Below are positions 1-64,000 of a DNA stretch of 64,000 nt, piece after piece. The number at the start of each line of letters is the position of its first letter. Positions within the stretch are counted from its first letter, which is position 1. The translations under genes were made by a program, and so were the position numbers. This DNA is from Blautia sp. Its GTDB lineage: Bacteria > Bacillota > Clostridia > Lachnospirales > Lachnospiraceae. A model generated the notes under the pieces. The model made no database searches. It saw only the letters and a list, made by a program, of their open reading frames with translations, and was not told the DNA's origin. The DNA is taken from assembly GCA_047014865.1 (NCBI GenBank), contig JBKXQO010000001.1, positions 4,089-68,088 of the forward strand. The letters run 5' to 3'.

Positions 1-1476
1 AATGGGGGCGTCCTTTAGCATGGCTCTGGCAATGGCAATTCTCTGCCGTTCTCCCCCTGAGAGGTGCGCCCCCTTTCCCCCGGCCATGGTATGGTATCCC
101 CTCTCCAATTGCTGAATGAACCCATCGCATCCTGCCGCCTTAGCCGCAGCCTCCACCTCCTCGTCAGACGCCTGACGGTTTCCCATACGGATATTTTCCA
201 GAATGGACTCGTCAAATAAGTAATTGTCCTGAGAGACAAAGGCCGTCAGATCATAGAGCTGACTCAGCGGAATCTCCCTCACATCGTGTCCACCTATGAG
301 GACCTTCCCCTCCTTCACATCCCAGAATCCAGCGATCAATTTGGCGATCGTGGACTTTCCACTGCCGGATGGTCCCACAAGCGCCGTCATGCTCCCTGCT
401 GGAATGTCCAAATTGACGTGGTGCAAGACTTCTTTGCCCACATGGTAGCCAAAAGACACCTCCTCTAAACGTACGTCCATATTCTCCAGGGCGACCGGAT
501 TTGCCCCGTGTTGTTGCTCCTCGCTGTGTAATATTTCATCCACAGAGTTTACCGTAGTCCCCACCCGGGCCAGACTGTCCACAAAATTCATGGCGGCCAG
601 AAGCGGTCCCGCAATTCCCAGAGACAGAATTATCGTGGTGATAAAGGTCTCCACAGAGAGACTGCCTCCACGGTACAACAGCCACCCCACAGGGAGAACC
701 GTAATCAACGTGGTAGGCGAGACCGCTTTCGACAAGGAGACTGGGAACTGACAGCTCTTCATCCATTGATAAAAATACGCCGCATTGGCCGTGACACGTT
801 CTGAGAATTTTGCGTAGGAATGCTTCCCCTGGTTGAAAGCCTTGATCACCTCGATCCCATTCACATACTCCACAATAGCGGCATTCATAGCCTGTGACGT
901 CTTCACAGACCCCTCATACTGCTCCCCATATCCTCTCATGACCAGCATCATAAAGAACATTCCCACTGGAATGGATACCAGTGACAGAAGCGCCATTCTC
1001 CAATCCAACACCAGCAGGTAGATCAAGATACACACTGGCCCCAACACATTGGCTGTCATCTCCGGCAAGAGATGCGCCAAGGGAGTCTCCATACTCTCAA
1101 CCTGATCCACAATAAGCTGCTTTAGCTTCCCACTGGACATATCCATAACTGTCCCCAGCGAAAGTCTGGGCAATTTTTTCAATAGTCGCTCCCTGATTTC
1201 CTTTAAAATGGTGAAAGTCGCCTGGTGTGAGAGCGACAAGGCCAAGGCATACAGACACTCTCTGAGAATCGCCCCCACGCCTCCGACTGCACACCACATC
1301 AGATAATAATTCCAGTCTTCCCGCCCATTGAGCAGTCCTATAATCACCTTGGCTGCTGAGAAATACGGGAGCATTCCTCCCAGTATCCCCAGACTTGCGC
1401 TGGCAATGGCACAGATCAATCTTCCATGCTCCTGCCGGCCAAGCTCCCACAGGCGAAGTATTGGGCTTTTTTCCAT
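1..1476 (-). CDS. ABC transporter fused permease/ATP-binding protein (3' end runs off the window)
   Basis: Read manually: ATG at 1476 (MEKSPILRLWELG...), hydrophobic N-half. Ends in frame at the window edge with the ABC signature LSGGERQRIAIARAMLKDAPI. Absent from the ORF track because there is no stop in the window. Confidence 0.85.
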   Translation of the reverse strand, partial: MEKSPILRLWELGRQEHGRLICAIASASLGILGGMLPYFSAAKVIIGLLNGREDWNYYLMWCAVGGVGAILRECLYALALSLSHQATFTILKEIRERLLKKLPRLSLGTVMDMSSGKLKQLIVDQVESMETPLAHLLPEMTANVLGPVCILIYLLVLDWRMALLSLVSIPVGMFFMMLVMRGYGEQYEGSVKTSQAMNAAIVEYVNGIEVIKAFNQGKHSYAKFSERVTANAAYFYQWMKSCQFPVSLSKAVSPTTLITVLPVGWLLYRGGSLSVETFITTIILSLGIAGPLLAAMNFVDSLARVGTTVNSVDEILHSEEQQHGANPVALENMDVRLEEVSFGYHVGKEVLHHVNLDIPAGSMTALVGPSGSGKSTIAKLIAGFWDVKEGKVLIGGHDVREIPLSQLYDLTAFVSQDNYLFDESILENIRMGNRQASDEEVEAAAKAAGCDGFIQQLERGYHTMAGGKGAHLSGGERQRIAIARAMLKDAPI

Positions 1477-1496
1477 GTAGCTCACTCCTCTCATTC

Positions 1497-1514
1497 AGTT
1501 AGTATAACCTAACT
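1497..1514. promoter_or_regulatory. Palindromic operator AGTTAG-N6-CTAACT upstream of the ABC gene
   Basis: Perfect 6-bp arms; the same GTTAG-N6-CTAAC motif recurs at 3483-3500. Confidence 0.55.
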
Positions 1515-1618
1515 TTGATTTTATTTTAAAGGACAGAACCCGCATGGTAGTCGCAAGCCCTTGAGGCGGCTCACTCCGCATTCATGCCCTTATCTGTCCT
1601 ATAAAACCCCGCTCTTTC

Positions 1619-2239
1619 TTAATCCGGATAGAAAAACTTCTCAAATCCTGCCGCATGATAGCACTCCAGCATCTGGATATATTTTCTCGCCTTCTCCCGG
1701 TCCATCCGGTGACGGACGATCTCGAATACTCCCTCAAAATACGCCGTCGTGACGATATGGAGAAATTCTTCCGTTATCTCCCTGCTCCCTGTCCCAGGGC
1801 ATCCCACCGCCTCCATATACCGATAGGTATACTCCACCTCAATGGACGTCAGCTCATCGATAAAATGTTCATATCTCGTTCCATGGGAGGCATCCAAAAG
1901 AAGGTAAAACTCATCAAAGTTTTCATAGATATCATCGATCAGATGCTCCATCTCACGGAAACTATACTGGTTCACCTCTTCTCTCTGCCTCTCTGGGTCG
2001 AAACTGTGAAACCGCTCCTGCACTTCCGTGAAACGATCTAGGATCCGGTTCAGCGCAGGGGCCACAATCGCCTCAAAGAGTCCCTCTTTATCTCCAAACC
2101 GGACGTAGATGGAATTGGTGCTGGTCTTGGCTTTGGCTGCAATCGTCCTGAGAGAGGCTTCCGTGTAACCCTTCTCCAGAAATTCCTCTTTTGCACATGT
2201 GAGAATCCGCTCATAGACTCCCTCTATCTGTCTTGCCAT
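1619..2239 (-). CDS. TetR/AcrR family transcriptional regulator
   Basis: N-terminal HTH (AKEEFLEKGYTEASLRTIAAKAKTSTNSIYVRFGDKEGLF); likely start MARQIEG at 2239. Confidence 0.9.
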   Translation of the reverse strand: MARQIEGVYERILTCAKEEFLEKGYTEASLRTIAAKAKTSTNSIYVRFGDKEGLFEAIVAPALNRILDRFTEVQERFHSFDPERQREEVNQYSFREMEHLIDDIYENFDEFYLLLDASHGTRYEHFIDELTSIEVEYTYRYMEAVGCPGTGSREITEEFLHIVTTAYFEGVFEIVRHRMDREKARKYIQMLECYHAAGFEKFFYPD

Positions 2240-2265
2240 AACTGTCCCCCATTCATAACATCGTT

Positions 2266-2282
2266 TCATAACACTGTTATGA
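2266..2282. promoter_or_regulatory. Palindrome TCATAACACTGTTATGA, probable TetR autoregulatory operator
   Basis: Perfect inverted repeat just upstream of the TetR start. Confidence 0.5.
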
Positions 2283-2345
2283 TTTTAGCATGTCTCTCTT
2301 TCTCTGTCAAGTGTCTGCCGCACTTTATCTACTCCACAGGCTATC

Positions 2346-3320
2346 CTATCGATTTTCTAAATTTTTTGACCGTCGATACTCCAAAGGCGACGAGCCAAAC
2401 TGCCTTTTGAACACCGCCGCAAATTTCCCTTGGTTGGAATAGCCCACTTGCTGAGAAATTTCAGCGATTGAATCTTTGGAGTCCGAGAGCAATTTTGCTG
2501 CCGTGTTCATTCGAATCTCTCGCAGATAAGTAGAGATGTTCTGTCCGTATACGCCGCGGAAATAATTCTTCAGACTGGTCTCGCTGACAGAGAAATGTTC
2601 TGCGATTAAACGTACTGGGATGTGCCGGCGAAGATCGCCGGAAAGAATTTTCGCCGTCCTTTTTGCTATCTCCACTTGTGTCTCCGTATAGAAACAGCAA
2701 GCCTTTGAGGAACCGACATTTGCGCTGAGGAGGCAGTGGAGAAGTTCCAGCGTATAGATTTGTAAGTAAAAAAGAGACGGTCTCTCCGAGAGCTGCCAGA
2801 GTTTGCGGAAAATATTTTCTAAGCGGCCGTCTGCTTCGTTGATATAAGTTCTCCGTCTTCCACAGTATTTTTCTTCTAACCGGGCCGGATCCACCGAGAA
2901 GAATTTCATGAGTTGACCGCAAGATTGCGACAGAAGCGCCAAGTCAAAATATATTTTGATCCCTTGATATTGTCCTGTGGGAAAGATGTACTCCTTCTGC
3001 GCTGTCTGGTCACTGATACCAAAATCATTTTCTTTCAGGTAGATGTATGTTCCGTCATCCAAGAGCAATTCACACCTGCCAGAAACACAATAATTGATCA
3101 GCAGTGGATTCCACTCTGAATTTGTGTCAGACTCCGGCCATACAGGAGCGCTCACAAAAATGAAAGCCACTGTCAAACCCGGGAAAAGTGTGTGAAATAC
3201 CATCTGCCCTTCACCGTTCCCCTGATCCAAATGCAGTTCGCTGCTATTTGGGCCTTTTTTCAAGGTCACTCCTGAGACAGAGCGACTGTTCTCCAGAATG
3301 GAATATACCATATCATCCAA
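2346..3320 (-). CDS. AraC family transcriptional regulator
   Basis: C-terminal double HTH (SETSLKNYFRGVYG...ISQQVGYSNQGKFAAVFKRQFGSSPLEYR). Confidence 0.9.
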   Translation of the reverse strand: MDDMVYSILENSRSVSGVTLKKGPNSSELHLDQGNGEGQMVFHTLFPGLTVAFIFVSAPVWPESDTNSEWNPLLINYCVSGRCELLLDDGTYIYLKENDFGISDQTAQKEYIFPTGQYQGIKIYFDLALLSQSCGQLMKFFSVDPARLEEKYCGRRRTYINEADGRLENIFRKLWQLSERPSLFYLQIYTLELLHCLLSANVGSSKACCFYTETQVEIAKRTAKILSGDLRRHIPVRLIAEHFSVSETSLKNYFRGVYGQNISTYLREIRMNTAAKLLSDSKDSIAEISQQVGYSNQGKFAAVFKRQFGSSPLEYRRSKNLENR

Positions 3321-3482
3321 TTATCTCTCCCCTCCCGCCATATAAAGTCGTTTATATTATTATAACGGCGGAGCCTTTCCCGGTCAATGTCTCCCCGGAC
3401 AAAGACAGAACTCCTTGCTATTCGGATCTAAAATGCCGATATGTGCATAGAAGGTTCCACGGATATATGTTACCATCAAGTA

Positions 3483-3500
3483 GGTTAGCAACTTCTAACC
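3483..3500. promoter_or_regulatory. Palindromic operator GGTTAG-N6-CTAACC upstream of the ECF operon
   Basis: Perfect 6-bp arms, matches the 1497-1514 motif. Confidence 0.55.
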
Positions 3501-3532
3501 GTCAGAAAGTAATCATATTAGGAGGTTTTACA

Positions 3533-4111
3533 ATGAACAAATTACAGGGAAAAGATCTAATCAACATCGGCGTCTTTACAGCAATTTATTTTATTGTTAT
3601 CTTCGCCGCGGCGTCAATCGGCTTCATACCGGTTTTCATTCCTCTAATCAGTGTGATCGTACCACTTATCGGCGGCATTCCAATGATGTTGTTCTTCTCT
3701 AAAATCAAAAAATTCGGCATGCTGACCATCTGTGGTCTACTACTGGGTATCATTATGCTGTTGGCTGGCATGGGGTACTGGTGTATTCCCACCGGTCTGA
3801 TCTTCGGTCTGATTTCCGATTTTATGCTGAAAGCTTCCGCCTACAAAAACGCCAAACGCCAAATCCTGATCCACGGCGTCTTCTCCATGTGGGTGATCGG
3901 TGCGTTTATACCCATCGTAGTGACACGGGATGCCTACTATCAGAACCTACTCCCCAGTTATGGGCAGGAATACGCCGACACTCTAATGGCTTATATGCCC
4001 GACTGGATTTTGCCTGTACTTCTGGCAGCCGCCTTTGTCAGTGGGCTTTTGGGCGGTTTGATCGGACAGAAGATCTTCAAAAAACACTTTAAACGGGCAG
4101 GCATCGCGTAA
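3533..4111 (+). CDS. MptD-family putative ECF transporter S component
   Basis: Start MNKLQGKDLINIGVFTAIYF after AGGAGG; ~192 aa hydrophobic; ends KKHFKRAGIA, typical of this family. Confidence 0.85.
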   Translation: MNKLQGKDLINIGVFTAIYFIVIFAAASIGFIPVFIPLISVIVPLIGGIPMMLFFSKIKKFGMLTICGLLLGIIMLLAGMGYWCIPTGLIFGLISDFMLKASAYKNAKRQILIHGVFSMWVIGAFIPIVVTRDAYYQNLLPSYGQEYADTLMAYMPDWILPVLLAAAFVSGLLGGLIGQKIFKKHFKRAGIA

Positions 4112-4848
4112 TGGGCCGTGAACTTCTTGCCAGTCAAAAAAGTAACTGTGGAATACCCCTAGACCCACGGACAAAACTGGCCTTGCTGATTACCATAGCG
4201 GTTTTTATTCTAGGCGGCTCCCACAAGGGCATCCTACAATGTTGCATCGTCCTGTTGGCGGCCATCCCGTTGCTCCTGTTATTGACTGCAAGAAAATGGA
4301 AAAGCGCCCTCCTCTACATAGTAATCTGGGGTGGCAGCCTGTGCCTAGAAATATGGGGATTGCCCCGATTGACTGGCGTAGCAAATTTCATCGCCGTTGC
4401 CATTGTGGGAATCCTGTTGCGATTTACCCCCAGTGTTGTCATGGGATATTTCGTTGTGACGACTACAACCGTCAGCGAATTCGTCGCGGCTATGGAACGC
4501 CTCCATCTACCGCAACAAGTTACCATCCCCATGTCCGTGATGTTTCGCTTTTTCCCCACGGTGGCGGAAGAATGGAGTGCTATCCAAGACGCCATGCGGA
4601 TACGCGGCATCCGCCTAGGCGGCGGTAAAGTAAGCGCAATTTTAGAGTATCGTATCGTACCCATGATGATCTGCTCCGTGAAGATTGGAGAAGAGCTCTC
4701 GGCGGCAGCGCTTACGCGGGGATTGGGCGGTCCGATAAAAAGAACAAACATCTGCAGACTGAGCCTCCAGATACAGGATATCGTTTTTCTGCTGATCTGT
4801 CTCGGCACGTTTGCAGCACAGATCTATATACTGGCCACAAGGGGGTGA
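4111..4848 (+). CDS. ECF transporter T component (CbiQ/EcfT family)
   Basis: LDPRTKL N-terminus, RFFP and TRG coupling motifs. Confidence 0.9.
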   Translation: MGRELLASQKSNCGIPLDPRTKLALLITIAVFILGGSHKGILQCCIVLLAAIPLLLLLTARKWKSALLYIVIWGGSLCLEIWGLPRLTGVANFIAVAIVGILLRFTPSVVMGYFVVTTTTVSEFVAAMERLHLPQQVTIPMSVMFRFFPTVAEEWSAIQDAMRIRGIRLGGGKVSAILEYRIVPMMICSVKIGEELSAAALTRGLGGPIKRTNICRLSLQIQDIVFLLICLGTFAAQIYILATRG

Positions 4849-6350
4849 TGAAAATGATTACGTGTCAGAATGTAAGTTTTTCCTACTCGTCCGACGAATT
4901 ACCCGGCGACAGCAAGACAGCCAAAGGCGTCCTACACAACCTCTCCTGCACCATTGAGAAGGGTTCTTTCGTCCTGCTGTGCGGAGCCTCTGGCTGCGGC
5001 AAAACCACGATGACGCGGCTATTTAACGGCCTTATTCCCCATTATCACGAGGGAACCTTTACCGGATCCGTCTATCTAGACGGAAAAGATACCCGCGAAT
5101 TGTCACTATTTGACCTCTCTCTAACCGTCGGATCCGTGTTTCAAAATCCACGTTCTCAATTCTTTAACGTGGACACCACCAGCGAGCTGGCCTTCGGCCC
5201 GGAAAATCACGGTATGACAGAGGAAGTTATCTGGAGCCGAGTCAACCATGTGGCCGCCCAATTAAAACTTAAACCGCTTCTGGACAAAAGTATTTTTTCT
5301 CTGTCTGGAGGGGAAAAACAGAAAATCGCTTGTGGATCGGCAGCCGCCGTCGACCCTGAGATATACGTACTAGACGAGCCCTCTTCTAATCTGGACGCCC
5401 ACGCTATCGCTGACTTTCGCCGGCTTCTCTCTGCCTTAAAGTCCCAGAAAAAGACCATCATTATCTCTGAACACCGGCTGTACTATCTGTCTGGCCTTTT
5501 TGACCGTGTTTTGTACTTAAAAGACGGAGAAATTCAGGGCGATTACACCGCTGAGGAATTCCAATGTTTGTCTACAAAACAGAGGGCGGAGATGGGACTG
5601 CGTCCCCTCGACCTGACCAGTCTAAAAGATATAGAACAGCCGCCACGGCGAAACGACGGCAGCGTATGGACAGTCAGGGATTTTCACTTTGCCTACAAGC
5701 ATGAACCGGAGATCCTGCACATACCAGAGGCTATCTTTCCATCAGGCAACGTTACGGCTATCATTGGAAATAACGGCGCTGGAAAGTCGACATTCTCCCG
5801 ATGTCTCTGCGGATTGGAAAAACGGTGCGGAGGAACCGTGCAACATCAAGAAAAGACGTATTCCAGAAGAGACCGGCTCAAACTCTGCTACATGGTTATG
5901 CAGGATGTAAACCACCAGCTCTTTACAGAGAGCATTTTAGACGAGATCCTATTGAGCATGAAAACTGAACAGAAGTCAAGAGCAAAAGACATTTTAAGTC
6001 AGATGGATCTGGCGCCATACGAAGATTGCCACCCACTGGGACTATCTGGCGGACAAAAACAACGTGTGGCGGTGGCCTCTGCGGTGGCCTCAGAGCGGCC
6101 GCTCTTACTGTTCGACGAGCCCACCAGCGGCCTGGACCTCTCTCACATGAAACAAGTTGCGAAAATTGTCAACCAAATAGCGAATACCGGAAAAACCATT
6201 GTCCTGGTGACACACGACCCAGAATTCATACTGCGGTGCTGCAATTATGTCCTCCACTTAGAACACGGACAAATCCAGGAAAGCTACTCTATAGAGGACA
6301 GCCAAGGCAGGCGTCGTCTGCTGAGATTTTTCCTGGATGAAATGGAATAG
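4845..6350 (+). CDS. ECF-type ABC ATPase with two nucleotide-binding domains
   Basis: Two Walker A (GASGCGKT, GNNGAGKS) and two LSGG signatures. Confidence 0.9.
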   Translation: MMKMITCQNVSFSYSSDELPGDSKTAKGVLHNLSCTIEKGSFVLLCGASGCGKTTMTRLFNGLIPHYHEGTFTGSVYLDGKDTRELSLFDLSLTVGSVFQNPRSQFFNVDTTSELAFGPENHGMTEEVIWSRVNHVAAQLKLKPLLDKSIFSLSGGEKQKIACGSAAAVDPEIYVLDEPSSNLDAHAIADFRRLLSALKSQKKTIIISEHRLYYLSGLFDRVLYLKDGEIQGDYTAEEFQCLSTKQRAEMGLRPLDLTSLKDIEQPPRRNDGSVWTVRDFHFAYKHEPEILHIPEAIFPSGNVTAIIGNNGAGKSTFSRCLCGLEKRCGGTVQHQEKTYSRRDRLKLCYMVMQDVNHQLFTESILDEILLSMKTEQKSRAKDILSQMDLAPYEDCHPLGLSGGQKQRVAVASAVASERPLLLFDEPTSGLDLSHMKQVAKIVNQIANTGKTIVLVTHDPEFILRCCNYVLHLEHGQIQESYSIEDSQGRRRLLRFFLDEME

Positions 6351-6481
6351 GAGACACCACCTGGAAAGCTTTTGTTTTACAGGAAAACGCCGCGCTTTTC
6401 AACATTACCACCACAATATCTTTCCCAGACAAAGAAGGCACGATCTACTCTTCCAGATCGTGCCTTCTCCCAGGAAAGTTA

Positions 6482-8380
6482 TCACGACAGCTCCAACTTT
6501 CCAGTATACAATTGATAATAAGTTCCCTTTAATTTCAACAGCTCCTCGTGGTCGCCTCTCTCGATGATCCGGCCATGCTCCAATACCATAATAGCGTCGC
6601 TGTTACGGATCGTGGACAGTCTGTGGGCGATGACAAACACCGTCCGCCCCTTCATCAGGTTATCCATCCCCTTCTGTACAATGCTCTCGGTACGGGTATC
6701 GATACTGGAAGTGGCCTCATCCAAGATCAGAACCGGAGGATCCGCCACGGCCGCCCTGGCAATTGCCAAGAGCTGGCGCTGTCCCTGGGACAACTCCTCT
6801 CCGTCTCCACTGAGGTGGGTATCATACCCCTGGGGAAGCATCCGGATAAATTGATCCGCATGGGCCAGTTTCGCCGCCTGGTACACCTGCTCATCCGTTG
6901 CGTCCAATTTTCCGTATCGTATGTTCTCCATGATCGTCCCTGTGAACAGGTGCGTATCCTGGAGTACAATTCCCAGAGAGCGGCGGAGATCTGCCTTCTT
7001 GATCTTATTGATCTTATTGATATTGATGCCGTCATAGCGGATCTTCCCATCCTGGACGTCGTAAAAACGGTTGATCAGGTTGGTAATCGTCGTCTTACCA
7101 GCCCCGGTGGAACCCACGAACGCCAATTTCTGCCCCGGTTTCGCATATAAAGTCAAGTCGTGGAGAACCATGTGATCCTCCGTATAGCCAAAGGTCATGT
7201 CGTAGAAGCGCACATCCCCCTTCAGCTCTGTGTAAGTGACTGTGCCATCCGCCTGATGTGGATGCCTCCAGGCCCACATACCAGTTCTCTCCTTGGTCTC
7301 CACGATCGTACCGTCTGGACTCTTCTTGGCATTTACCAAGGTGACATAGCCCTCATCCACCTCCGGCTCCTCGTCCAGCATCTGGAAGATACGCTCCGCG
7401 CCTGCCAAAGCCATGATGATCGAGTTAAATTGCTGAGCCACCTGCATGAAAGGCTGGGTGAAACTCTTGGTAAACTGCAAGTAGGAGGCCATGACTCCCA
7501 AAGTGATATGTCCGATCCCGGCAATAGACAAAAAGCCACCCAAAATCGCCGTCAACACAAACTGTAAATTTCCTATATTGCCGATGATGGGTCCCATCAT
7601 ACTTGCGAAAGTGTGAGCCCTGGAAGCGCTGACAAACAACTGCTCGTTGAGCACGTCGAACTCTTCCTTGGAGACCCTCTCATGGTTAAATACCTTAATC
7701 ACACGCTGTCCGTTCATACGTTCTTCCACGAATCCTGTGATCTTGGCCAGATCCAGTTGTTGACGGACAAAGTATTTTCCGCTGTTCCCTCCAATCGCCT
7801 TGGATGTCAGAAACATCACCACAATGATCACCACGGCCAAAATAGTCAACACAGGGCTGAGCGCCAACATTGCGATAAAAGTGACCACAATGGTCAGCGA
7901 AGCCATCAACACCTGTGGGATGGACTGGTTAATCATCTGTCTCAGGGTATCGGTATCATTGGTGTAGAGACTCATGACGGATCCATTGGTGTTGTGATCA
8001 AAATACCGGATCGGCAAGGTCTGCATATGTTCAAACATCTCATCCCGGACTCTCTTTAGCACTCCTTGCCCAATGATAACCATCAAGCGTGTGTACAGAA
8101 AGGTGGCTAGAACGCCCAACAGAAAAATTCCTCCCAAGACACACAGCGCCATATACAGTTCCCCGAAATTGGGACTTTTCTGTCCGATCAGTGGAATGAT
8201 AAAATCGTCTAACAGATATTTCAGGGACAAAGACACAGAAATCGTGGCAATGGAACTGATCAAAATACAGATCAGAACGATGATAAACTGTACTTTATAA
8301 GTACTGGTCACATACTTAAGAAGGCGTTTCGCCGTCTTCAATGTATTTTTGTTCAGCGAAGCCTTATCCTGCCTACTCAT
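6482..8380 (-). CDS. ABC exporter fused permease/ATPase (heterodimer subunit 2)
   Basis: TM domain, GSTGAGKT, LSQGQRQ, DEATS. Confidence 0.92.
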   Translation of the reverse strand: MSRQDKASLNKNTLKTAKRLLKYVTSTYKVQFIIVLICILISSIATISVSLSLKYLLDDFIIPLIGQKSPNFGELYMALCVLGGIFLLGVLATFLYTRLMVIIGQGVLKRVRDEMFEHMQTLPIRYFDHNTNGSVMSLYTNDTDTLRQMINQSIPQVLMASLTIVVTFIAMLALSPVLTILAVVIIVVMFLTSKAIGGNSGKYFVRQQLDLAKITGFVEERMNGQRVIKVFNHERVSKEEFDVLNEQLFVSASRAHTFASMMGPIIGNIGNLQFVLTAILGGFLSIAGIGHITLGVMASYLQFTKSFTQPFMQVAQQFNSIIMALAGAERIFQMLDEEPEVDEGYVTLVNAKKSPDGTIVETKERTGMWAWRHPHQADGTVTYTELKGDVRFYDMTFGYTEDHMVLHDLTLYAKPGQKLAFVGSTGAGKTTITNLINRFYDVQDGKIRYDGININKINKIKKADLRRSLGIVLQDTHLFTGTIMENIRYGKLDATDEQVYQAAKLAHADQFIRMLPQGYDTHLSGDGEELSQGQRQLLAIARAAVADPPVLILDEATSSIDTRTESIVQKGMDNLMKGRTVFVIAHRLSTIRNSDAIMVLEHGRIIERGDHEELLKLKGTYYQLYTGKLELS

Positions 8381-10106
8381 TCTCTTCCCCTCCTTTCATC
8401 TGGGATTCATACACTTCCCGGTAGATTTCGTTGGTCTTTAAGAGTTCTTCCGAGGTGCCGATCCCGTTGATCTGCCCATTCTCCATGACGATGATTAGAT
8501 CCGCATCCTCCACAGAGGAGATTCTCTGGGCAATGATGATCTTAGTGGTATCTGGGATCTCCTCCCGGAATGCCTGGCGGATCAAAGCGTCTGTCCGGGT
8601 ATCCACCGCACTGGTGGAGTCATCCAGGATCAAGATCTTGGGTTTCTTTAACAGCGCCCTGGCAATACAGAGCCTCTGCTTTTGCCCGCCGGACACATTG
8701 TTTCCTCCCTCAACAATCATGGTATTGTATTTGGCAGGGAAATCCTGTATGAAACTGTCGGCCTGGGCCAGTCGGCAGACCCTCCGTACCTCTTCGTCGC
8801 TGGCCTTCTCGTCCCCCCACCGGATATTCTCATAGATACTTCCTGTGAACAGCACATTTTTCTGGAGCACCATGGACACCTGATCCCTCAAGGCTTCCAG
8901 ATTATATTTTCTCACATCCACACCGCCTACCTTGACGGTTCCCTTGGTCACATCGTACAGTCTGGGGATCAACTGAACAAGGGTAGACTTGGCGCTCCCC
9001 GTCCCTCCGATGATTCCCACGATCTGCCCACTCTTAATGTGCAAATTGACGTCTTTTAGGGAAAGATTTCCACCCTCCTGTCCATATGCAAAGTCCACAT
9101 GCTCAAATTCAATATCTCCATTTGCCACATTCTGGACGGCATCTTTCTCATCTTTCATCTCTGGAATCTCATCCAGCACTTCCTGGATACGGTCGGTGGA
9201 CGCCTCCGCGATCATGATCATGACAAAGACAAAAGAGACCATCATCAAGGACATCAAAATCTGGATCGCATAGACCATCACACTGGTCAGCTCACCCGTC
9301 TGCATCGTCTGGAATACAATACTCCTGCCGCCAATGAGAACCATCAACAGCACCACCGCATACATGGTGAACTGCATCACCGGCGAGTTCCAGGCCACGA
9401 TCTTCTCAGCCGTTGAGAACAAATTAAACACCTTCGTTGAGATCTTGCCAAACTTCTCATTCTCATGGTCTTCCCGCACATAAGCCTTGACCACCCGGGC
9501 TGCGTTGACATTCTCCTGCACAGTATTGTTCAACACATCATACTCGTCAAACACCTGTATAAAATGTGGGTGCGCCTTCTTGGCAATATAGATCAGAAGG
9601 CCTCCCAGAATCGGGATCGTGATCAACAAGAGCAATGCGATTTCTCTGTTGATGGTCACCGTCATAATCAAAGACAAGACGATCATAATCGGCGCCCTGG
9701 CCAGAAGGCGAATGGAAAACATATATGCCATCTGCACGTTGGTAATATCCGTAGTCAGCCTAGTGACTAGGCTTGAGGTGGAAAAATGGTCAATGTTCCC
9801 AAAAGAGAACTCTTGAATCTTATAAAAAATATCTCGGCGAAGGTTCTTTGCATAACCCGCCGCCCCCACGGCCGCCACCTGTCCAGCCTTCGCGCCAAAG
9901 ACCAGCGCCAATATAGCCATCACAACCAGCGACAGACCTGTTTTGATGATATAACTCATATCTCCTTGGACAATGCCCACATCGATGATCTTCGCCATCT
10001 GAAGCGGAATCAACACTTCCATAAAAACTTCCAGGGCTACCAAAATCGGTGCGAGAATCGATTGTTTCTTATACTCTCGGATCGACCGGAGTAATGTTCT
10101 GTTCAT
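8373..10106 (-). CDS. ABC exporter fused permease/ATPase (heterodimer subunit 1)
   Basis: Likely start MNRTLL; GGTGSAKS, VSGGQKQ, degenerate Walker B DDSTS typical of heterodimeric exporters. Confidence 0.92.
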   Translation of the reverse strand: MNRTLLRSIREYKKQSILAPILVALEVFMEVLIPLQMAKIIDVGIVQGDMSYIIKTGLSLVVMAILALVFGAKAGQVAAVGAAGYAKNLRRDIFYKIQEFSFGNIDHFSTSSLVTRLTTDITNVQMAYMFSIRLLARAPIMIVLSLIMTVTINREIALLLLITIPILGGLLIYIAKKAHPHFIQVFDEYDVLNNTVQENVNAARVVKAYVREDHENEKFGKISTKVFNLFSTAEKIVAWNSPVMQFTMYAVVLLMVLIGGRSIVFQTMQTGELTSVMVYAIQILMSLMMVSFVFVMIMIAEASTDRIQEVLDEIPEMKDEKDAVQNVANGDIEFEHVDFAYGQEGGNLSLKDVNLHIKSGQIVGIIGGTGSAKSTLVQLIPRLYDVTKGTVKVGGVDVRKYNLEALRDQVSMVLQKNVLFTGSIYENIRWGDEKASDEEVRRVCRLAQADSFIQDFPAKYNTMIVEGGNNVSGGQKQRLCIARALLKKPKILILDDSTSAVDTRTDALIRQAFREEIPDTTKIIIAQRISSVEDADLIIVMENGQINGIGTSEELLKTNEIYREVYESQMKGGEENE

Positions 10107-10108
10107 AC

Positions 10109-10603
10109 CTATACCCCCTTCTTTTTTTCTCTTCCTAATAAATTTTTCGACATCTGCCTCAACACTCTGCCGCACACAGCCAGATCCTCCCCAGAGATCC
10201 CTTCTCTCAACTGTGCCTCCATCCTCCGGATATTTTCCAGAATCATCTCCCGGATATCCTGGGCCTTGGCCGTGGGCACAATCCGTTTCAGGCGCGCGTC
10301 AGTCTCTATGGCCTCCCGGCGGATAAACCCATTCTTCTCCAAAAGCTGCAAAGCCCCTGTGGCTGTGGACCTCCGAATCTGAAACTCCCGTTCCACGTCC
10401 CTCTGATAGATCTCCCGGTGTATGGTCCCCAACAGAATATAGTGCAGGATATGTTTCTGCATATTCGTCAAGCCATCCTCCGCCTCAAAAAAGCAAGTCT
10501 GCCGTTTTAGCTGGTGCGAGACAATGTTAATCCATTTTCCCAAATCCTCTTCTGATCTCTCTTCTCTTTCCATGGATCCCTCCGATTGTTCGGTGTCTAA
10601 CAT
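10109..10603 (-). CDS. MarR family transcriptional regulator
   Basis: Winged HTH (QRDVEREFQIRRSTATGALQLLEKNGFI...DARLKRI); start uncertain. Confidence 0.88.
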   Translation of the reverse strand: MLDTEQSEGSMEREERSEEDLGKWINIVSHQLKRQTCFFEAEDGLTNMQKHILHYILLGTIHREIYQRDVEREFQIRRSTATGALQLLEKNGFIRREAIETDARLKRIVPTAKAQDIREMILENIRRMEAQLREGISGEDLAVCGRVLRQMSKNLLGREKKKGV

Positions 10604-10791
10604 TACCCATTATACAAATATTCTTTTTAATGTCAACATCAAAATAAGCCCAACACAAAAAAATCACATTTCTCCCTACCCACAGCATAACCTCCCGAAA
10701 CTGTATCCCTGGAAAAACAATACCTGACCGCTTCACACAGAAATATTCTATGTTCCGCTGTCAGGTACTGTTCCCTCACACCTCTTCATTT

Positions 10792-11523
10792 TTATTTTTG
10801 TCCCGTCCGGCAATACCGGATCGCCGCTTCTGCCAGAACCTCCGTCGGATCTGCCGCCGGATAGGAGAGGCCGTACCATTTCACCGCCAAAGGAAGCTCC
10901 GTGCAGCCTAGGATTAAGCGCTCCGCCCCCTGTCCCAGCAGTCTCTCCACAGTCCGCTGGAAATCTTGTGTGTCATACTCCCGGCGCCCGGCCTTCACGC
11001 CGCGATAAATCAAGTCCATTACCGATCTCTGCCCCGCCGCATCCGGGATAAGCGGCGATATCCCCACCTGCTCCAGCGCCTCCTGGTAGACCCTCGACCG
11101 GACGGTTCCATCCGTGGCCAGAAGACCTGCTCTTCTCACGCCTTGCCTTCTCAGATAGCTCCCGGTCTCCCGGATCATGTGGAGCAGAGGGATATCCAGA
11201 TAAGGAATCACACAGTCATAAAAATAGTGCGCCGTATTGCAGGACATCACCAGGACGTCCGCCCCCATACCCTGTAACTTAATTCCGCTTCGGACCAACT
11301 GGGGAACCGGAGATTCCCCCTGGTTTAAGATCGCCTCCGTCCGGTCGGGAATCTCTGTATTGCAGTCCACCACCAGATGTAGGTTCTCCTGATCATTCTC
11401 TGCCCCTGTCCGCGCGATAATTTTTTCCATCAGATCACAGGTGGCAAGCGGTCCCATCCCCCCTATGATACCAATGGTTTTCTTGCCGCCTTTTCTCATT
11501 TTCGTCTCATTCCTCACTTTCAT
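10792..11523 (-). CDS. Aspartate/amino-acid racemase (PLP-independent)
   Basis: IGIIGGMGPLAT, catalytic CNTAH and GCTELP motifs. Confidence 0.9.
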   Translation of the reverse strand: MKVRNETKMRKGGKKTIGIIGGMGPLATCDLMEKIIARTGAENDQENLHLVVDCNTEIPDRTEAILNQGESPVPQLVRSGIKLQGMGADVLVMSCNTAHYFYDCVIPYLDIPLLHMIRETGSYLRRQGVRRAGLLATDGTVRSRVYQEALEQVGISPLIPDAAGQRSVMDLIYRGVKAGRREYDTQDFQRTVERLLGQGAERLILGCTELPLAVKWYGLSYPAADPTEVLAEAAIRYCRTGQK

Positions 11524-11544
11524 CCTCTTAAGCTTCTTTCACAC

Positions 11545-12981
11545 TCAATCTCCAAATACTTCCTTTTCCACATCAAGCTGACAATCCATAAAATCCTTCC
11601 TCCCAATTCCCAGAAAGATGGATCCGAACATCACCACTGTCATCGCAAAGGTAAAAAAGCAGTAAGGAGTCAACTGTATTCCCCGCAGGGGCGCATCCGT
11701 CCCCACAGTGAAGCTTAGAATATACATCATAGTACAAGTCCACGGAAGGCTATAGCACCAGGTGCAGGACTGGGCGTCCATCAAGTTCGCCATACGATAT
11801 CTGCTGATTCCATGTTTGTCTGCCAGAGGTCTTGCGAAGAAAGGACCGACTGTCAAGATCGCAGGCGCATTCAACCCCATAACTGCAGACAAGATGATAA
11901 TCATCACCGATACCACCAGCTCTGAGCCGACTGCAGTCCTCGTCATACAGCTTAAGGAATCCAGAATCTTGAGATCTCCATGCCCTAATTTCATAATGTG
12001 TACTGCGCTGAACAACAAGAGTACCAGGACAATCATCTGCGTCATACTGGACAGGCCATCGAAGACGGCGCCCCCCACAGCCCGGTCAAGCCCCTCCCCA
12101 CTCACAGAAAATAATGCCGTTCTAGCCGGATCTTCCACGTCGATCTGAATAAAATCCATCAGCCCAAACGCCACGGCCGTAAGTCCAGCCAGCACCGACC
12201 CCACCGTCGTGGCCAGGATCAAGTCCCCGGTCTTCACCGCCGTAAAGAGAGTGATGATTACCGGTATAATCATCAAAAGCGTCTTGGGATCATAGGCAAT
12301 CAATTCCTCGATATTGGCAGACTGATCCAAGACGTTGCCCACGATGACCATGATCGCCACGGTGATCCCCGCCGCAGTCAGAGAATACTTCAGACGGCTT
12401 CTCACACACCTGGGGACGTCCACCTCCATCGCCGTCGCCGAGGCGATCGTAGAATCTGAGATCGGCGCCAGGTTGTCTCCAAAAGCAGCTCCACCCAGAA
12501 TCGCTCCCGCCAGAAAGGCTGGCTCTACGCCCAGCTCAATCCCAGTTGGATAGAGCACCCCCATGCAGGCTGCAATCGTCCCAAACCCTGTCCCCGTGGC
12601 CGAGGAAAAAAGCGTGGCAGCTAAAAAGGAGACAACCGTGAAGGTCACAGGACCCACGCCGAAGGATCCGGCCAACCCGGCCAGACCAGCCGAAAATCCA
12701 GACATTCTCAAAATCCTGGAAAATACCCCTGCGAAGATCCAAGTGGCTATGGGAAACGCCGTGTCCTTACTGGCCATGCCCTCGATCACAGCGCCACTGT
12801 ACTCCTTTTTATTCTTGGCCAGAAAAAACGGGATGACAATTCCCAAGAAAATCGGAATCCAGAGCGCCCCGTCGGAGGTGGATCCCCACCAAAAAGTCGT
12901 CACAAAAATCAACCCGATAAAGATGATCAGTGGAGAGATAGAAACCCACTCTCCTCCATAAAACTCCAACTTCTTATCCAT
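11545..12981 (-). CDS. NhaC-family Na+/H+ antiporter-like (amino acid) transporter
   Basis: Multi-TM with ATGTGFGT and GAAFGDNLAPISDSTI motifs. Confidence 0.82.
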   Translation of the reverse strand: MDKKLEFYGGEWVSISPLIIFIGLIFVTTFWWGSTSDGALWIPIFLGIVIPFFLAKNKKEYSGAVIEGMASKDTAFPIATWIFAGVFSRILRMSGFSAGLAGLAGSFGVGPVTFTVVSFLAATLFSSATGTGFGTIAACMGVLYPTGIELGVEPAFLAGAILGGAAFGDNLAPISDSTIASATAMEVDVPRCVRSRLKYSLTAAGITVAIMVIVGNVLDQSANIEELIAYDPKTLLMIIPVIITLFTAVKTGDLILATTVGSVLAGLTAVAFGLMDFIQIDVEDPARTALFSVSGEGLDRAVGGAVFDGLSSMTQMIVLVLLLFSAVHIMKLGHGDLKILDSLSCMTRTAVGSELVVSVMIIILSAVMGLNAPAILTVGPFFARPLADKHGISRYRMANLMDAQSCTWCYSLPWTCTMMYILSFTVGTDAPLRGIQLTPYCFFTFAMTVVMFGSIFLGIGRKDFMDCQLDVEKEVFGD

Positions 12982-12995
12982 AGCTTCTCTCCTTT

Positions 12996-13970
12996 CTAAT
13001 ACCTGCGAAAGACCTCCCTTAGATCTTCTCTGGTCTCTCTCACTGTCAACGCCAAGGTCAATAAGATCCTGGCTTTCACCGGTGTGAGAACACCGCCTGG
13101 TATCGTATCCAGCTCCCGGTCACAGTGGTCCCGGCACACCATCCCATCGCCCACCCTCGTGGACCGTATGACAGGAATCCTCTGCGTGATTTCCCGGATT
13201 TTCTTCTTCCACGGAATGGAGAACAGACCGCTCCCGGCCCCTGCAATCACCAAACCATCCCAGTTACCCCCGCAAAAATCCAAAATCTCTGGATCTGCAT
13301 CCGCATAGAAATAGATGATCCCAACCTTTGGAATCTTTCGCAGTACCCCCACAGAAAATTCTGTGTGCACCGTGTGATTCTCCAGAGGATACTGCAAGAA
13401 CCTTGGAGTCGCATCCTGCATATATCCCACACAGCCAAAATCCCGTCCACTGAAGGCATCCGTCCGAAAACAATTCACCTTCTGTACTCTGTCCCCACTG
13501 AAAATCCCGTCAGAGAAGACCACCAACACCCCCTTGCCTCTGGCCTCGTCACTTGCCGCCAACGCCACCGCCTCATACAGATTCTGCGGCCCATCCGGAC
13601 TGTTCGCCGTGGCCGGACGCATAGACCCGGTCAGCACCACCGGTTTCTCTGTCTTCAACACCAGGTTCAGGAAATACGCTGTCTCCTCCATAGTGTTGGT
13701 TCCATGGGTGATCACAAATCCATATATCTCCGGATCTAAAGCCAGCTCCTCGATCTTTCTCGCCAATAAGATCCAGTCCTTCCACGTGATATCGTCGCTG
13801 GACAAATTCAAGATCTGCTGCCCATCCAGCCGGGCCAGCTCCCCAATCCCCTCGATGCCGTCCAGAAGCTGTTTGATATCAAGTTTCCCATCATAATATC
13901 CCGTGGTCTTTCCCTCGCTTCCCGCCGCCGAGATGGTTCCCCCAGTGGCCAATACATATACTTTTCTCAT
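12996..13970 (-). CDS. L-asparaginase family protein with atypical HGTNT motif
   Basis: ATGGTIS, HGTNTMEET, TGSMRP, DGPQNL motifs. Confidence 0.85.
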   Translation of the reverse strand: MRKVYVLATGGTISAAGSEGKTTGYYDGKLDIKQLLDGIEGIGELARLDGQQILNLSSDDITWKDWILLARKIEELALDPEIYGFVITHGTNTMEETAYFLNLVLKTEKPVVLTGSMRPATANSPDGPQNLYEAVALAASDEARGKGVLVVFSDGIFSGDRVQKVNCFRTDAFSGRDFGCVGYMQDATPRFLQYPLENHTVHTEFSVGVLRKIPKVGIIYFYADADPEILDFCGGNWDGLVIAGAGSGLFSIPWKKKIREITQRIPVIRSTRVGDGMVCRDHCDRELDTIPGGVLTPVKARILLTLALTVRETREDLREVFRRY

Positions 13971-14212
13971 TCTCTCTCCTTTCTGTGCCAGATCTTCCAC
14001 ACACCATTAAAGGTATCCTTTCAATTGTAAAAGGGACTTGAGAAATCTCAGTCTCTCAAATCCCCTTACACTGCCCAGCCTGATTCCCAAGGATTTGAAG
14101 TATCTCTTACATCTACCCCATTATCCCATTCGTCACAGACGAAATCTATTCACTGATCTTGCAATTTGTTGTACAAATCACTCATATTCTCTCTCAGAGA
14201 ATCCCCCTCTCG

Positions 14213-14917
14213 TCACTGCGGCGACGTCTGCCTTCGGATGTATTCCTTAGGCGGAACTTTATACTTTTTCTTAAACATCCGGTAAAAATAATTTAGATTC
14301 TGGTATCCTGCCAAGGAAGCCGCCTCCTTAATGGGCTCCCCCTCCTGGATCATCTCCCTTGCCTTGCCAATCCTCACATCGTTATAATACTCCGTAAAGC
14401 TCATTCCCAAATATTTCTGACACAATCTTGCCATATTGCTCTGGCTTGTGTTGAACATTTTCGCACACACAGAGCAACTGAGATTCTCCATATAATGTTC
14501 ATCGATATAGGCTAACAATTGATTCATCAAAGGATGATCAAAATACGCATACCCCACCACTCTCTCCATAGTCTCGCAGAATTGTTCATACATCACCGGC
14601 TTTAGCAAAAAATCTCTGGCGCCCAGACGTACCGCCTGCTGCGCATAGGCAAACGTGTCATAGGCAGTGATAATCACAAAATTGATCTTGCGGCTAACTT
14701 CCTTATTGATCCGTTCCATCACCTGCAATCCGTTCAGCCCAGGCATCTCAATGTCCAGGAATACCACGTCTGGCAACAAATTCTTGATCTTAGCCACAGC
14801 ATCCTTCCCATTACGCGCCTCCCCCACAACCTCCAGAGGCAGATTATTCTTCTGGATAAAATACCGAATAATCTCACTGGACACTTGCTCATCGTCCACC
14901 AACATCACTCTCTTCAC
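14213..14917 (-). CDS. Response regulator (REC + AraC HTH, YesN-like)
   Basis: LVDDE...LDIEMPGLNG...LLKP receiver, C-terminal AraC HTH. Confidence 0.9.
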   Translation of the reverse strand: MKRVMLVDDEQVSSEIIRYFIQKNNLPLEVVGEARNGKDAVAKIKNLLPDVVFLDIEMPGLNGLQVMERINKEVSRKINFVIITAYDTFAYAQQAVRLGARDFLLKPVMYEQFCETMERVVGYAYFDHPLMNQLLAYIDEHYMENLSCSVCAKMFNTSQSNMARLCQKYLGMSFTEYYNDVRIGKAREMIQEGEPIKEAASLAGYQNLNYFYRMFKKKYKVPPKEYIRRQTSPQ

Positions 14918-16434
14918 TTTTCTTCCCCTCCCGTCAGCGCAATCTGGATACTCACCGTGGTTCCCTTCCCTGGAACAGATTTCACATCATACCAGAAAGA
15001 TTTGCCATAGACAGATTGTAGTTTTCGTACCACCATGGAAGTCCCATGAGCCTCATTTCCCATCTGAATCTTAGCGCGCAACACTTTCATTGTCCGCTTC
15101 GAGATCCCACAGCCATTGTCAGCCACCTGAATATTAAAAAACTTTTCGTCCCGAAAAGCCCGGATCTGTATTTCCATCTTTTTATCTCTGTCTTTAAAAC
15201 CGTGCTTAAAGCAGTTCTCTACAATAGGCTGTAGAAAATGAAAGGGAACTTCTTGTCCTGCCAACAGTTCCCTGGAAATGTCAAAACGGATTTCCAATTG
15301 ATCTTTGAACCGGAGCTTTTGAAGGTTTGTATAATTCCGGACATATTTGATCTCCTCAGACAAGGGGACAAACGTGTGATTCTCCCTTAGAGTATAACGA
15401 AAAAGCTGAGCCAGATCTCCCACAGCCTGATAAGTATTGTAAGCATTTTCCCGAATCGCCATCCCCGCAATGGTATTCAAAGTGTTAAATAAAAAGTGTT
15501 GATTGATCTGAAGATTGAGCACCTTGTCACTGGTACTCTTCAATTGGTTTTGAAGCAGATTCTCCACCTTAGCCTTGTCAGACAGGACTCTGGACTTGTG
15601 CTGTAAGTTCACTTGCATTTGACAAAACTGATAGTGACTGCATATGGACTCCGCAATATTGTGAATCAAATTCAACATCCCGTTGGCCGTACTCTCCGGC
15701 ACATTGTACGGGAGATTCGTCTCCCTCCCGAACTCTGGACTGGTACGGATATGGCCGGTCTTGATAAACCCCAGCACTTCCCTCTGGTAGACGATTGGCA
15801 ACACATACAGAGACAGCCCGTGATGACAGACGTAAGCGGATGCCCCCTCATAGTAAGGAGGCACCCACATCGGCGTCTGTTTATAGAGTTCACAGTTCTG
15901 CAGCACGCTCTGAGTCTCACAGCATCTTCTACAGTACTGCGGAAATTCCTCGTTGGTGTAGACCAGATCATCATTCTCATCAAAAATAGAAAGAGGTACC
16001 TTCAGAGGCTGCAGGTTATGGCGCAGCAATTCTTTGACCGTCTCCTCTAGAAACTCCCTTTTGTCAATCTGCTCCATCTTCTTCGTCCGCTCCCGCTTAT
16101 CTAAGGATACTTTCGGCGGCACAAACACGGCCGGCAGAGAGACCAGCAGCTTCACAATCGGCTCCTCCCCTGTGTTAAAGCTCTCATGGGCCATTCCGGC
16201 CGAGATGTGAAAAGATTCTCCCGGCTCTATCGCACATTCCTCATCCTCGATTCTCTGCCATCCCCTTCCGCTGATGATGTACATAAATTGCTCATCCCCA
16301 TAGTGAATGTGCCGAGGTTGAGAGGCATGGGGATACATGACACTGATCCCAACCTTCATATGATCGGAGGAGTCCTGTTTTGGCTCATAGATCCACTCGA
16401 TACTCCCCCAGTCCAATCTCTGTATTTTTCCCAT
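14914..16434 (-). CDS. Cytoplasmic sensor histidine kinase: cupin + PocR-like + YesM/LytS-type kinase
   Basis: Cupin HIHYGDEQ...GMAHES; PocR-like FPQYC...YVCHHGL; QINQHFLFNTLN; QPIVENCFKHG; DNGCG. No obvious TM segment. Confidence 0.82.
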   Translation of the reverse strand: MGKIQRLDWGSIEWIYEPKQDSSDHMKVGISVMYPHASQPRHIHYGDEQFMYIISGRGWQRIEDEECAIEPGESFHISAGMAHESFNTGEEPIVKLLVSLPAVFVPPKVSLDKRERTKKMEQIDKREFLEETVKELLRHNLQPLKVPLSIFDENDDLVYTNEEFPQYCRRCCETQSVLQNCELYKQTPMWVPPYYEGASAYVCHHGLSLYVLPIVYQREVLGFIKTGHIRTSPEFGRETNLPYNVPESTANGMLNLIHNIAESICSHYQFCQMQVNLQHKSRVLSDKAKVENLLQNQLKSTSDKVLNLQINQHFLFNTLNTIAGMAIRENAYNTYQAVGDLAQLFRYTLRENHTFVPLSEEIKYVRNYTNLQKLRFKDQLEIRFDISRELLAGQEVPFHFLQPIVENCFKHGFKDRDKKMEIQIRAFRDEKFFNIQVADNGCGISKRTMKVLRAKIQMGNEAHGTSMVVRKLQSVYGKSFWYDVKSVPGKGTTVSIQIALTGGEEK

Positions 16435-16502
16435 AACTTCCTCCTCTCACCCTCAGCATTTCCTCACCGTCCAGAAAACAATAAAAATTCCCACGCAAGA
16501 CC

Positions 16503-17777
16503 TTAGGCCGGGATCCACTCCTTAGCAAACATTGGATATCGCTCTGCCTTCGTCTTAACTTTGATCGCAATCTCGCTGAGAACGGCAGGATTGTCCCGGT
16601 GTTTTAAAGTCTCCGCCAACAGCCTCGCCACCTCCCGGATATCATCCTCCTTAAATCCCCTGGTGGTCAATGCCGGGCTCCCAATCCGAATACCGCTGGC
16701 CTGATTCGCCGGCTGCGGATCATAGGGAATCATATTTTTGTTGACCACAATCCCCACAGATCCCAATACTTCCTCGGCCTGGCGCCCTGTGGGAATCAAC
16801 TCCCTCACATCCACCAGGACAAGGTGTGTCTCCGTCCCGTCTGAGACCAGGCGAAGTCCACACTTTTTCAACTCATCTGCCAGAGCCTGCGCATTCTTTG
16901 CCACCATCTGCTGATAGGCTCTGTACTCCGGCGTCATACACTCCTTAAACAGAACCGCCCTGGAAGCGATCATATCCATCTTAGGCGCTCCCTGCATCCC
17001 AGGAAAGACTTGTTGATCAATCTTCTTTCCCAGAGCTTCTCTGCACATAATGATACCACATCCCCTCGGCCCGCGGAACGTCTTGTGCGTGGAGGTAGTC
17101 ACCACATCCGCATAGGGGACCGGGGATGGGATCACTCCGCCTGCAATCAGTCCCACTGGGTGGGCGATATCCGCCATCAAATAGGCCCCTGTCTCCCTGG
17201 CGATTTGCCCGAATCGCTGGTAGTCTACCTTTCTGGGATAGGAAGATGTACCGCAGATAATCAACTGTGGTCTGTACTCTCTGGCCAGACTCTCCACCTG
17301 CTCCATATCGATGGTCTCAGTCTCTTTGTTCAGACCATACTGAACGACCTTATAATTTTTACCACTGTAGTGAAACTTTGCACCATGGCTCAGATGCCCT
17401 CCTTGGTTCAGTTCCATGGACAAGATTGTGTCCCCAGGTTTCAACAAAGCCCTCAGCACAGCAATATTTGAGAGGGTAGAACTCATGGACTGTACATTGG
17501 CATACTCACAGCCAAACAGTTCTTTGCACCGCTGGACAGCCAGTTGCTCTATCTTATCCGCCAACTGGCATCCCCCTGCAAACCGTCTCCCAGGATATCC
17601 CTCCGCGTTCTTATTCGCCCACACAGTTCCCTCCATCCCTATGGTCAACAAAGACGCATAATTCTCAGAGGCAATCAGACACAACGTGTGGAGCTGACGT
17701 TCTTCCTCCTCTGTGGTCAATGCTGCAATCTCCGGGTCAAACTTTTGAATCTGCTCAAAACTTCCGTCCATATACAT
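16503..17777 (-). CDS. glyA: Serine hydroxymethyltransferase family PLP enzyme (divergent active site)
   Basis: LIASEN, GGHLSHG, DIAH, TTSTHKTFRGPRG (PLP lysine), SGIRIGS; several conserved residues replaced (see findings). Confidence 0.8.
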   Translation of the reverse strand: MYMDGSFEQIQKFDPEIAALTTEEEERQLHTLCLIASENYASLLTIGMEGTVWANKNAEGYPGRRFAGGCQLADKIEQLAVQRCKELFGCEYANVQSMSSTLSNIAVLRALLKPGDTILSMELNQGGHLSHGAKFHYSGKNYKVVQYGLNKETETIDMEQVESLAREYRPQLIICGTSSYPRKVDYQRFGQIARETGAYLMADIAHPVGLIAGGVIPSPVPYADVVTTSTHKTFRGPRGCGIIMCREALGKKIDQQVFPGMQGAPKMDMIASRAVLFKECMTPEYRAYQQMVAKNAQALADELKKCGLRLVSDGTETHLVLVDVRELIPTGRQAEEVLGSVGIVVNKNMIPYDPQPANQASGIRIGSPALTTRGFKEDDIREVARLLAETLKHRDNPAVLSEIAIKVKTKAERYPMFAKEWIPA

Positions 17778-18123
17778 AGGTAGCATCCTCCTTAAACACA
17801 CTTTCTATCAATTAACTGTTATTCGCCGGGGGCATTTCTCTACACAATCTCTTCCATCCCCGTCGTCCCCCTTATTATCCCACAAAGCCTACCGGGATCT
17901 AGGAACATTTCTCCCATTTTATTGAACAAATTATGAAATCTCATTTGCCTGACCGGGCAAAGATGAGTTCTTCTGACTTACAGACATCAACTCTGGTCCA
18001 CATATCTTAGTATCTTTTTCTGGCTATCTCCCTCAAGAGGAAATCTCTAACCGTTTTGAAAGAACGTTGAATTTATATTGGAAATATGTATAATGATAAT
18101 GACTATGGAGGTGACATTGAGAT

Positions 18124-19434
18124 ATGACAGAAGCATTTATACTACAGATTATTTTGATTTTTTTCAATGCGATCTTCGCCAGCGCGGAGATCGCGGTGAT
18201 ATCCATGAGTGAGGCGAAATTAAGGCATTTGACCTCCGAGGGCAACAAAAAGGCCAAGAAGTTAATGATCCTGACCCAACAGCCTGCCCGCTTCCTGGCC
18301 ACGATCCAGGTGGCCATCACACTGGCCGGCTTACTGGGAAGCGCTTTCGCGGCGGACAGTTTCGCCAAACCTCTGGTGGAGTTACTGCTCTCCTCGGGGG
18401 TGCCAATCCCCAGACAAGCGTTGAACTCCGCCGCCGTCGTCCTCATCACATTGATTCTCTCCTATTTCAGCCTAATCTTCGGTGAACTGGTTCCCAAGAG
18501 AATCGCCATGAAGAAGACGGACGATCTGGCTCTTGGCCTATCTGGATTACTGTACGGCGTCTCCAAGGTATTCTCCCCGATCGTCTTCTTTCTGACGGTT
18601 TCCACAAACGCCATTCTCCGCCTGTTGGGCATTGACCCAAACCAAGGAGAGGACAAAATCACCGAGGAAGAGATCCGGATGATGTTGGTGGAGGGAACGG
18701 AACAGGGCAGCATCCCAGAGGAAGAACACGAGTTGATCCAGAACGTCTTCGCCTTCAACGATATCACCGTGGAAGATATCTGTACGCACAGAAGAGACGT
18801 GGTATGGCTATCCACCGCAGACGATGACCAGACATGGCGGCAGACGATACATGACAGCCGTTACACCCACTACCCCGTGTGCGGACAGACCAAAGACGAC
18901 ATCCTCGGTATCTTGGACACGAAAGACTATTTCCGGGCGCCAGATCAGACCAGAACTGTCATATTAAGAGAGGCCGTGAGCGAGGCCCAGTTCATCCCGG
19001 AGACTATGAAGGCCAACGTCTTATTCCGAAAGATGAAGAACAGCCGAAATTATTTTGCCGTGATCTTAGATGAGTATGGCGGACTGTCCGGAATTGCCAC
19101 AATCCATGACCTCATGGAATCTCTTGTGGGGAATCTGGACGAAGAAGAGCCGGAGGACATCGAGACACTCTCCGAGAATGAATGGCGTATCCAAGGCGGC
19201 GCAGTGCTTAGCGAAGTGGCCAGAAAATTAAAATACCCTCTCCCTGTGGAGATCTTCGACACTTTCAGCGGATTTGTCTGCAGTGTCATCGGCCGTGTCC
19301 CCAAGGACGGTGAAAGTTTTTGCTGCAAATACAAGGACTTAAATATCCACGCCCTCAATGTAGAACACCACGTGATCACCGAATGTATCGTCGCCATGGA
19401 GAGAAAAATCACGGACTCCGACTCCCAACTGTGA
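18124..19434 (+). CDS. HlyC/CorC (CNNM) family membrane protein with CBS domains
   Basis: NAIFASAEIA, GELVPKRIA, CBS pair, DEYGG, CorC C-terminal domain. Confidence 0.9.
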   Translation: MTEAFILQIILIFFNAIFASAEIAVISMSEAKLRHLTSEGNKKAKKLMILTQQPARFLATIQVAITLAGLLGSAFAADSFAKPLVELLLSSGVPIPRQALNSAAVVLITLILSYFSLIFGELVPKRIAMKKTDDLALGLSGLLYGVSKVFSPIVFFLTVSTNAILRLLGIDPNQGEDKITEEEIRMMLVEGTEQGSIPEEEHELIQNVFAFNDITVEDICTHRRDVVWLSTADDDQTWRQTIHDSRYTHYPVCGQTKDDILGILDTKDYFRAPDQTRTVILREAVSEAQFIPETMKANVLFRKMKNSRNYFAVILDEYGGLSGIATIHDLMESLVGNLDEEEPEDIETLSENEWRIQGGAVLSEVARKLKYPLPVEIFDTFSGFVCSVIGRVPKDGESFCCKYKDLNIHALNVEHHVITECIVAMERKITDSDSQL

Positions 19435-19546
19435 AAACCGTCCCGCCAGAGTCAAAACGGATACTCCGCAATCCGCTCCACTACCTACTCAGAATCTTAT
19501 TGCCACCCTCGTGGCATTTTGACAGGCGCTTACACTCCTGCCAAAA

Positions 19547-19590
19547 CAGGGAAGTCTCACTCCCGCCCAAGAAACGTGAGACTTCCCCTA
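19547..19590. terminator. Hairpin between convergent genes
   Basis: GGGAAGTCTCAC...GTGAGACTTCCC inverted repeat. Confidence 0.5.
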
Positions 19591-19595
19591 CAGGG

Positions 19596-20270
19596 TTAAA
19601 GCGCTTTTTTCTCCTGACACAGGGGCAAGATCTCTCCCAGGCTCTCGATCACTTCCACATCAGAATACTGCGTCTGCCGGGTCCGCTGAATCAAGATGGG
19701 GCGTATCCCCGCGACCTGGGCGCCTCTCACATCTGACACATAGGAGTCCCCCACGTGGATCACTTCCCCCGCCTTACACCCGCTGACTTCCAAAGCCTTC
19801 TCAAACAACTCTCTGTGCGGTTTATAGGCGCGAACCATATCCGCACAGACAATACCGGCTGGAGAGAGATTTTTCTCTTCCATGCTTCGTCCCACATACT
19901 GTACCCCATTGTTGCTGATCATATAGATCGGACAGGGACAGTGGACAAACAGCTCCCTGGCATCTGGAAACAGTGGAGCTCTCACCCAGAACTGCTGAAT
20001 CAAACGGTGAAGTTCCGCCAAGTTCTCCCGCAGGTGAACCGTCTCCACCAGATATTGCAAAGCCCGGTCCACAATCTCATCTTCTGTGAGGTAAGTATCC
20101 CCGTAACTGGACTCCTCATACCCTTTTACCAGCTTCCACCAAAGCGCCATCACTTTTCTGGGATCTCGCAGGTCGCTGTTTTGGCAAATCCTCATCACCG
20201 TCTCCTTAATCTCCGCGCCACTCTCCTGCACCACCGTCCCCGTATAATCTAGAAATACTGCCTTTATCAT
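19596..20270 (-). CDS. HAD family hydrolase
   Basis: FLDYTGT, ISN, YKP, HVGDS motifs. Confidence 0.88.
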   Translation of the reverse strand: MIKAVFLDYTGTVVQESGAEIKETVMRICQNSDLRDPRKVMALWWKLVKGYEESSYGDTYLTEDEIVDRALQYLVETVHLRENLAELHRLIQQFWVRAPLFPDARELFVHCPCPIYMISNNGVQYVGRSMEEKNLSPAGIVCADMVRAYKPHRELFEKALEVSGCKAGEVIHVGDSYVSDVRGAQVAGIRPILIQRTRQTQYSDVEVIESLGEILPLCQEKKAL

Positions 20271-20377
20271 CTATTTTCATCCTCTCCACCAAGAAATAAC
20301 TTATCGATGAAACAGCCCTATTCTACCACAGATTCCAGGGATGCTTCCAGTTTTTTCTGCCAGATGCGAAAAAGACG

Positions 20378-22012
20378 TCAGTTCTCAAAATAAAAACCTT
20401 CAAAATCATATTTGTAAACTCTATAGATATAGGATTTCGACAAATTCATCTTAAAATCCCGCAGAAGATTTCCCTGGGCATCATACTCCCCAAAGACGCC
20501 CTCCATCCCTGAATCCACGATGATGTTCCCCTGATAATCCTGTACACTGCTCACATAACCGGAAAATGGAACGGAAAATGACTGCACCAGGGAGTAAGTA
20601 CCTGTACTCTCATCCACTTTATACTTATAGTAATAAGAATTCTCGCCCGCTGAAAGAGAGGTGGCAATTCCCTGAATCTGACTCCAGTCGTACTCTGGCT
20701 GCGATTCACTGACCCCCAGATTGTTGTTAAACAGATAGAGATAATACTGCCCCTCAGGGAGAGCTTCATCACTCTCATAAGTCACCGTGTGCTGCCCTCC
20801 TGTGTTGGAAAAAGATCCTTCCTCCTCATTTTTCTTCAAGAGGAGACCCTCATATCCCGTCCCCTCCCAAAAGCTCTCCTCCCCAATGAGATAGTCTATC
20901 TGAGGATCTGAGTACAGGCCAGAGATCTTCAGTATCGACGAGGTCTCTCTGGAACTCAATATCACTGTCTCATCTCCAAGCCACTGAATGGAATTGATGT
21001 GCATCCAGTCCAACTCCTCGTCCGGACTCCTTGTACAACTTTGCTTATAATCCCCCAGCAAGTCTCCCAGGTCAAATTCCATCGTAATCTCACCCGTCTC
21101 ATCGTCCAGGAGAAGTATCTGATCCTCCACACTATCGCTCTGTGTGTCCGTGGCCAAGACCAACAAATCTCCCTCATCGTCGAACACGTAGTCATGATGT
21201 AAAATATAGTCTTTCGTATCGTACACCTGCTCCACCTGGCCCAGGGAATTTACCGCTGCAATCTTCGTCTGGGATATACTGTAGTACATCCTTCCATTCT
21301 GAAATAAGAGACGATGACTTCGATATCCAATCAGGGGGACTTCTCCTCTGAGTACCCCTTGGTTATCGTAATAGTACATAAAATCCAACCCGTCGCTGTC
21401 ATTTCCCAGGATCACATAGAGGCCGTTGCTCACCGAACTCTCCGCCAAGGCCTCCTCCTGCCCGGAACGCTCCAACTGTACCTCCTCCCCCCCGAGAAGG
21501 CTTCCCATCTCATACTCCTGTCGGTATGTACGCTCCTCTCCACTCTCCGCCGTGACGGTGAATGTGATCACGTTTTTCTGGTCCGGCAAAAGACCGATCA
21601 CTTGAAATTCATGTTCCTGATTATAATCGTTCTCCCCTTCCGGAATCCCTGAGAAGTCCCCTGCGCTCTCGTCCTCAGCCGAGACCTGATAGGACACCGT
21701 GGCCGGCTCCGCCGTGGTAAAATAGACATACAAAGATAACGTGTTGGTGCCAAAAGGATTTTCCTGAATCAACATGTGATCTTCCGTGTACTCCTGTGAC
21801 TCTTTCCTTTCCTCCAACTGTTGTCTCGCCTGCTCCTGGTACTCTTCTGTGTAGATCTGCCGTATTTTCTCCCGGCTCTCACTTAACGCCTGTTCCCCCA
21901 CCTCCTTGGCCTTTCTGCCCTGTGCTACCACAATGAAACTCAGGACACTCACCGCCGCGATCGCTCCCACCGCGACGGCGCCCCACTTCTTTATCCTGTT
22001 TCTCTTTGACAT
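20378..22012 (-). CDS. Aryl-sulfate sulfotransferase family protein (N-terminally anchored)
   Basis: N-terminal TM, NPFGTNTLS Ig-like domain, LHHD, DWMHINSI, GQH, YRVYK motifs. Confidence 0.8.
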   Translation of the reverse strand: MSKRNRIKKWGAVAVGAIAAVSVLSFIVVAQGRKAKEVGEQALSESREKIRQIYTEEYQEQARQQLEERKESQEYTEDHMLIQENPFGTNTLSLYVYFTTAEPATVSYQVSAEDESAGDFSGIPEGENDYNQEHEFQVIGLLPDQKNVITFTVTAESGEERTYRQEYEMGSLLGGEEVQLERSGQEEALAESSVSNGLYVILGNDSDGLDFMYYYDNQGVLRGEVPLIGYRSHRLLFQNGRMYYSISQTKIAAVNSLGQVEQVYDTKDYILHHDYVFDDEGDLLVLATDTQSDSVEDQILLLDDETGEITMEFDLGDLLGDYKQSCTRSPDEELDWMHINSIQWLGDETVILSSRETSSILKISGLYSDPQIDYLIGEESFWEGTGYEGLLLKKNEEEGSFSNTGGQHTVTYESDEALPEGQYYLYLFNNNLGVSESQPEYDWSQIQGIATSLSAGENSYYYKYKVDESTGTYSLVQSFSVPFSGYVSSVQDYQGNIIVDSGMEGVFGEYDAQGNLLRDFKMNLSKSYIYRVYKYDFEGFYFEN

Positions 22013-22291
22013 AGATCTGCGTATCCTTTCCCGATATTCCTTTTAGATATCTTATTCAAAGATACTGGTCTAAACTTAACTATACTTAAAATTTTCCACG
22101 GTTCAATGTTTTTTCACATTTTCACTGCTGATAGCCATACTTAGGTACCTAAGCGCCCTCCCAACCCAAAATCACACACGTCAACATGACAAAGACTTTC
22201 CTGTAACACAAAAAGAATGTGCCCCAGCACATTCCCGCGCCGGGCGCGGTCGCTTGAGACACTCTTCATCCTCGCCTATTCTCAATTCCAA

Positions 22292-22747
22292 TCAAATCCG
22301 TCTGCTGCGCTCCCCCGTGGCGATCCTCCAACACATACGGAACACAATGGTAGTCACCATGATCCCCGCCGACATGCTTGTGGCGAACAACAGGGCATAG
22401 ATACTTTCCCGGCCGAAACCGTCCAGTTGCCGGTCCATCAAATGTTTCATTCCCCGGTAGAGTGCCGCCCCTGGCACCAGTGGAATCGCTCCAGAGACCA
22501 GAAAGACCGTCACCGGCGTCTTCTGAATCCGTGCCATCCACTCCGCATAGACAGTCAACATAACAGAAGCCGCAAAGCCGCAGACATAATCATTGGCCTG
22601 GAAACATCCTCTCACGGCTAGAAAAACCGCCCAGCCGAGGAATCCGCCCAGAGCCGCCAAAAACGCCTTCTCCCGCCGAATATTAAACAGTAAAGCAAAC
22701 CCCAGAGAACCTGTGAATGCTGTGAGTAGCTGAACCATCTGTGCCAT
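22292..22747 (-). CDS. Threonine/serine exporter family (ThrE_2) small subunit
   Basis: Hydrophobic, GFALLFN and IPLVPG motifs. Confidence 0.82.
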   Translation of the reverse strand: MAQMVQLLTAFTGSLGFALLFNIRREKAFLAALGGFLGWAVFLAVRGCFQANDYVCGFAASVMLTVYAEWMARIQKTPVTVFLVSGAIPLVPGAALYRGMKHLMDRQLDGFGRESIYALLFATSMSAGIMVTTIVFRMCWRIATGERSRRI

Positions 22748-22762
22748 CTCATTCTCCCCATA

Positions 22763-23554
22763 TTAGAACAAAAAATTTGTGAAAGTAAAGCCCACAGCGA
22801 TGGCAATCGCCAACACGACAGACTCCAAAAAACGCACCCCTCCTGTGATCATATCCCGGGAGAAGATATCCCGGATTGCATTGGTGAACGCCATCCCTGG
22901 GATCAACAACATGACATTGCCAATACTGATCAAATCTGCATTGTCCCCAGCCCCAGCCAAGACGGCCAGGTTAGACAACAGCCCTCCCACCACCGCGCAC
23001 AACAAACTGGTGATCATCGGGTTGGAGCTTCCCCTGGCAAAACAGGAATCTGCCAACTTTAGGACCACCCCGATCAAGGCCGACACGATCATATCCTTAA
23101 GAGTCCCTCCGAAAAACACGCAGAAAGAGCCGGAGATCAGCGCATAGGTCAGTAACTGTACTCCGTAGGAGTACAGAGGTTCCCCGGCGATTCTGTCCAG
23201 CTCTCTGCGAATCTCAGAGCTCTCTGGCTTTTGCTCACAGATTTTTCTGGAGAGTTGATTCAATTCGTCCAGCATATGAAGGTTATTCTTCAACCCCGGA
23301 ATTCGCCTGCTCTGCGTACAGGAATAGAATTCTCCCCAGTATACAGTGGTGACAATACTGGCAGAGATAGACAGCACGTCTGCCCTCCTGGCTCCATAGG
23401 CCTCACAGATACGCCGGACCGTGTCTTCCACCCTGCCGGCCTCAGCGCCACTGATCAACATCTTCTCTCCAATCTCCATAGCGTAGTAGAGATACTCCTC
23501 CACCTTTTCTCTCTCTCCGTCCCCGGCGTTCTCCACGGTTCTAGTCTCACACAT
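22763..23554 (-). CDS. Threonine/serine exporter family (ThrE) protein
   Basis: GEKMLISGAEAGRVEDT, LLIPGMAFTNAIRD motifs. Confidence 0.85.
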   Translation of the reverse strand: MCETRTVENAGDGEREKVEEYLYYAMEIGEKMLISGAEAGRVEDTVRRICEAYGARRADVLSISASIVTTVYWGEFYSCTQSRRIPGLKNNLHMLDELNQLSRKICEQKPESSEIRRELDRIAGEPLYSYGVQLLTYALISGSFCVFFGGTLKDMIVSALIGVVLKLADSCFARGSSNPMITSLLCAVVGGLLSNLAVLAGAGDNADLISIGNVMLLIPGMAFTNAIRDIFSRDMITGGVRFLESVVLAIAIAVGFTFTNFLF

Positions 23555-23575
23555 TCTATCTGTCCCTCGCGCTCT

Positions 23576-23944
23576 CTATCCGGCTATCCCATAGCCATTT
23601 CCCTGCAGAGCTTCGATGGCCCTGTCAAAATTTTCTTCTTTCGTGAATATATAATCTGTATTGTAAGTTGAGACGGCAAACACCCCAATCCTATGTTCAG
23701 CCAAGATAGAAGTGATCTCCGACAAAATCCCCACCAACGAAAAATCCAGACTTCCCTGCACACGAAACCCTCTCCAACCATGGTCGCATTCCGTGGCGTT
23801 GCCAGGTACTTTCTGTGTGGCGCACACCAGAGAATTCTCCTCCTCCGTCTTACCCACAAAACAATACGTATCCTTCCAATCCACCTGGGATAAATCTTTT
23901 AATTTACATATGGAGAACTGCTCCTCTATCCTCTGGATCTTCAT
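23576..23944 (-). CDS. ACT domain protein (DUF2241/CASTOR-like)
   Basis: EENSLVC, GSLDFSLVGIL, FAVSTYNTDYIF. Confidence 0.82.
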   Translation of the reverse strand: MKIQRIEEQFSICKLKDLSQVDWKDTYCFVGKTEEENSLVCATQKVPGNATECDHGWRGFRVQGSLDFSLVGILSEITSILAEHRIGVFAVSTYNTDYIFTKEENFDRAIEALQGNGYGIAG

Positions 23945-24069
23945 CTCTTCCTCCTGTTCTGCCCAATCGGACATGAAAACTGCTGCTCAATCTCGTTACC
24001 CATACGTTACCATTCTAACGATGGCAGATCAGAATGTCAACAGAGGATATCCGCGCACGGCGCTCTTTC

Positions 24070-24402
24070 TCAGAAGACCACCGTCAGCATCATCTTAAAG
24101 TTCTCCTTACCCTGGACCGCATGGGGATGTCGCGCCGGCATGACAATGGAATCTCCTTCCTTCAACTCATACTCTACTCCGTCGATGGTGATCAGACCCA
24201 CGCCGTCCAGACACACCACCATGGCGTCCCCCTCCGACTCATGGGTGCTGATCTCCTCCCCCTTCGCAAAAGAGAACAAGGTGACGCTGACCGCCTTATT
24301 TTGTACCAAGGTCTTACTGACCACTTGTCCTTCCTGATAAGCTACTTCCTCTTTGAGTCTCAACACTTCCGATTTCCTGATGTTTTTCATAATTCCATCC
24401 AT
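24070..24402 (-). CDS. Cupin domain protein
   Basis: VTLFSFAKGEEISTHESEGDA...MPARHPHAV; AGGAGG RBS upstream. Confidence 0.88.
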   Translation of the reverse strand: MDGIMKNIRKSEVLRLKEEVAYQEGQVVSKTLVQNKAVSVTLFSFAKGEEISTHESEGDAMVVCLDGVGLITIDGVEYELKEGDSIVMPARHPHAVQGKENFKMMLTVVF

Positions 24403-24464
24403 TCTTACATCCTCCTGTTATTAATTTTCAACTTACTCTTATATTCTACCAAAAACTCCTGGTC

Positions 24465-24477
24465 TATTCTGTAACAA
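24465..24477 (+). repeat. att core, left (TATTCTGTAACAA)
   Basis: Identical 13-mer at 33156-33168; host-type genes lie outside both copies. Confidence 0.8.
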
Positions 24478-24577
24478 GTTTAACTTACATCGTTTTCTGT
24501 AACATCAGCTATTTTCCTCATATAAAACGCTGCATTCCATATCATTTTTTGCTTATTATCCTATCTGTACATACTTT

Positions 24578-24595
24578 CAGTCCCATCTTAGTACC
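24578..24595 (+). repeat. Putative integrase arm-type site (CAGTCCCATCTTAGTACC)
   Basis: 15/18 match to TAGTACCATTTTAGTACC at 33076-33093. Confidence 0.55.
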
Positions 24596-25448
24596 ACCCC
24601 AAAGCCTCTCTTTCCACAGCACTGTACCACGTCCGTTTAAAGCTCTCCAGCCCTACATGGCGAATGGGCGCCGCTGCTAGGTACTGGTCATAATACTGCT
24701 TATACTGATACCTGTGCACCCTCTGCCTGAGAGTCCTCATCGCTTTCTTATCAAGCTGGCGAACATACTCCGTACTTACTCTCAGGTCTTCCCCCACCTC
24801 TTTCAGTGTCTTCTCCTCCTGATAGCGCATCCGGACAACCGTGGGCAGATTATCCGGCAATTCATCCACTGATCTCCACAGTTCTTCTTTCATTCGCTCC
24901 CTATCCAGGCGTTCAATAGCCTCTTCCTCCAAGTCTTCCTCTGAGGCTATGCTCTCCTCCAAGGTCAGATTCTCAGTACCTGGCAGAGGCTCGCTCAGGC
25001 TCTGTATTTGCCCCATTCTGGCCGTTTCTCTTAGCTTTTCGACCTTTCTCCTACCCACGCATAGAAGCCCACACATTTCCCTATCAGAGGGCTCATAGCC
25101 ATATCTCTTTATGAAATCATCCCTGGTCTTCCTGTACTGCCTTACTTCGTCATTCAGATAAGAAGGCAGCCTTATAGATCTGTCCTGCTCCATATACCGC
25201 CGCATCCTTGTCTTGATCCAGAACGCCGCATAGTTGATAAAAGGTACACCTCTAACGGCGTCATAGCCCCTCACGGCATCACACAGAGCCAGATATCCCT
25301 CCTGCTTTAAATCATCAAGTTCCTCCTGGCCGGAATAAATCATGGCCAGCTTCCCAATAAACCCCTGGTTCTGCTGCCAAAGTAAACGCATATTTTCCGC
25401 TTCGTCTATGCCATCCTGAATCAGGACTACAAGCTGCTCATTCGTCAT
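24588..25448 (-). CDS. Sigma-70 family RNA polymerase sigma factor (element-encoded)
   Basis: Region 2 DDLKQEGYLAL..AV..YD..RGVPFINYAAFWIK; region 3 SLSEP; region 4 KTLKEVGEDLRVSTEYVRQLDKKAMRTLR. Confidence 0.88.
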   Translation of the reverse strand: MTNEQLVVLIQDGIDEAENMRLLWQQNQGFIGKLAMIYSGQEELDDLKQEGYLALCDAVRGYDAVRGVPFINYAAFWIKTRMRRYMEQDRSIRLPSYLNDEVRQYRKTRDDFIKRYGYEPSDREMCGLLCVGRRKVEKLRETARMGQIQSLSEPLPGTENLTLEESIASEEDLEEEAIERLDRERMKEELWRSVDELPDNLPTVVRMRYQEEKTLKEVGEDLRVSTEYVRQLDKKAMRTLRQRVHRYQYKQYYDQYLAAAPIRHVGLESFKRTWYSAVEREALGWY

Positions 25449-25529
25449 AATGCCACCTCTTATCCTATCCCATTTATAAGAAAATCAGGCCCCATACCCC
25501 CCTTCTGGAAGCACAGGGCCCGTTGTCAG

Positions 25530-26393
25530 TTACTCACTGTCTGGCAAAGCCTGATAATAGATTGCTTTCGCTTTATTCTCCAGCACAAACGCATCATAGA
25601 CAATGCGCCCCTCTACCAATGACCCACTAAGGCCTGGTGGATTCTGATGTGTTTTATAGCTCTCCAACTTGGTAGGTGCGACTGTCGCACAAGGATGGAC
25701 AACCATAAAACCAAATTTCTCCGGCAGACGTTTAGCAGACACTTTGAGTACGTCCAGTCCGTCCAGATTCCCAACAAAGCCAACACTCCGTTTACCTTCA
25801 TCTAGTACCGCGCGGACCATATCCTGATATCTCCCTGCGCTATCCTTACTAGTCTTCATCAGAAGCAAAGTCTCCGGTGTTATGACTAAAATCCGTCCAG
25901 TCTCTGGTACATCTGCATTATCCAGAGCCGTGTTCGCTGTAAAAATCTCATCGTAGATATTGGAGGAAGTCAATTCTTTTTCTGCCGGCTTATTCCCCGC
26001 CCCTTCACAGATTTTCCCTAATACATAAGTATCTACCTCTGGGATCACCACTTCTCTCATCTGTCTGCTCAATGCAGTGGCCGCTTCCAGCTGGCCCTCG
26101 GTCTCCTCCGTGTCAAGCGTATCAATCGCAAAGGTAAAAGAACGGTCTTGGGACAGCTCTTTTCGTTCTGTCGTCGCGTTCAGCGCCTCTACCGCTCCAT
26201 AGCGTGACCAATTTCCCTCAGTGGCTCCGGTACGACCATAATCGTTCATTTTTCCGGTACTGATCTTATAGATCTTCACGGAGTGCGCACCAGAAAATGA
26301 AAAATCCTGATTTGTAAGATATTCTTTTTTACTCTCCTGTGTGAACTGTTCATCCACATAAGGGAGATATTTCTCAACTAACTCTATTGCCAT
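25530..26393 (-). CDS. Phage major capsid protein (Firmicute siphophage type)
   Basis: MAIELVEKY..YVDEQF, DRSFTFAID, VVIPEVDTY, LDNADVPETGR, NPPGLSGSLVEGRIVYDAFVL resemble this capsid family from recall; directly downstream of the scaffold gene. Confidence 0.78.
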   Translation of the reverse strand: MAIELVEKYLPYVDEQFTQESKKEYLTNQDFSFSGAHSVKIYKISTGKMNDYGRTGATEGNWSRYGAVEALNATTERKELSQDRSFTFAIDTLDTEETEGQLEAATALSRQMREVVIPEVDTYVLGKICEGAGNKPAEKELTSSNIYDEIFTANTALDNADVPETGRILVITPETLLLMKTSKDSAGRYQDMVRAVLDEGKRSVGFVGNLDGLDVLKVSAKRLPEKFGFMVVHPCATVAPTKLESYKTHQNPPGLSGSLVEGRIVYDAFVLENKAKAIYYQALPDSE

Positions 26394-26396
26394 CTA

Positions 26397-26858
26397 TCAT
26401 CTTCCTTTCAGACCCATCGCTTTCCTGATCTCATCGCTTCCAGCTTCCCCGCCCGTTGCCGATGAAGGTCCTGAGTTGCTGAGACTCCCGTTGAGAAGCC
26501 GGTAGGGTCTAAGATTAGAACCTTTGAAATAGGTGCTGATGAGCTCTATACTCTCTTCCATTTCTTCTTTATTTCCACATTTCACCAAGGGCAGCAGCTC
26601 TTTCGGTATTTTCTCATCTGCCAGCCTTTCCCTGGCATCCAGATGAAGCTCCCGCTCATTTAACGCCTGCTCCCGTTTGTCATGTTCAGAAGTATCCGGC
26701 AGATTTTTGGCCCTTGCGAGCCGCTCCCTGACGATCTTATTCACTTCCTCCTGGGTGAACAGTTTTTCCTCCGGCTGCTGGGTAGCGCCCTGCTGGCCGC
26801 TTGGTTCCTGCTGCTGTTCCTGTGCCATGTTCTGGCCTTCCACACTCTGATGCTCCAT
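26397..26858 (-). CDS. Capsid scaffolding protein (DUF4355-like)
   Basis: Low-complexity Q/E N-terminus followed by KLFTQEEVNKIVRERLAR; coiled-coil; precedes the capsid gene. Confidence 0.78.
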   Translation of the reverse strand: MEHQSVEGQNMAQEQQQEPSGQQGATQQPEEKLFTQEEVNKIVRERLARAKNLPDTSEHDKREQALNERELHLDARERLADEKIPKELLPLVKCGNKEEMEESIELISTYFKGSNLRPYRLLNGSLSNSGPSSATGGEAGSDEIRKAMGLKGR

Positions 26859-26925
26859 GTGTATCTCCTTTCCCCGTTTATCGCCCGGTCGGCTATATAA
26901 ATACAATGAGGATATTCAGACAAAT

Positions 26926-26984
26926 AAAAAAAAGGCGCAGGAATAACTTCTAGACATTTCTGTCTGTAAGTTATTTCCCACGCC
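26926..26984 (-). terminator. Long hairpin + U8 in the leader of the scaffold-capsid-sigma operon
   Basis: Minus strand GGCGUGGGAAAUAACUUACAGACA-GAAA-UGUCUAGAAGUUAUUCCUGCGCC-U8; G:U pairs only on the minus strand. Confidence 0.7.
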
Positions 26985-27059
26985 ATTCTCTCAAAGGCTT
27001 CCAGCGCTGGCAGTATTTAGCACTGGGGTACTTCTCAATATTCTATTTGACTCGAGATA

Positions 27060-27088
27060 ATTATACCAAACATGGGAGGGGTACGCAA
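27060..27088 (-). promoter_or_regulatory. SigA-type promoter TTGCGT-N17-TATAAT (extended TG) for the capsid operon
   Basis: Exact 17-nt spacer, TGnTATAAT. Confidence 0.65.
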
Positions 27089-27104
27089 CCCCGGAATCTT
27101 TTCT

Positions 27105-27314
27105 TTATACGGGTTTCCGAACCCCCTCCCCTTTACTAATTGCTGCTAAAACTCTAGTTTTCCCTAGTAATTCATGCCCTGAATGAGCCGCCATGGCTTT
27201 ATCTATTCTGCTTTTGATTTCAGGTTTTCTCAGGTTCTCCTCACCGACCGAATAGGCCGTCTGAGGGGAATAACCGGCTCTGATGGCAGCCTTATTGCTC
27301 CTTTGCTTCATCAA
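27105..27314 (-). pseudogene. terS: Terminase small subunit remnant
   Basis: AAIRAGYSPQTAYSVGEENLRKPEIKSRID is the TerS HTH motif. Only 69 aa, with no normal N-terminus or C-terminal oligomerisation part. Confidence 0.65.
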
Positions 27315-27427
27315 TAAATGCTTCCATCATCTTTGTAAGTTGTGTTCCCATCGCAACACCTTTTTACAGAAAAAACACCCCGTATTTCTACAGGGTGCCC
27401 CAGTAAATCCTTTTATTATTTGTGTAA

Positions 27428-27610
27428 TTATCTACTCAATTCCCTTGATTTCAACCATACATACGCCCTCTTATATTTGCCCTGCTGATTCTTAGATACC
27501 TTGCAGACCTTCACGGTATCCCCCAGGATTTCCAATACCAGATCCAAGTCCTCTTGTGTCTGGTAAGATACTCTTAGCCTTACGGGTAGTTTCTCAATCT
27601 TATCACTCAT
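27428..27610 (-). CDS. Small hypothetical protein (60 aa)
   Basis: GGAGG RBS; ATGA overlap with upstream ORF. Confidence 0.6.
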   Translation of the reverse strand: MSDKIEKLPVRLRVSYQTQEDLDLVLEILGDTVKVCKVSKNQQGKYKRAYVWLKSRELSR

Positions 27611-27726
27611 CTGATTACCTCCATGTACATTCTATGCACTATATGAAATATCAACTTTAGAGCTCTTCCATCAATTATCTCGTCAATCATTTTTTTAATA
27701 CAATCCCTGTACTCTTCTTTACTCAT
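27607..27726 (-). CDS. Small hypothetical protein (39 aa, MSKEEYRDCIKKMIDEII...)
   Basis: Below ORF-track cutoff; AAGGAAG RBS; stop overlaps the next ATG. Confidence 0.55.
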   Translation of the reverse strand: MSKEEYRDCIKKMIDEIIDGRALKLIFHIVHRMYMEVIR

Positions 27727-27747
27727 CTTACTCTTCCTTTCCGCTAA

Positions 27748-27776
27748 TTTACTTTTAATTAAAACTATGGTACTAT
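27748..27776 (+). promoter_or_regulatory. Promoter TTTACT-N17-TACTAT (extended TG) for a counter-oriented sRNA
   Basis: 17-nt spacer; directly precedes a structured non-coding unit that ends in a terminator. Confidence 0.55.
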
Positions 27777-27781
27777 GTACC

Positions 27782-27856
27782 TGTCTCCTTTTTAAAGCCG
27801 CCCAGCTTTTCGGAGATAGACAGCCCTGTAGGTATTTATCTATAGGGCCTTTTTTT
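27782..27856 (+). ncRNA. Putative ~75-nt regulatory sRNA with CGCCCA loop
   Basis: Promoter, AAAGC-CGCCCA-GCUUU hairpin, terminator GCCCUGUAGGU-AUUU-AUCUAUAGGGC-C-U7 with G:U pairs favouring the + strand. Confidence 0.6.
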
Positions 27857-27858
27857 GG

Positions 27859-28029
27859 TTACTTGTACCTTAACATTTCCTCGATAGAGTCCAGCATAAA
27901 GACTTTCAGCATCTCAATGCCTTGGTTCCGATCAAAGCCATAGAGCCGCAATATTTCAAGCCTATGGTTCTGCTGCGTAATCCAGTTTTTTAACAGCTTG
28001 TCCTTTTCTTCCTGTGATATCTGGTACAT
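27859..28029 (-). CDS. Small hypothetical protein (56 aa, MYQISQEEKDKLL...)
   Basis: GGAGG RBS; TAATG coupling to upstream ORF. Confidence 0.6.
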   Translation of the reverse strand: MYQISQEEKDKLLKNWITQQNHRLEILRLYGFDRNQGIEMLKVFMLDSIEEMLRYK

Positions 28030-28172
28030 TATTTTCTCCTCCCTTTTTTCTTTGACTTTATGAACTGAAACATTTTAGCCTGAATTCTGGCTTTCTCCAT
28101 TGGGAGCTCTATGCAACCATCCTCTTTTATGACACGAAACCCGTTTTCACTGCCTGTCTTACTTTTGCTCAT
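28029..28172 (-). CDS. Small basic hypothetical protein (47 aa, MSKSKTGSENG...)
   Basis: GGAGGTG RBS; coupled to the downstream ORF. Confidence 0.55.
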   Translation of the reverse strand: MSKSKTGSENGFRVIKEDGCIELPMEKARIQAKMFQFIKSKKKGRRK

Positions 28173-28178
28173 TTTGGA

Positions 28179-28448
28179 TCACCTCCTCAGTTTATTTATG
28201 CTTTTCTGTGATACATTAAAAAATATTTTTACATAGTGTTCATCACAGTAAGAACAATCTCCAAAATATCCGCATCTTGCCATAGCCTGTTTAAATTCTT
28301 CATGCGTTACGTCTGGAATATCTCTTTGTACAAGTCGCAGCAAAAACACAGAATTACAATCATTCCGGATATTTTTTGATGGTGAGAATTTCTTGTCAAT
28401 CCAGTTACATATCATAAGCTGTCTATCAACCACTTTACTAAAGGTCAT
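28179..28448 (-). CDS. Hypothetical protein (89 aa) downstream of the replicase
   Basis: AGGAG RBS; ORF track. Confidence 0.6.
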   Translation of the reverse strand: MTFSKVVDRQLMICNWIDKKFSPSKNIRNDCNSVFLLRLVQRDIPDVTHEEFKQAMARCGYFGDCSYCDEHYVKIFFNVSQKSINKLRR

Positions 28449-28476
28449 TGTCTCACTCCTATACTGGTAAATAATA

Positions 28477-28525
28477 TTTCTTTCATTTCTTTTGTTTCGG
28501 TGGAAATGAAAGAAACAAAAGAAAC
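28477..28525. repeat. Iteron-like inverted/direct repeats, candidate replication origin
   Basis: TTTCTTTCATTTCTTTTGTTTC-GGTG-GAAATGAAAGAAACAAAAGAAAC, immediately after the replicase stop. Confidence 0.5.
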
Positions 28526-28545
28526 GTTTGTTATGTGTTTAAGTC

Positions 28546-30405
28546 TTATAAAAATGGGTTTTCGGATTCAAAAACATGAATACAGGCTGCCGTGCCTTTG
28601 CTGATTTCTGAATGGTGAATAGCGTCGTATTCCTCCAGGTCCAGCAGTAACGCTTTAATCTGGTTCCCAACTTTCTGAGAAGTGCCATATATCCGGCATC
28701 CCTTGAAGTATTGGCTGCTCTCTATAATATCCTTTACCCGGCCTTTCCACTTACCCTTGCCCTGGTCTACAAGGTGCCTTATAGTATTCACTATAGGGTC
28801 ACGGTCATAAGCCTGACGCTTTCTTGTCTCTTCTACGGCTGCGGCATCACCTAAATTCTCCCACTTAACACCATTGCGTTTCAGCTTATAACTACTGTCT
28901 ATGAGCGTCCTTCCTGTTATTGCAAGGGTGGCTTCTTTGTCCTCTCGCTTCTCTTTGTAGAGAACCCATACAAAATCACTTACACCGATGATCGCAGTAG
29001 ATCCTAAAAGATTACTGAACGGGTCTGTAGGGTCAACAAATTTCCTATCATGGTATATGGGCATGATGCACACGCCAAAACGGTCTGCAATCTGTTTGAG
29101 CTTTGTCAGAATTTCATAATCTGCTTCATAGTCCGTTTGGTTGAGCTGTTTCCCTCTTTTTACTTTCTGGAACACATCAATAACGACCATTTTTACATCC
29201 GGGTTCCCTTCCAGGAAACTACATAAATCTTCTTCAAATCCTTCACCCATTAAATTAAAATCGTGAGCAAAGCATAAATTATGCGGCGGTTCTCTCCCGT
29301 CCAATATCGCTCTCAATCTATCCTGTGTTAGAGATGGAGTATTCTCAAGATCCACATATAGGACACCACATTTCTTCGTAGTAAACCCCAGAAACTTATC
29401 TCCACACGCCAGATCGACACTTAATTGTAGCGCAAGCCAGCTCTTACCCAATTTCGACTTAGCGGACAGCCCCCCTAATCCTTTTGTTAAAATTCCTTCT
29501 ACAAGGTGTATAATAGGTGGCAGATCGGCTGTCATTAAAGCATCCGCCCCAGTATAATTGATTGTCTTTTTTTCTGTCTTCTGCCGGAACTTACCATTAT
29601 CGTACACCGCCGTATATGACTTTTCCGTTTTCCAGCCCCGTTTCAACGCAGGAAACACTGTCTTTTCAAGTTCCTGGTCAGTGAGCGGTGGAACGCACTT
29701 CTTGTCATTTTCTGCCCGGATTGCTGCCTTGATTGCTTCATCATCAAGCCCCTTTGCTTTTAAGCTACCAATCAGCTTAATCATAGCGTTTGTCCGTTCC
29801 CCTTCGGAGATTGTCTCCGGCATCTGAAAAAGTTCCTGCCTTTCTGGAACTGATCCCATGAGAAAATTTGCCACTCTGCCATCTACCTGGGCAATCTCAC
29901 AATCTCCCGGCCCCTGCTCCCATTCATACTGACGCCCATTTGGGTGTATGCTTGGCGGAGCCACTATGTACCCGCCCTCTCCACGGATATCAACCCCCTC
30001 ATAAAGCCCGACACGGTTCCGATTCACGGCACTATCCCTGTATAAAAGATGATAGCCGCCCCGGCCTGTGACACTTGTCCATGTGTCAGGAAGCTCCCCA
30101 TTCTCCCTCTGCCAGTCCCTTAAAACATCGTAGCCATCAATCCCCTTGTCCTTATCTACATCCAGATCAATAACCACCAGGCCGTTAGATTTGCCCCCTG
30201 TAGCGATTCCAATATTGTACTGGGGATTAATCCCCCACCAGTCTTCTATCTGCTGTAAATCAGTGGTAGCGGCCTTACAGCCATTTTCTGTTGCTGGGCG
30301 CTTGTCTTGCGGCTTCAGGGGAAACACAGATAAGCCCCAATGGGCGTATCTCAACGCCCAATCTCTCAGTGTCTCCAGCTTACTCACCTGCCTTAACGCC
30401 GCCAT
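28546..30405 (-). CDS. Bifunctional primase-polymerase (Prim-Pol) + PriCT + RecA-like AAA helicase
   Basis: VFPL..K.P, NIGIATG, VIDLD, TGRGGYHL, DIRGEGGYIVAPPSIH; ERTN..PPL..EL; AKSKLGKS Walker A, VVIDVFQ. Confidence 0.88.
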   Translation of the reverse strand: MAALRQVSKLETLRDWALRYAHWGLSVFPLKPQDKRPATENGCKAATTDLQQIEDWWGINPQYNIGIATGGKSNGLVVIDLDVDKDKGIDGYDVLRDWQRENGELPDTWTSVTGRGGYHLLYRDSAVNRNRVGLYEGVDIRGEGGYIVAPPSIHPNGRQYEWEQGPGDCEIAQVDGRVANFLMGSVPERQELFQMPETISEGERTNAMIKLIGSLKAKGLDDEAIKAAIRAENDKKCVPPLTDQELEKTVFPALKRGWKTEKSYTAVYDNGKFRQKTEKKTINYTGADALMTADLPPIIHLVEGILTKGLGGLSAKSKLGKSWLALQLSVDLACGDKFLGFTTKKCGVLYVDLENTPSLTQDRLRAILDGREPPHNLCFAHDFNLMGEGFEEDLCSFLEGNPDVKMVVIDVFQKVKRGKQLNQTDYEADYEILTKLKQIADRFGVCIMPIYHDRKFVDPTDPFSNLLGSTAIIGVSDFVWVLYKEKREDKEATLAITGRTLIDSSYKLKRNGVKWENLGDAAAVEETRKRQAYDRDPIVNTIRHLVDQGKGKWKGRVKDIIESSQYFKGCRIYGTSQKVGNQIKALLLDLEEYDAIHHSEISKGTAACIHVFESENPFL

Positions 30406-30571
30406 AGCAGCATTTCTCCTCGAAATAGGCCCTATTCACCTTCCCAGCTATGGTTATGTACCCCTGTGCCTTTAACCGCCCATTCAGCTCCCGGATCACC
30501 TCATAGGCCTTCCCCTCACTCACTCCAAGGGCCTCTTGCACTTCCTTTACCGTTACAAATTGCTTATTCAT
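30380..30571 (-). CDS. xis: Excisionase-like HTH protein
   Basis: FVTVKEVQEALGVSEGKAYEVIRELN..L...GYITIAGKV, typical of Firmicute ICE/prophage Xis. Confidence 0.72.
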   Translation of the reverse strand: MNKQFVTVKEVQEALGVSEGKAYEVIRELNGRLKAQGYITIAGKVNRAYFEEKCCYGGVKAGE

Positions 30572-30588
30572 TGGCTCCTCCTTTCCCA

Positions 30589-30801
30589 TTAGGCAAAGAT
30601 AATCTTGTGACTTGGTTCTTCTATCCCCTTGTATTTCACAACACAGCAGAATCCATAATCATAATAGACCGCTGGTACTTCTGCGCTTGCAGATCTGCTA
30701 ATCTTAATTTCTGTCACATAATCTACTCCTACGGTGTGCGCTTTCTCAATTAACGCCGCAACCTCATAAGACTTCGTTAAATATACCTTGTATCCTTCCA
30801 T
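30589..30801 (-). CDS. Hypothetical protein (MEGYKVYLTKS..., 70 aa)
   Basis: AGGAGG RBS at 30809-30814; between cro and xis. Confidence 0.6.
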   Translation of the reverse strand: MEGYKVYLTKSYEVAALIEKAHTVGVDYVTEIKISRSASAEVPAVYYDYGFCCVVKYKGIEEPSHKIIFA

Positions 30802-30821
30802 TGTTCTTCCTCCTTTTCTTC

Positions 30822-30840
30822 TCATCCATGCCGCCCAGCA
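30822..30840 (+). repeat. 19-bp repeat copy 1 (TCATCCATGCCGCCCAGCA)
   Basis: Identical to 31973-31991. Confidence 0.85.
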
Positions 30841-30846
30841 TAGAGA

Positions 30847-31056
30847 TTATTCTTCTGTTTCGATGATCTCAGTTACATCAACGCCGAGAGCTTTCGCGAT
30901 CTTTCCGACAGTTAATGGCTTGCAAGTTTTTTTAGTAAGTACATTAGCTAAAGATGTTTTTGGCATGGCTGCTTTTTTTGCTAATCCTTCTGTAGAAAGA
31001 CAGTTCCTTGCCATAGATAGCTCAATCTTTTCTTTGCTTATCCTCAATATGCTCAC
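30847..31056 (-). CDS. Cro-like XRE HTH protein
   Basis: Short HTH (LAKKAAMPKTSLANV...KIAKALGVDVTEII), divergent from the repressor. Confidence 0.8.
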   Translation of the reverse strand: MSILRISKEKIELSMARNCLSTEGLAKKAAMPKTSLANVLTKKTCKPLTVGKIAKALGVDVTEIIETEE

Positions 31057-31066
31057 CTCTTTTCAA

Positions 31067-31141
31067 ACAGTATTTTTACTGTTTTTCACAATATATCACA
31101 GCATTATTATTGTGTCAATATAAAAACAGTTTTTTTATTGT
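31067..31141. promoter_or_regulatory. Genetic switch: three 16-bp operators and leftward promoter TTGACA-N17-TATATT
   Basis: ACAGTATTTTTACTGT (31067-82), ACAGCATTATTATTGT (31098-113), ACAGTTTTTTTATTGT (31126-141); -35 at 31113-118, -10 at 31090-95 on the minus strand. Confidence 0.7.
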
Positions 31142-31190
31142 GTTTCTGTACATAATATGATAAAGTAATTGCAATGGAGGTATACAGGAT

Positions 31191-31640
31191 ATGACATTTG
31201 GTGAAAGAGTAAAAGAATTACGCTTAAAAAAAGGACTTACTCAACGTGAACTTGGTGAAAGAATGGGGGGAATAACCCAACAAACTATTGCACAATATGA
31301 AAAAATAGTTGAACAACCCAAATTAGTTACCATTCGCAAAATAGCAAATGCTCTTGATGTAAAATTGTATGAACTGGTGATAGACTGGTCACAATTTTCC
31401 CCTGAAGAATTAAAAGAAGATTTTACCAATACTGACGGAAATTTCTACGGAAAAGAAGCATCCCCTGAAGAACAGCAAAAATTCATGGATCGTTTGTTTA
31501 ATGGCAAAAACGAGGCTTCCAACAAAAGAAAAGCCTTAGATAAAAAAATAGATCAGTTTAATGATGATGGAATACAGAAGATTTCTGATTATGCAGATGA
31601 TATAATGAAAATCCCCGAATACCGCAAAGACACCGAATAA
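31191..31640 (+). CDS. XRE-family (CI/Stl-like) repressor
   Basis: MTFGERVKELRLKKGLTQRELGERMGGITQQTIAQYE HTH. Confidence 0.88.
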   Translation: MTFGERVKELRLKKGLTQRELGERMGGITQQTIAQYEKIVEQPKLVTIRKIANALDVKLYELVIDWSQFSPEELKEDFTNTDGNFYGKEASPEEQQKFMDRLFNGKNEASNKRKALDKKIDQFNDDGIQKISDYADDIMKIPEYRKDTE

Positions 31641-31663
31641 GGTCGTGAATCACGACCTTATTC
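31635..31663. repeat. Perfect 14-bp inverted repeat at the repressor stop
   Basis: GAATAAGGTCGTGA-A-TCACGACCTTATTC. Confidence 0.7.
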
Positions 31664-31752
31664 CGCACCTTGACAATATAATATACTTACCCAGGGAACC
31701 GATGGGGCGACTACACCAGTCACCGGAATACAAATGAAGGGAGCTGGTGCCA

Positions 31753-31839
31753 ATGATTACAGTGTCGGAATTATTCCAGTTTGTAACCATGCTTTGTGCA
31801 GTGATAACTCTTGTTATTTACATATCACGCAAAAAGTAG
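31753..31839 (+). CDS. Type I toxin, holin-like single-TM peptide (MITVSELFQFVTMLCAVITLVIYISRKK)
   Basis: 28 aa, GAAGGGAG RBS, hydrophobic helix with basic C-terminus; convergent antisense promoter. Confidence 0.75.
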   Translation: MITVSELFQFVTMLCAVITLVIYISRKK

Positions 31840-31925
31840 CGCCCTCGGTCTGGTAAACTAAGGCGCTACTTTAGCAAATTACTTTACCGGCGACTAGGTG
31901 TGTTCTAGTCATCGGTTCTCTTGTT
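31830..31925 (-). ncRNA. Putative antisense antitoxin RNA
   Basis: Consensus TTGACA-N17-TATAAT on the minus strand (31960-31932); hairpin AAAGUAGCGCC...GGCGCUACUUUUU overlapping the toxin stop. Confidence 0.65.
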
Positions 31926-31960
31926 AAGTATATTATATGTCAATAAAAAACTATTGTCAA

Positions 31961-32006
31961 ATACCTTTCTCTTCATCCATGCCGCCCAGCAAGAAAGGAA
32001 GGGTAT
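31961..32006 (+). promoter_or_regulatory. RBS-sequestering hairpin in the integrase leader; its loop holds repeat copy 2 (31973-31991)
   Basis: AUACCUUUCU-c-UUC pairs with GAA-a-GGAAGGGUAU just before ATG 32008. Confidence 0.55.
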
Positions 32007-32007
32007 T

Positions 32008-33078
32008 ATGCCAGTATTTAAAGACGAACAACGGGGAACTTACTTTGTAAAATGCTACTACACAGACCACACCGGAACCCGGAAACAGAAAAAGAAACGG
32101 GGCTTTAAACTCCAGAGGGACGCCAAAGAATGGGAAAGGAATTTTCTGGAGACTCAACAGGCTGACCTTAATATATCCTTTGAATCCTTTGTAAAAATCT
32201 ATAATGAGGACATGAAGCACCGCCTCAGGGAGCATACCTTTATTCAGAAGCAGTATGTCATAAACAAGAAGCTGCTGCCTTTCTTTGGAAAACTCCCAGT
32301 GTCGCAGATCACCCCGGCTCATGTGCGGAAATGGCAAAATGCATTGATCGCCTACCGGGATGAAAAAGACAAGCCCTATTCTGAAACCTATCTACGGACA
32401 ATTAACAACCAACTTTCCGCCATCATGAATTACGCTGTCCGGTACTACGATTTAAAAGATAACCCATGCCGCAAAGCCGGGAGCATAGGAAAAGGCCATG
32501 CGGATGAAATGCAGTTCTGGACTACGGACGAATTTAAGCGGTTCCTTGAAAAGATCTCTGATAAACCAGCCTCAAGAGCCGGATTTCTCATTCTGTATTA
32601 TACGGGCTTACGCATAGGAGAACTATTAGCCCTAGAATATGCCGATATAGATTTTAAAAGCTGCACAATCAACATAAATAAATCCTACCAGCATATCAAC
32701 GGAAAGGACGTTGTAACGCCGCCTAAAACGCCCAAGAGCGTCCGTATTGTGTCTATCCCGGAATTTCTACGGGACGAGATTAAAAGCTATACAGAACGGC
32801 TCTACGGCCTCCATAAGCATGACCGGATTTTCCCATACACAAAACACTTTTTCGAACGTGAAATGATACGAGGAACCAAGGATGGGGAAATAAAGCGGAT
32901 CCGGCTCCACGACATTCGTCACAGCCATGCCAGCCTGTTGATTGAGATGGAATTCTCTGCCCTATCTGTTGCCGACCGCCTGGGGCATGAGAAAGTAGAA
33001 ACCACTCTCAATACCTATTCCCATCTGTTTCCCCACAAGCGGGATGAAGTGGCCGAAAAGCTCCAAAAATTAAAATAG
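32008..33078 (+). CDS. int: Tyrosine recombinase / site-specific integrase
   Basis: Arm-binding N-terminus (KQKKKRGFKLQRDAKEWE); YTGLRIGELLAL, PKT, HDIRHSHAS, LGH, TYSH catalytic motifs. Confidence 0.95.
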   Translation: MPVFKDEQRGTYFVKCYYTDHTGTRKQKKKRGFKLQRDAKEWERNFLETQQADLNISFESFVKIYNEDMKHRLREHTFIQKQYVINKKLLPFFGKLPVSQITPAHVRKWQNALIAYRDEKDKPYSETYLRTINNQLSAIMNYAVRYYDLKDNPCRKAGSIGKGHADEMQFWTTDEFKRFLEKISDKPASRAGFLILYYTGLRIGELLALEYADIDFKSCTININKSYQHINGKDVVTPPKTPKSVRIVSIPEFLRDEIKSYTERLYGLHKHDRIFPYTKHFFEREMIRGTKDGEIKRIRLHDIRHSHASLLIEMEFSALSVADRLGHEKVETTLNTYSHLFPHKRDEVAEKLQKLK

Positions 33079-33093
33079 TACCATTTTAGTACC
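33076..33093 (+). repeat. Putative integrase arm-type site (TAGTACCATTTTAGTACC)
   Basis: Internal TAGTACC tandem; near match at 24578-24595. Confidence 0.55.
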
Positions 33094-33155
33094 GCAAGCA
33101 TAAAGAAAAAGCCGATTTTCCTTGTAAATTCAAGGTTTCTCGGCTCTTTTCTATT

Positions 33156-33168
33156 TATTCTGTAACAA
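33156..33168 (+). repeat. att core, right (TATTCTGTAACAA)
   Basis: Identical to 24465-24477; ~80 bp downstream of int. Confidence 0.8.
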
Positions 33169-33176
33169 TCGTTACA
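33161..33176. promoter_or_regulatory. CRP/FNR-like palindrome TGTAAC-AATC-GTTACA overlapping the att core
   Basis: TGTAA-N6-TTACA, same geometry as the CRP box. Confidence 0.55.
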
Positions 33177-33200
33177 TTTCGACTAAAATAGTCTTCTTTC

Positions 33201-33229
33201 TTGACGGCTCTAATAAATTTGATTATAAT
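33201..33229 (+). promoter_or_regulatory. SigA promoter TTGACG-N17-TATAAT
   Basis: Near-consensus, upstream of the Acr3-like gene. Confidence 0.7.
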
Positions 33230-33257
33230 CACACTATCAAACCTAGGAGGATCTCCC

Positions 33258-34208
33258 ATGAACTTGACCACGAAACTACAACCTATCTTCATTCTATCTG
33301 CGGCAGCCCTGGGCCTTCTGCTGGGATATCTAACTCAGTTTGGCGTTTTTTCCCTACAACTGATCGAACCCTTTTTGATGATCCTGCTGTACTTCGTATT
33401 TCTCTCTGTAGACGGCACAAAGTTCAAGCGTTCCTTTCTGAATCTAAAATTCACAGCCACGGCAGTTCTCGTGAACTTCGTTTGGACTCCCATATTCACC
33501 TATCTTCTGGGATTGTTATTCTTTCGCGGTGTGATCGATCTGCAGATGGGATTGATGATGTTGATGGTGACTCCCTGTACAGATTGGTACATTGTATTTA
33601 CCGGCTTATCCAAAGGCAATGTAGAATTGGGAGCCTCCCTTCTCCCGCTGAACCTTTTGCTTCAGATTTTGCTGCTCCCCGTCTACTTATTACTCTTCTT
33701 TGGAGGGACTGTCCACTTCCAGATAAATGCAATCCTGGCCAGCATCATAACCGTCCTGCTAATTCCATTCCTGCTCTCCTTTTTTACCAAGTATCTGGAG
33801 ACCCATTTTTCTTCCTGGACAAGCCTGGGGCAGCGGTTGAGATCCCGGGGAGACGACGCACAGCTACTTTTTCTGTGCCTGGCTGTGATCTCCATGTTCG
33901 CCTCAGAGAGCAGAGAGCTATTCAACCACCCACTGCTACTGCTAAAAATGCTTCTTCCATTGTTGCTATTTTTCACAGTCAACTTTATTTTTGTGCAGGC
34001 CATCGGCAGACGGCTGAGATTTCCCACGGCCGACACCGTCGCCCTGAATTTTACCACCCTGGCCAGAAATTCTCCGCTCTCCCTGGCCATCGCTGTGGCT
34101 GCTTTTCCCGACAGGCCATTGATCTCCCTGGCTTTAGTCATAGGCCCCCTAATTGAACTTCCCGTGTTATCCGTGATCTCCAGCATCCTGTTAAGGCGTC
34201 AAAACTGA
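33258..34208 (+). CDS. Acr3/BART-superfamily transporter (arsenic resistance protein-like)
   Basis: VNFVWTP, TPCTDW, ARNSPL, GPLIELP motifs. Confidence 0.82.
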   Translation: MNLTTKLQPIFILSAAALGLLLGYLTQFGVFSLQLIEPFLMILLYFVFLSVDGTKFKRSFLNLKFTATAVLVNFVWTPIFTYLLGLLFFRGVIDLQMGLMMLMVTPCTDWYIVFTGLSKGNVELGASLLPLNLLLQILLLPVYLLLFFGGTVHFQINAILASIITVLLIPFLLSFFTKYLETHFSSWTSLGQRLRSRGDDAQLLFLCLAVISMFASESRELFNHPLLLLKMLLPLLLFFTVNFIFVQAIGRRLRFPTADTVALNFTTLARNSPLSLAIAVAAFPDRPLISLALVIGPLIELPVLSVISSILLRRQN

Positions 34209-34262
34209 GAAGCCGTTCTCTCACCAGACACCCGCTCAGCCACCAAAAAGGAGGACTCAAAT

Positions 34263-35948
34263 ATGAATCGATCTTTCCGCAGAAAACTTGAAAACCTTCT
34301 GATTATCCTTATCGCCGCCGCGTCACTGGCTTTACTCATCCTAAGTTTTCTTCCGTCACTGCAAGTATCCGGCCGTATACAAATTTTCCTGGAGATGGGA
34401 AAAATGGTACAGAGAGTCTTCTCCATCGTGCTCTTTGTCCTCTCCTTCCAGCTTATGCGGAGAAAACAGGTCGCCTGGTGGATAGCCGTGTTCCTCTTCA
34501 TATTAAACTTTCTCCGCAGTCTGGCCGGACTCCCCCATCTCTATGCCGTTGTATTGATGGACGTAGATCTCCTTGTCCTGGCGATGCTTGTCTGGTTCCG
34601 CAAGGATTTCTGCTGCCCCACCTCCAGAACTTCTAAGAAAAAATCCATTTTCTTCCTATTGTTAGCTCTTTCCGGAATCGTGGCCAACGCCGGAATCAGC
34701 TACCACTACCTGCGCTTGGGAACGGAAGGCTCAGGCGTCTCTTTCTGGGAAAGCCTTTCCTACGGAGCTGGGATGATCTTCGGAATAAAAACCCCTCTCC
34801 TCCTCGGTCACGGCGCACAGCGCGTGGAAAATTTTGTCTTCTGGTTTAGCTGGGCTTGTATTCTAGCCGCTCTCTTCCACGCCGCGCGCCCATGGATCGA
34901 CACGCGCCTCCATGGAAAATCCGATCTGCACCATGCCAGAACTCTGCTGAACTTATACGGCCAAAACCCCTGTTCTTACCTGGCCTTAGAGGCTGACAAA
35001 CAATTGTACTTTGGCAATCACACCGACGGAGTCGTCCCCTATGGCACCGTAGGTAGCACGATCATTGTAAACGGAGACCCCATCTGCGCGGATAATGATT
35101 TTCCCTCCCTACTGGCCGAGTTCCGGGAATTCTGCCAAAAGAGCGCTCACGATCTGTTCATTCTCAATGTAACCGATCACTATCTGGACGAATATCAACG
35201 ACAGGGTTTTGGATATGTCAAATGTGGAGAAGAAGCCCGGTTTGACCTGTCCGAATACGAGATATCCGGCAAAAAAGGCGCTAAGATGCGTATGAATATC
35301 AACCACGCCACCAAAGCCGGAGTCACCGTCCACGAATACTGTGTATCGAAACAGAGAAACCCCGAACTGGAAAAAGAATTTGACCGAATCACAGAAGAAT
35401 GGCTAAGAGAGAAAAAAAGTTCTCTGCTCCAATTCACTCTGGGAGGCGTAGGTCTTGACACTCCCATGGATAAGCGGTATTTCTACGGGACCAATGCCGA
35501 AGGCCAAATGGTGGGCTTCATCGTCTTCGTCCCGTTTCTGGGTAAGAAAGGATACATGGCCGATGTGACCAGACATGGCGCCAACGCCCCCAGTGGAGTC
35601 ATGGAGACTATCATCTACCAGGCATTTCAGCAGTTCAAAGAAGAAGGCGTCCAGTACGGAAGCCTGGGCGTAGCCCCTTTGGCCGGACTGGAGCAAGATA
35701 CCCCCAACTTGGTGGAAAAGTTACTCCGGTTCGTCTACAATAATTTAAACGGGTGTTATGGCTTCCGCGATCTCTACCGGGCGAAAGCCAAGTACAGTCC
35801 CACCCAGTGGCTTCCCTCCTACTACGCCTACCTGCCCAAGATTCCCACCCCAAAGATGTTCTACGCCATCATAAAAATTCAAAATCCCAAGGGAATCCTG
35901 GACTACGTCAAAGGTTTCCTAAAAGGAAAAAGAAACGGGAGAAAATAG
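34263..35948 (+). CDS. Aminoacyl-phosphatidylglycerol synthase (MprF C-terminal/DUF2156 domain)
   Basis: ~6 TM plus GDPIC, GEEARFDL, SLGVAPLAG, YGFRDLYRAKAKY.P.W motifs. Confidence 0.82.
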   Translation: MNRSFRRKLENLLIILIAAASLALLILSFLPSLQVSGRIQIFLEMGKMVQRVFSIVLFVLSFQLMRRKQVAWWIAVFLFILNFLRSLAGLPHLYAVVLMDVDLLVLAMLVWFRKDFCCPTSRTSKKKSIFFLLLALSGIVANAGISYHYLRLGTEGSGVSFWESLSYGAGMIFGIKTPLLLGHGAQRVENFVFWFSWACILAALFHAARPWIDTRLHGKSDLHHARTLLNLYGQNPCSYLALEADKQLYFGNHTDGVVPYGTVGSTIIVNGDPICADNDFPSLLAEFREFCQKSAHDLFILNVTDHYLDEYQRQGFGYVKCGEEARFDLSEYEISGKKGAKMRMNINHATKAGVTVHEYCVSKQRNPELEKEFDRITEEWLREKKSSLLQFTLGGVGLDTPMDKRYFYGTNAEGQMVGFIVFVPFLGKKGYMADVTRHGANAPSGVMETIIYQAFQQFKEEGVQYGSLGVAPLAGLEQDTPNLVEKLLRFVYNNLNGCYGFRDLYRAKAKYSPTQWLPSYYAYLPKIPTPKMFYAIIKIQNPKGILDYVKGFLKGKRNGRK

Positions 35949-36013
35949 AAGTCTCAACCTTCCATTTATCACGCTTTTGCGGCAAAAGAAATTTACCGAA
36001 ATTTCTGTTTACT

Positions 36014-36059
36014 AAAAAACCAGAGCGAATCTTCTACGCTGGATTCTCTCTGGTTTTTT
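36014..36059. terminator. Bidirectional intrinsic terminator
   Basis: AAAAAACCAGAG...CTCTGGTTTTTT between convergent genes. Confidence 0.65.
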
Positions 36060-36138
36060 AGTGAATAATCAATGATTTCCACTCCGATGCCCGGCCTATT
36101 CTCTCCTCTAGCCTAGGCAGCTTTACAGCCGTTCTCCT

Positions 36139-37125
36139 CTACTTTTCTCTGGAGAACAAACGCTTCATCTTCTCATTGACAGACGGGTTATCTTTCACTG
36201 CATCGATGAACACTGCGATCAGCACAACCGCTCCCGTGACGATGGTCTCCCAGTAAGAGGACACTCTCAGCAGTGTAATGCAAGTACTGATCACACCACT
36301 GAGCAGACCACCGATGATAGTCCCCGCCGCACTGCCGATTCCCCCTGTCATCGAGGTGCCGCCCAATACAGCCGCAGTGATGGAATCCATCTGCCAGCTC
36401 TCCCCAATACTCGCCTGAAAAGAGGCCAGCTTACAAGCCATAAGCACACCGGCGATGGCAGCTAAAAGGCCGCTAAGACAGTACACCAACATCTCAATCC
36501 GCTCTGTGGGAATCCCCACGATCTTGGCGCAACTGCGGTTTCCACCCAGTGCGTAGATATAGCGCCCAGTCTTGGTTCTCTTCAGGAGAATCATCAAGGC
36601 CAGACAGATCAATAACATGATGATAACAATGTTGGGAAGAACCCCTCCGATCACACCGTTGGCCAACTTCTCTGCCGACTGGGGCATACCGGTGATGGGC
36701 ATTCCCTTGGTAACCACATAGACAATTCCTTTGTATATCTGCATGGTGGCCAGAGTCACGATAAACGGCGTCATCTTAAAATAAGCGATGAAAAATCCAT
36801 TGACGCCCCCCAGCAGGACTCCCAACAGACAGGAGATCAAGATCGCCGGAATGTACCCCATCCCACTGTTCACCATCAAGATCGCGCTGAACATACCACA
36901 CACCGATCCGATAGCGGAGACCGACAGATCAATCCCCCCAGTCAGCAGTACAATCGTCTGCCCAAAACCCACGATGATGATAAACGATGCCGCCCTAGTC
37001 AGCGTACTGATGTTATACGAGGTGAAAAAGTTTCCCGTTGTGATATGTACGACAATCCCCACCAAAATGGTGACAAGCAACACCATCCCCGCCGTTGATT
37101 TGAAAAATTTCTTTACTTTTTCCAT
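36139..37125 (-). CDS. Sugar ABC transporter permease (RbsC family)
   Basis: GGIDLSV, PFIVTLA, GRYIYALGGN, AAVLGGTS..GG.G. Confidence 0.92.
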   Translation of the reverse strand: MEKVKKFFKSTAGMVLLVTILVGIVVHITTGNFFTSYNISTLTRAASFIIIVGFGQTIVLLTGGIDLSVSAIGSVCGMFSAILMVNSGMGYIPAILISCLLGVLLGGVNGFFIAYFKMTPFIVTLATMQIYKGIVYVVTKGMPITGMPQSAEKLANGVIGGVLPNIVIIMLLICLALMILLKRTKTGRYIYALGGNRSCAKIVGIPTERIEMLVYCLSGLLAAIAGVLMACKLASFQASIGESWQMDSITAAVLGGTSMTGGIGSAAGTIIGGLLSGVISTCITLLRVSSYWETIVTGAVVLIAVFIDAVKDNPSVNEKMKRLFSREK

Positions 37126-37139
37126 GTCAAACCTCCTAA

Positions 37140-38649
37140 TTATTGAAATGCGACTTTCAGGACATCCTCCTGGGTCACAATATCAACATCCTCTAAGTAG
37201 CCGCTGATCCTCCCCTGATGTACCACCATAATCCGGTCCGCCAAGGCCAGTACCTCTTCCATCTCCGACGAGATAACCACCACAGCCACCCCGGAATCAG
37301 CCAACTCCCGAATCAGAGAGTGGATCTCTCCTTTGGCGTTCACATCGATTCCTCTGGTTGGTTCATCCAAAATAAGCATTTTAATTCCTTTGGCAATCCA
37401 TCTGGCCACAATCACTTTTTGCTGATTTCCGCCAGAAAGATTCTTGATCAGCGTCTCACGGGAAGCCGTCTTAATCCGAAATGCCTCGATATATTTGTCT
37501 GTCAGTTCTGTGACTTGCTTGCTATCTATCAGACCGTGCTTTTTCAGCTTTCCGTAGGAAGGAAGCATCATGTTTTCCATCACAGACATACTGGGAGCAA
37601 TTCCATCGTGCCGTCGTTCCTCCGACACGTATCCAAGTCCATAGGAGATAGCCTCCATGGGAGATTTGATGGAGACCTCTTTGCCCTCGATAAAAATTTT
37701 GCCCCCTGGCTCCTTCTCCGTGATTCCAAATACACACTTAAAGATCTCCGTCCGGCCTGCGCCCACCAGACCGGCTACGCAGAGGATCTCTCCCTTGCGG
37801 ATCGAGAAAGAGATATCCCGAAACTCTCCCTTTCTGGTCAGGTTCTCTGTCTCCAGAAAGACTTCCTGTGAGATCTCCCTCCTCACTCTCTGAGTCTTCA
37901 CCACTTTTTTGCCTGCCATCAGGTTGATCATCTCATCCTTCGTGATCTCACTGACCAGGCTCTCCTGCACGAAACATCCGTCCTTCATAATTGTGATACG
38001 GTCTGCCTGCTCCATAATCTCATCCAAATGATGGGAGATAAAAACCATGGCAGTCCCCTGAGCTTTCAGTTTGCCCATAGCCTGAAAAAGGCTCTCCGTC
38101 TCCACATTGGTCAACACAGCCGTGGGTTCATCCAAAATCAATACTTTGGGCTCATAGGCCAGGGCTCTGGCAATGGAAACCAACTGCTGATAGGCGGCCG
38201 ACAACTGGTTAACTGGCTGCTCTACATCAATGTGTACATCCAAGATATCCAGAAGTCTCTCGGCCTCCTGCCTGGTGTTCTTCCATTCAATCAGAAATCC
38301 CTTTTTGATCTCATTGCCCAGAAAGATGTTCTCTGCCACACTGGCCTCAGGGATCAGATTTAACTCCTGAGGAACCAGAATAATGTTTCTCTTCAGAGCT
38401 TCCTTGGGGGAGGAGAACCGCACCGGTTCTCCCTCCATCAACACCTCTCCCTCATCGCGGGTATACTGCCCCGTCAGTATGTTCATCAGTGTGCTCTTCC
38501 CTGCCCCATTCTCTCCGATCAGTGCATGCACCTCTCCCCGGCGCAACTTCAGATGAACATCGTCCAGCGCTTTGGTTCCAGGGAATGTCTTCGTGATATG
38601 TCTCATCTCAATGACACAATCCTCTGATTTATTTTGCATCTGCATCATC
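37140..38649 (-). CDS. Sugar ABC transporter ATPase (RbsA family)
   Basis: GENGAGKSTLM, DEPTA, GLVGAGRTE, LSGGNQQK, DEPTRGIDV; start approximate. Confidence 0.92.
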
Positions 38650-39720
38650 TCCATACAACATCTTGATATACTTATCTGCATCGTCCTTGTACACAGAGGT
38701 GGAACCTACGTTGGTGACTTCCTCCACCTTCTCACCGTCGATGGTCTTCACGGCATTGTAGATTAATTTGTATCCCATATCGTAACAGTTCTGAACCTGA
38801 GCCACATAGAGTGTGCCGTCCTTTAAGTAGTCCAGTGTACGCAGATCATGATCCATACCTCCGATTACAATATCTCCGGCTTTTCCTGCATCCTTTACAG
38901 CCTGACAAGAGCCCACTGGATTGGACATATTATTGCACAGAATCCCCTCTAAATCCGGATAAGCTTGCAGCCAAGATTCCGTGATACTGATGGCTTTCTC
39001 CACGGCGTCATTATCCCTTTGCTCATCCACAATCTCAATGTCTGGATACTTCTTAATGGTATCTTTGAAACCTTCCAGACGCTCCTCGTGCGAAGCCGCC
39101 CCCATGGTTCCAGATAAGATTGCGATCTGCCCCTCACCGCCCATCTTTTCACAAACTGCCTCCGCCAATTTACAGCCATCTCCATAATTATCCGTGTTCC
39201 CCACGAAAAAGGACCGTTTGGAGTCTTTTACATCTGAGCTGGCGAATGTGGCCACGGGAATCCCCGCGTCCACAGCCTCGTCGATGGCTTTTGCCGTCGT
39301 CTCCGGCTGATTGACGTCCACTGCAATCAAGTCATATCCCTGCCCAATGGCGGTCTCGATGGAATTCACCTGGTCCACAGCGTCCGGTTCCGCCGGCCCG
39401 TACCATTCGTAGTCGATGGTTACGCCTTTCTTCTCAAAGTCGGCCACAGCCGCATCCACGCCGCACTTGATGGCATCATACCAACTGTGGATATTTTTAT
39501 ATGTACAATAAATCTTGTAAGAATCCTTTTTGGGCTCATAGGTGGTGTCGAAGGAAGTGTCGGCAAGGTCTGTCTTACCGCTGGCGCTCTCACCGGAGGC
39601 AGTCGCTTTCACGTCTTTCCCACCGCTCTTTCCTGCGGACGCTCCACCTCCGCAGCCCGCAAGCAAAGTCAAGGTCAATAAGCTGGCAATCCCACATGAT
39701 ACTAATCTCTTCTTTAACAT
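38629..39720 (-). CDS. Sugar ABC transporter substrate-binding lipoprotein
   Basis: Lipobox LLAGC; periplasmic-binding protein type 1 motifs. Confidence 0.9.
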   Translation of the reverse strand: MLKKRLVSCGIASLLTLTLLAGCGGGASAGKSGGKDVKATASGESASGKTDLADTSFDTTYEPKKDSYKIYCTYKNIHSWYDAIKCGVDAAVADFEKKGVTIDYEWYGPAEPDAVDQVNSIETAIGQGYDLIAVDVNQPETTAKAIDEAVDAGIPVATFASSDVKDSKRSFFVGNTDNYGDGCKLAEAVCEKMGGEGQIAILSGTMGAASHEERLEGFKDTIKKYPDIEIVDEQRDNDAVEKAISITESWLQAYPDLEGILCNNMSNPVGSCQAVKDAGKAGDIVIGGMDHDLRTLDYLKDGTLYVAQVQNCYDMGYKLIYNAVKTIDGEKVEEVTNVGSTSVYKDDADKYIKMLYGDDADAK

Positions 39721-39738
39721 TTTCTTCTTCCTCCACTC

Positions 39739-40779
39739 TTAAAATTTCACCACAGACTTGATCACTTCATCCTTGTGGTCTGTGCTGTACTCAATCGCCT
39801 TGATACAATCCTGAAAATCGAACACATGGGAGACAATTTTCCTCAGTGGAATTGCCCCCGAAGCCACAGCCGCAATCGCCTTTGGATACAGGTTGCGGTA
39901 GCGGTAGACAGAGTAGATCGTCCCCTCCATGGCATTTAAAGTGGCAATATCCAGCTCTAAAACCGGTTCCGGAGATACACCCACCAACGTCACCTTGCCA
40001 GCCCGCTTGATCAGACGACAAGTCTGTAAGGTGGTAGTCCTGTTTCCTGCACACTCATAGACCTGATCCGCCCCTCCACCTGGCAATGTCTTGGCAAACT
40101 CCTCAATACTCTCCCTTGTACTGTTAAATACTCTGGTGGCTCCCACCTCCATAGCTTTCTCCAAACGCTTGTCCAACACGTCGGCCACATAGATCTCACT
40201 GACTCCCCGGGCCTTTAAGCTCATCACCGTACACAGACCAATGCAACCACTTCCAAGGACAATGGCAGTCTCCCCGATCTTCGCATCGGATAACTCAGTG
40301 GCGTGAAGCCCTACACACAAAGGCTCCATCAGGCCGCCCTCCATGGTATCCACATTTTCCGGAAGTCTATAGCACATAGTGGCGTCATGTACACAGTAGT
40401 CCGCGAAGACACCATCCTTCTCATGGGGAATTGCGAACATCTTCACATCCTTGCAGAGATTATAATGTCCTTTCCGGCAGTCTTCGCATTTTCCGCATGG
40501 AACTGCCGGCTCCAAAGCCACTCTGTCGCCGATCTGGAATCCTTCTACCCCCTCCCCAATGGCAGTGACCACACCTCCAGGCTCATGTCCCAGAGCCAAA
40601 GGTCCATCTAATTCCCAGTTGGCCAGTCTGCCCTCTTGGTAGAAGTGAAGATCTGAGCCGCAGACGCCCACATACTCCAGTTTGATCTGTAATTCTCCCC
40701 TGGCTGGCTGGGGAATCTCTCTCTCGGTCCATTCCAGCTTCTTCCCAGTCAGCACACAGACTTTCATTTTTCCTTCCAT
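39739..40779 (-). CDS. Zn-dependent polyol/alcohol dehydrogenase (sorbitol DH-like)
   Basis: GVCGSD, GHE, CGKCEDC..G.YNLC, GSGCIG. Confidence 0.9.
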   Translation of the reverse strand: MEGKMKVCVLTGKKLEWTEREIPQPARGELQIKLEYVGVCGSDLHFYQEGRLANWELDGPLALGHEPGGVVTAIGEGVEGFQIGDRVALEPAVPCGKCEDCRKGHYNLCKDVKMFAIPHEKDGVFADYCVHDATMCYRLPENVDTMEGGLMEPLCVGLHATELSDAKIGETAIVLGSGCIGLCTVMSLKARGVSEIYVADVLDKRLEKAMEVGATRVFNSTRESIEEFAKTLPGGGADQVYECAGNRTTTLQTCRLIKRAGKVTLVGVSPEPVLELDIATLNAMEGTIYSVYRYRNLYPKAIAAVASGAIPLRKIVSHVFDFQDCIKAIEYSTDHKDEVIKSVVKF

Positions 40780-40821
40780 GAATTTCTTCCTCCTTTACGT
40801 GCTCATTACTTTCATGGCTGT

Positions 40822-41751
40822 TTATTTGATAAAATCTTTTATTTTTTTCACAATCCCTGTTGTATCCATATCCAGATAAGCAAACACCTCCGTGTCTTCC
40901 CCATTAGGCAAGTCCCGATCTGGGATTCCCTCTATTTTAAGAGGTACCGGGTGCTGTTCCCCTATAATCTCAGCGACCGCTCCCCCAAGCCCCCCGTAGA
41001 CACTGTGCTCCTCCAAGGTGAGAATACGGCCACATTCCCTAGCCGCTGTGAGCACAGCTTCCTCATCAATGGGTTTTATGGTATGCATATCCCACACTGA
41101 GATCTCAATTCCCTCCTCTCTCAACTGTCTCGCCGCCTCAATGGCGCGATACACCATCTGCCCACAGGCAATGATTGCCGCATCCGTTCCCTGGAACCAA
41201 CGAATGGCCTTTCCGATCTGAAAGAATTGCTCTTTACCATAGATGGTGGGAACTGCCCCCCGTCCCAGTCTTATGTATGCCGGCTTCTCAGTGGCCAACA
41301 TCTGATCCAGAATCCCTCTCATCATCTCTCCGTCAGAAGGAATCTCCACCTGCAAATCTGGAATTGCACGCATTAGCGCAATATCCTGAAGGGAATGGTG
41401 GGTAGCGCCCAGTGCCCCATAACTGATTCCGCCACTGATTCCCACGATCTTCACATTATTGTGGGAATAGGCCACGTCAACCTTCACCTGTTCTGCCGAG
41501 CGCATACTGTAGAAACTGGCCGGACCGATGGCATACACCTTTTTTCCTGCCGCTGCCAGTCCTGCGGCCACAGACACTGCATTCTGCTCCGCGATTCCCA
41601 TCTCCACGAACTGCTCTGGCAGCTCTTCTGGATAAGTGCCCAGAGAGGCCGATCCTCTGGAATCCGTACAAACCACCACAATATCCTGATCTTCTCTTGC
41701 TCTCTCCAGTATCGCTTTGGAGAAAGCTCCCCGACACGTCTCTTTTTCCAT
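40822..41751 (-). CDS. Transketolase-like, C-terminal (pyrimidine-binding) subunit
   Basis: EMGIAEQN, GATHHS, YIRLGR, TIKPID, EEHS..GGLG. Confidence 0.9.
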   Translation of the reverse strand: MEKETCRGAFSKAILERAREDQDIVVVCTDSRGSASLGTYPEELPEQFVEMGIAEQNAVSVAAGLAAAGKKVYAIGPASFYSMRSAEQVKVDVAYSHNNVKIVGISGGISYGALGATHHSLQDIALMRAIPDLQVEIPSDGEMMRGILDQMLATEKPAYIRLGRGAVPTIYGKEQFFQIGKAIRWFQGTDAAIIACGQMVYRAIEAARQLREEGIEISVWDMHTIKPIDEEAVLTAARECGRILTLEEHSVYGGLGGAVAEIIGEQHPVPLKIEGIPDRDLPNGEDTEVFAYLDMDTTGIVKKIKDFIK

Positions 41752-42584
41752 TATCTCAGCTCCTCCCTTTCCTTGTCATAGGCTTCTTCCATCATCTCAA
41801 GCTGCTCCTCGGTGGGAACCTTGTGATGCCAGGACGCCTGATTTTCCGCACAGGCAAGTCCCTTTCCCTTGATGGTGTTGGCGATGACACAGATCGGTTT
41901 TCCAGTTTCCGTGTAATCCAACGCCTCCAAGATTTCCTGGAAATTGTGCCCGTCAATCACTCTCACTTGAAAGCCAAAAGCCTCCGCCTTCTTTCTCAGA
42001 TCTTCCAAAGGCATGACCTCCTCTGTACTCCCACTGATCTGAAGATGGTTTCGGTCCACTATCCAGGTAAGATTCCCCAGTTGGAATTTCGCCGCCGACA
42101 TGGCTGCCTCCCAATTGCTCCCCTCTGCCAGTTCCCCGTCTCCAGTCAGAACAAAGATGCGATTGGGCTTTCCGTCTCTTTTTAAAGCCAGGGCCGTCCC
42201 CACAGCCAATCCCAGTCCGTGTCCCAGTGAACCAGTATTCGCCTCCACACCTCTGATCTTCTTATTGGGATGCCCCCCCAGTGGACTGTCAAAGCTTCCG
42301 AAAGTGTCCAACACACTCTGTTCCAGATAGCCATGCTCTGCCAAAACTGCATAAAAAGCCTCCGCGGAATGCCCCTTACTGAGAATGAACCGGTCCCTTT
42401 CCTCCCAATCGGGATTCTTGGGGTCGTGTCTCATGTAATTAAAAATCCCCACCAGCAGATCCGCCTCCGACAAGTCGCCTCCGATATGACCTCCCTTGCC
42501 ATGGTAGATCATCTGCACGGTCCTCATCCGGACGTTGGCCGCCTCCAACTTTAGCTCTCTTTCTTTTTCCAATGATAATGGCAT
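41751..42584 (-). CDS. Transketolase-like, N-terminal (ThDP-binding) subunit
   Basis: GGHIGG, RDRFILSKGH, TGSLGHG, GDGELAEG..WEA, TIKGKG. Confidence 0.9.
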   Translation of the reverse strand: MPLSLEKERELKLEAANVRMRTVQMIYHGKGGHIGGDLSEADLLVGIFNYMRHDPKNPDWEERDRFILSKGHSAEAFYAVLAEHGYLEQSVLDTFGSFDSPLGGHPNKKIRGVEANTGSLGHGLGLAVGTALALKRDGKPNRIFVLTGDGELAEGSNWEAAMSAAKFQLGNLTWIVDRNHLQISGSTEEVMPLEDLRKKAEAFGFQVRVIDGHNFQEILEALDYTETGKPICVIANTIKGKGLACAENQASWHHKVPTEEQLEMMEEAYDKEREELR

Positions 42585-42597
42585 ATCTTCTTCCTCC

Positions 42598-44082
42598 TTA
42601 CAGCAACATCTCGATATTCTTTCTCCAAATTGCAAGTTTCTCTTCCCGGCACCGTTCATCCATTCCTGGCTGAAAACTTTGATAAGTAAGAGTTCTATAG
42701 ACATCCTCTTCCCGGTATAAACCTGCTGTAGTTCCCGCCAGGTAGGCTGCCCCGATCACAGAGAGTTCCTCCGTATCCGGTATCCGTATCTTCGCCCCAG
42801 TCAAATCACTCTGTAATTGCATCAGATAAGTATTCCTAGTAGGTCCACCGTCCACCGAGAGTTTTTCCATGGGGAGTCCCGTATCCTTTCTCATAGCCTC
42901 CACCACATCGCTGATCTGACAGGCGATACAGTCACAGGCAGCCCGAACCAGCTCCTTCTTCCCAGTGGAACGGCTCATCCCTGTCATGATAGCCCTGGCC
43001 TCGTTGTTCCACCATGGAGCTCCCAGACCAGAGAAAGCCGGTACAATGCATGTCTGATCCTCCGGATTGGCCTCCTTGGCCATCTGTGTGGCCAGCGCTG
43101 CTTGCTCCAACACGCCCAGCTCCTTTAGCCAGGAGATCACCGCCCCGGTATAATTGATATTTCCTTCCAATACATAGGAAACTTCCCCTTTGATCTTCCA
43201 GGCCAGGGAGGTGGAGAGTCCATGCTTGCTGGCAATGGGATGATTTCCCACATTGAGCATCACGGAAGATCCCGTTCCGTAAGTGGCCTTCACTTCACCT
43301 TCCCAACGACAGTTATGTCCAAAGAGTGCTCCGTGGGAATCTCCCAGTACGCCACAGATGGGAATCTTCTCTCCCAGAAATCCTTCCAGATCTGTCTCTC
43401 CAAACATCCCATCTGAGTCTACAACCTCCGGCAAGGCCCAGGGAGGAATCCGGAACCAACTACAGATATCCTCATCCCATGCCAATTTATGTATGTTAAA
43501 CAACTGGGTTCTGCTGGCATTGGAGTAATCTGTCTTAAAGCTTTTATGTCCTGTCAATTGGTAGATCACCCAACTGTCGATGGTTCCCAAAGCAACTCTA
43601 CCTTCTCGGGCTTTTAAGGCCACCGCCTCCACATTCTCCAAAAGCCACGCCATCTTAGCCGCCGGATAATAGGGCGACAATTTTAACCCTGTCTGCTCAT
43701 ACAGATAAGCTGCTTCCCGGCTATCTTCCCCCATCCTGGAACAGATATCTTTGGCCCTGCTGCACTGCCAGACAATGGCATCCGCCAACGGCTTCCCGGT
43801 GTCTCTGTCCCAGGCCGCAGTGGTCTCCCGCTGATTGGTCAATCCCATACAGATAATGTCTTCCCGGTGAATGGAAGCTTTCTCCACCACACCCTTCGCT
43901 GCCCGAATCACATTTTGGTAGATCTGTGTCAAATCATGGGATACCCATCCTTCCTGGCTGATTATCTGACGATGGGGTACATCATAACGGGCTTTTAGAC
44001 GGCCTGCTTTGTCAAACAGAACGGCCTTCGTCCCCTGTGTACTCTGGTCAATTCCCAGCACATATCTTTCCCTTTCTTTCAT
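42598..44082 (-). CDS. FGGY-family carbohydrate kinase (glycerol kinase-like)
   Basis: IDQSTQGTK, TNQRETT, AIVWQC.R, GDSH, ATYGTG, VDGG; variants differ from canonical GlpK. Confidence 0.88.
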   Translation of the reverse strand: MKERERYVLGIDQSTQGTKAVLFDKAGRLKARYDVPHRQIISQEGWVSHDLTQIYQNVIRAAKGVVEKASIHREDIICMGLTNQRETTAAWDRDTGKPLADAIVWQCSRAKDICSRMGEDSREAAYLYEQTGLKLSPYYPAAKMAWLLENVEAVALKAREGRVALGTIDSWVIYQLTGHKSFKTDYSNASRTQLFNIHKLAWDEDICSWFRIPPWALPEVVDSDGMFGETDLEGFLGEKIPICGVLGDSHGALFGHNCRWEGEVKATYGTGSSVMLNVGNHPIASKHGLSTSLAWKIKGEVSYVLEGNINYTGAVISWLKELGVLEQAALATQMAKEANPEDQTCIVPAFSGLGAPWWNNEARAIMTGMSRSTGKKELVRAACDCIACQISDVVEAMRKDTGLPMEKLSVDGGPTRNTYLMQLQSDLTGAKIRIPDTEELSVIGAAYLAGTTAGLYREEDVYRTLTYQSFQPGMDERCREEKLAIWRKNIEMLL

Positions 44083-44435
44083 CTTTGCTCTCCATCTGTG
44101 TTTGTTCCTTTTTTTGTTTGTTTTATGTTCGTTTTCACACATTATATATCCATTTTTTGTGATTGTCAACATATTTTTGTTCTAAATATGTATTTTTATT
44201 GTTTTATTTTTTCAAATAGAAAAATCAAGAGAACAAACCGCCGTTAATAATGTTTCTAATAGAACATTTTTTCAAAAGATCGTTGCATTAAAATATATTT
44301 TGAAATATAATGAAAATACATCGCTTGCTTGAATGACTTACTCCATCACCGTGCGATTCTGTGCAGAGTATCTTCTGTAACATGGAAGACAGGCTCCCCG
44401 TACAGACCAGTTCATCGATATCAGGAGAAAAGAAA

Positions 44436-45239
44436 ATGAGAAAAGAAAAACACTCAAAAATAATTGAAATAATGGAGCAGCAAAATGTCATCTCTATCAA
44501 GGAGCTGGCCCAAAAATTAAACTGCACAGAGATGACGATCCGGCGTAATCTAGATGAGCTGGCCGCAATGAATTTCGTCAAACGCGAGCGAGGTTACGCC
44601 ACGCTGCTAAAGACGGCCCAGGCCACCGATTACTATATCCAAAACGAAGAAAATGTAAAGGAAAAGAAGGCCATCGCCTCTGTGGCGCTGCAGTACATCC
44701 ATCCCGCTCAGAGTATCTGTTTTGACTCAGGGACTACTGTACAGCGTCTGGTGGAGCTTCTCCCTTCTGATATCCACTTGTCCGTGATTACACCCAGTCT
44801 GATCGCCGCCATAACTCTGTCCAATAACAAGAATATACAGATATTGATTCCCTCCGGCTTCCTCCACCACAGCAACCGTTCCGTGTTGTTCGCAGAACCG
44901 GAGCAGATGAATAAATACCAGGCAGACGTGGCCTTTCTCTCCTGTCGATCTCTCCAGATCCCCGGGGGAACCTTCGAACATTCCCAGACCCTGACAGCCA
45001 CAAAAAAAGCCTTAGCCGCCATCGCAAAAAAGAGAATCCTGCTGCTGGACTACTCCAAATGGGACGTCAATTCTCTCTGTAACACCATCGATATGGAAAT
45101 GTTGGATCTGATCATCACCGACACCAAAGCACCACACCAATCCGTCCAAAAAGCCGCCAATCTGGGAAAAGAAATTATCTTAGTTGATCCTCAGACCAAT
45201 ACCGTAGAAGAGCATTACAACCAAAACACTCCACGCTAA
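44436..45239 (+). CDS. DeoR/GlpR family transcriptional regulator
   Basis: CTEMTIRRNLDEL HTH; FDSGTT sensor motif. Confidence 0.9.
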   Translation: MRKEKHSKIIEIMEQQNVISIKELAQKLNCTEMTIRRNLDELAAMNFVKRERGYATLLKTAQATDYYIQNEENVKEKKAIASVALQYIHPAQSICFDSGTTVQRLVELLPSDIHLSVITPSLIAAITLSNNKNIQILIPSGFLHHSNRSVLFAEPEQMNKYQADVAFLSCRSLQIPGGTFEHSQTLTATKKALAAIAKKRILLLDYSKWDVNSLCNTIDMEMLDLIITDTKAPHQSVQKAANLGKEIILVDPQTNTVEEHYNQNTPR

Positions 45240-45562
45240 ACGGTCCTCTAGGACCTTCTTCGCCGAAATGGGCAAAAATCCTACAGCACAAAATTCCAAA
45301 TCTACGGCGGGTTGTTTTTGCAGTAAACTTCTTTTCTGCCGCAGTGTGATCCCACAGAGCCTTCTTGCTTCACAAGAAACCGCACGCTCTCACACACTGA
45401 TACGCCAAGTGCTTTCCTATGAGACAAGAAATTATTACCCAAAAAGCAAAGGCGGAATGCGTCCTATAAAGCACGCATTCCGCCTTCACTTTTTTGATTT
45501 CTCACCGCAGATTCTGATAAAGATCACAGTCACCGCCGCAGTTTTCTCTGAATCTTACTCCC

Positions 45563-46123
45563 TTATTTCAGAGTAAGCCCATCCTGAAAAGCATTTCCCA
45601 CTTTCTCTCCCACTCTCAAGTAGGCATTATTCACCGGATCAAACACGATCGCTTCCAGCTTAGCTGGATCAACCTTCCCATTCTCATCCAAAATTCTCTC
45701 GTCCACACTGACGTTCACGATCTCTCCCAACATACAGTGCGTCTCGGCATTATAGTCCAACAACCTACATTCCACCGCCATGGGCAGCTCCTGAATCACC
45801 GGCGCATCCACAAACTTGGACTTCTCTGTGTGGAAGCCTGCGCGCTCAAGCTTATCCGGGATCTGATTTCCCGAGGCAACTCCCAGATAGTCGCAGGCCG
45901 TTGCGTGAGTCACATCTGCCATGCTGACTGTGAAAGCTTTACGGGCAATGATATTTTTTACTGTCTTATGTCCAGGACCCAGACTCAAAGTAATCCTGGT
46001 ATGACCACTGATTCCACCCCAGGCTGCGTTCATAGCATTCGGCGTCCCATCCTCCCCATAAGCGGCAACCATGTACACAGGCTGCGGATAAGTATATGGT
46101 TTCGCTCCAAAATCTTTTCTCAT
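45563..46123 (-). CDS. Flavin reductase family protein
   Basis: YPQPV, PNAMNAAWGG, APVI.ELP..ECR. Confidence 0.88.
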   Translation of the reverse strand: MRKDFGAKPYTYPQPVYMVAAYGEDGTPNAMNAAWGGISGHTRITLSLGPGHKTVKNIIARKAFTVSMADVTHATACDYLGVASGNQIPDKLERAGFHTEKSKFVDAPVIQELPMAVECRLLDYNAETHCMLGEIVNVSVDERILDENGKVDPAKLEAIVFDPVNNAYLRVGEKVGNAFQDGLTLK

Positions 46124-46198
46124 CTTCTTGCACTCCTCTCATAAAATTAACTTTTCAATCACATAGTAGATCCTTCTCTTATCAAAATCTCTCCTTCT

Positions 46199-46453
46199 TT
46201 ATTTTATCAAAAGCTCCCCCAGGATCAAGAGGCAAAATCTACAAAAACATTCCCCCCCTTTGTGTTCTCCCACCAATGTGAAAGCCATTTCAATGTCTGA
46301 AAGCATCGTGATTCTCTCACATAAAATCAACACGGTAATCACAGCTACCAGGTAGATACAGCCACTGGCCTTCACCGCCCCAGCGCTTACACTGCGAAAT
46401 TCCTCGTTATGGACTACTGTCTTTACCGTTTTCCTCATGGCTCCCCTCCTCAT
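46199..46453 (-). CDS. Possible small membrane protein (uncertain)
   Basis: GAGGAGG RBS before MRKTVK; one hydrophobic stretch. Confidence 0.35.
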   Translation of the reverse strand: MRRGAMRKTVKTVVHNEEFRSVSAGAVKASGCIYLVAVITVLILCERITMLSDIEMAFTLVGEHKGGECFCRFCLLILGELLIK

Positions 46454-46502
46454 TGATCACCGCTGTAGCGCTCACTTTTTGAGAAAGCCCGTTCTGAAAA
46501 AA

Positions 46503-46653
46503 AGAGCTATCGGGCAATAGATAGTCTCAAACGGAGGAGGATATGACCGCTAACGGTCACATCCTCCTCTTAACGTTACACAAAACTTGAAACTCTCTCG
46601 GATATGCTTGTTTTTGTGTAGGAGCCTAAAAAGACGGTATTAACCGATAGCCC
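46503..46653 (-). ncRNA. Putative multi-stem structured RNA / leader
   Basis: Closing stem GCTATCGG/CCGATAGC, a 16-bp hairpin and a second hairpin, followed by a U-tract on the minus strand. Confidence 0.4.
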
Positions 46654-46765
46654 CTTGCAAGACGCCTAAATTCATCTTGACTCTTGTTCAAGTGATACTT
46701 CTATCAACAGTCAAAAAGACAGCAATAGAAAATCCGCCCCAAACGCAAACAATAGCGTCTGCCGC

Positions 46766-48115
46766 CTAGATTACCTGGTGATTCAGCCATCTGCGGCTTC
46801 GAAAACGGAAAGTGAAGATCACGCAGCGCACCGTCCAATCTGTGAACATACCAATCCATACGGCCATGGGGCCCATACCGAAGACTCTGGCCAAGAGAAT
46901 CGCTAAGGTGACACGGCAAAACCACATGGAGAGCACCGACACGCCCATGGTGAATTTCACATCTCCTGCCGCCCGGAAACCATAGGCCGGTATAAAAGAC
47001 ATAACCCAGACCAGCGGCTTCACAACCGTGATACAAGTCACCATGAAGATACACAGCCTCGCGCTCTCTGGCTCCATCCCCCCGAAGTGGGTGATGGGCC
47101 GGACAAGTCCATAAAAGACCAGGCAAGAGATAATAATTACAATCTCAGAGATCACACAGAGTTTCTTCAGGTAGTAGACAGCCTCTTCCCGTCCCCCTGC
47201 TCCCAGAGTCTCTCCCACAATGGTCATCAGTCCAATGCCGATGCCAATCCCCAGAATTCCATTCATGTTCTCAATAATATTGGTCATACCCTGAGCTGCG
47301 ATGGCGGCCGTTCCCATCAGAGACACCGTGGACTGAATAGCCAATTTTCCAAACTGAAACATACTGTTCTCCACCCCAGACGGGATCCCGATATGTAAAA
47401 TTCTCCTGATCTCTCCCCAGTTTGGACGAATGGACAGATAATCTCTCATCACGATATCTAAGCTGGGTTTTCGCAGCTTACACAGGACAACCCCCATGGC
47501 AAAAATCCTCGCCAGCAAAGTGGCAAATGCAGAACCAGCCACTCCCTGGTGAAATACCCAGACAAACAAGAGATTAAGAACAATATTCAGCACATTGGCT
47601 GCGGCTGAGATCAACATCGGAAGTCTGCTGTTCTCCTGACTTCGAAGTATACTGGACCCATCATCATAGAGAGCTATGAACGGATACGAAATGGCTGAAA
47701 AAAAGAAATAGTCTTTGGCGTTCTCCATCACGCTGCTCTCCACCTCACCAAAGATTAAACTTAAAATCGGACCGTTAAACAACAAACCGGCCATCATAAT
47801 AATCACCGAGAGAATGAGCGTCACGAACACCAACTGCTTAGCTGCGTCTGTGGCGTGATCTTTCTTTCCGCATCCGAGATAGTGGGAACACACCACAGTT
47901 CCCCCGGAGGCCAGGGCAAAAAAGGCTTGGACGATAAGAATATTGATCGAGTCCACCAAGGAAACTGCCGAGATCGCCGCCGATCCCAGATTACTGACCA
48001 CCAGCGTATCCACCGTTCCCATAAATGAGTTCAGAAGCTGGTCAACCGAAAGCGGCACTAAAAGCGCCGCCAATTTTTTATTATCAAATAAACGTTGCTG
48101 CCTTTCTTCTTCCAT
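46766..48115 (-). CDS. MATE family efflux transporter
   Basis: ~450 aa, 12 TM, VDTLVVS.LG..AISAV, RAAGDV. Confidence 0.9.
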   Translation of the reverse strand: MEEERQQRLFDNKKLAALLVPLSVDQLLNSFMGTVDTLVVSNLGSAAISAVSLVDSINILIVQAFFALASGGTVVCSHYLGCGKKDHATDAAKQLVFVTLILSVIIMMAGLLFNGPILSLIFGEVESSVMENAKDYFFFSAISYPFIALYDDGSSILRSQENSRLPMLISAAANVLNIVLNLLFVWVFHQGVAGSAFATLLARIFAMGVVLCKLRKPSLDIVMRDYLSIRPNWGEIRRILHIGIPSGVENSMFQFGKLAIQSTVSLMGTAAIAAQGMTNIIENMNGILGIGIGIGLMTIVGETLGAGGREEAVYYLKKLCVISEIVIIISCLVFYGLVRPITHFGGMEPESARLCIFMVTCITVVKPLVWVMSFIPAYGFRAAGDVKFTMGVSVLSMWFCRVTLAILLARVFGMGPMAVWIGMFTDWTVRCVIFTFRFRSRRWLNHQVI

Positions 48116-48478
48116 ACAAAATTTTACGCTTTCTCTATATTTGCAGCCAAAGCGGATATTCTCAATCCACTCCGCTCTTGCTCACGACTCAATTAAGAAT
48201 ACACCTGTAAATACGTTTTTGCAATGCCCTTTCCACTTTAAGACCTTTTTCACTCCTTTACCGATTCTGTGAGATTTTTAAAATTATCTCTGATAATCGC
48301 CACAGACACGGAAACATAGAAATAAAATGCTGAAAAACCGTCTTCTATTTTGCCTAAAAGCTTCCTTCATTGTCCCCGGTGGGATCATACAAAATCTTTT
48401 ATTATGTGGATACCCACTCATATTTGCCAGCATACAGAATACCTTTTATTAACATCCCTTTTCTATCAAGGAGCATTT

Positions 48479-49468
48479 ATGTGTACAGCCGTCTTTCTAC
48501 AGACTCCAACTAGCGTCCCGTACTTCGGACGTACAATGGACTTCTCTTATCCTCTGGATCCTGAAATCTATTTCTGTCCCGCCGGTTATAAATGGCAAGG
48601 GATTCTCCTGGGAGAGGAATTTCAGACTACTCACCGGTTCATGGGGATCGGACAAAACCTCTCGCCAGTCACTTTCGCGGAAGGTGTCAATGAGAGAGGA
48701 TTTGCAGTGGCTTCCCTCTACTTTCCTGGATATGCCCACTACGACATGCCAGACTCCACGGATTCCACCTCCGTGACATCCACCGGCCTACTCACCTATC
48801 TACTGGGAACCTGCGCCTGTGTGGATCACGCCGCATCCATCCTGCCCGCTCTTCATATCGTCGGCGTCGAAGACGCCGTCACCCACACAGTAGCGCCTCT
48901 CCATTGGATCATGGCTGACTCCAGCGGCGCCTGCATGGTCATCGAAAAAGACGCCCAGGGACTGCATCTCATTGACAATCCCATCGGCGTCTTGTCCAAC
49001 AGTCCAGATTTTACCTGGCACATGACTAACCTCCGCAACTATGCATGCGTCACCCCACAACAGGAAGCGCAAGTCACCTGGGACGGTGTGACCCTCACCC
49101 CCTTCGGACAGGGCGCCGGGACACTCCATCTGCCAGGGGACTACACACCCCCCTCCCGCTTTGTGCGTACCGCTTATATGAAATGTCACACACTCTTGCC
49201 CAGAGAAGACAACGAAGCCGTGCCCTCCTGTTTCCATATCTTGGAGAGCGTCAGCATCCCAAAAGGCTGTGTCATGACCAGCCGCCAAACTCCCGACTAC
49301 ACACAGTACACAAGCTTTATCAATCTGGCTTCCCAGGAATATTTCTTCCGAACCTACAGAAACAGCCAAATCACCGCCGTCCCTATGCCCAGTGCCAAAC
49401 CGGATACAGCCGGGCTTCTGTCCCTGGGCAAGTTAAACCACGCCGTCTCTTTCCGAAGACTTTCCTGA
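48479..49468 (+). CDS. Linear amide C-N hydrolase (choloylglycine hydrolase/penicillin V acylase family)
   Basis: Start MCTA (Cys2 nucleophile), GRTMDF, GVNERG, NSPDF.WH.TNL.NY, LPGD.TPPSRF. Confidence 0.88.
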   Translation: MCTAVFLQTPTSVPYFGRTMDFSYPLDPEIYFCPAGYKWQGILLGEEFQTTHRFMGIGQNLSPVTFAEGVNERGFAVASLYFPGYAHYDMPDSTDSTSVTSTGLLTYLLGTCACVDHAASILPALHIVGVEDAVTHTVAPLHWIMADSSGACMVIEKDAQGLHLIDNPIGVLSNSPDFTWHMTNLRNYACVTPQQEAQVTWDGVTLTPFGQGAGTLHLPGDYTPPSRFVRTAYMKCHTLLPREDNEAVPSCFHILESVSIPKGCVMTSRQTPDYTQYTSFINLASQEYFFRTYRNSQITAVPMPSAKPDTAGLLSLGKLNHAVSFRRLS

Positions 49469-49545
49469 TCCCGTTCTCTCGTGCCCAATAACACGCGAGA
49501 TACTCTACTCTCCTGTGGAACTTCCCCTGTTGGAGAAGAGAAATT

Positions 49546-50037
49546 CTAGATCTCTGCCTCAGAAGTCTCACCCATCGCTCTGCGCAGCTCCTCCACCATA
49601 CTATCCGGCAACTGCGTCTTCCTGGCCACCTCTAAGACCGTCATGCCACAAGCCAGGAACCTACGGGCGACGAACTCCATGGCCTCCCCCACCTCGATGA
49701 TATGTCCATCCGGGTCGTAGATACGCACCACTCTCTGCCCCCAGTGGTATTCCGTCACCGGATTGACATATCGAATTGGATAACTGCTGTCTCCCAATTT
49801 CCTCAAAAAACCATCCAAATCATTTTCCTCAAAGTATAACTCCGCATCCCTGGCGGCACTCCCTACCTTCTCACCGATGAACCGTTCCCACAGCTTCTTC
49901 TCCTGTAGAGCCAGACCTTCTGTGAGAACCACATTCTCCCCAAAATCCAACACTACCTCCAACCCAAACAGCTCTCGGTAAAATTGTTTCGAGCGCTCCA
50001 TATCCTGGACAACCAACAAAATATTTTTTAGGCGCAT
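49546..50037 (-). CDS. VOC/glyoxalase family protein
   Basis: SKQFYRELFGL, WGQRVVRIYDPDGHIIEV. Confidence 0.88.
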   Translation of the reverse strand: MRLKNILLVVQDMERSKQFYRELFGLEVVLDFGENVVLTEGLALQEKKLWERFIGEKVGSAARDAELYFEENDLDGFLRKLGDSSYPIRYVNPVTEYHWGQRVVRIYDPDGHIIEVGEAMEFVARRFLACGMTVLEVARKTQLPDSMVEELRRAMGETSEAEI

Positions 50038-50052
50038 ACCTCTCCCTCCTCT

Positions 50053-50586
50053 CTACAAAGCCGTGCCCTTTTTGGGACAGTAAAACCTCCCCACATCCAC
50101 CCCTTCTAAGGTGAGCAGATTCATTTTTTTCTCCACCCCGCCGGCATACCCAGTCAAACTTCCGTCGGAACCAACCACCCTGTGGCAGGGTATCAGAATC
50201 GATATCTTATTGTGCCCCACCGCACCTCCCACTGCCTGAGCTGACATATGGGAAAGTCCCTTTTTCCTGGCCAATAGCTGCGCAATCTCCCCGTAAGTTA
50301 TTGTCTCTCCATAAGGGATTGCCCGAAGGATTTCCCAGACTTCCCTCTGAAACGGAGTTCCCACAAGGTGTAAATCCGGATAGAAATCTGGTTCCTGTCC
50401 TGAGAAATACACATCTAGCCAACGTTTTGCCTCATACAGGACTGGCACTTCCCTTTCTCCGGCCTCCTCCCCAAGCCCATTCCCATAGTATTTTTGTCCC
50501 TCGAACCAGGCGCCCATTAACCCCTTCTCGTCCCCAGCCAGAAGAATCCTCCCCATAGGAGAGTGATAAATTGTCGTATCTTGCAT
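50053..50586 (-). CDS. ogt: Methylated-DNA-protein-cysteine methyltransferase
   Basis: GTPFQ..VW, IPYGET.TYG, IPCHRV active site. Confidence 0.92.
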   Translation of the reverse strand: MQDTTIYHSPMGRILLAGDEKGLMGAWFEGQKYYGNGLGEEAGEREVPVLYEAKRWLDVYFSGQEPDFYPDLHLVGTPFQREVWEILRAIPYGETITYGEIAQLLARKKGLSHMSAQAVGGAVGHNKISILIPCHRVVGSDGSLTGYAGGVEKKMNLLTLEGVDVGRFYCPKKGTAL

Positions 50587-50642
50587 CCCATTTCCTCCTC
50601 ATCAAACGCCAATCATCTGTACAAGTTTTCTAGCCATGCCAC

Positions 50643-51509
50643 TTAATTTTGTAATACTGCCATAGCCACAGTTCCAACTACAAGCAAAAAAAGTCCTATC
50701 CCCTCTTTCTTCGCCAGCTTCTCCCCAAACACAAAATAGGAGAATACCACGGTAAACAGTACGCTCAATTTGTCGATAGGAGCTACCACGCTGGCCGGCC
50801 CCGCGCTGAGCGCCTGGTAGTAGCAAAGCCACGACGCCCCTGTGGCAATTCCGGAACAACCAATGTACGCCACTTCTTTTCCGGAGATATCGCCAACCGT
50901 GCTTCCCTTTCCACTGACGAGAACCATAAGCCATGCCATCACCAGAACGACAGCCGTTCGGATTGCCGTCCCCAAATTAGAGTCCACTCCTGAGATTCCA
51001 ATCTTTCCTAAAATAGCTGTAAGGCTGGCAAAAAAAGCGGAACCAAGCGCATACAAGAACCAGCCCTTCTCCTGGCCTTGACGCGCCGAATCTTTCTTTT
51101 CCACCATCAGCATGATCCCCACCGTTATCACAATTATCGCCAATATTTTTCCGAAATTCAACCCCTCTTGCAGAAAAACAAGCGCCAGTAAGATCGTCAG
51201 CACCGTGCTTGATTTGTCCACTGGGACTACTTTATTGATATCCCCTATCTGAAGCGCCCGAAAATAGCAGAGCCAGGATGCCCCTGTGGCAAGACCGGAA
51301 AGACACAAAAAAAGCATAGTTTTCCCGTCTATTTTCGAAAAACCATGCCATGAACCAGTTAAAAAGACAATAAACCAGGCAAAAATCAGAATCACGACTG
51401 TACGAATTGCCGTCGCCACATACGAGTCTGTTTTTTTTATCCCGCATTTGGCCAAGACGGAGGTCACTCCGGCAAAAAAAGCAGAACCCACCGCATAAAA
51501 AATCCACAT
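50643..51509 (-). CDS. EamA/DMT family transporter
   Basis: Two homologous halves (ATAIRT...ATGASWLCY..AL...V.P.DK). Confidence 0.9.
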   Translation of the reverse strand: MWIFYAVGSAFFAGVTSVLAKCGIKKTDSYVATAIRTVVILIFAWFIVFLTGSWHGFSKIDGKTMLFLCLSGLATGASWLCYFRALQIGDINKVVPVDKSSTVLTILLALVFLQEGLNFGKILAIIVITVGIMLMVEKKDSARQGQEKGWFLYALGSAFFASLTAILGKIGISGVDSNLGTAIRTAVVLVMAWLMVLVSGKGSTVGDISGKEVAYIGCSGIATGASWLCYYQALSAGPASVVAPIDKLSVLFTVVFSYFVFGEKLAKKEGIGLFLLVVGTVAMAVLQN

Positions 51510-51527
51510 TTCACATCCCCTCTTTTC

Positions 51528-52226
51528 TCATCCATTTAGACGATATCCTGCCCCCCAGACAGTTTCTATAATTTTCGGATTCCTGGAGTCGTCTTCTATC
51601 TTTTCCCGCAACCGGTTCACATGTACAGAGACGGTCGCCGCATCCGACACATAGTCGTATCCCCAAATTCTCTCAAACAATGTCTCCTTAGAAAATACAA
51701 TATTCGGATTCTCCGCCAAAAAACGCAACAACTCAAATTCTCTGTTTGGAAGCTTCAACTCTGTTTCACCCTTCCAGACCTTCCAGGTCTTCGGCTCAAT
51801 CACCAAATCCTGGATACGAATCCTCTCTGCAGCCGCCTCCTCCTTATCCCGTTCTTTTGTGAGCCGGGCATAGCGCTTTAAGTGAGAGCGCACCCTCGCC
51901 ACCAGTTGAGATGGGTCAAAGGGCTTTGTGATATAGTCGTCCGCCCCAAGGCCAAGGCCACGTATCACATCCACCCCCTCCGTTCTTGCAGTCACCATCA
52001 GAATAGGGATATCAATCTCATCCCTTATCTGACGGCAAATATCGTATCCACTACATCCTGGAAGCATAATATCCAACAGAAGCAGGTCGTATTCCCTCCT
52101 CCGCAATTCTGAAATCACCTTGCCGCCATCTGCGATCCAAACGGTCTCATACCCGTTACTCTCCAGATAATCACACTCCAACTGTGCAATTTTCTCATCA
52201 TCCTCCACAATCAAAATCTTTGACAT
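51528..52226 (-). CDS. OmpR-family response regulator
   Basis: IVEDD, LLDIMLPG, GADDYITKPF, IETVWGAGY. Confidence 0.93.
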   Translation of the reverse strand: MSKILIVEDDEKIAQLECDYLESNGYETVWIADGGKVISELRRREYDLLLLDIMLPGCSGYDICRQIRDEIDIPILMVTARTEGVDVIRGLGLGADDYITKPFDPSQLVARVRSHLKRYARLTKERDKEEAAAERIRIQDLVIEPKTWKVWKGETELKLPNREFELLRFLAENPNIVFSKETLFERIWGYDYVSDAATVSVHVNRLREKIEDDSRNPKIIETVWGAGYRLNG

Positions 52227-52231
52227 AGACT

Positions 52232-53650
52232 TTATTCCTCCTCTGCAACGGGAAATGTGAGTATCAATTTTAATCCGCCGTCATTTTCCGCCTGAATACT
52301 GCCGCCATGCCGCTCCATAATATACTCTACCACATAGAGCCCTACGCCGCTACCTTTTTGATTTCTCGCGTCGTCACATCGGTAAAACCGTTCAAAAATT
52401 TTGCCCAGTTTCTCGTCCGGCACTCCCGGCCCGTTATCTTTCCACTCCAGTTGAACAGCGTCCCCAGTATGAGAAATCCCTATCTCAATCTTCACCGGGC
52501 AGACGTTCGTATACTTCATACTGTTCTCTAACAGATTATCAAAAACGCGCCGGTATTGCTCTACATCCACCAGAATCTCCGGTATCTCTTCTCTCTGAAA
52601 ACGGAACTTTACCTTCTCCTCACCAAACAAGGTCTCTTTTTGCGCCACACAGGAGTCCGTCAATTCCGCCAAATCCACTTTCACCATACAGAAAGGCATT
52701 TGTCCACTTTCCAATCTTGAGAAATCAAACAATTTCTGCAGCAATCGGTTCATATCCTCTGTGGATTCATAGGCGGTCCTCAGGTACAACATTCTTTTCT
52801 CCCGGGTGTTTGCCACCCCGTCTATAATCCCTTTGATATATCCCTGTATGGAAGTAAGCGGCGTCCGCAGGTCATGGGAGATTCCGGTCACCATATCGGT
52901 TCGCGCTTTTTCCGTTTTCACTCTCTCCTCCTGGTCCTCCAAAATAGTCTTTTGCATAGAATTAAAGGTCTGACACAGGTTCTCAAACTCTTCCTCACCT
53001 TGGTACCGAATCTCCTCTCTCAAGTTGCCGCTCTTGATCCTCTCTGCTCCTCTCACCAGTTCCCCCAACGGTTCCATGACAACCCGGTTCATCCGCCTTG
53101 TAAAATAAGAGGAAAGGGCTAGCAATATGATAATCGTTCCGACGCCACTGAAAAATAGCACTAGAAGAAGCGGACGGTAAGAGTGCATCAAAGACGCCTT
53201 TAGCCAGTCCCCTTGCGCAAAACGCACCGCCACAATACAGATATCTTGCTCTGGAACATATTTCACCACAACTGTGGAATTGCGGAAATAGAAAATATCC
53301 GGCTGGTTTTCCCGCAGATATTCCGTGTCCAGCGACCCGGCCAGCTCCCGCATCTGACCATCGGTACTTCCGGCCTTCACTTGCTCTTTTTGAATCAAGG
53401 CCGCCTCATATCCCATTTTCTCCGCATTCTGTTCCAATTTCTGTATATCCCGTATCTGGGCCTCTTCCACAAGAGCATACACCTGGGAGACTCCACTGTC
53501 CAATTTCGCCTGCTCCATCGTCCAAAACCGTCTCTCTATAGAATCCTCAAACACGATCAACACCAGAAACACAACTGCCAAGAGCGAGAACAAGGATAAA
53601 AATATAACTGCCATATTAGAATGGAACATCCGTTTTTTTAAAGACATCAA
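52232..53650 (-). CDS. Sensor histidine kinase (HAMP, HisKA, HATPase)
   Basis: 2 TM, ISHDLRTPLT, NLLENS, DNGPG, GSGVGL. Confidence 0.93.
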   Translation of the reverse strand: MMSLKKRMFHSNMAVIFLSLFSLLAVVFLVLIVFEDSIERRFWTMEQAKLDSGVSQVYALVEEAQIRDIQKLEQNAEKMGYEAALIQKEQVKAGSTDGQMRELAGSLDTEYLRENQPDIFYFRNSTVVVKYVPEQDICIVAVRFAQGDWLKASLMHSYRPLLLVLFFSGVGTIIILLALSSYFTRRMNRVVMEPLGELVRGAERIKSGNLREEIRYQGEEEFENLCQTFNSMQKTILEDQEERVKTEKARTDMVTGISHDLRTPLTSIQGYIKGIIDGVANTREKRMLYLRTAYESTEDMNRLLQKLFDFSRLESGQMPFCMVKVDLAELTDSCVAQKETLFGEEKVKFRFQREEIPEILVDVEQYRRVFDNLLENSMKYTNVCPVKIEIGISHTGDAVQLEWKDNGPGVPDEKLGKIFERFYRCDDARNQKGSGVGLYVVEYIMERHGGSIQAENDGGLKLILTFPVAEEE

Positions 53651-53693
53651 ACTCCCCCATTTCCACTACTTGCATAAAAACGCCTTGTATCTA

Positions 53694-54239
53694 TCATACC
53701 GTTACTTTACTATTTTTTCCATACCTACTTTCTAATAATCTCATACTTAGACAAACTACACCGGCACTGACGCTCCCTATCACGGCTCCTCCGAGAATAT
53801 CCGTCGGATAATGTACATACAGATACATCCTGGAGAAAGCAATCAATCCGGCTAGAATATACGCCCCAAAACGTCCCTTCTCTCTTCTCAGCCACAACAC
53901 ACCCGCAGCCGCGAAGGAAGCCCCCGTATGTCCAGACGGAAAAGAATAATCTGTCGGGCGGGAAACCAAAAGTTTTACACTAGAATTCACATCACAAGGC
54001 CTCACCCTGGCCACCAGAGGCTTCAATATTCCATTGCAGAGAATCACCTCGATTGCCAGTGCAACTAACATGAAGACTCCCGTTTTTCTGTGCTTTTTGC
54101 TGGCAAGAAGCAAAAATCCTATCACAATCCATACCAGCCCTCCATTTCCCAGCTTAGTGATAAACACCATGATATGATCCAGCCAGACGGTCCGCATCTG
54201 TTGAATCAAATTCAAACCTTGTAATTCTATTGCTGCCAT
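53694..54239 (-). CDS. PAP2 family phosphatase (undecaprenyl-PP phosphatase-like)
   Basis: K...RVRP, SFPSGH, SRMYLYVHYPTD. Confidence 0.9.
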   Translation of the reverse strand: MAAIELQGLNLIQQMRTVWLDHIMVFITKLGNGGLVWIVIGFLLLASKKHRKTGVFMLVALAIEVILCNGILKPLVARVRPCDVNSSVKLLVSRPTDYSFPSGHTGASFAAAGVLWLRREKGRFGAYILAGLIAFSRMYLYVHYPTDILGGAVIGSVSAGVVCLSMRLLESRYGKNSKVTV

Positions 54240-56569
54240 ATTCCCATCTCCATTGTATGTTTTTTCCTTTTTACTCTGCGAAACAGATACTGTATTCCAT
54301 TCAAAACCGCGAGAAGCACTCCGGCTGCCGCCGCCACCAACGCCAGATACATCACCATCTCATAGGTCACCCCGCTTACCCGAAAAAGCCCTGGCAAGAT
54401 CAGAAGCGCCCCAAATATTCCGCCGGCCATAGACACACAGATAAAACCTCTGAGCAAATTAAACGGAATACAGCTTCTGACAACCGCTGTGATAGAGATA
54501 AGAACCAGCGCCAGATACATCACGGTCTGATTCTCAGATACTGTGAAAGGCGACAGTAGGTTCAGCAAGGCAATCACTGCCGTCACAGTCAGTCCAAACG
54601 GCAAAGCTCTGGATACCGCTGTCCCCAGGAAACTTCCCGATAGCCTTCTCGTGTCTGATTCCGCGATGGTGATAAAGGAGGGATAAGCCTCAATAAAAGC
54701 ATCCACCAATGTAATCTGTATCGGAATAAACGGAAAAGGCGTGTTGGTAAGCACACAGAGCACAGATACCAACAGTGAATAAATGGTCTTAATAAAAAAG
54801 ACGCTTGCCGTTCTCGTGACGTTGTTGACCACCTTCCGTCCTTCCATCACAACTTCGGGCAGATGTGTAAAGTCTGAATCCAACAGGACAATCTGCGCCA
54901 ACTGTCTACTGGCGTCGCTCCCGTCCGCCACAGCGATCGAACAGTCCGCCTCCCGAAGCGCCAACAAGTCGTTGACTCCATCCCCTGTCATCGCCACATG
55001 GCGCCCCTGTCGTTGCAATGCCTTTACCAGCTCTTGCTTCTGTTTTGGCGTTGTCCTTGCGAAGACCGAGTATTTCCGGCAGATGGCATCATAATCCAAA
55101 TTATCTTCACATTGGGATAAATCCACCGCTGCCCTCCACTGGGCTAGGCCAGCCCTCTTCGCAATCATTGAGACAGTCTTTACATGATCCCCGGAGATAA
55201 CCTTTACATCCACTCCCTGATCTCTGAAAAATCCCAATGTTTCCTTGGCATTGCGGCGGATCTTATCCTCCAAAACCACAGCGTAAAACATTTGTATCCC
55301 ACTTGGAAGAGCCTCATCATTATTCCATACTTCAGGATAATAGGCAATGGATACCACCCGCCGTCCATGATCCATCTCGTTTTCAAGATCTTCTGTCAGA
55401 CTGCCCATCAACTTCTCCGGAGCGCCGACAAATATAGTACCCGCATCCTCAAAGCTTACGCTTCCCCATTTTCTCTTTGACGAAAATGGAATTTTATACA
55501 CAGGCTGATAAGTTGATTTGGGAGGAAACGCCTTTTTCAGCGCCTCAAACGTGGCGTTATTGTCCTCGCAAGCTTCCATGTAAGCTTGAACCAGTCCTTC
55601 CATCTCATTCTGGGGCAATGCCAGCATCGATACCTTTCTACATACTTTTAATTTCCCGTCCGTGATCGTACCTGTCTTGTCTAGACACAAGGTGTCCACA
55701 TGAGCCAACGTCTCCAAAGAATAGAGATTTTGCACCAAAATCTTCATCTTTGCCAATCGAATAACCCCGGTGGCCAGAGATACTGAGATCAACAATACCA
55801 AACCTTTCGGCAACATTCCTAAAAGAGCGGCTGCCGATGATACCACTGCATCCTTCCCAGACAAATTCCCAGCCAAAAAGGATTCGAGAAAAAGCACCAC
55901 TCCCAACGGAACAATCAAAAAACTGGTGATGTTTGTGATTTTTCTCATAGAACCAAGCAGCTCTGACTGTACCTGTTTTTCTTTTTTTACCGCGTTCACA
56001 AGCCCTGTGGCGTAGTTTTCGCTGCCTACGTGAACCACCTTCGCATCTGCCACGCCAGATATCACAAAACTGCCAGAATATAAATGGTCTCCAGTTTCTT
56101 TTATTACGCCGTCGCTCTCACCGGTGAGAAGAGATTCGTTGACTTCTAAGCTGCCATTTAAGACCTCTGCGTCATTACAGATCTGGTCCCCGCTTTTTAA
56201 AACCAACAGATCTCCTTTCACAATCTCTTCCCTCTCCACCAGGATCTCCTGTCCCTCTCTCCGTACACAGACGGTCGGCCGGTTCAGGAGGGACAACTCA
56301 TCCACCAACTTTTTCGCTTTCAATTCCTGTGCAATTCCGATCAGGATATTTAGCATAATAATTCCAATAAAAAGCATATTCGAATACGCGCCTACTGCCA
56401 GCAGCAACCCGGCAATTATGAAGTTTAATACATTAAATAGCGTAAATGTATTTTCTCTTATAATCTGCAATCTGCTCTTCGTAATCCCTTGGGGTTGGTT
56501 TTCTCCCTCTCCTCTTTCTCGGCGCTCGATTACCTCTTGAACGGAAAGCCCTTCTAATTTTTCATTCAT
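54227..56569 (-). CDS. Cation-transporting P-type ATPase (CtpE-like)
   Basis: LTGES, DKTGT, ISGD, TGDGVND. Confidence 0.92.
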   Translation of the reverse strand: MNEKLEGLSVQEVIERRERGEGENQPQGITKSRLQIIRENTFTLFNVLNFIIAGLLLAVGAYSNMLFIGIIMLNILIGIAQELKAKKLVDELSLLNRPTVCVRREGQEILVEREEIVKGDLLVLKSGDQICNDAEVLNGSLEVNESLLTGESDGVIKETGDHLYSGSFVISGVADAKVVHVGSENYATGLVNAVKKEKQVQSELLGSMRKITNITSFLIVPLGVVLFLESFLAGNLSGKDAVVSSAAALLGMLPKGLVLLISVSLATGVIRLAKMKILVQNLYSLETLAHVDTLCLDKTGTITDGKLKVCRKVSMLALPQNEMEGLVQAYMEACEDNNATFEALKKAFPPKSTYQPVYKIPFSSKRKWGSVSFEDAGTIFVGAPEKLMGSLTEDLENEMDHGRRVVSIAYYPEVWNNDEALPSGIQMFYAVVLEDKIRRNAKETLGFFRDQGVDVKVISGDHVKTVSMIAKRAGLAQWRAAVDLSQCEDNLDYDAICRKYSVFARTTPKQKQELVKALQRQGRHVAMTGDGVNDLLALREADCSIAVADGSDASRQLAQIVLLDSDFTHLPEVVMEGRKVVNNVTRTASVFFIKTIYSLLVSVLCVLTNTPFPFIPIQITLVDAFIEAYPSFITIAESDTRRLSGSFLGTAVSRALPFGLTVTAVIALLNLLSPFTVSENQTVMYLALVLISITAVVRSCIPFNLLRGFICVSMAGGIFGALLILPGLFRVSGVTYEMVMYLALVAAAAGVLLAVLNGIQYLFRRVKRKKHTMEMGIWQQ

Positions 56570-56642
56570 TTTTTGAAAGTCTCCTTACTGTTTTTTACAA
56601 AACCAGATTAACAGCCGTGCCTAAAGATTCCTCTATAAATTG

Positions 56643-56897
56643 TTAAACAGTTTTTAAATTTCTAGTTCGTTCTCCCGGAACTATGTGCTTTCTGTACCTT
56701 CTTCTGGGAAGATTACTCAAAATGGCCAGGGCCAAAACCGAGACGTATAAAATATACTGCAACCACATTGAATGTCCCATAAAGTCCATAAAAGGATTAT
56801 ACCAATCCAGTACTTGAATGATAACTTCCGAGATGCTGCATATCACACAGATGTGCAGAACAATTCCTTTCACCTCATTTAGATAACGCATTTTCAA
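56643..56897 (-). CDS. Small membrane protein
   Basis: Two hydrophobic segments with D.YNPFMDF loop. Confidence 0.6.
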   Translation of the reverse strand: MKMRYLNEVKGIVLHICVICSISEVIIQVLDWYNPFMDFMGHSMWLQYILYVSVLALAILSNLPRRRYRKHIVPGERTRNLKTV

Positions 56898-56957
56898 TCA
56901 CCTCGCATCTTCTCTCAGTTCATGAAGTCCGTCTCAAAAGACAAACTTTATGAACTT

Positions 56958-57470
56958 TTATACAAAACTTGCAATCGCCTGATAAAAATCCAGCCATCGC
57001 TCAGCTACAAAATATTCTTTTTCCTTCCCCATAGGAATTTTAAAGAAATCAGGTTCCCTGACACCCTCCTGCTGCAATGTCACCGCCGTCTTCTCATCAT
57101 CCACCACAATATAGTCCATAGAATTTAAAAAAATTTTCATATAAAAGCCCAAAAAAGGCTTTAAAAATTTCGGAAGGCGGACAGACCTCAAATAATCGTC
57201 TATACTTTCCCTCACACACATAACGCTACTCCCCACCTGCATCCGTCTTAAAAACCTCGCCTCCACGCAGTAAAAAGGAACTATGGAATAATATTGATAA
57301 ACAGCCGTACTGTCTGTCTCCCTAAGACTACTCTTTATTTTTCCCTTCATCCACCTTCTAATCAACGCTATCTGTTCTCTATAATCGTTCGACATAGATG
57401 TTCCCCTTTTCAATGAAAATGTACGAATTCCTATCTCCAACATACCATCACCACCTATTCCAGATTTCAA
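56958..57470 (-). CDS. Hypothetical protein, possibly a degenerate GT4 glycosyltransferase N-domain
   Basis: SVRLPKFLKPF...Y...F..SMDYIV and terminal W..FY resemble GT4 glycolipid synthases (from recall); start uncertain. Confidence 0.4.
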   Translation of the reverse strand: MKSGIGGDGMLEIGIRTFSLKRGTSMSNDYREQIALIRRWMKGKIKSSLRETDSTAVYQYYSIVPFYCVEARFLRRMQVGSSVMCVRESIDDYLRSVRLPKFLKPFLGFYMKIFLNSMDYIVVDDEKTAVTLQQEGVREPDFFKIPMGKEKEYFVAERWLDFYQAIASFV

Positions 57471-57522
57471 TTTATTTCTCCTAAATGATTGTTCTCTAAA
57501 TTCCCCCCAATTTTTCTCTCCT

Positions 57523-58614
57523 CTACATTCCCTCCGTCAGAAAAATTCCATCCTGAATCTTATGTTCCGGTTTATACGGATGATTCACAATCTGTGTTCC
57601 CTTCGTCATAAATGAACAATGACCGCCGTCCAGGTTGTAAGCTGCTTTACATCCAAGTTGTTCAAACAAACCAGACATTTCCTCCAAGAACATTCCCCGT
57701 GTACTGTCCTGTCTCCCATCCACCACCAGCAGACAATAATGACCCGGTTCATAATATCCGATAGCAGTTCTCGGATGAGATTTGCGGATGTAGTCCCATG
57801 TACGAAAAGATTTCTTGGCCTTTCCGTTTCCATCCAACAAGCTTGGTCCAAAAATCCAGCTCTGGTAAGCCCCATCGTCGATTAATTTCTGTACGTCTAA
57901 CTCGCCCGGTGAATAGATTTTCATGGTACCGTCCCAGTTCAAGACACAAGTTTCCATATCCGTGGAGCTGGAGCGATAGACAATCCCATTGCGGATAATC
58001 GTTCCATTGTCCACATGCCTGCTGTTGCTGTAAGAATCACCGTTCGTCGCCAAAACCGACTTCATATGATCCGACATATCGGTAAGTTTCTCCTCATACC
58101 CTACTCCGTAGGTGTCCTGGGCAAAAGCAGACTGGAGGCAGGTAATATCTCCTACATAGATATCTGCCAGTACATAGGAAATATTCTTTCCATATTTCTT
58201 AAATGTCCCGTCGCCCGACGTATCCAGTTGGTCTGTCTGGACAGTGTTTGATGTCAATTGAATGGAAAGGTTGGGACTGGTATAGGTGGTATCTGTGGAT
58301 ACCACCTGGTCCGTAAATTTATCTGCAAATTTCTGATGCCAGTCCTGGGTATCCAACTTCACTTTCGTCGCCTGCAACCCATTACCACCCGTCTCAAGCA
58401 GGTTTTGGATTTTGTGTTCTTTCTCAGTAACCTGCGGATCAGTCCAACTGAGATTCCTCTGATTTGTCGCTATGTTTTTATCTTGCTCTGAGGATGCCAA
58501 CACAGTCTGCGCTTGAATGCCCTTCTGTGGAATCAAGTAATTTACTCCCCATATTCCTGTCACCAACAAAGCTGCAATTAGCACATCTACTCCAAATACA
58601 ACTATTTTTTTCAT
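57523..58614 (-). CDS. Phosphodiester glycosidase (NAGPA-like) family protein
   Basis: ATNGD, FGP.L, HPRTAIG, VVDGRQ, AYNLDGG. Confidence 0.85.
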   Translation of the reverse strand: MKKIVVFGVDVLIAALLVTGIWGVNYLIPQKGIQAQTVLASSEQDKNIATNQRNLSWTDPQVTEKEHKIQNLLETGGNGLQATKVKLDTQDWHQKFADKFTDQVVSTDTTYTSPNLSIQLTSNTVQTDQLDTSGDGTFKKYGKNISYVLADIYVGDITCLQSAFAQDTYGVGYEEKLTDMSDHMKSVLATNGDSYSNSRHVDNGTIIRNGIVYRSSSTDMETCVLNWDGTMKIYSPGELDVQKLIDDGAYQSWIFGPSLLDGNGKAKKSFRTWDYIRKSHPRTAIGYYEPGHYCLLVVDGRQDSTRGMFLEEMSGLFEQLGCKAAYNLDGGHCSFMTKGTQIVNHPYKPEHKIQDGIFLTEGM

Positions 58615-59681
58615 AGACGTTCACCACTCTTTTCCATCGTATTCCATTGTATTTCTTTTTTTCTGAAAATCACTTTTTTCTGAACCATCCAACTCATCAA
58701 AAACAACAGCATTTCTGTTATTACTTTTGCAATATGTACTTCTACACACAGCCAGAATGTAAGTATCTGCAAGATTAAATTGTTAAACACCAGAATCATA
58801 CCTGCCAAAAGCAGATATTCCATTGCCGTCCTGATTGTCTCCTTCTTATGAAACACCACATGACAATTCATCATATAGTTGTACCCTGCGCTGACCACTC
58901 TCGCTCCCACATTGGCAGCGGCGATCTCCCACGAGGCCGCCGGCAACCAAAAGATCAGCAGGGCAAACACCACATAATCCAACAAAAAACTGGAAAAAGA
59001 GATCATTGAAAACTTTAAAAGATTTCTATAAATTCTCAACGAGTCACGAATTTTCCGAAAATGCGAGCAGCTATTATCCTCATCATGATAGATTGTCCGT
59101 ACCGGTACTTCTATCATTTCTATTGCCTGCTTTGCGCAGGTGACAAGGACGTTCATCTCATATTCATACCGCTCTCCAGGAATATCCAACATAAAATCCA
59201 ACAGCTTTGTGGAAAAGGCCCGAAGTCCGGTCTGTGTATCCGATACTTTCACCCCGCTTACCAACGAAAATATTTTCTTTGTCATTTGATTTCCCACTCT
59301 CGATTTCCACGGTACCTTCCCTTCCATTGCCCTGCACCCCAAGATAAGCGCTCCCGGATTCCTGGCTGCCCTCATCAAAAGCCTCTCCATATCGTCTGCC
59401 AAGTGCTGCCCATCTGCATCCATAATCCCAATAATGTTACACTCCCACAATTCTTCTTTTATATATTGAAGCGCCGTTTTGATGGCTTCTCCCTTTCCCT
59501 TGTTTTTGTCATGGTGTAACACGATACATTTCTCGCTCAAATCCCAGAAAAAGGAACGGTATATCTCATCGCTCCCATCATCTACGACAACGACCTGATT
59601 TTCCAGCTCCCAGTTTCGATCTACAATATCTCTCAGACACTCATCCGGATTTAACGCCGGTATAATGACAACTCGATCCAC
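58611..59681 (-). CDS. GT2 glycosyltransferase fused to GtrA domain
   Basis: VIIPALNP, VDDGS, NKGKG, DADGQH, DTQTGLR; C-terminal 4-TM GtrA. Confidence 0.9.
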   Translation of the reverse strand: MDRVVIIPALNPDECLRDIVDRNWELENQVVVVDDGSDEIYRSFFWDLSEKCIVLHHDKNKGKGEAIKTALQYIKEELWECNIIGIMDADGQHLADDMERLLMRAARNPGALILGCRAMEGKVPWKSRVGNQMTKKIFSLVSGVKVSDTQTGLRAFSTKLLDFMLDIPGERYEYEMNVLVTCAKQAIEMIEVPVRTIYHDEDNSCSHFRKIRDSLRIYRNLLKFSMISFSSFLLDYVVFALLIFWLPAASWEIAAANVGARVVSAGYNYMMNCHVVFHKKETIRTAMEYLLLAGMILVFNNLILQILTFWLCVEVHIAKVITEMLLFLMSWMVQKKVIFRKKEIQWNTMEKSGERL

Positions 59682-59996
59682 TTAATCCCTTCTTTCTTTT
59701 ATGGTCTGCACATAGCTTACGGCACATGTCTAACCATTTTGCTGAAATTTTTTAAACAGTTTTTAAATTAATGAGAACATCACAGACAAGCTTTCATACT
59801 TTACCTGCAATGTTCTCGTTGAATATGGTTTCTTGCGACGACTTGATATCCGTTACCAATCAGAGTATCCCGGGCATTTGGAGATCATTTTTTTATCGGA
59901 ACGATTGAAGAATTCTCCAGGATTCCCCATTCAAAAAAATCTTGCGCGCGCAATTAGTTTTCTGTATAATGAGACTGCACCCAGAAGGAGGAAAGT

Positions 59997-60455
59997 ATGA
60001 AAATACTGAAATGGTTGTCTATCTCGGACCGATACGCGAAAATTTACCTTGATAAATCCCTAGAACCTCACTCTCTTAACAGCAGTCAACATATGTTTTT
60101 GATTAAAATCTGCTGCGAGCCAGGTATTTACCAAGATCAGCTTTTTCACGATTTTTATATTCATCCCAGCAATATAACGCGCGCTTTGGCTTATCTAGAA
60201 AAGGAAGGTTATATTCTCAAAGAGAGAGATGAACGGGATAAACGCACCAGCAGACTTTATCCGACGACGAAGGCTTTGCAAATTTATCCTGATATTATAA
60301 CGACTCTTGACAAACTATACAGGACCGCCTTAAAAGATTTCAGCGAGACGGATATCGCCACGCTTGAAGTTCTTCTGGAACGCTTAGGAAAAAATATACT
60401 TAAAAATCAAACAGAAGAAGGGGGAAAGACATGGAACAACAAAAGAATCCACTAG
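59997..60455 (+). CDS. MarR family transcriptional regulator
   Basis: SNITRALAYLEKEGYI...DKR winged helix. Confidence 0.88.
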   Translation: MKILKWLSISDRYAKIYLDKSLEPHSLNSSQHMFLIKICCEPGIYQDQLFHDFYIHPSNITRALAYLEKEGYILKERDERDKRTSRLYPTTKALQIYPDIITTLDKLYRTALKDFSETDIATLEVLLERLGKNILKNQTEEGGKTWNNKRIH

Positions 60456-61811
60456 GTTATGAGAGCTTACCAAGACTTTTAAGAGGCTACGCTATTCCAA
60501 GTATCGTCGCCATGTTGGTAAGTTCTCTATATAACATTGTCGATCAGATTTTTATCGGGCAGGGGGTTGGCTATCTAGGGAACGCCGCCACAAATGTGTC
60601 CTATCCACTCACAACCATCTGTCTGGCCATCCGCCTTATTGATCGGCGTGGGAAGCGCTTCGGGCTTTTCGCTATCTCTCGGGGCGGGAGATAAAAAAAA
60701 GGCCGGGTACTTCGTCGGCAACGCAATCAGCATGATGGTTATTTTAGGCGTTGTCTATCTAGGAGTCATCTTAATATTTTTAGATCCGCTATTGAAGACC
60801 TTTGGGGCAACAGAAGAAATTATGCCTTATGCAAAAAGCTATACGTCTATCACAGCATTTGGGATGCCCTTACTTATCATCACCAACACCATGAGCAATT
60901 TGATTCGTGCTGACGGACGCCCCAAATACTCTATGGCCTGTATGGTAATCGGCGCTATCGTCAATACAATTCTAGATCCGATTTTCATCTTTATCTTAGA
61001 TCTAGGTGTCGCGGGAGCCGCCTACGCCACCGTGATTGGGCAATTTTTTTCATTCTTAATGGCAGTCTTATACATACGCAAATTTCAGCACATTACCCTT
61101 GCGAAGGAACATCTTCGACTCAGACGGGCACAATGCGGGCAAATTGCAACCCTTGGAATGAGTAGCAGCTTAAATCAAGTTGCAATCACCTTCGTGCAGA
61201 TTGTTTTGAATAACTCTCTGACCTACTATGGAGCGAAATCTATCTACGGACAGGAAATTCCCCTGGCCGCTTGTGGGATTGTCATGAAGACAAACGCCAT
61301 TCTACTCTCGGTGATCATTGGTATCTCACAAGCGTCACAGCCAATCATTGGTTTCAATTACGGGGCCAAAAATTATCCTCGCGTTCGTGGAATTTATCAC
61401 TTAGCCATCAAATGCGTCCTTGTCATCTCGGCTTTTGGTTTTATTCTATTCCAGTGTTTTCCACGCCAAGTGATCTCTATCTTTGGCTCAGGAGACGACC
61501 TCTACTTCGAATTCGCAGTACGCTTCATGCGCATCTTCTTGTTCATGGTGATCGTCAATGGTGTGCAAATGATTTCATCCAATTTCTTTTCTGCCATCGG
61601 AAAACCATTAAAAGGAACCTTGCTCTCGCTGACACGCCAAGTGCTGTTTCTAATTCCTTTATTACTCGTCTTACCTTACTTCATGGGGATTGACGGTATT
61701 TTGTTCGCCGCACCTTGCGCCGACACCGTGGCGTTCTTAACATCCGTGTTCCTCATTTCCAGAGAGTTCCGAAAGATCCGTCAACTGGAGGCCCGGGGCG
61801 GTAGCAGATAA
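60431..61811 (+). pseudogene. MATE efflux transporter split by a 1-bp insertion frameshift (~60631)
   Basis: N-terminus in ORF 60431-60694, remainder in ORF 60594-61811; removing one C from ATCCGCC joins the frames (AIALLIG). Confidence 0.75.
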
Positions 61812-61863
61812 TTGCTATAAACATCAAGGAAGCGTAAGATTCTCCGCCTATGAGACAAACGAC

Positions 61864-61903
61864 AAAAATGCAAGAGACAGATATCTCTGAATCTTGCATT
61901 TTT
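61864..61903. terminator. Bidirectional terminator-like hairpin
   Basis: AAAAATGCAAGA...TCTTGCATTTTT. Confidence 0.55.
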
Positions 61904-61970
61904 TCTTTCACCAGATCGCGGTGCCACCGCGCCAAGACGATCTATGCCTCTTCAAATCCGGGGGCCGTCA

Positions 61971-62588
61971 TTATCGTATAAAACTCGTCAACACTTTCTC
62001 ATTCTCCGGGTGTACCAGACCCTGTTCTCTTCCCAGAGCAATACATTTTAAGATCCACGCCATATTTTTGCCGATATTGTACATGGTCATAAGACCTTCT
62101 TTATCTTCTTCCACCTGCTCTGGCTGCGCCCCGTAGACGTGATTCCAGTAAGTCGAGGAGACAACCGGCATGGAACAAATTGTAAAATATTTATTGATCA
62201 CATCAAAAGAGGCCGTCGTCCCCGCGCGCCTTGCAGAGAGAACAGCCGCCGCAGGTTTGTACTGAAAAGCCGCCCCTCCCGAGTAAAACGCCCGATCCAT
62301 GAAGCTCAACAGTCTGCCGCTTGGGTGAGCATAGTAGACTGGTGAGCCAAAGACAAACCCGTCTGCAGCTTTAGCTTTCTCTACAAACTCGTTCACGATA
62401 TCATCGAACACACACAAACCTGTCTCCTTACATTTTCTACAGGCAATGCAATCCGGCAACGGTGCGTTGCCAATAAAGAAATTTTCTGTCTCAATTCCCT
62501 CGCCGCTCAAAGCTCGCTCTACCTCTCTCAAGGCTGCGCCAGTACAGCCCCTCTGTCTAGAACTTCCATTCACAAGCAATACTTTCAT
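61971..62588 (-). CDS. Flavodoxin family (iron-sulfur flavoprotein-like) protein
   Basis: NGSSR, CIACRKC...C, GSPVYY. Confidence 0.88.
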   Translation of the reverse strand: MKVLLVNGSSRQRGCTGAALREVERALSGEGIETENFFIGNAPLPDCIACRKCKETGLCVFDDIVNEFVEKAKAADGFVFGSPVYYAHPSGRLLSFMDRAFYSGGAAFQYKPAAAVLSARRAGTTASFDVINKYFTICSMPVVSSTYWNHVYGAQPEQVEEDKEGLMTMYNIGKNMAWILKCIALGREQGLVHPENEKVLTSFIR

Positions 62589-62821
62589 TCAAATTCCTCC
62601 TATACTATCTTAAATTTATAGTCTAATTGTAACAACCGATTGTATGTATCTGTCAAGAGTTTCCCGCTCAAATTATTATTTTGCCACAAGAATTGACCTA
62701 CTTACGCTACTTTGCCATTCTATATTTTTCTTTTTCCTAAAGACCACAAATAAAAAAAATAGAAGAATTACATAAAACACAATTTCTCGTAAAAGGGCAA
62801 GGAATCATATTGCCCACCATT

Positions 62822-63106
62822 TTACCACGTTTTTCGATAAGAATACCAATGATTTCTATGAGGTATCAATACAGAAAACGGAAGCATCTCTTTTCCCTGT
62901 TCAGCCAGTTTTTCTTCCAGATAGTCACGGAGCTTCCAGACATCCGCAGGATTCGCTACGCCTTTTTCACATACCCCAAGAGCGTCCTCTAGCTCCTCCC
63001 TGGTAAACTGCAAGTCCCTCAACACTTTATCCTCTTCCCAGCCAAGCCTCTTATAATTTTCCCTTAGCTGTCTCGCCGTCATTCTTTTTTCTTCTGTTGT
63101 CAACAT
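62822..63106 (-). CDS. DUF2316-like hypothetical protein
   Basis: MLT.EE...T...L..N, VW.LRDYL, PFS.L pattern. Confidence 0.6.
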   Translation of the reverse strand: MLTTEEKRMTARQLRENYKRLGWEEDKVLRDLQFTREELEDALGVCEKGVANPADVWKLRDYLEEKLAEQGKEMLPFSVLIPHRNHWYSYRKTW

Positions 63107-63271
63107 ATAACATCTTCCTCCTCTTTAAGAAGACTCAAAGAAATCAGCCAGGGAATGACTCTAATCGCCTTTCCCTGACAGAATTCCATACCTCAAGATA
63201 ACTACCATAAATGTAAACTTAACCTGTCACAAAGTCAAGCGGCCTAGAGATCCCAGAAATGCCAAAGGACT

Positions 63272-64000
63272 TCACGGAGCCGTGAATGTACTCTCCGTGT
63301 AAATCCACTCTACCCAAATACTGGTTCTAGAACCATTTTGCGAGGCGAACGTGCGCACCTCACACAGAGACCAAAGTTTTGTGCTGGGATTTTGCTGCCT
63401 GATTCTCATCCAATGCATCTCCTGGGACATAGAGTACACAATATCGTCCAACAACAGACTGGTTGAGATCGTCACATTGTTGTTCGTCTGTGCGTCAATT
63501 GACGAGTCATAGATGCTCACTCGACGGATATCTGCCAAGACCGAAGTCCCGGCCGTAAGAGGTTGAATCGAAAGCCTCAAACTTGTAGATGAAGTATTTC
63601 TGACTACCAAAACGAGATTTTCCAGCGGTATGCTGGCCGTACTGCCCGTGGCTGCCAGATTCATATTATAGTATTCCGTATTTGATTTTAAATTTGGACT
63701 GACAATATCCTGCGTGCTAGTCCGAAACCGCACTTTGTACCCCGTCTTTGTGTTCTGCTCCACAGTGATCTGAGGAGTCTCCCCAGCCACCCCCTGCACT
63801 CCTTGCGGGCCTGTATTTCCCTGTACCCCTTGCACCCCCTGAATCCCATTGTCTCCCTTCTCCCCCTGAGGACCTGTGGCACCAGCAGGAAGTACAAAGT
63901 CTAGAGAAATTCCGTCCACTGTTGGATTGGCCACCACTGACGCTCTGTCCCCCGACGCGACGTTGCCCACTACAACCGTCGGTGTTGCCCCTGTCGCTCC
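63272..64000 (-). CDS. Collagen-like (Gly-X-Y) protein, 5' end outside the window
   Basis: GATGPQGEKGDNGIQGVQGVQGNTGPQG repeats; frame open to 64000. Confidence 0.8.
   Translation of the reverse strand, partial: GATGATPTVVVGNVASGDRASVVANPTVDGISLDFVLPAGATGPQGEKGDNGIQGVQGVQGNTGPQGVQGVAGETPQITVEQNTKTGYKVRFRTSTQDIVSPNLKSNTEYYNMNLAATGSTASIPLENLVLVVRNTSSTSLRLSIQPLTAGTSVLADIRRVSIYDSSIDAQTNNNVTISTSLLLDDIVYSMSQEMHWMRIRQQNPSTKLWSLCEVRTFASQNGSRTSIWVEWIYTESTFTAP

Follow-up and report, generated by a model that had tools for sequence, protein, structure and literature searches.

A satellite-type element of Blautia sp. carrying its own capsid and scaffold genes and captured pieces of two phage terS genes

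The window analysed here, a stretch of 64,000 nucleotides from Blautia sp. (assembly GCA_047014865.1), contains a compact element whose features are listed in Table 1. The original prediction of an 8.7-kb att-bounded unit was borne out, as two copies of a 13-bp direct repeat are spaced 8,691 bp apart and no further copy was found across the 3.06-Mb assembly. The right copy lies 90 bp from the integrase end, the corresponding figure for the long repeats of relatives being about 80-225 bp, and an 8-bp arm-like word is present within each end of the island. The PICI-like order of integrase, repressor divergent from cro, xis and primase-replicase, as first read from the letters, was confirmed by profile matches. 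As to the putative ori, the element has AT-rich gaps with GC contents of 30% and 35%.

Table 1. Features of the element, with positions in the window.
Feature	Position	Strand	Basis
att core, left end (13-bp direct repeat)	24465..24477	.	repeat search
sigma-70 family factor, 286 aa	24588..25448	-	Pfam r2 and r4 above cut-off; phrog_351
terminator-like hairpin, gap between capsid and sigma genes	25486..25522	-	consensus scan only
HK97-fold major capsid protein, 287 aa	25530..26393	-	phrog_422, 3e-55
head scaffolding protein, 153 aa	26397..26858	-	PF14265, phrog_172
scaffold gene leader	26859..26995	-	strong terminator-like hairpin; small conserved hairpin-like motif right before RBS
captured terS piece 2 (terS nt 105-147)	27138..27180	-	similarity to co-resident prophage
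captured terS piece 1 (terS nt 59-163)	27188..27292	-	similarity to another phage
four small ORFs (60, 56, 47, 89 aa), function unassigned	27428..28448	-	no family matches
primase-polymerase/helicase (Prim-Pol, PriCT_1, AAA_25)	28546..30405	-	domain matches
Xis-like HTH protein (30380-30589) and 70-aa ORF	30380..30801	-	NF047858, 3e-21, below cut-off
divergent cro-like (30847-31056, -) and XRE repressor (31191-31640, +)	30847..31640		profile matches
putative type I toxin-antitoxin module	31676..31960	.	by resemblance
tyrosine integrase with arm-binding domain, 356 aa	32008..33078	+	profile matches
att core, right end (13-bp direct repeat)	33156..33168	.	repeat search

Set against the core parts of a PICI, the element has an integrase with att sites, a primase-replicase and a capsid morphogenesis gene, and its divergent XRE/cro pair occupies the position of Stl (the core regulator being of the alpA, merR or stl type). 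The small terminase is represented by a chimeric fragment only. Portal, tail, holin and head-tail genes are absent, with the caveat that a 28-aa peptide has a weak match to a 'holin' PHROG (phrog_3488, 5e-4). The 14 ORFs scanned had no match to any family of portal, TerL, protease or tail proteins, in agreement with the predicted lack of portal and TerL. In the available text of PMC10085698, a SatelliteFinder PICI with 4 of 5 core parts is admitted as type B.

No HUH motif was found in the primase-helicase, and relatives exchange their replication module between DnaC-, DnaD- and primase/helicase-type versions. The 28-aa peptide is hydrophobic and encoded by an ORF at 31753-31839 (+), accompanied by 42-nt inverted arms, while the opposite strand bears a perfect sigma-70 promoter; by its resemblance, we take this arrangement to be a putative type I toxin-antitoxin module. 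Homologs of the peptide occur in many family loci; it had no match in Pfam and a weak one to BsrG (E 0.11). Of the four small ORFs, that of 60 aa is a family feature whose cluster spans 42 loci; all of its Atlas scores were under 0.9. A search of Rfam with the element and 11 short loci returned no significant match.

The original prediction also held that scaffold, capsid and sigma factor genes form an operon. The three genes do adjoin in that order, but a terminator-like hairpin splits capsid from sigma, so that a single operon is not certain. The scaffold leader folds with a z-score of -5.65, and its hairpin-like motif is found in 75 of 102 family leaders versus 5 of 21 from full phages. In 74 family loci the capsid gene is followed by a homolog of the sigma gene (dN/dS of sigma 0.11-0.27), whilst in other members the same slot is occupied by a phrog_36 regulator with no pairwise similarity to the sigma factor. 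The sigma factor may be a late-gene activator.

The 287-aa protein was predicted to have a capsid fold, and the profile and structure searches agree. In addition to phrog_422 it matched PDB 8e16 (2.8e-12), with 4 of 4 profile matches being phage capsids, and all listed Foldseek matches of its predicted model were phage capsids; the model itself is weak (pLDDT 59) and silent on T-number. The nearest capsids (40-44%) come from ordinary tailed phages of 35-39 kb. The capsid gene is under strong purifying selection (dN/dS 0.02-0.05); values for the scaffold and the integrase (the latter measured against the circular relative L013) are about 0.2 and 0.04 respectively. Clustering of the scaffold protein recovered 123 loci. 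An encapsulin nanocompartment was considered and rejected: the window capsid had no encapsulin Pfam match at E up to 10, the structure matches are to phage capsids, and the genes around it are an integrase, a replicase and a scaffold. The Linocin_M18 domain was found weakly in 6 of 27 capsids scanned, the best match (5.6e-5) lying below cut-off.

Relatives of the element occur both as circles and in integrated form. The nearest, L013, is a circle of 8,713 bp whose capsid and integrase are 98% and 93% identical to those in the window, and its junction unites homologs of the element's left and right ends in the window with matching spacing. Circular relatives are mostly of similar size (12 of 14 between 7.7 and 10.4 kb), as are integrated relatives flanked by end repeats of 18-53 bp (7.7-9.6 kb), which occupy several insertion sites. 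By analogy with these relatives, integrase and Xis would excise the window element as an 8.7-kb circle. A search for the empty att site, which had been proposed as a check, gave no syntenic empty locus, the left flank (41 relatives) and the right flank (136 genus genomes) yielding no better than 65-81% matches.

Family loci were chosen by similarity to the window capsid. In a capsid tree built by a quick method, from which 37 capsids with unclear context were excluded, 69 of 70 satellite-context capsids formed a single branch (SH-aLRT 98) and none of 15 full-phage capsids fell inside it. It had been reasoned that the element would be a deletion remnant if all homologous elements were full prophages. 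This is not the case, as no portal, TerL or MuF gene was found upstream of the capsid in any of 170 family loci, 116 of which have at least 3 kb of upstream sequence. In some members the capsid gene is followed by an acquired TerS, TerL or portal gene (all three together in 1 of 170 loci). The family may form a living series, from elements with capsid and scaffold only to members that also carry TerS, TerL, portal, head-tail adaptor or tape measure genes.

The segment described earlier as a terS remnant does contain a partial terS-like ORF of 69 aa (27105-27314), whose PF03592 match is restricted to model positions 19-71 of 141. Rather than a remnant, however, it is a chimera of two captured pieces from the terS genes of different phages, and L013 does not have it. 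Piece 1 is identical at 104 of 105 positions to L327 and at 102 of 105 to L328. Piece 2 matches a prophage in the same genome (G000 C20:60731-60773) at 40 of 43 positions, 32 of them contiguous (E 9e-11). Both pieces contain a pac-like repeat with a 10-bp period (27216-27238 in piece 1 and 27150-27172 in piece 2). In 98 phage terS genes, lag-10 identity peaks at nt 112 (7.4/10 vs a median of 2.6), and this position stays constant while the encoded amino acids vary. Matches to the repeat motif were found in 27 of 74 near-complete elements, compared with 1-6 in shuffles; the remaining 47 had no detectable repeat under a motif model built on one TerS family only. On the coding strand, 68 matches fall within 1 kb ahead of the scaffold gene (4 on the other strand) and 30 just after the capsid gene, compared with a host-genome density of 0.003 per kb. 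Some of the repeat-bearing relatives have arrays, whilst a single copy is the commonest non-zero class (11/27). For two held-out units, matches outside satellites were to phage terS genes at the matching position (8/9 and 109/112); a third held-out array unit matched two satellites only.

In SPP1, pac and the sequence that codes for the DNA-binding domain of TerS overlap, and in Staphylococcus aureus a terS fragment lifts plasmid transduction by about 5 logs. No demonstration that this exact repeat is a pac was found in the accessible literature. The element probably carries short copies of the packaging-start signals of two phages, and reading the 'remnant' as two captured pac-like segments implies that TerS is borrowed too. 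Packaging by pac mimicry is thus a likely route, the capture being seen directly in the sequence and the pac function being deduced.

A candidate helper is available in the same genome; the original reading had the element borrow portal, TerL and tail from a helper siphophage. The co-resident prophage is a complete-looking siphophage that could supply terminase, portal and tail, with terS, terL, portal (phrog_533; a PF05133 search of the genome gave no portal match), scaffold, capsid, tail and lysin genes. The minimal procapsid of SPP1 comprises scaffold, capsid and portal. The satellite and helper capsids share 26% identity and their scaffolds have no significant similarity; borrowing the helper portal would therefore need unusual tolerance.

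Comparison with known systems does not support the earlier suggestion of an undescribed family. Aguilar et al. 2026 (PMC13669383) report, among 'encapsulin-enriched twilight mini genomes', a dominant group (n = 76) of human-gut circles of 8.75 +/- 0.7 kb carrying integrase, XRE repressor, Xis, RepA/helicase and sigma factor genes, with capsid and scaffold as the only structural genes; the capsid is 281-284 aa in 3 of 4 mapped genomes. In the available parts of that article, size (about 8.75 kb), circular form (as in L013), gene set and the gene order of Fig. 4B agree with the window element, whose capsid differs in lacking the encapsulin Pfam domain that is one of the marks of the group. The capsids of the Aguilar group form a clade with BS=100; its layout and size, together with weak Linocin_M18 matches in relatives of the window element, suggest that the two clades are the same. 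The Aguilar study deals with circles only; its available text contains neither 'prophage' nor 'Clostridia', names no helper, and leaves the choice between satellite and ssDNA virus open. The integrated copy, the prophage of the same genome as a candidate helper and the captured terS segments favour the satellite answer over the ssDNA virus.

Capsid-bearing PICIs have also long been known. From what is available of the corresponding reports, EcCICFT073 and PmCI172 (PMC6092414) and SaPIbov5 with its Ccm (PMC6893505) share with the window element the integrase-regulator-replicase order, and like it they have a capsid gene but neither portal nor TerL. Instead of using their own TerS, EcCICFT073 and SaPIbov5 copy the cos site of the helper, whereas the window element has several different terS-internal repeats, a capsid of the pac-type Firmicutes head module, its own scaffold and then a sigma factor. 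In the accessible portions of PMC11417361, PMC3675006 and PMC6893505, EfCIV583 and PLE use a copy of the helper pac (a 14-bp mimic being required in PLE) and have small heads, and PLE also carries a sigma-70-like gene. Unlike the window element, EfCIV583 has no recognisable capsid or scaffold gene, and PLE remodels the capsids of its helper and mimics a single phage, whereas two phages' signals are found here; no multi-helper pac array was found in these sources. Capsid-forming PICIs, as described in the available text of PMC10085698, resemble the best reading of the window element in combining their own capsid with a borrowed tail, but they have genes for portal, TerS, TerL, protease and head-tail proteins, none of which the window element has; it thus lacks the set that defines them (portal, TerL, TerS, protease, head-tail connector and adaptor). 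Taken one by one, the ingredients (capsid-bearing PICI, pac mimicry) are already known, and the recognition of the terS pieces as captures from two different phages is new here. Neither their combination nor multi-helper arrays were found in the literature searched, which left most subscription journals uncovered.

Taken together, these data very strongly indicate a PICI-like satellite. With somewhat better than even confidence, we read it as a satellite of temperate headful-packaging tailed phages that uses pac mimicry and probably builds its own small shell. Induction of, or infection by, a helper would lift the repressor, integrase and Xis would release the 8.7-kb circle, and the primase-helicase, from its domains, would replicate it. 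As the element has no working terminase, helper TerS-TerL would begin headful packaging at the copied terS repeats; the window copy bears the probable signals of two phages, including that of the same-genome prophage, and relatives bear arrays of several. The sigma factor might turn on the late genes. That capsid and scaffold form a functional shell of their own is moderately likely; this shell would most likely be small (about T=4), too small for the helper genome, and would receive helper portal, neck and tail. More tentatively, at slightly under even confidence, the family may be a widespread gut-Clostridia satellite lineage with its own small HK97 shell and no terminase or portal, which widens its helper range with a library of pac repeats taken from the terS genes of many phages, obtains portal, neck and tail from the induced helper and forms a series toward capsid-forming PICIs.

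An alternative, unlikely but the most serious, keeps the satellite and the pac mimicry but has concatemers packaged in normal helper heads, with capsid and scaffold serving in interference (portal soaked up, aberrant shells) or in co-assembly like Ccm of SaPIbov5. Ccm is about 23% identical to the helper capsid and depends on it, which compares with the 26% found here; EcCICFT073 is packaged by lambda in normal-size heads, and deletion of its capsid homolog left transfer almost unchanged. Many-helper arrays would also be easier to exploit if no portal fit were necessary. Conversely, the cognate scaffold has been retained across its 123 loci, the capsid is under strong purifying selection, element size is narrow, and in some members TerS, TerL or portal has been added, as if to complete a head of their own. 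It is quite improbable that the terS-derived repeats are instead decoys titrating helper TerS, or regulatory sites, with packaging by another route: multi-site arrays would suit a sponge, some matches lie on the opposite strand and many members have no repeats, yet the strong orientation bias before the scaffold is what directional packaging would give, elements with a match most often have just one, and the window element lacks its own TerS.

Two further readings are more improbable still. An autonomous HK97 virus without portal or tail, or an encapsulin-like shell, with ssDNA packaged via Rep (the second hypothesis in the available text of PMC13669383), would accommodate the weak Linocin_M18 matches and the commonness of circles. 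Against it, the replicase is of the Prim-Pol/AAA_25 type without HUH motif and is swapped for other modules in relatives, the nearest capsids belong to tailed phages, the structure matches are phage capsids, no encapsulin match was found for the window capsid, and captured terS segments would make no sense without a helper terminase. Equally improbable, and largely refuted, is a deletion remnant of a full prophage. Phage-like gene order and a broken terS would fit such an origin, but purifying selection, circles, the separate capsid branch, the absence of the phage head arrangement from all 116 loci with enough flank and the chimeric terS ORF missing from L013 all point to a coherent mobile element of satellite type, as originally proposed.

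If the reading of a pac-repeat library is correct, the repeat arrays would locate the pac sites of a large class of temperate phages; the repeat within terS would predict pac sites for many Firmicutes phages. The captured terS suggests a route by which a common gut element enters virus particles, and active pac copies could drive lateral transduction of the flanking chromosome. Of 400 genomes sampled from the family to which the host belongs, 12 have a capsid homolog, which in at least one case is that of a full prophage; the element family is therefore common. Three relatives are themselves inserted within prophages, and these have a capsid with 62% identity to the one of the co-resident prophage.

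The element is an 8,691-bp unit enclosed by a 13-bp direct repeat, with no further repeat copies in the 3.06-Mb genome, and lies where the original prediction had placed it. Family scans identified an integrase, divergently oriented XRE repressor and cro-like genes, an Xis-like gene, a Prim-Pol/AAA_25 replicase and small ORFs, together with a partial terS, a scaffold, a major capsid protein and a sigma-70 factor. None of the 14 ORFs scanned belonged to portal, TerL, protease or tail families, in agreement with the predicted PICI-like gene set carrying scaffold, capsid and sigma-70 without portal or TerL. At least three, and probably four, of the five PICI core parts are present, and the element is not a cf-PICI. 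A putative type I toxin-antitoxin module is conserved among relatives, close to repressor and integrase. An 18-bp word has two copies in the genome, one following cro and one preceding the integrase, and the two divergent transcripts would thus be complementary over it; it is also retained in L013, a circular near relative.

Positions of features in the window and of the co-resident prophage arms in the same genome (G000)
Feature	Position	Remark
Sigma-70 gene	24588-25448	
Major capsid protein gene	25530-26393	287 aa
Scaffold gene	26397-26858	
Hairpin-like scaffold-leader motif	26859-26900	just 5′ of scaffold ribosome-binding site
terS piece 2	27138-27180	repeat 27150-27172
terS piece 1	27188-27292	repeat 27216-27238
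18-bp word, partial copy	27797	
18-bp word	30823-30840	
Putative type I toxin-antitoxin module	31676-31960	28-aa hydrophobic peptide
18-bp word	31974-31991	
Prophage arm, contig C20	44.3-63.9 kb	temperate siphophage
Prophage arm, contig C1	189.8-207.6 kb	temperate siphophage

As predicted, the 287-aa protein is a capsid, and of the phage-type HK97 kind: it matches phrog_422 in the family scan, and its PDB profile matches, like the Foldseek matches listed, are all phage capsids. Its closest annotated relatives (40-44% identity) come from 34-39-kb phages, and in the five inspected, terL and portal lie upstream of scaffold and capsid. dN/dS is in the purifying range for capsid (0.02-0.05), scaffold (~0.2) and sigma factor (0.11-0.27).

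L013 is an 8,713-bp circle that shares the gene content of the element (98% identity for capsid, 93% for integrase); its junction joins homologues of both window ends with matching spacing and a different core. Family loci were collected through capsid similarity: 12 from genomes, 5 from viral contigs, the best 80 of 411 viral matches, the best 80 of 559 metagenome matches, 12 from 400 same-family genomes, and 32 around a full-phage capsid. Capsids at least 50% identical occurred in 170 loci (not dereplicated), 116 of which had at least 3 kb upstream. Marker BLAST and profiles from phage loci found portal, TerL or MuF upstream of the capsid in 0/116, which runs against homologues all being full prophages; the element belongs to a family and is not a prophage remnant. 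A quick tree was built from 85 dereplicated capsids, with labels taken from gene context (37 rows of unclear context excluded); in it, one branch (SH-aLRT 98) holds 69/70 satellite-context and 0/15 full-phage capsids. Circular members measure 7.7-10.4 kb in 12 of 14 cases and 3 kb in the other two (L143 and L155, which carry part of the genes only, being assembly artefacts or else minimal forms). Among the hosts named for relatives are Ruminococcus sp., Lachnospiraceae, Oscillospiraceae and Veillonella; these relatives and the size of the host's family suggest a Lachnospiraceae host for the window. One locus (L206) holds an element in two tandem copies.

The suggestion of an undescribed family is not borne out. 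Aguilar et al. 2026 (PMC13669383) report 76 circles from the human gut, 8.75 +/- 0.7 kb in size and encoding integrase, repressor, RepA/helicase and sigma factor, with capsid and scaffold as the only structural genes, and their gene maps follow the same order as our element, which from its size, gene set and order very probably belongs to this mini-genome group.

The predicted terS remnant is indeed a partial terS, but not a single one: by sequence comparison, the 69-aa terS-like ORF is a chimera of segments captured from two phages. Piece 1 corresponds to terS nt 59-163 of phages L327 (104/105 identical) and L328 (102/105), and piece 2 to nt 105-147 of the same-genome prophage terS (40/43). 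Both cover the same spot, where 98 phage terS genes carry a direct repeat with a 10-bp period: lag-10 identity averages 7.4 of 10 at nt 112, compared with a median of 2.6, and the peptide varies. Because the SPP1 coding sequence for the TerS DNA-binding domain is described as overlapping pac, and a staphylococcal terS fragment as serving as packaging region, we read this repeat as the putative TerS-binding part of pac; the literature consulted contains no demonstration of this exact terS repeat as pac. The public names of L013 and L328 (36.9 kb, terS 97% to piece 1) share a dataset number.

Coding-strand exact 17-mers common with the terS spot occur in 15/167 dereplicated elements (window included), always 0.5-1.5 kb before the capsid start; other-strand 17-mers occur in 2 more, near the integrase. 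A motif model of the repeat (leave-one-out sensitivity 0.83; 19 matches in the host genome, counting both strands) gave 68 coding-strand matches in that zone and a further 30 directly behind the capsid gene, with 0-1 per 500-bp bin elsewhere. Matches precede the scaffold in 23/131 elements, 12 of them with at least two and a maximum of seven, and are present in 27/74 near-complete elements versus 1-6 in ten shuffles; the remaining 47/74 have none. L013 is without the window's terS pieces and has one repeat of its own. As held-out tests, three array units absent as exact matches from the terS set were used to scan viral contigs. Of the 10 matches to the first unit, 8 lay in terS at the same position, 1 in a satellite and 1 in unrelated sequence; the second unit matched 2 satellites only, and the third had 114 matches, of which 109 fell in TerS-profile hits at a single position, 2 in satellites, 2 in the gene just before terL and 1 unassigned. 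The element and its relatives suggest multi-helper pac arrays.

A siphophage-type prophage resides in the same genome, split over two contig ends whose arms are probably one element. It encodes integrase, terS, terL, portal (truncated at the contig end), scaffold, capsid, head-tail adaptor, tail tube, tape measure and lysin. Its repeat is identical to the window's second repeat across 23 nt, and its capsid shares only 26% identity with that of the satellite. Prophages of this type contain related elements, two within the capsid gene, where excision would restore the helper gene. In L055, L096 and L095 the elements lie inside, or ~500 bp after, the major capsid gene of a prophage, with a capsid 62% identical to that of the co-resident prophage; in L096 the capsid is split at about residues 87-98, with a 14-bp repeat at both ends.

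From its sequence, the element appears to work like a PICI mimicking helper pac sites, with its own head genes. A helper would derepress the satellite, which would then replicate; helper terminase would recognise the terS-type repeats on its DNA, and a small shell would be built from the satellite's capsid and fitted with the helper's portal and tail. This shell may be about T=4, given the roughly 10-kb capacity quoted from Aguilar et al. 2026 (PMC13669383) and the narrow element size range. PICIs that carry a capsid gene are already established, as is the mimicry of helper cos or pac sites (PMC6092414, PMC6893505). In the main alternative, satellite DNA travels in helper heads and capsid and scaffold act in interference or co-assembly, a caution raised by the EcCICFT073 knock-out (PMC6092414) and by SaPIbov5 Ccm (PMC6893505). 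Aguilar et al. offer two untested ideas, a satellite or Rep-driven ssDNA packaging (PMC13669383). The latter fits poorly, since the replicase lacks an HUH motif, replicases are interchangeable among relatives and terminase signals are present. Elements of this kind are common in the gut.

In 74 loci the gene after the capsid is the sigma factor, and in 9 and 4 others this slot is filled by phrog_36 regulators; the sigma factor is therefore plausibly a late-gene activator. A strong predicted hairpin before the scaffold gene suggests that late genes may be kept off until that activation. After the capsid, 4 of the 170 loci have TerS, 13 TerL and 1 TerS, TerL and portal, and a further cluster of 4 has a shorter TerL-like gene (L069, L098, L107, L109, L110-L128, L123-L125). 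A tape-measure-like gene (phrog_1068; cluster of 6 loci) or head-tail adaptor (phrog_615; 7 loci) also follows the capsid in members without portal (L047, L083, L084, L088, L090, L091, L093, L089), and tail-length control by the satellite is possible. The hairpin-like scaffold-leader motif is conserved in 75/102 elements with apparent paired changes, folds weakly alone and gave no Rfam match; it is a candidate translational operator.

Follow-up and report, generated by a model that had tools for sequence, protein, structure and literature searches.

To our knowledge, RNA control of the decision of a mobile element to stay integrated or to excise has been studied in depth only in a small number of Gram-negative systems, such as P4, P1 and lambda. 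The small antisense RNAs of satellite P4 (CI) and of phages P1 and P7 (c4) pair with split complementary sites in the early transcript and thereby keep replication or antirepressor genes off. Lambda OOP RNA and P22 sar RNA are known to act only on the transcript that they overlap, with no known distant complementary hairpin. Cis-encoded counter-transcripts that overlap their targets and make contact through kissing loops are known from plasmids (CopA/CopT of R1, RNA I/RNA II of ColE1, RNAIII of pIP501 and the pT181 RNAs), and the par locus of pAD1 encodes a type I toxin-antitoxin pair, RNA I and RNA II, in convergent overlapping genes. Where DsrA and RprA act on rpoS, or Staphylococcus aureus RNAIII on hla, the leader hides its own Shine-Dalgarno (SD) sequence, which is freed when the RNA pairs with the 5′ arm. 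The CI RNA of P4 is described in an excerpt of PMC4825925 as being processed from an untranslated transcript and as causing termination by pairing with seqA and seqC, which flank the CI RNA upstream and downstream.

We analysed a stretch of 64,000 nucleotides from a Blautia contig, hereafter the window, which contains at 25530-33078 an element coding for an integrase, cI-like, cro-like and HTH_17 proteins, a prim-pol/helicase, a TerS-like fragment, a scaffold protein and a major head protein. These genes, all within less than 10 kb, make up a satellite set of integrase, repressor/cro switch and primase-type replicase plus a small number of genes for capsid or packaging, and no tail or lysis genes were found in the element (25530-33078). 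Judged by this gene content, the element is satellite-like, resembling islands of the PICI or capsid-forming PICI kind, to use the family names given in an excerpt of PMC10085698. The genes and the promoter of its switch are arranged as follows.

32008..33078, + strand: tyrosine integrase (Pfam Phage_integrase, Arm-DNA-bind_4 and SAM-like domains; phrog_1)
31191..31640, + strand: cI-like HTH_3 repressor gene, divergent from cro
31118-31090, - strand: early promoter, 11/12 match, with TG
30847..31056, - strand: cro-like HTH gene (weak HTH_26 match; PHROG repressor families)
30380-30589, - strand: HTH_17 (excisionase-like) gene, downstream of the post-cro target described below
28546-30405, - strand: prim-pol/helicase gene, whose ORF overlaps the HTH_17 gene

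A preliminary description of this DNA had proposed a separate small-RNA unit on the + strand, with a promoter, a hairpin, a U7 terminator and two segments complementary to the early transcript, and all of these were found at the places and coordinates it had given.

27748..27776, + strand: small-RNA promoter, with a -35-like hexamer at 27748-27753, a 17-nt spacer and a -10 hexamer at 27771-27776
27784..27856, + strand: predicted small RNA of ~73 nt, its start inferred from the -10 hexamer and its end from the U7 run
27782..27818, + strand: SL1, a predicted fold with a lower stem (27782-27788/27812-27818) and an upper stem (27794-27798/27805-27809)
27794-27809, + strand: apical hairpin of SL1, with a 6-nt C-rich loop at 27799-27804
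27785..27792, + strand: anti-SD stretch of pyrimidines within the SL1 5′ arm, exact complement of 30810-30817
27823..27856, + strand: intrinsic terminator, an 11-bp hairpin (27823-27848) followed by T7 at 27850-27856

A TG at 27768-27769, upstream of the -10 hexamer, marks the promoter, as read from its sequence, as an extended -10 promoter, and alignment and motif matches showed that the position of the TGn and -10 block is kept in relatives. The 76-nt RNA folds into two hairpins with an energy of -28.3 kcal/mol, compared with -14.9 +/- 2.9 kcal/mol for shuffled sequences (z -4.68; 0 of 200 shuffles as good). One pair of the SL1 lower stem is a G.U pair, for which the opposite strand would give a C.A mismatch. 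The small RNA is present as a single copy in the genome, and any transcript that reads through from the early genes into the capsid genes would carry the complement of its unit in the intergenic stretch. Because the terminator hairpin has no T-run on the early-transcript strand, such read-through would be likely.

Scanning positions 20000-36000 with cmscan at E values up to 1 gave no Rfam family for the small RNA and no match to C4 antisense RNA; there were three sub-threshold matches, of which only LhrA (20 bits) overlaps the unit. In 11 related loci, the only Rfam matches at the gathering threshold were an FMN riboswitch and a tRNA. Membership in the P4 CI/P1 c4 RNA family was rejected, given the missing Rfam match and the different layout.

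The unit has relatives in satellite-like islands of related Lachnospiraceae, where it lies at the junction of the replication and capsid modules. The features kept in the helicase-linked relatives are this position between the modules and the convergent orientation; the extended -10 keeps its place, as do the counter-strand terminator and its T-run, and the body of the unit diverges. In an alignment of 10 units, 95.7% of the cells are paired, 9 of the 12 terminator pairs change on both sides, and the covariation score was reached by none of 500 shuffles. Because of this stem covariation and the excess of G.U over A.C cells on the + strand (15 versus 1), the functional RNA is placed on the + strand, and most units additionally contain a small UNCG-type hairpin that is meaningful only on that strand. 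A covariance model, R1, matched the window small RNA at 27810-27856 with 40.4 bits, and covariance-model matches were also found in relatives. These comparisons back the unit at about 27784-27856 as a real small RNA and a member of a conserved counter-transcribed family, as the preliminary description had supposed for the separate unit. The family is not in Rfam and is defined by the window unit; it was found in roughly one in five genomes of the genus, an upper bound that includes false positives. SL1 is present in about 5 of about 40 family units, namely in the window and in the elements L018, L019, G425 and G587, where it has the same architecture as in the window but other letters.

The proposed partner of SL1 lies in the early transcript directly behind cro.

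30826..30843, - strand: post-cro hairpin of the early transcript, with a 6-nt G-rich loop at 30832-30837 (fold -9.9 kcal/mol, z -2.4)
30815..30840, - strand: early-leader element of 26 nt, which complements the integrase leader at 24/26 positions and SL1 in part
30589..30817, - strand: SD (30808-30817) and 70-aa ORF (ATG 30801), the first gene 3′ of the hairpin

The hairpin begins 4 nt beyond the cro stop, and the top of it (minus-strand 30830-30839) is the exact complement of the 10-mer 27797-27806 in SL1. The early-leader element belongs to the top direct-repeat family of the host element, which has 3 copies, and its 19-nt core was found genome-wide only at the two window sites. The 70-aa ORF has no Pfam or PHROG match and ends with a stop that overlaps the next gene's start. 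Its SD region at 30810-30817 is complementary to the 8-nt stretch 27785-27792 and is paired with it in the cofold.

By its length alone, the 10-nt match is at chance level: with one mismatch allowed, the window contains 6 matches to the 10-mer versus 2.7 expected, a number reached by 4 of 100 shuffles, and exact complements of 9-12 nt also turn up in the loci of SL1-less units described below. By plain duplex energy, the proposed site ranks about 14th among the early-transcript windows. The match exceeds chance because of where it lies, joining two hairpin loops, because of the energy gained on cofolding and because it recurs with different letters in three other elements. Cofolding, which had been suggested as a check, gave a gain of -19.2 kcal/mol for SL1 with the post-cro site of the window (1 of 300 SL1 shuffles as good) and of -18.4, -15.2 and -13.9 kcal/mol in L018, G425 and G587 (0, 2 and 1 of 200 SL1 shuffles, respectively). 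Four SL1 units have a recorded cro region, and each has its longest exact complement within the locus at 6-10 nt 3′ of the cro stop, with a length of 10 nt in the window, 15 nt in L018 (next best 9), 11 nt in G425 and 10 nt in G587; in L018, the SL1 and post-cro hairpins are fully complementary over 15 nt. There are three different loop sequences among these four units, with compensatory differences between the types; because G425 and G587 are of one sequence type, the independent types number three and not four. The covariation of the two loops that the preliminary description had called for thus supports pairing between the SL1 loop and the post-cro hairpin as the probable contact.

The second, anti-SD segment of the proposed bipartite pairing fared unevenly. 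It covers the SD of the next gene in the window and in L018, is ambiguous in G425 and does not do so in G587, where the start of the next gene is a further 130 nt or so away. The window duplex consists of three segments in the cofold, and a 10-bp segment lies over the SD of the first post-cro gene, as it does in L018; the anti-SD segment is non-collinear with the DNA repeat, with gaps of 4 and 12 nt. Among SL1-less units, none of the four with a mapped cro has a match at the post-cro site, and in 14 further ones the longest exact complement within the unit's own ~9.5-kb locus is 9-12 nt. Because ~35 of the ~40 units have neither SL1 nor such a match, the post-cro pairing is an add-on and not the general function of the family.

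A third copy of the 10-mer, at 31981-31990 on the same strand, is absent from the preliminary description. It lies inside the leader of the integrase gene.

31964..32010, + strand: putative integrase leader, with a pyrimidine stretch at 31964-31970, the 26-nt element at 31966-31991, the SD at 31992-32003 and the ATG at 32008

A near-perfect complement of the early leader, 23-31 nt long, is located directly 5′ of the int SD in 10 loci representing 7 sequence types. The top direct repeats of the remaining loci measure 11-19 nt, except for an unrelated 28/32 repeat in L232; the integrase region of L018 is off the contig. In predicted folds of the leader alone, 5-9 of the 10 nt of the int SD window are paired in 7/7 types, and in the window the SD is paired in a fold of -16.8 kcal/mol (z -2.8). 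In the heteroduplex with the early leader, 0-5 of the 10 nt are paired, again in 7/7 types, with a ddG of -28 to -35 kcal/mol; for the window, the corresponding values are -29 to -33 kcal/mol, with 3 instead of 9 of the 10 nt paired. The duplex of the two leaders is therefore predicted to free the int SD wholly or partly in all seven types. The SD of the early gene goes in the same heteroduplexes from 0, 4, 3, 4, 0, 3 and 0 to 8, 5, 4, 7, 2, 5 and 0 paired nt of 10 and is covered in some elements only. With its pyrimidine arm, C-rich apical loop and purine arm, the modelled SL1 appears to mimic the integrase leader. The complementarity of the post-cro element, which is more widely to the integrase leader, suggests a control of integrase rather than, or besides, control of xis and replication.

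Our main reading, to which we assign a probability of roughly 0.6, is that the small RNA carries in SL1 a copy of the integrase-leader architecture, that the integrase leader and SL1 have one element of the early transcript, made up of the G-rich hairpin and a purine tract that lie between cro and the 70-aa gene, as their common complement and that the RNA damps early expression. The small RNA would be made from its own extended -10 promoter and end at the U7 terminator, as comparison indicates, and the SL1 loop would kiss the loop of the post-cro hairpin, a contact that covariation supports. From there the duplex is predicted by cofolding to spread, in the window as three segments over the SD of the 70-aa gene. 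Translation of this gene would be blocked, and through the overlapping ORFs also that of the excisionase-like and prim-pol/helicase genes. At the same time, the early-leader element would be withheld from the integrase leader, with which pairing would otherwise open the SD-hiding helix. The small RNA would in this way damp leaky early expression and set the threshold of the switch.

It is possible, and we put it forward tentatively, that the circuit reaches further. The post-cro element on the early mRNA may act as a trans-acting riboregulator that opens the int SD, so that Int would be made only upon early transcription (at entry or induction), and SL1 may be the leader mimic that soaks up stray early transcripts and here also blocks the first early gene. 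Such an arrangement would be an RNA-only licensing circuit for excision and integration in satellites of gut Lachnospiraceae, and the sequence comparisons do point to an RNA-only circuit that may control when the element wakes and excises.

We weighed these readings against four others. The preliminary description had taken the unit for an immunity RNA silencing xis and replication genes, and in its strict form this explanation holds that a P4/P1-style RNA has the sole job of silencing them by blocking the RBS behind cro, the copy in the integrase leader being irrelevant. The SD of the first post-cro gene is indeed covered in the cofolds of the window (the 10-bp segment) and of L018, and the overlap of the downstream ORFs makes translational coupling plausible. 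We nevertheless regard it as rather unlikely that this is all: the complement in the integrase leader is longer (24/26 versus 10 + 8 nt), far more widespread (7 types versus 3) and set in a conserved SD-sequestering fold, the second segment is off the SD in G587, and immunity need not come from the RNA, given the cI-like protein repressor gene. Comparison supports the pairing, silencing or immunity is an outcome that may follow from it, and the integrase leader is a further and more widespread complement of the target. A role purely in cis, through perfect pairing or collision with read-through into the capsid module (by lambda OOP-like cleavage or transcriptional interference) and with the SL1 match as a by-product of duplication, would suit the inter-module position and convergent orientation conserved in helicase-linked relatives, the many units without SL1 and the read-through that is likely at a hairpin without T-run. 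It is distinctly unlikely as the whole explanation, since it leaves unexplained that in three sequence types the SL1 loop matches the post-cro hairpin of the element it belongs to and that SL1 shares the architecture of the integrase leader. A cis role is compatible with the main reading and may be the ancestral function.

The three copies repeat each other in direct orientation at the DNA level and would thus, in principle, be readable by a DNA-binding protein; they might be sites for an element-specific protein (cro-like, HTH_17 or the 70-aa product), with the RNA structures incidental. All are on one DNA strand, one is in the leader or promoter region of int and one just downstream of the small-RNA start, which are typical places for roadblock operators, and several small HTH proteins are encoded nearby. 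We strongly doubt this explanation: the sites are 23-31 bp long, lack a shared dyad and are entirely different from one element to another, the small-RNA copy has only the loop core in common and every copy retains its own hairpin stems. Moreover, the anti-SD segment is out of line with the repeat by its gaps of 4 and 12 nt, the integrase copy is always within an SD-hiding fold (7/7), and the post-cro copy has no recognisable promoter adjoining it. That there is no functional unit at all, and that promoter-like and terminator-like motifs and a 10-nt match have met by chance in an intergenic spacer, is scarcely credible. Such motifs are common in this AT-rich region (39 promoter-like and 19 terminator-like versus 18.8 and 8.9 expected) and the match length is at chance level, but this leaves aside the covariation with its strand-specific G.U excess, the covariance-model matches in relatives and the recurrence of the loop match at the homologous place in other elements.

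Our results would add to the known systems a satellite family of gut Firmicutes that uses a distant counter-transcribed small RNA, a contact between the early-operon mRNA and the int-leader mRNA that would tie Int synthesis to early transcription and an mRNA-leader mimic in the form of a small RNA. Each of these can be put to a direct test, since the natural variants with at least three loop sequences form a ready series of compensatory mutants.

Among the described systems, P4 CI and P1 c4 RNA match the proposed mode of action, as small antisense RNAs of a satellite or temperate phage that reach split sites of an early transcript outside their own gene. The window RNA differs in that it is not processed from the target transcript but has a promoter and a terminator to itself, on the opposite strand and 3 kb away from the target; moreover, the host is a Firmicute, there is a protein repressor as well, and the target has a second partner in the integrase leader. 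With lambda OOP and P22 sar RNA it shares the form of a short counter-transcribed RNA in a phage regulatory region with its own promoter and terminator. The plasmid counter-transcripts resemble it in the proposed loop-first contact followed by duplex spreading and in being short, constitutive antisense RNAs with an intrinsic terminator, whereas the partner of the window RNA is 3 kb away and the match comprises the loop and adjacent bases only. As in par of pAD1, direct DNA repeats that are read from opposite strands yield complementary RNA segments that would pair in trans, but in this case the pairing would involve an early operon, an integrase message and a distant small RNA. The release of the SD predicted by the cofolds for the integrase leader in 7/7 types resembles the anti-antisense activation of rpoS and hla, with the difference that the activator would be a segment of the early-operon mRNA instead of a dedicated small RNA and that the small RNA would be the target mimic.

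The small-RNA gene is carried by a 7.7-kb island in a Lachnospiraceae genome. Judged by gene content, this island is a putative phage satellite of the capsid-encoding kind; the family label "capsid-encoding satellite" was taken from PMC10085698. The relevant features, in window coordinates, are as follows.

25530-26393, minus strand: major head protein, grouped with a TerS-like fragment and a scaffold protein, beyond the small-RNA region
27784-27856 (approximate), plus strand: small-RNA gene
28546-30405, minus strand: prim-pol/helicase, then several tiny ORFs
30380-30589, minus strand: HTH_17 excisionase-like gene
ATG at 30801, minus strand: 70-aa ORF of no known family
30847-31056, minus strand: cro-like gene
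31191-31640, plus strand: cI-like HTH_3 gene
ATG at 32008 to 33078, plus strand: tyrosine integrase (int)

Just past the strong terminator that follows the head gene lies a sigma-70 family gene (24588-25448; regions 2 and 4; phrog_351), which may be cargo of the element, point to a tandem arrangement of elements or belong to the host at the attachment site; a homologue adjoins int in L004 (related loci are labelled L, related genomes G). The interval 31671-31960, between the cI-like gene and int, is likely a type I toxin-antitoxin module. It holds a 28-aa hydrophobic ORF (31753-31839, plus strand) with an RBS and a hairpin terminator, and a perfect minus-strand sigma-70 promoter (31960-31932, 12/12 match) is aimed back into its 3′ end. 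The two promoter-plus-5′ regions of the module form a 42-nt inverted repeat, its promoter block is kept beside int in L004, L010, L011 and G425, and the Rfam BsrG match is weak and below threshold (E 0.19).

On re-reading of the sequence, the preliminary description was confirmed as an observation: all of its features are present and every coordinate is correct. The promoter also lies where it had been placed, although it is better termed an extended -10 promoter, with TG one base 5′ of the hexamer 27771-27776. The 76-nt stretch is predicted to fold into a two-tier 5′ stem-loop, SL1 (27782-27818, loop 27799-27804), and a terminator hairpin that leads into seven U, with a folding energy of -28.3 kcal/mol compared to -14.9 kcal/mol for shuffled sequences (z -4.68). 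No Rfam family for the unit was found in the window or in 11 related loci. A 13-nt near-perfect palindrome (27769-27781) overlaps the -10 of the small RNA and may be a protein site controlling it; an 18-nt block akin to this palindrome is kept in L003 and L005 despite their differing cro genes. An attenuator on the early strand, composed of a small hairpin and a U-rich tract within 27769-27781, was dropped as a candidate, being conserved in neither L003 nor L005.

Relatives of the unit were gathered in four ways: by the helicase domain, by a covariance model of the 3′ domain (R1), by R1 against 151 relatives and by R1 against 136 genomes of the genus. Because R1 matches T-box-type and ordinary terminators as well, the resulting tallies of 32 genomes among the 151 relatives (E up to 1e-3) and 29 among the 136 (E up to 1e-4) are upper bounds, and an R1-based census of the family needs a context filter. 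Of 29 loci printed from the 151-relative search, 12 were judged on reading to be T-box or ordinary terminators; cross-matches to terminators 3′ of T-box-like leaders occurred in L208, L213-L215, L218, L219, L222 and L225. Helicase-linked relatives carry the unit in the same place, downstream of the helicase on the counter strand. It comprises an extended -10, a 5′ part that varies, in most cases a small UNCG-type hairpin, and a terminator hairpin followed by a T-run. The same parts recur in units detected through R1 alone, the position of the helicase having been mapped for the helicase-linked units only.

When ten distinct units are aligned, 95.7% of the cells are paired, falling to 32-50% when the partners are slid, and 9 of 12 terminator pairs change on both sides; the covariation score was reached by none of 500 shuffles. 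Read on the counter strand, the alignment holds 15 G.U pairs versus one A.C (a G.U when read from the opposite side), with fewer independent events than cells since some of these cells are common to close relatives. Taken together, covariation, G.U excess, T-run and promoter assign a functional RNA to the plus strand of the window.

A DNA BLAST search of 401 family genomes with the unit as query recovered only the unit itself and a 34-nt match in G173, which sits in apparent coding sequence and was taken as chance. In IMG/VR, a helicase scan found no relative, an alignment-based scan found one relative without the unit, and two DNA patterns yielded 5 and at least 115 loci, which were taken as chance matches because R1 matched none of the 85 loci scanned. 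The terminator loop is kept as a UUGGCG-like hexamer, with close variants, in otherwise divergent units (L004, L010, L015, L016, L003, L005, L196 and others); the window unit has lost it and carries a 4-nt loop. A search for a trans target of the conserved loop in units without SL1 gave a 10-nt match in L016 only, in the late region, and nothing consistent across units. Late-region hairpins bearing the terminator loop of the small RNA recur about 0.5 kb away on the small-RNA strand in L016 (2513-2522) and L019 (about 2520-2545), each being, on the late mRNA, a 10-nt complement of that loop. In L067 (genome G045), R1 matches a second time (9324-9372, 26 bits), 2 kb past the first unit; this second match has an extended -10 of its own and may belong to a neighbouring element.

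We then considered the pairing between SL1 and the hairpin that follows cro on the minus strand (30826-30843). By length alone, this complementarity is not above chance. With up to one mismatch in a 10-mer, the window holds 6 matches versus 2.7 expected, a number reached by 4 of 100 shuffles and hence no enrichment, and units without SL1 have exact complements of 9-12 nt somewhere in their own loci. The proposed site ranks about 14th by plain duplex energy, and plain RNAduplex scans gave long, loopy hybrids everywhere, with no discrimination of the post-cro site.

The preliminary description had named covariation of the two loops across homologous elements as a check, and this was the decisive test. 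SL1 is present in 5 of about 40 units (window, L018, L019, G425 and G587), four of which have the cro region on record; L019, on a contig without cro, holds the core 10-mer of the window in its SL1. For every one of the four with cro, a search of the whole locus places the longest exact complement of the small RNA in the hairpin that starts 6-10 nt after the cro stop; the loops are of three types, one of them common to G425 and G587. The window and L018 differ by compensatory changes, namely one base substitution and one inserted base in each partner. No post-cro match was found in the four SL1-less units with a mapped cro.

Pairing of the small RNA with the post-cro hairpin (longest exact complement; gain in cofolding energy; SL1 shuffles as good)
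Window: 10 nt; -19.2 kcal/mol; 1 of 300
L018: 15 nt (next best 9 nt); -18.4 kcal/mol; 0 of 200
G425: 11 nt; -15.2 kcal/mol; 2 of 200
G587: 10 nt, plus 9 nt just past the hairpin; -13.9 kcal/mol; 1 of 200

The bipartite scheme of the preliminary description, in which a second segment pairs with the Shine-Dalgarno site (SD) of the next gene, held for the window and L018, was ambiguous for G425 and failed for G587. In the window, the cofolded duplex is predicted to consist of three segments and would cover the SD at 30808-30817. In G587 this segment pairs immediately past the hairpin, about 130 nt before the start of the next gene. In the corresponding locus, L255, about 130 nt of additional sequence (5040-5150) separate the post-cro hairpin from that gene and include a terminator-like hairpin; nothing comparable lies in the window.

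A third partner had escaped the preliminary description. Three copies make up the strongest direct-repeat family of the island: 27782-27807 in the small RNA, 30815-30840 in the early leader after cro, and 31966-31991 in the integrase leader, the last of which stops just short of the integrase SD. At the RNA level, the integrase leader complements the early leader at 24 of 26 positions, and in the whole genome the 19-nt core occurs at these two leader sites only. A near-perfect match of 23-31 nt joins the post-cro stretch to the stretch just 5′ of the integrase SD in 10 of 36 loci examined, some of the 36 being too short to include int. The ten (window, L004, L010, L011, L012, L013, L066, L226, L227 and L255) represent seven unrelated sequence types, and the best direct repeats in loci without the relation are 11-19 nt, with the exception of an unrelated 28-of-32 repeat in L232.

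In each of the seven types, the 5′ pyrimidine stretch of the integrase leader alone, where the repeat starts, is predicted to fold onto the SD, with 5-9 of 10 SD-window bases paired and a small C-rich apical loop on top. In the predicted heteroduplex with the early leader (ddG -28 to -35 kcal/mol), 0-5 of these 10 bases remain paired, so that the integrase SD would be freed. The SD of the first early gene goes from 0, 4, 3, 4, 0, 3 and 0 paired bases of 10 to 8, 5, 4, 7, 2, 5 and 0, respectively, and is thus predicted to become covered in some elements only. SL1 matches the integrase leader in architecture and in loop, and reads as a shortened mimic of it. Counted by eye, the 19 mismatches between the two long copies comprise 16 transitions (9 G.U-compatible and 7 A.C, no wobble preference) and 3 transversions.

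Comparison thus supports a plus-strand RNA and a co-varying complementarity among three RNAs, and everything past these sequence relations is what we infer from them. The small RNA would repress the 70-aa gene and, by way of ORF overlap, the excisionase-like and replicase genes as well. It would also be a competitor of the integrase leader for pairing with the early element. The kissing-loop immunity RNA silencing xis and replication that had been proposed is partly supported in this form. Because most units lack SL1, the family may well have started out as counter-transcripts acting purely in cis, but such a role by itself leaves the tracking between loops unexplained.

The repeat copies could also be read as DNA sites for a protein. 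This fits poorly with sites that are long, lack symmetry and turn over completely between elements, and with a shared loop around which the stems differ. The second segment is, moreover, non-collinear, and the integrase copy is always embedded in a fold that hides the SD. Pairing among the three RNAs is the reading that we prefer.

Our literature search found no description of such an arrangement, by which antisense control in mobile elements gains a form with an unexpected third partner, the integrase leader. The predicted initiation by complementary hairpin loops has a counterpart in plasmid counter-transcripts, and anti-antisense activators offer a parallel to the proposed opening of the integrase leader. 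The analogy drawn in the preliminary description with the P4 CI and P1 c4 immunity RNAs, for which the P4 CI features come from PMC4825925, stands for a small antisense RNA, a distant early transcript and split sites, here predicted from sequence. It does not extend to family membership: the unit has no match to an Rfam model of the P4 CI/P1 c4 family, has a separate promoter on the other strand and is not cut out of the transcript that it would target.

Follow-up and report, generated by a model that had tools for sequence, protein, structure and literature searches.

A conserved, co-varying pair of sites in a Blautia satellite element may let an early transcript free the integrase ribosome-binding site

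Genetic organisation of the element

The window, a stretch of 64,000 nucleotides from Blautia sp., carries an element that spans 24465-33168 between two 13-nt att cores, and the related element L032 shows a circular junction in which 33160 is joined to sequence like that at 24489. By its gene content (att-flanked, with int, a divergent regulator pair, an xis-like gene, a primase-helicase and terS; the size criterion is about 9-15 kb) the element is classed as a PICI-like satellite. It additionally encodes its own scaffold, major head protein and sigma-70-like factor, and no match to tail, portal or terL genes was found among the 16 ORFs scanned. Named relatives are mainly Lachnospiraceae. The features of the element are:

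24465-24477 (+): att core, left end; 13-nt direct repeat
24588-30405 (-): rest of the early operon, primase-helicase to sigma-70-like factor, from domain and PHROG searches
24588-25448 (-): sigma-70-like factor
25530-26393 (-): major head protein
26397-26906 (-): scaffold
27105-27314 (-): terS-like ORF, 69 aa, apparently truncated
27783-27857 (+): sRNA-like unit, a hairpin followed by a terminator (fold z -4.0; terminator prediction)
28546-30405 (-): Prim-Pol/AAA_25 primase-helicase
30380-30574 (-): probable excisionase, 64 aa; phrog_989 (unknown function), E 2e-24; weak HTH_17 match below cut-off
30589-30801 (-): 70-aa ORF directly after the proposed trigger; no family match; absent from L032
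30815-30840 (-): copy 1 of the repeat, the proposed trigger (exact part 30822-30840), 6 nt past the cro stop
30847-31056 (-): Cro-like HTH gene, first in the early operon and divergent from the repressor; PHROG transcriptional repressor families, E about 1e-4
31090-31118 (-): early promoter candidate, 11/12 with TG, by consensus match only
31191-31640 (+): repressor (XRE HTH), 149 aa; Pfam HTH_3, phrog_8
31676-31960 (no strand assigned): type I toxin-antitoxin-like insert between repressor and int, with a 29-aa hydrophobic ORF, a promoter and fold-back arms
31961-32006 (+): predicted int leader hairpin; the 3′ arm contains the Shine-Dalgarno sequence (SD) at 31994-32001, and the apical loop is CGCCCA, 31983-31988
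31973-31991 (+): copy 2 of the repeat (19 nt); upper end of the 5′ arm, internal loop and apical stem-loop
32008-33078 (+): tyrosine integrase, 356 aa; Pfam PF00589, PF14659 and PF14657 above cut-off
33156-33168 (+): att core, right end; 13-nt direct repeat

The 64-aa phrog_989 protein is probably the excisionase, as judged from its fold and position. In the toxin-antitoxin-like insert, the hydrophobic ORF (31755-31844, + strand) has no Pfam match, the promoter (31960-31932, - strand) fits the consensus at 12/12, and the fold-back arms lie at 31676-31717 and 31897-31938; Rfam matches of the insert to BsrG and ohsC were both below gathering score. The -35 box of its antitoxin adjoins the int hairpin, and a minus-strand promoter of at least 10/12 lies directly 5′ of the int leader in 9 of 26 elements. 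A perfect 14-bp inverted repeat covers the repressor stop codon (31635-31663) and could be a processing site, a terminator or an operator.

A repeat shared by the integrase leader and the early operon

The 19-nt sequence TCATCCATGCCGCCCAGCA occurs exactly at 30822-30840 and 31973-31991, just where the earlier note had placed it, and nowhere else across the 3.06-Mb genome; no helper-phage copy of the 19-mer is present in this genome. A 14-nt match to the repeat lies elsewhere in the host genome, at C11 position 89565. When the 8.7-kb element was simulated with a Markov-3 model, repeats of at least 19 nt appeared in 2 of 300 runs. Genome-wide there are 187 exact direct repeats of at least 19 nt with a spacing of 60-5000 nt, so the repeat by itself is unremarkable, and it is position and conservation that carry the case.

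Copy 2 covers the apical loop and the 5′ (anti-SD) arm of a hairpin that is predicted to hide the int ribosome-binding site (RBS). The hairpin folds at -13 to -15.4 kcal/mol (z about -2.0) with the SD paired, and the predicted probability that the SD is unpaired in the leader alone is 0.11. The earlier note had described such an RBS hairpin with the repeat as its loop; the pairing of the SD is borne out by folding, but the 19 nt do not form one open loop, being made up of 2 stem nucleotides, a 5-nt internal-loop strand, a 3-bp apical stem and the 6-nt apical loop. Copy 1 lies, as had also been claimed, on the opposite strand, within the minus-strand early operon served by the promoter candidate at 31118-31090. 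It follows the cro stop codon (30847-30849) by 6 nt and stands 20 nt ahead of the next start codon at 30801, and the 3′ end of the trigger adjoins the SD of that gene (30815-30809). Alone, the trigger RNA is predicted to fold as a small hairpin with a GC-rich loop complementary to the apical loop of the leader. Compared with L032 the trigger is a 90% conserved island, although the downstream gene differs.

In eight elements the int start lies 55-100 nt past the repressor stop with no plus-strand consensus promoter between them, and the leader is therefore, most simply, part of the repressor mRNA in these elements. In the window, the toxin-antitoxin-like insert and a bidirectional terminator-like hairpin (31832-31873) precede the leader, and the sole plus-strand promoter candidate before it is a 9/12 match at 31906-31934. 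The fold-back arms of the insert suggest a transcript that reaches at least 31938, and the 9/12 candidate would also start a transcript upstream of the hairpin.

Conservation of the site pair

For an integrase-first survey, 333 sequences yielded 303 with an int start, 200 distinct leaders and 154 leaders with at least 2300 nt upstream. The best same-strand match scores of these 154 were bimodal, with 27 leaders at 16-26 and 127 at 13 or less, and the inverted-strand control peaked at 13. We excluded L143 (score 16), whose match is AT-rich and 4.3 kb away, which leaves 26 positives including the window. The resulting 26 of 154 distinct integrase leaders (18 of 125 in a first pass) describes an enriched set and is not a frequency, part of the loci having been gathered with integrases from positives and part with the motif pattern. 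The positives form 21 sequence clusters. Over the last 20 nt of the matched block, identity was 0.96 within an element and 0.52 between elements, and the cognate trigger was the best partner for 22 of the 26 leaders. Both copies are thus kept in relatives and co-vary, which the earlier note had proposed as a point to check. On a tree of 149 integrases, 24 of them positives, the distribution needs 7 changes, at least 5 of which are forced by well-supported branches.

The remaining 128 leaders had no partner, and integrases 80-91% identical to that of the window are among them; on this comparison the matched pair is therefore one option among several for such integrases. In L025 the trigger is kept after cro, about 950 nt upstream of int, though the int leader is of another type; this orphan is likely to reflect a recent leader swap, because the sister element L018, from Lacrimispora sinapis JR3, has both copies. 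Nine loci (L001-L005, L008, L010, L013 and L014), with integrases 80-91% identical, have a different RBS-locking hairpin with the loop GCACCC or close variants, and no long partner was found for these leaders.

Beyond this set, a GC-rich core was found repeatedly across elements. A looser motif pattern matched in 9 of 400 other genomes, twice in integrase leaders (both with a partner) and seven times without a partner. A degenerate DNA pattern matched no viral contig; the same pattern failed to fit even L032. The phage records phi11, phi3626, phi4J1, BtCS33, phiFN37, vB_SpsX-DS3 and MT839393 gave no partner (best score 11), and the record MT838829 carries no upstream DNA. The int leader of phi11 (L333) has a hairpin with a CCCGC loop that resembles the core, with no partner copy within 6 kb.

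The pair was also approached from the cro side, using a profile of 24 cro proteins against 400 class-level and 400 family-level genomes. Matches beyond the genome of origin numbered 14 and 27, of which 11 and 23 were taken as loci, the skipped ones being 3 short contigs and 4 loci already included. Thirty-three of the 34 loci were scored: 7 had a partner scoring 18-27, and the others scored 11 or less, with inverted controls reaching 17 once and 14 once. All 7 partners sit in the leader of an integrase-like ORF. Two of the 7 repeat earlier elements and 5 are new; each of the five new ones matches PF00589, and four of these five integrases are just 21-30% identical to the window Int. Partners beside such distant integrases indicate that the module moves together with the cro-repressor switch and joins different integrases. 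In total, about thirty related elements carry both the lock and its key.

The survey also bears on the suggestion, raised as an alternative in the earlier note, that the copies are recombination ends, or else duplication relics, around the cro-repressor-toxin-antitoxin cassette. The copies are direct repeats on DNA and the cassette content between them varies, as that suggestion would have it, yet the att cores lie elsewhere, in the different 13-nt repeat at 24465 and 33156. The sole deletion derivative seen (L020) breaks inside cro and repressor rather than at the repeats, the motif is in none of the 128 partner-less leaders, no clean loop-out product was seen, and a relic would not hold 0.96 identity through 21 sequence versions. 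We consider such an origin very improbable. The repeat was likewise rejected as an att site or circle junction, since the distinct 13-nt repeat marks the ends.

Substitution pattern and the choice between RNA and DNA

Pairing between RNAs from opposite strands tolerates a T in the leader against a C in the partner, and a G in the leader against an A in the partner, as G-U pairs, and does not tolerate the reverse changes. Among isolated substitutions, counted with one element per cluster, 19 transitions were G-U-compatible and 7 incompatible, with 7 transversions in addition (binomial p 0.014; Fisher 8e-4; both p-values overstate the effect because kin among the elements are not independent). 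The corresponding counts outside the block were 42 and 32, and nearly all of the G-U signal comes from T/C changes. Five held-out elements gave 3 compatible changes and 2 incompatible. The bias is modest, and its T/C signal could also stem from the composition of the arm; it favours RNA pairing in a supportive, not a decisive, way.

A reading that dispenses with pairing would see the copies as sites on DNA (or on same-sense RNA) that are bound by a protein of the element, such as Cro, the repressor or the excisionase, and that co-evolve with this protein. The GC-rich core shared across elements would suit a binding site, as would the orphan copy that persists after cro in L025, and the S. aureus int leader, described in passages of PMC2869324 as a sigma-H promoter region, has a similar CCCGC loop. 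A protein site leaves unexplained, however, why near-identity extends over 20-30 nt and includes the arm that is not shared between elements (0.52). The sites are moreover not palindromic, the pair outlives the replacement of cro between the window and L032, and the mismatches lean to G-U. We give this reading a small chance.

Geometry of the match and predicted release of the Shine-Dalgarno sequence

Twenty-four of the 26 partners begin 2-10 nt past the stop of a cro-like gene (63-73 aa), and 21 of these 24 genes have a PHROG regulator match. The exceptions are L022, with one extra ORF between, and L020, a deletion remnant in which ATT replaces the int start. On the leader side, the apical loop falls inside the block in all 26 elements. 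Of the SD nucleotides predicted to be paired, 107 of 145 have their partner inside the block, and no SD nucleotide (0 of 178) lies in the block itself, which ends 17-32 nt ahead of the int start codon in a search that permitted reach to -13. Identity beside the block drops to 0.16 just 3′ and is 0.65 further 5′. A match that takes in the loop and the anti-SD arm and ends before the SD has the shape that would be expected of an antisense RNA stripping the arm off the SD.

Folding predictions point the same way. Co-folding of the 26 elements raised the probability that the SD is unpaired from 0.20 to 0.69 with the cognate trigger, a rise of more than 0.2 in 24 of 26, and forced dimers with non-cognate triggers gave 0.45. 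The SDs of partnered leaders are also predicted to be more buried than those of 106 partner-less leaders (unpaired probability 0.20 vs 0.45), and the leader fold has z below -1 in 24 of 26 elements and below -2 in 17. Leaders were folded as single sequences, with stem covariation within the leader left out of the count; for 23 leaders aligned with MAFFT, RNAalifold yielded no consensus pairs, since their stems do not fall in register. The predicted duplex is 20-30 bp long with a mean stability of -54 kcal/mol.

On balance we judge it probable that pairing between the early transcript and the int leader frees the int RBS. The activation that the earlier note had proposed from one locus is in part supported by comparison between elements, through conservation, co-variation, kept positions and an activator-like geometry. 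The same pairing could nevertheless serve the opposite purpose, the int leader acting as an antisense silencer of leaky early transcripts that run past cro and keeping the following gene, in many cases the probable excisionase, from being translated or from being reached by transcription, with activation of int as a side effect or absent. P4 CI RNA and P1 c4 RNA act as such silencers on their targets. Silencing fits all of the pairing evidence equally well, and the next gene is often placed to suit it: its start codon lies within 22 nt of the block in 18 of 26 elements, phrog_989 accounts for 11 of the 14 downstream genes that were scanned, and, among the 18 elements with an SD in the trigger tail, 10 have half or more of it within the predicted duplex. 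In 7 elements, however, the next gene is more than 80 nt away and the leader side is unchanged there, so that release of the int SD is the one effect common to all; the match also ends before it reaches the int SD and covers precisely the arm by which this SD is hidden. We regard silencing as the main function as unlikely, but still as a serious rival.

A further reading takes the 20-30-bp duplex as mainly a signal for RNase III-type decay or processing of both transcripts, pairing then lowering Int during lytic-side expression; lambda sib retroregulation is a functional parallel. The length and stability of the duplex would suit a double-strand nuclease, but decay requires no pre-buried SD, nor that the match keep to the anti-SD arm, and excision calls for more Int rather than less. 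We think a primary role in decay improbable. The site pair in these elements is real, conserved and co-varying, and, with activation, silencing and decay taken jointly, we hold the RNA-RNA pairing to which its geometry points to be very likely.

A third copy in an sRNA-like unit

A third, 10-nt match (27797-27806) lies in the loop of the sRNA-like hairpin, behind a TG-extended promoter candidate (27748-27776) that was identified by eye at 8/12, below the scan threshold. Within search spans of 2.9-9 kb, a hairpin with the leader's loop before a plus-strand terminator was found in 3 of 26 elements, namely the window, L022 and L229, and the units of the latter two also stand behind TG-extended -10 boxes. 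Units of this kind are also present in L032 and L023, where the loop does not match. The third copy is same-sense to the int leader, with a predicted ddG of -20 kcal/mol with the early transcript and -1.9 with the leader, and in the window the unit is predicted to pair with the trigger and the neighbouring SD. An optional decoy for the early transcript, or a repressor of it, is the reading that suits the unit best. The earlier note had built the third copy into a three-RNA circuit; that idea is the weaker part of its proposal, with the third copy present in 3 of 26 elements and two relatives whose units have no matching loop.

As a unit of TG-extended -10 box, hairpin and terminator, the sRNA-like arrangement recurs in the window, L032, L023, L033, L022 and L229. 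It lies antisense to a small gene's locked RBS farther along the early operon, and its loop fits the trigger in some elements only.

Relation to known systems

DsrA acting on rpoS and RNAIII acting on hla are anti-antisense activators. Further examples of such translational activators are RprA on ricI and other mRNAs (in passages of PMC9299015) and StxS on rpoS and IsrK on orf45 (in passages of PMC12197685). As in those systems, a second RNA would here pair with the RBS-hiding arm and free the RBS: the RBS is predicted to be sequestered by an upstream arm, the second RNA is complementary to that arm and not to the RBS, and the potential to pair is retained despite sequence change. The differences are that the activator is an internal piece of a polycistronic mRNA of the same element rather than a dedicated sRNA, that the complementarity is near-perfect and element-specific, and that the target is an integrase. 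What would be new is thus an mRNA segment as the activator in an otherwise known type of activation.

Synthetic riboregulators, both toehold switches and crRNA/taRNA pairs, share with the present case a hairpin-locked RBS, a sequence-matched trigger and partly orthogonal pairs. A strict toehold switch has a single-stranded 5′ toehold and its RBS in the loop, whereas here there is no such toehold, the 3′ arm of the stem holds the RBS, and the apical loop, through which entry would occur, is where the match ends. The label of toehold switch given in the earlier note therefore does not hold in the strict sense, and the arrangement is closer to crRNA/taRNA.

The P4 CI and P1/P7 c4 RNAs are likewise trans-pairing RNAs in a satellite or phage early region, but they repress, and they pair within one operon. 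The c4 RNA is listed in a table of PMC2864571, and no Rfam c4 match was found here. Neither copy had an Rfam match at E up to 5, and at gathering score the 8 related loci matched just tRNA, rRNA and T-box. An int-alpA motif is reportedly to be expected in the supplement of one paper, and the leader could already stand there as a predicted motif. The Lacto-int RNA motif is, in the part of PMC2864571 that treats it, a predicted structure before Firmicutes phage integrases that ends at the SD, a likeness to the present leader. It differs in being AU-rich, from Lactobacillales, with a published consensus that by eye looks different and no partner described in that part of the paper. The table there gives it no Rfam number, which places it outside the Rfam search.

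Integrase control in lambda (pL/pI), P2, 186, P4 (Int/Vis) and KplE1 (IntS/TorI) is exerted at promoter or protein level, according to passages of PMC2951348, and S. aureus int is described as under sigma-H promoter control in passages of PMC2869324. In P2 and 186 int is on the lysogenic transcript, with the RDF on the lytic one (passages of PMC2951348), a split over two transcripts like that proposed here. None of the controls in these passages of PMC2951348 and PMC2869324 is described as involving pairing between two transcripts, and searches of the open literature (subscription journals being outside their scope) found no description of such pairing between an int leader and an early transcript.

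Proposed mechanism and significance

In the mechanism we favour, the int leader would fold so that its pyrimidine arm hides the SD, as predicted and conserved. Going by the gene layout, the leader would be carried on a repressor-side transcript made in the integrated state, and int mRNA would then be there but silent. Once repression has been lifted, or shortly after entry, the divergent early promoter would fire, and the sequence after cro may form its small hairpin, whose GC-rich loop is complementary to the apical loop of the leader. Geometry and co-variation suggest that loop-loop contact would extend to a 20-30-bp duplex down the anti-SD arm, leaving the SD single-stranded. Int would then be made over the same period as the excisionase, its translation being confined to the time when both transcripts are present. 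A separate sRNA that carries the loop of the leader could, in a minority of elements, soak up the trigger.

There is no good account of how elements whose int lies on the repressor transcript increase Int when they excise, and pairing would be a concrete, protein-free answer. A broader proposal, to which we give about an even chance, is that an AND gate between two mRNAs, of a kind so far undescribed, operates in Clostridial satellites and prophage-like elements: the lytic-side transcript activates int translation, a lineage-specific lock and key fits unrelated integrases, the duplex tunes excisionase translation, and a decoy sRNA sets the threshold in some elements. If true, nature would offer an example of activation of one mRNA by another that is portable across integrase subfamilies, and gut Clostridia would supply about 30 natural lock-and-key riboregulator pairs.
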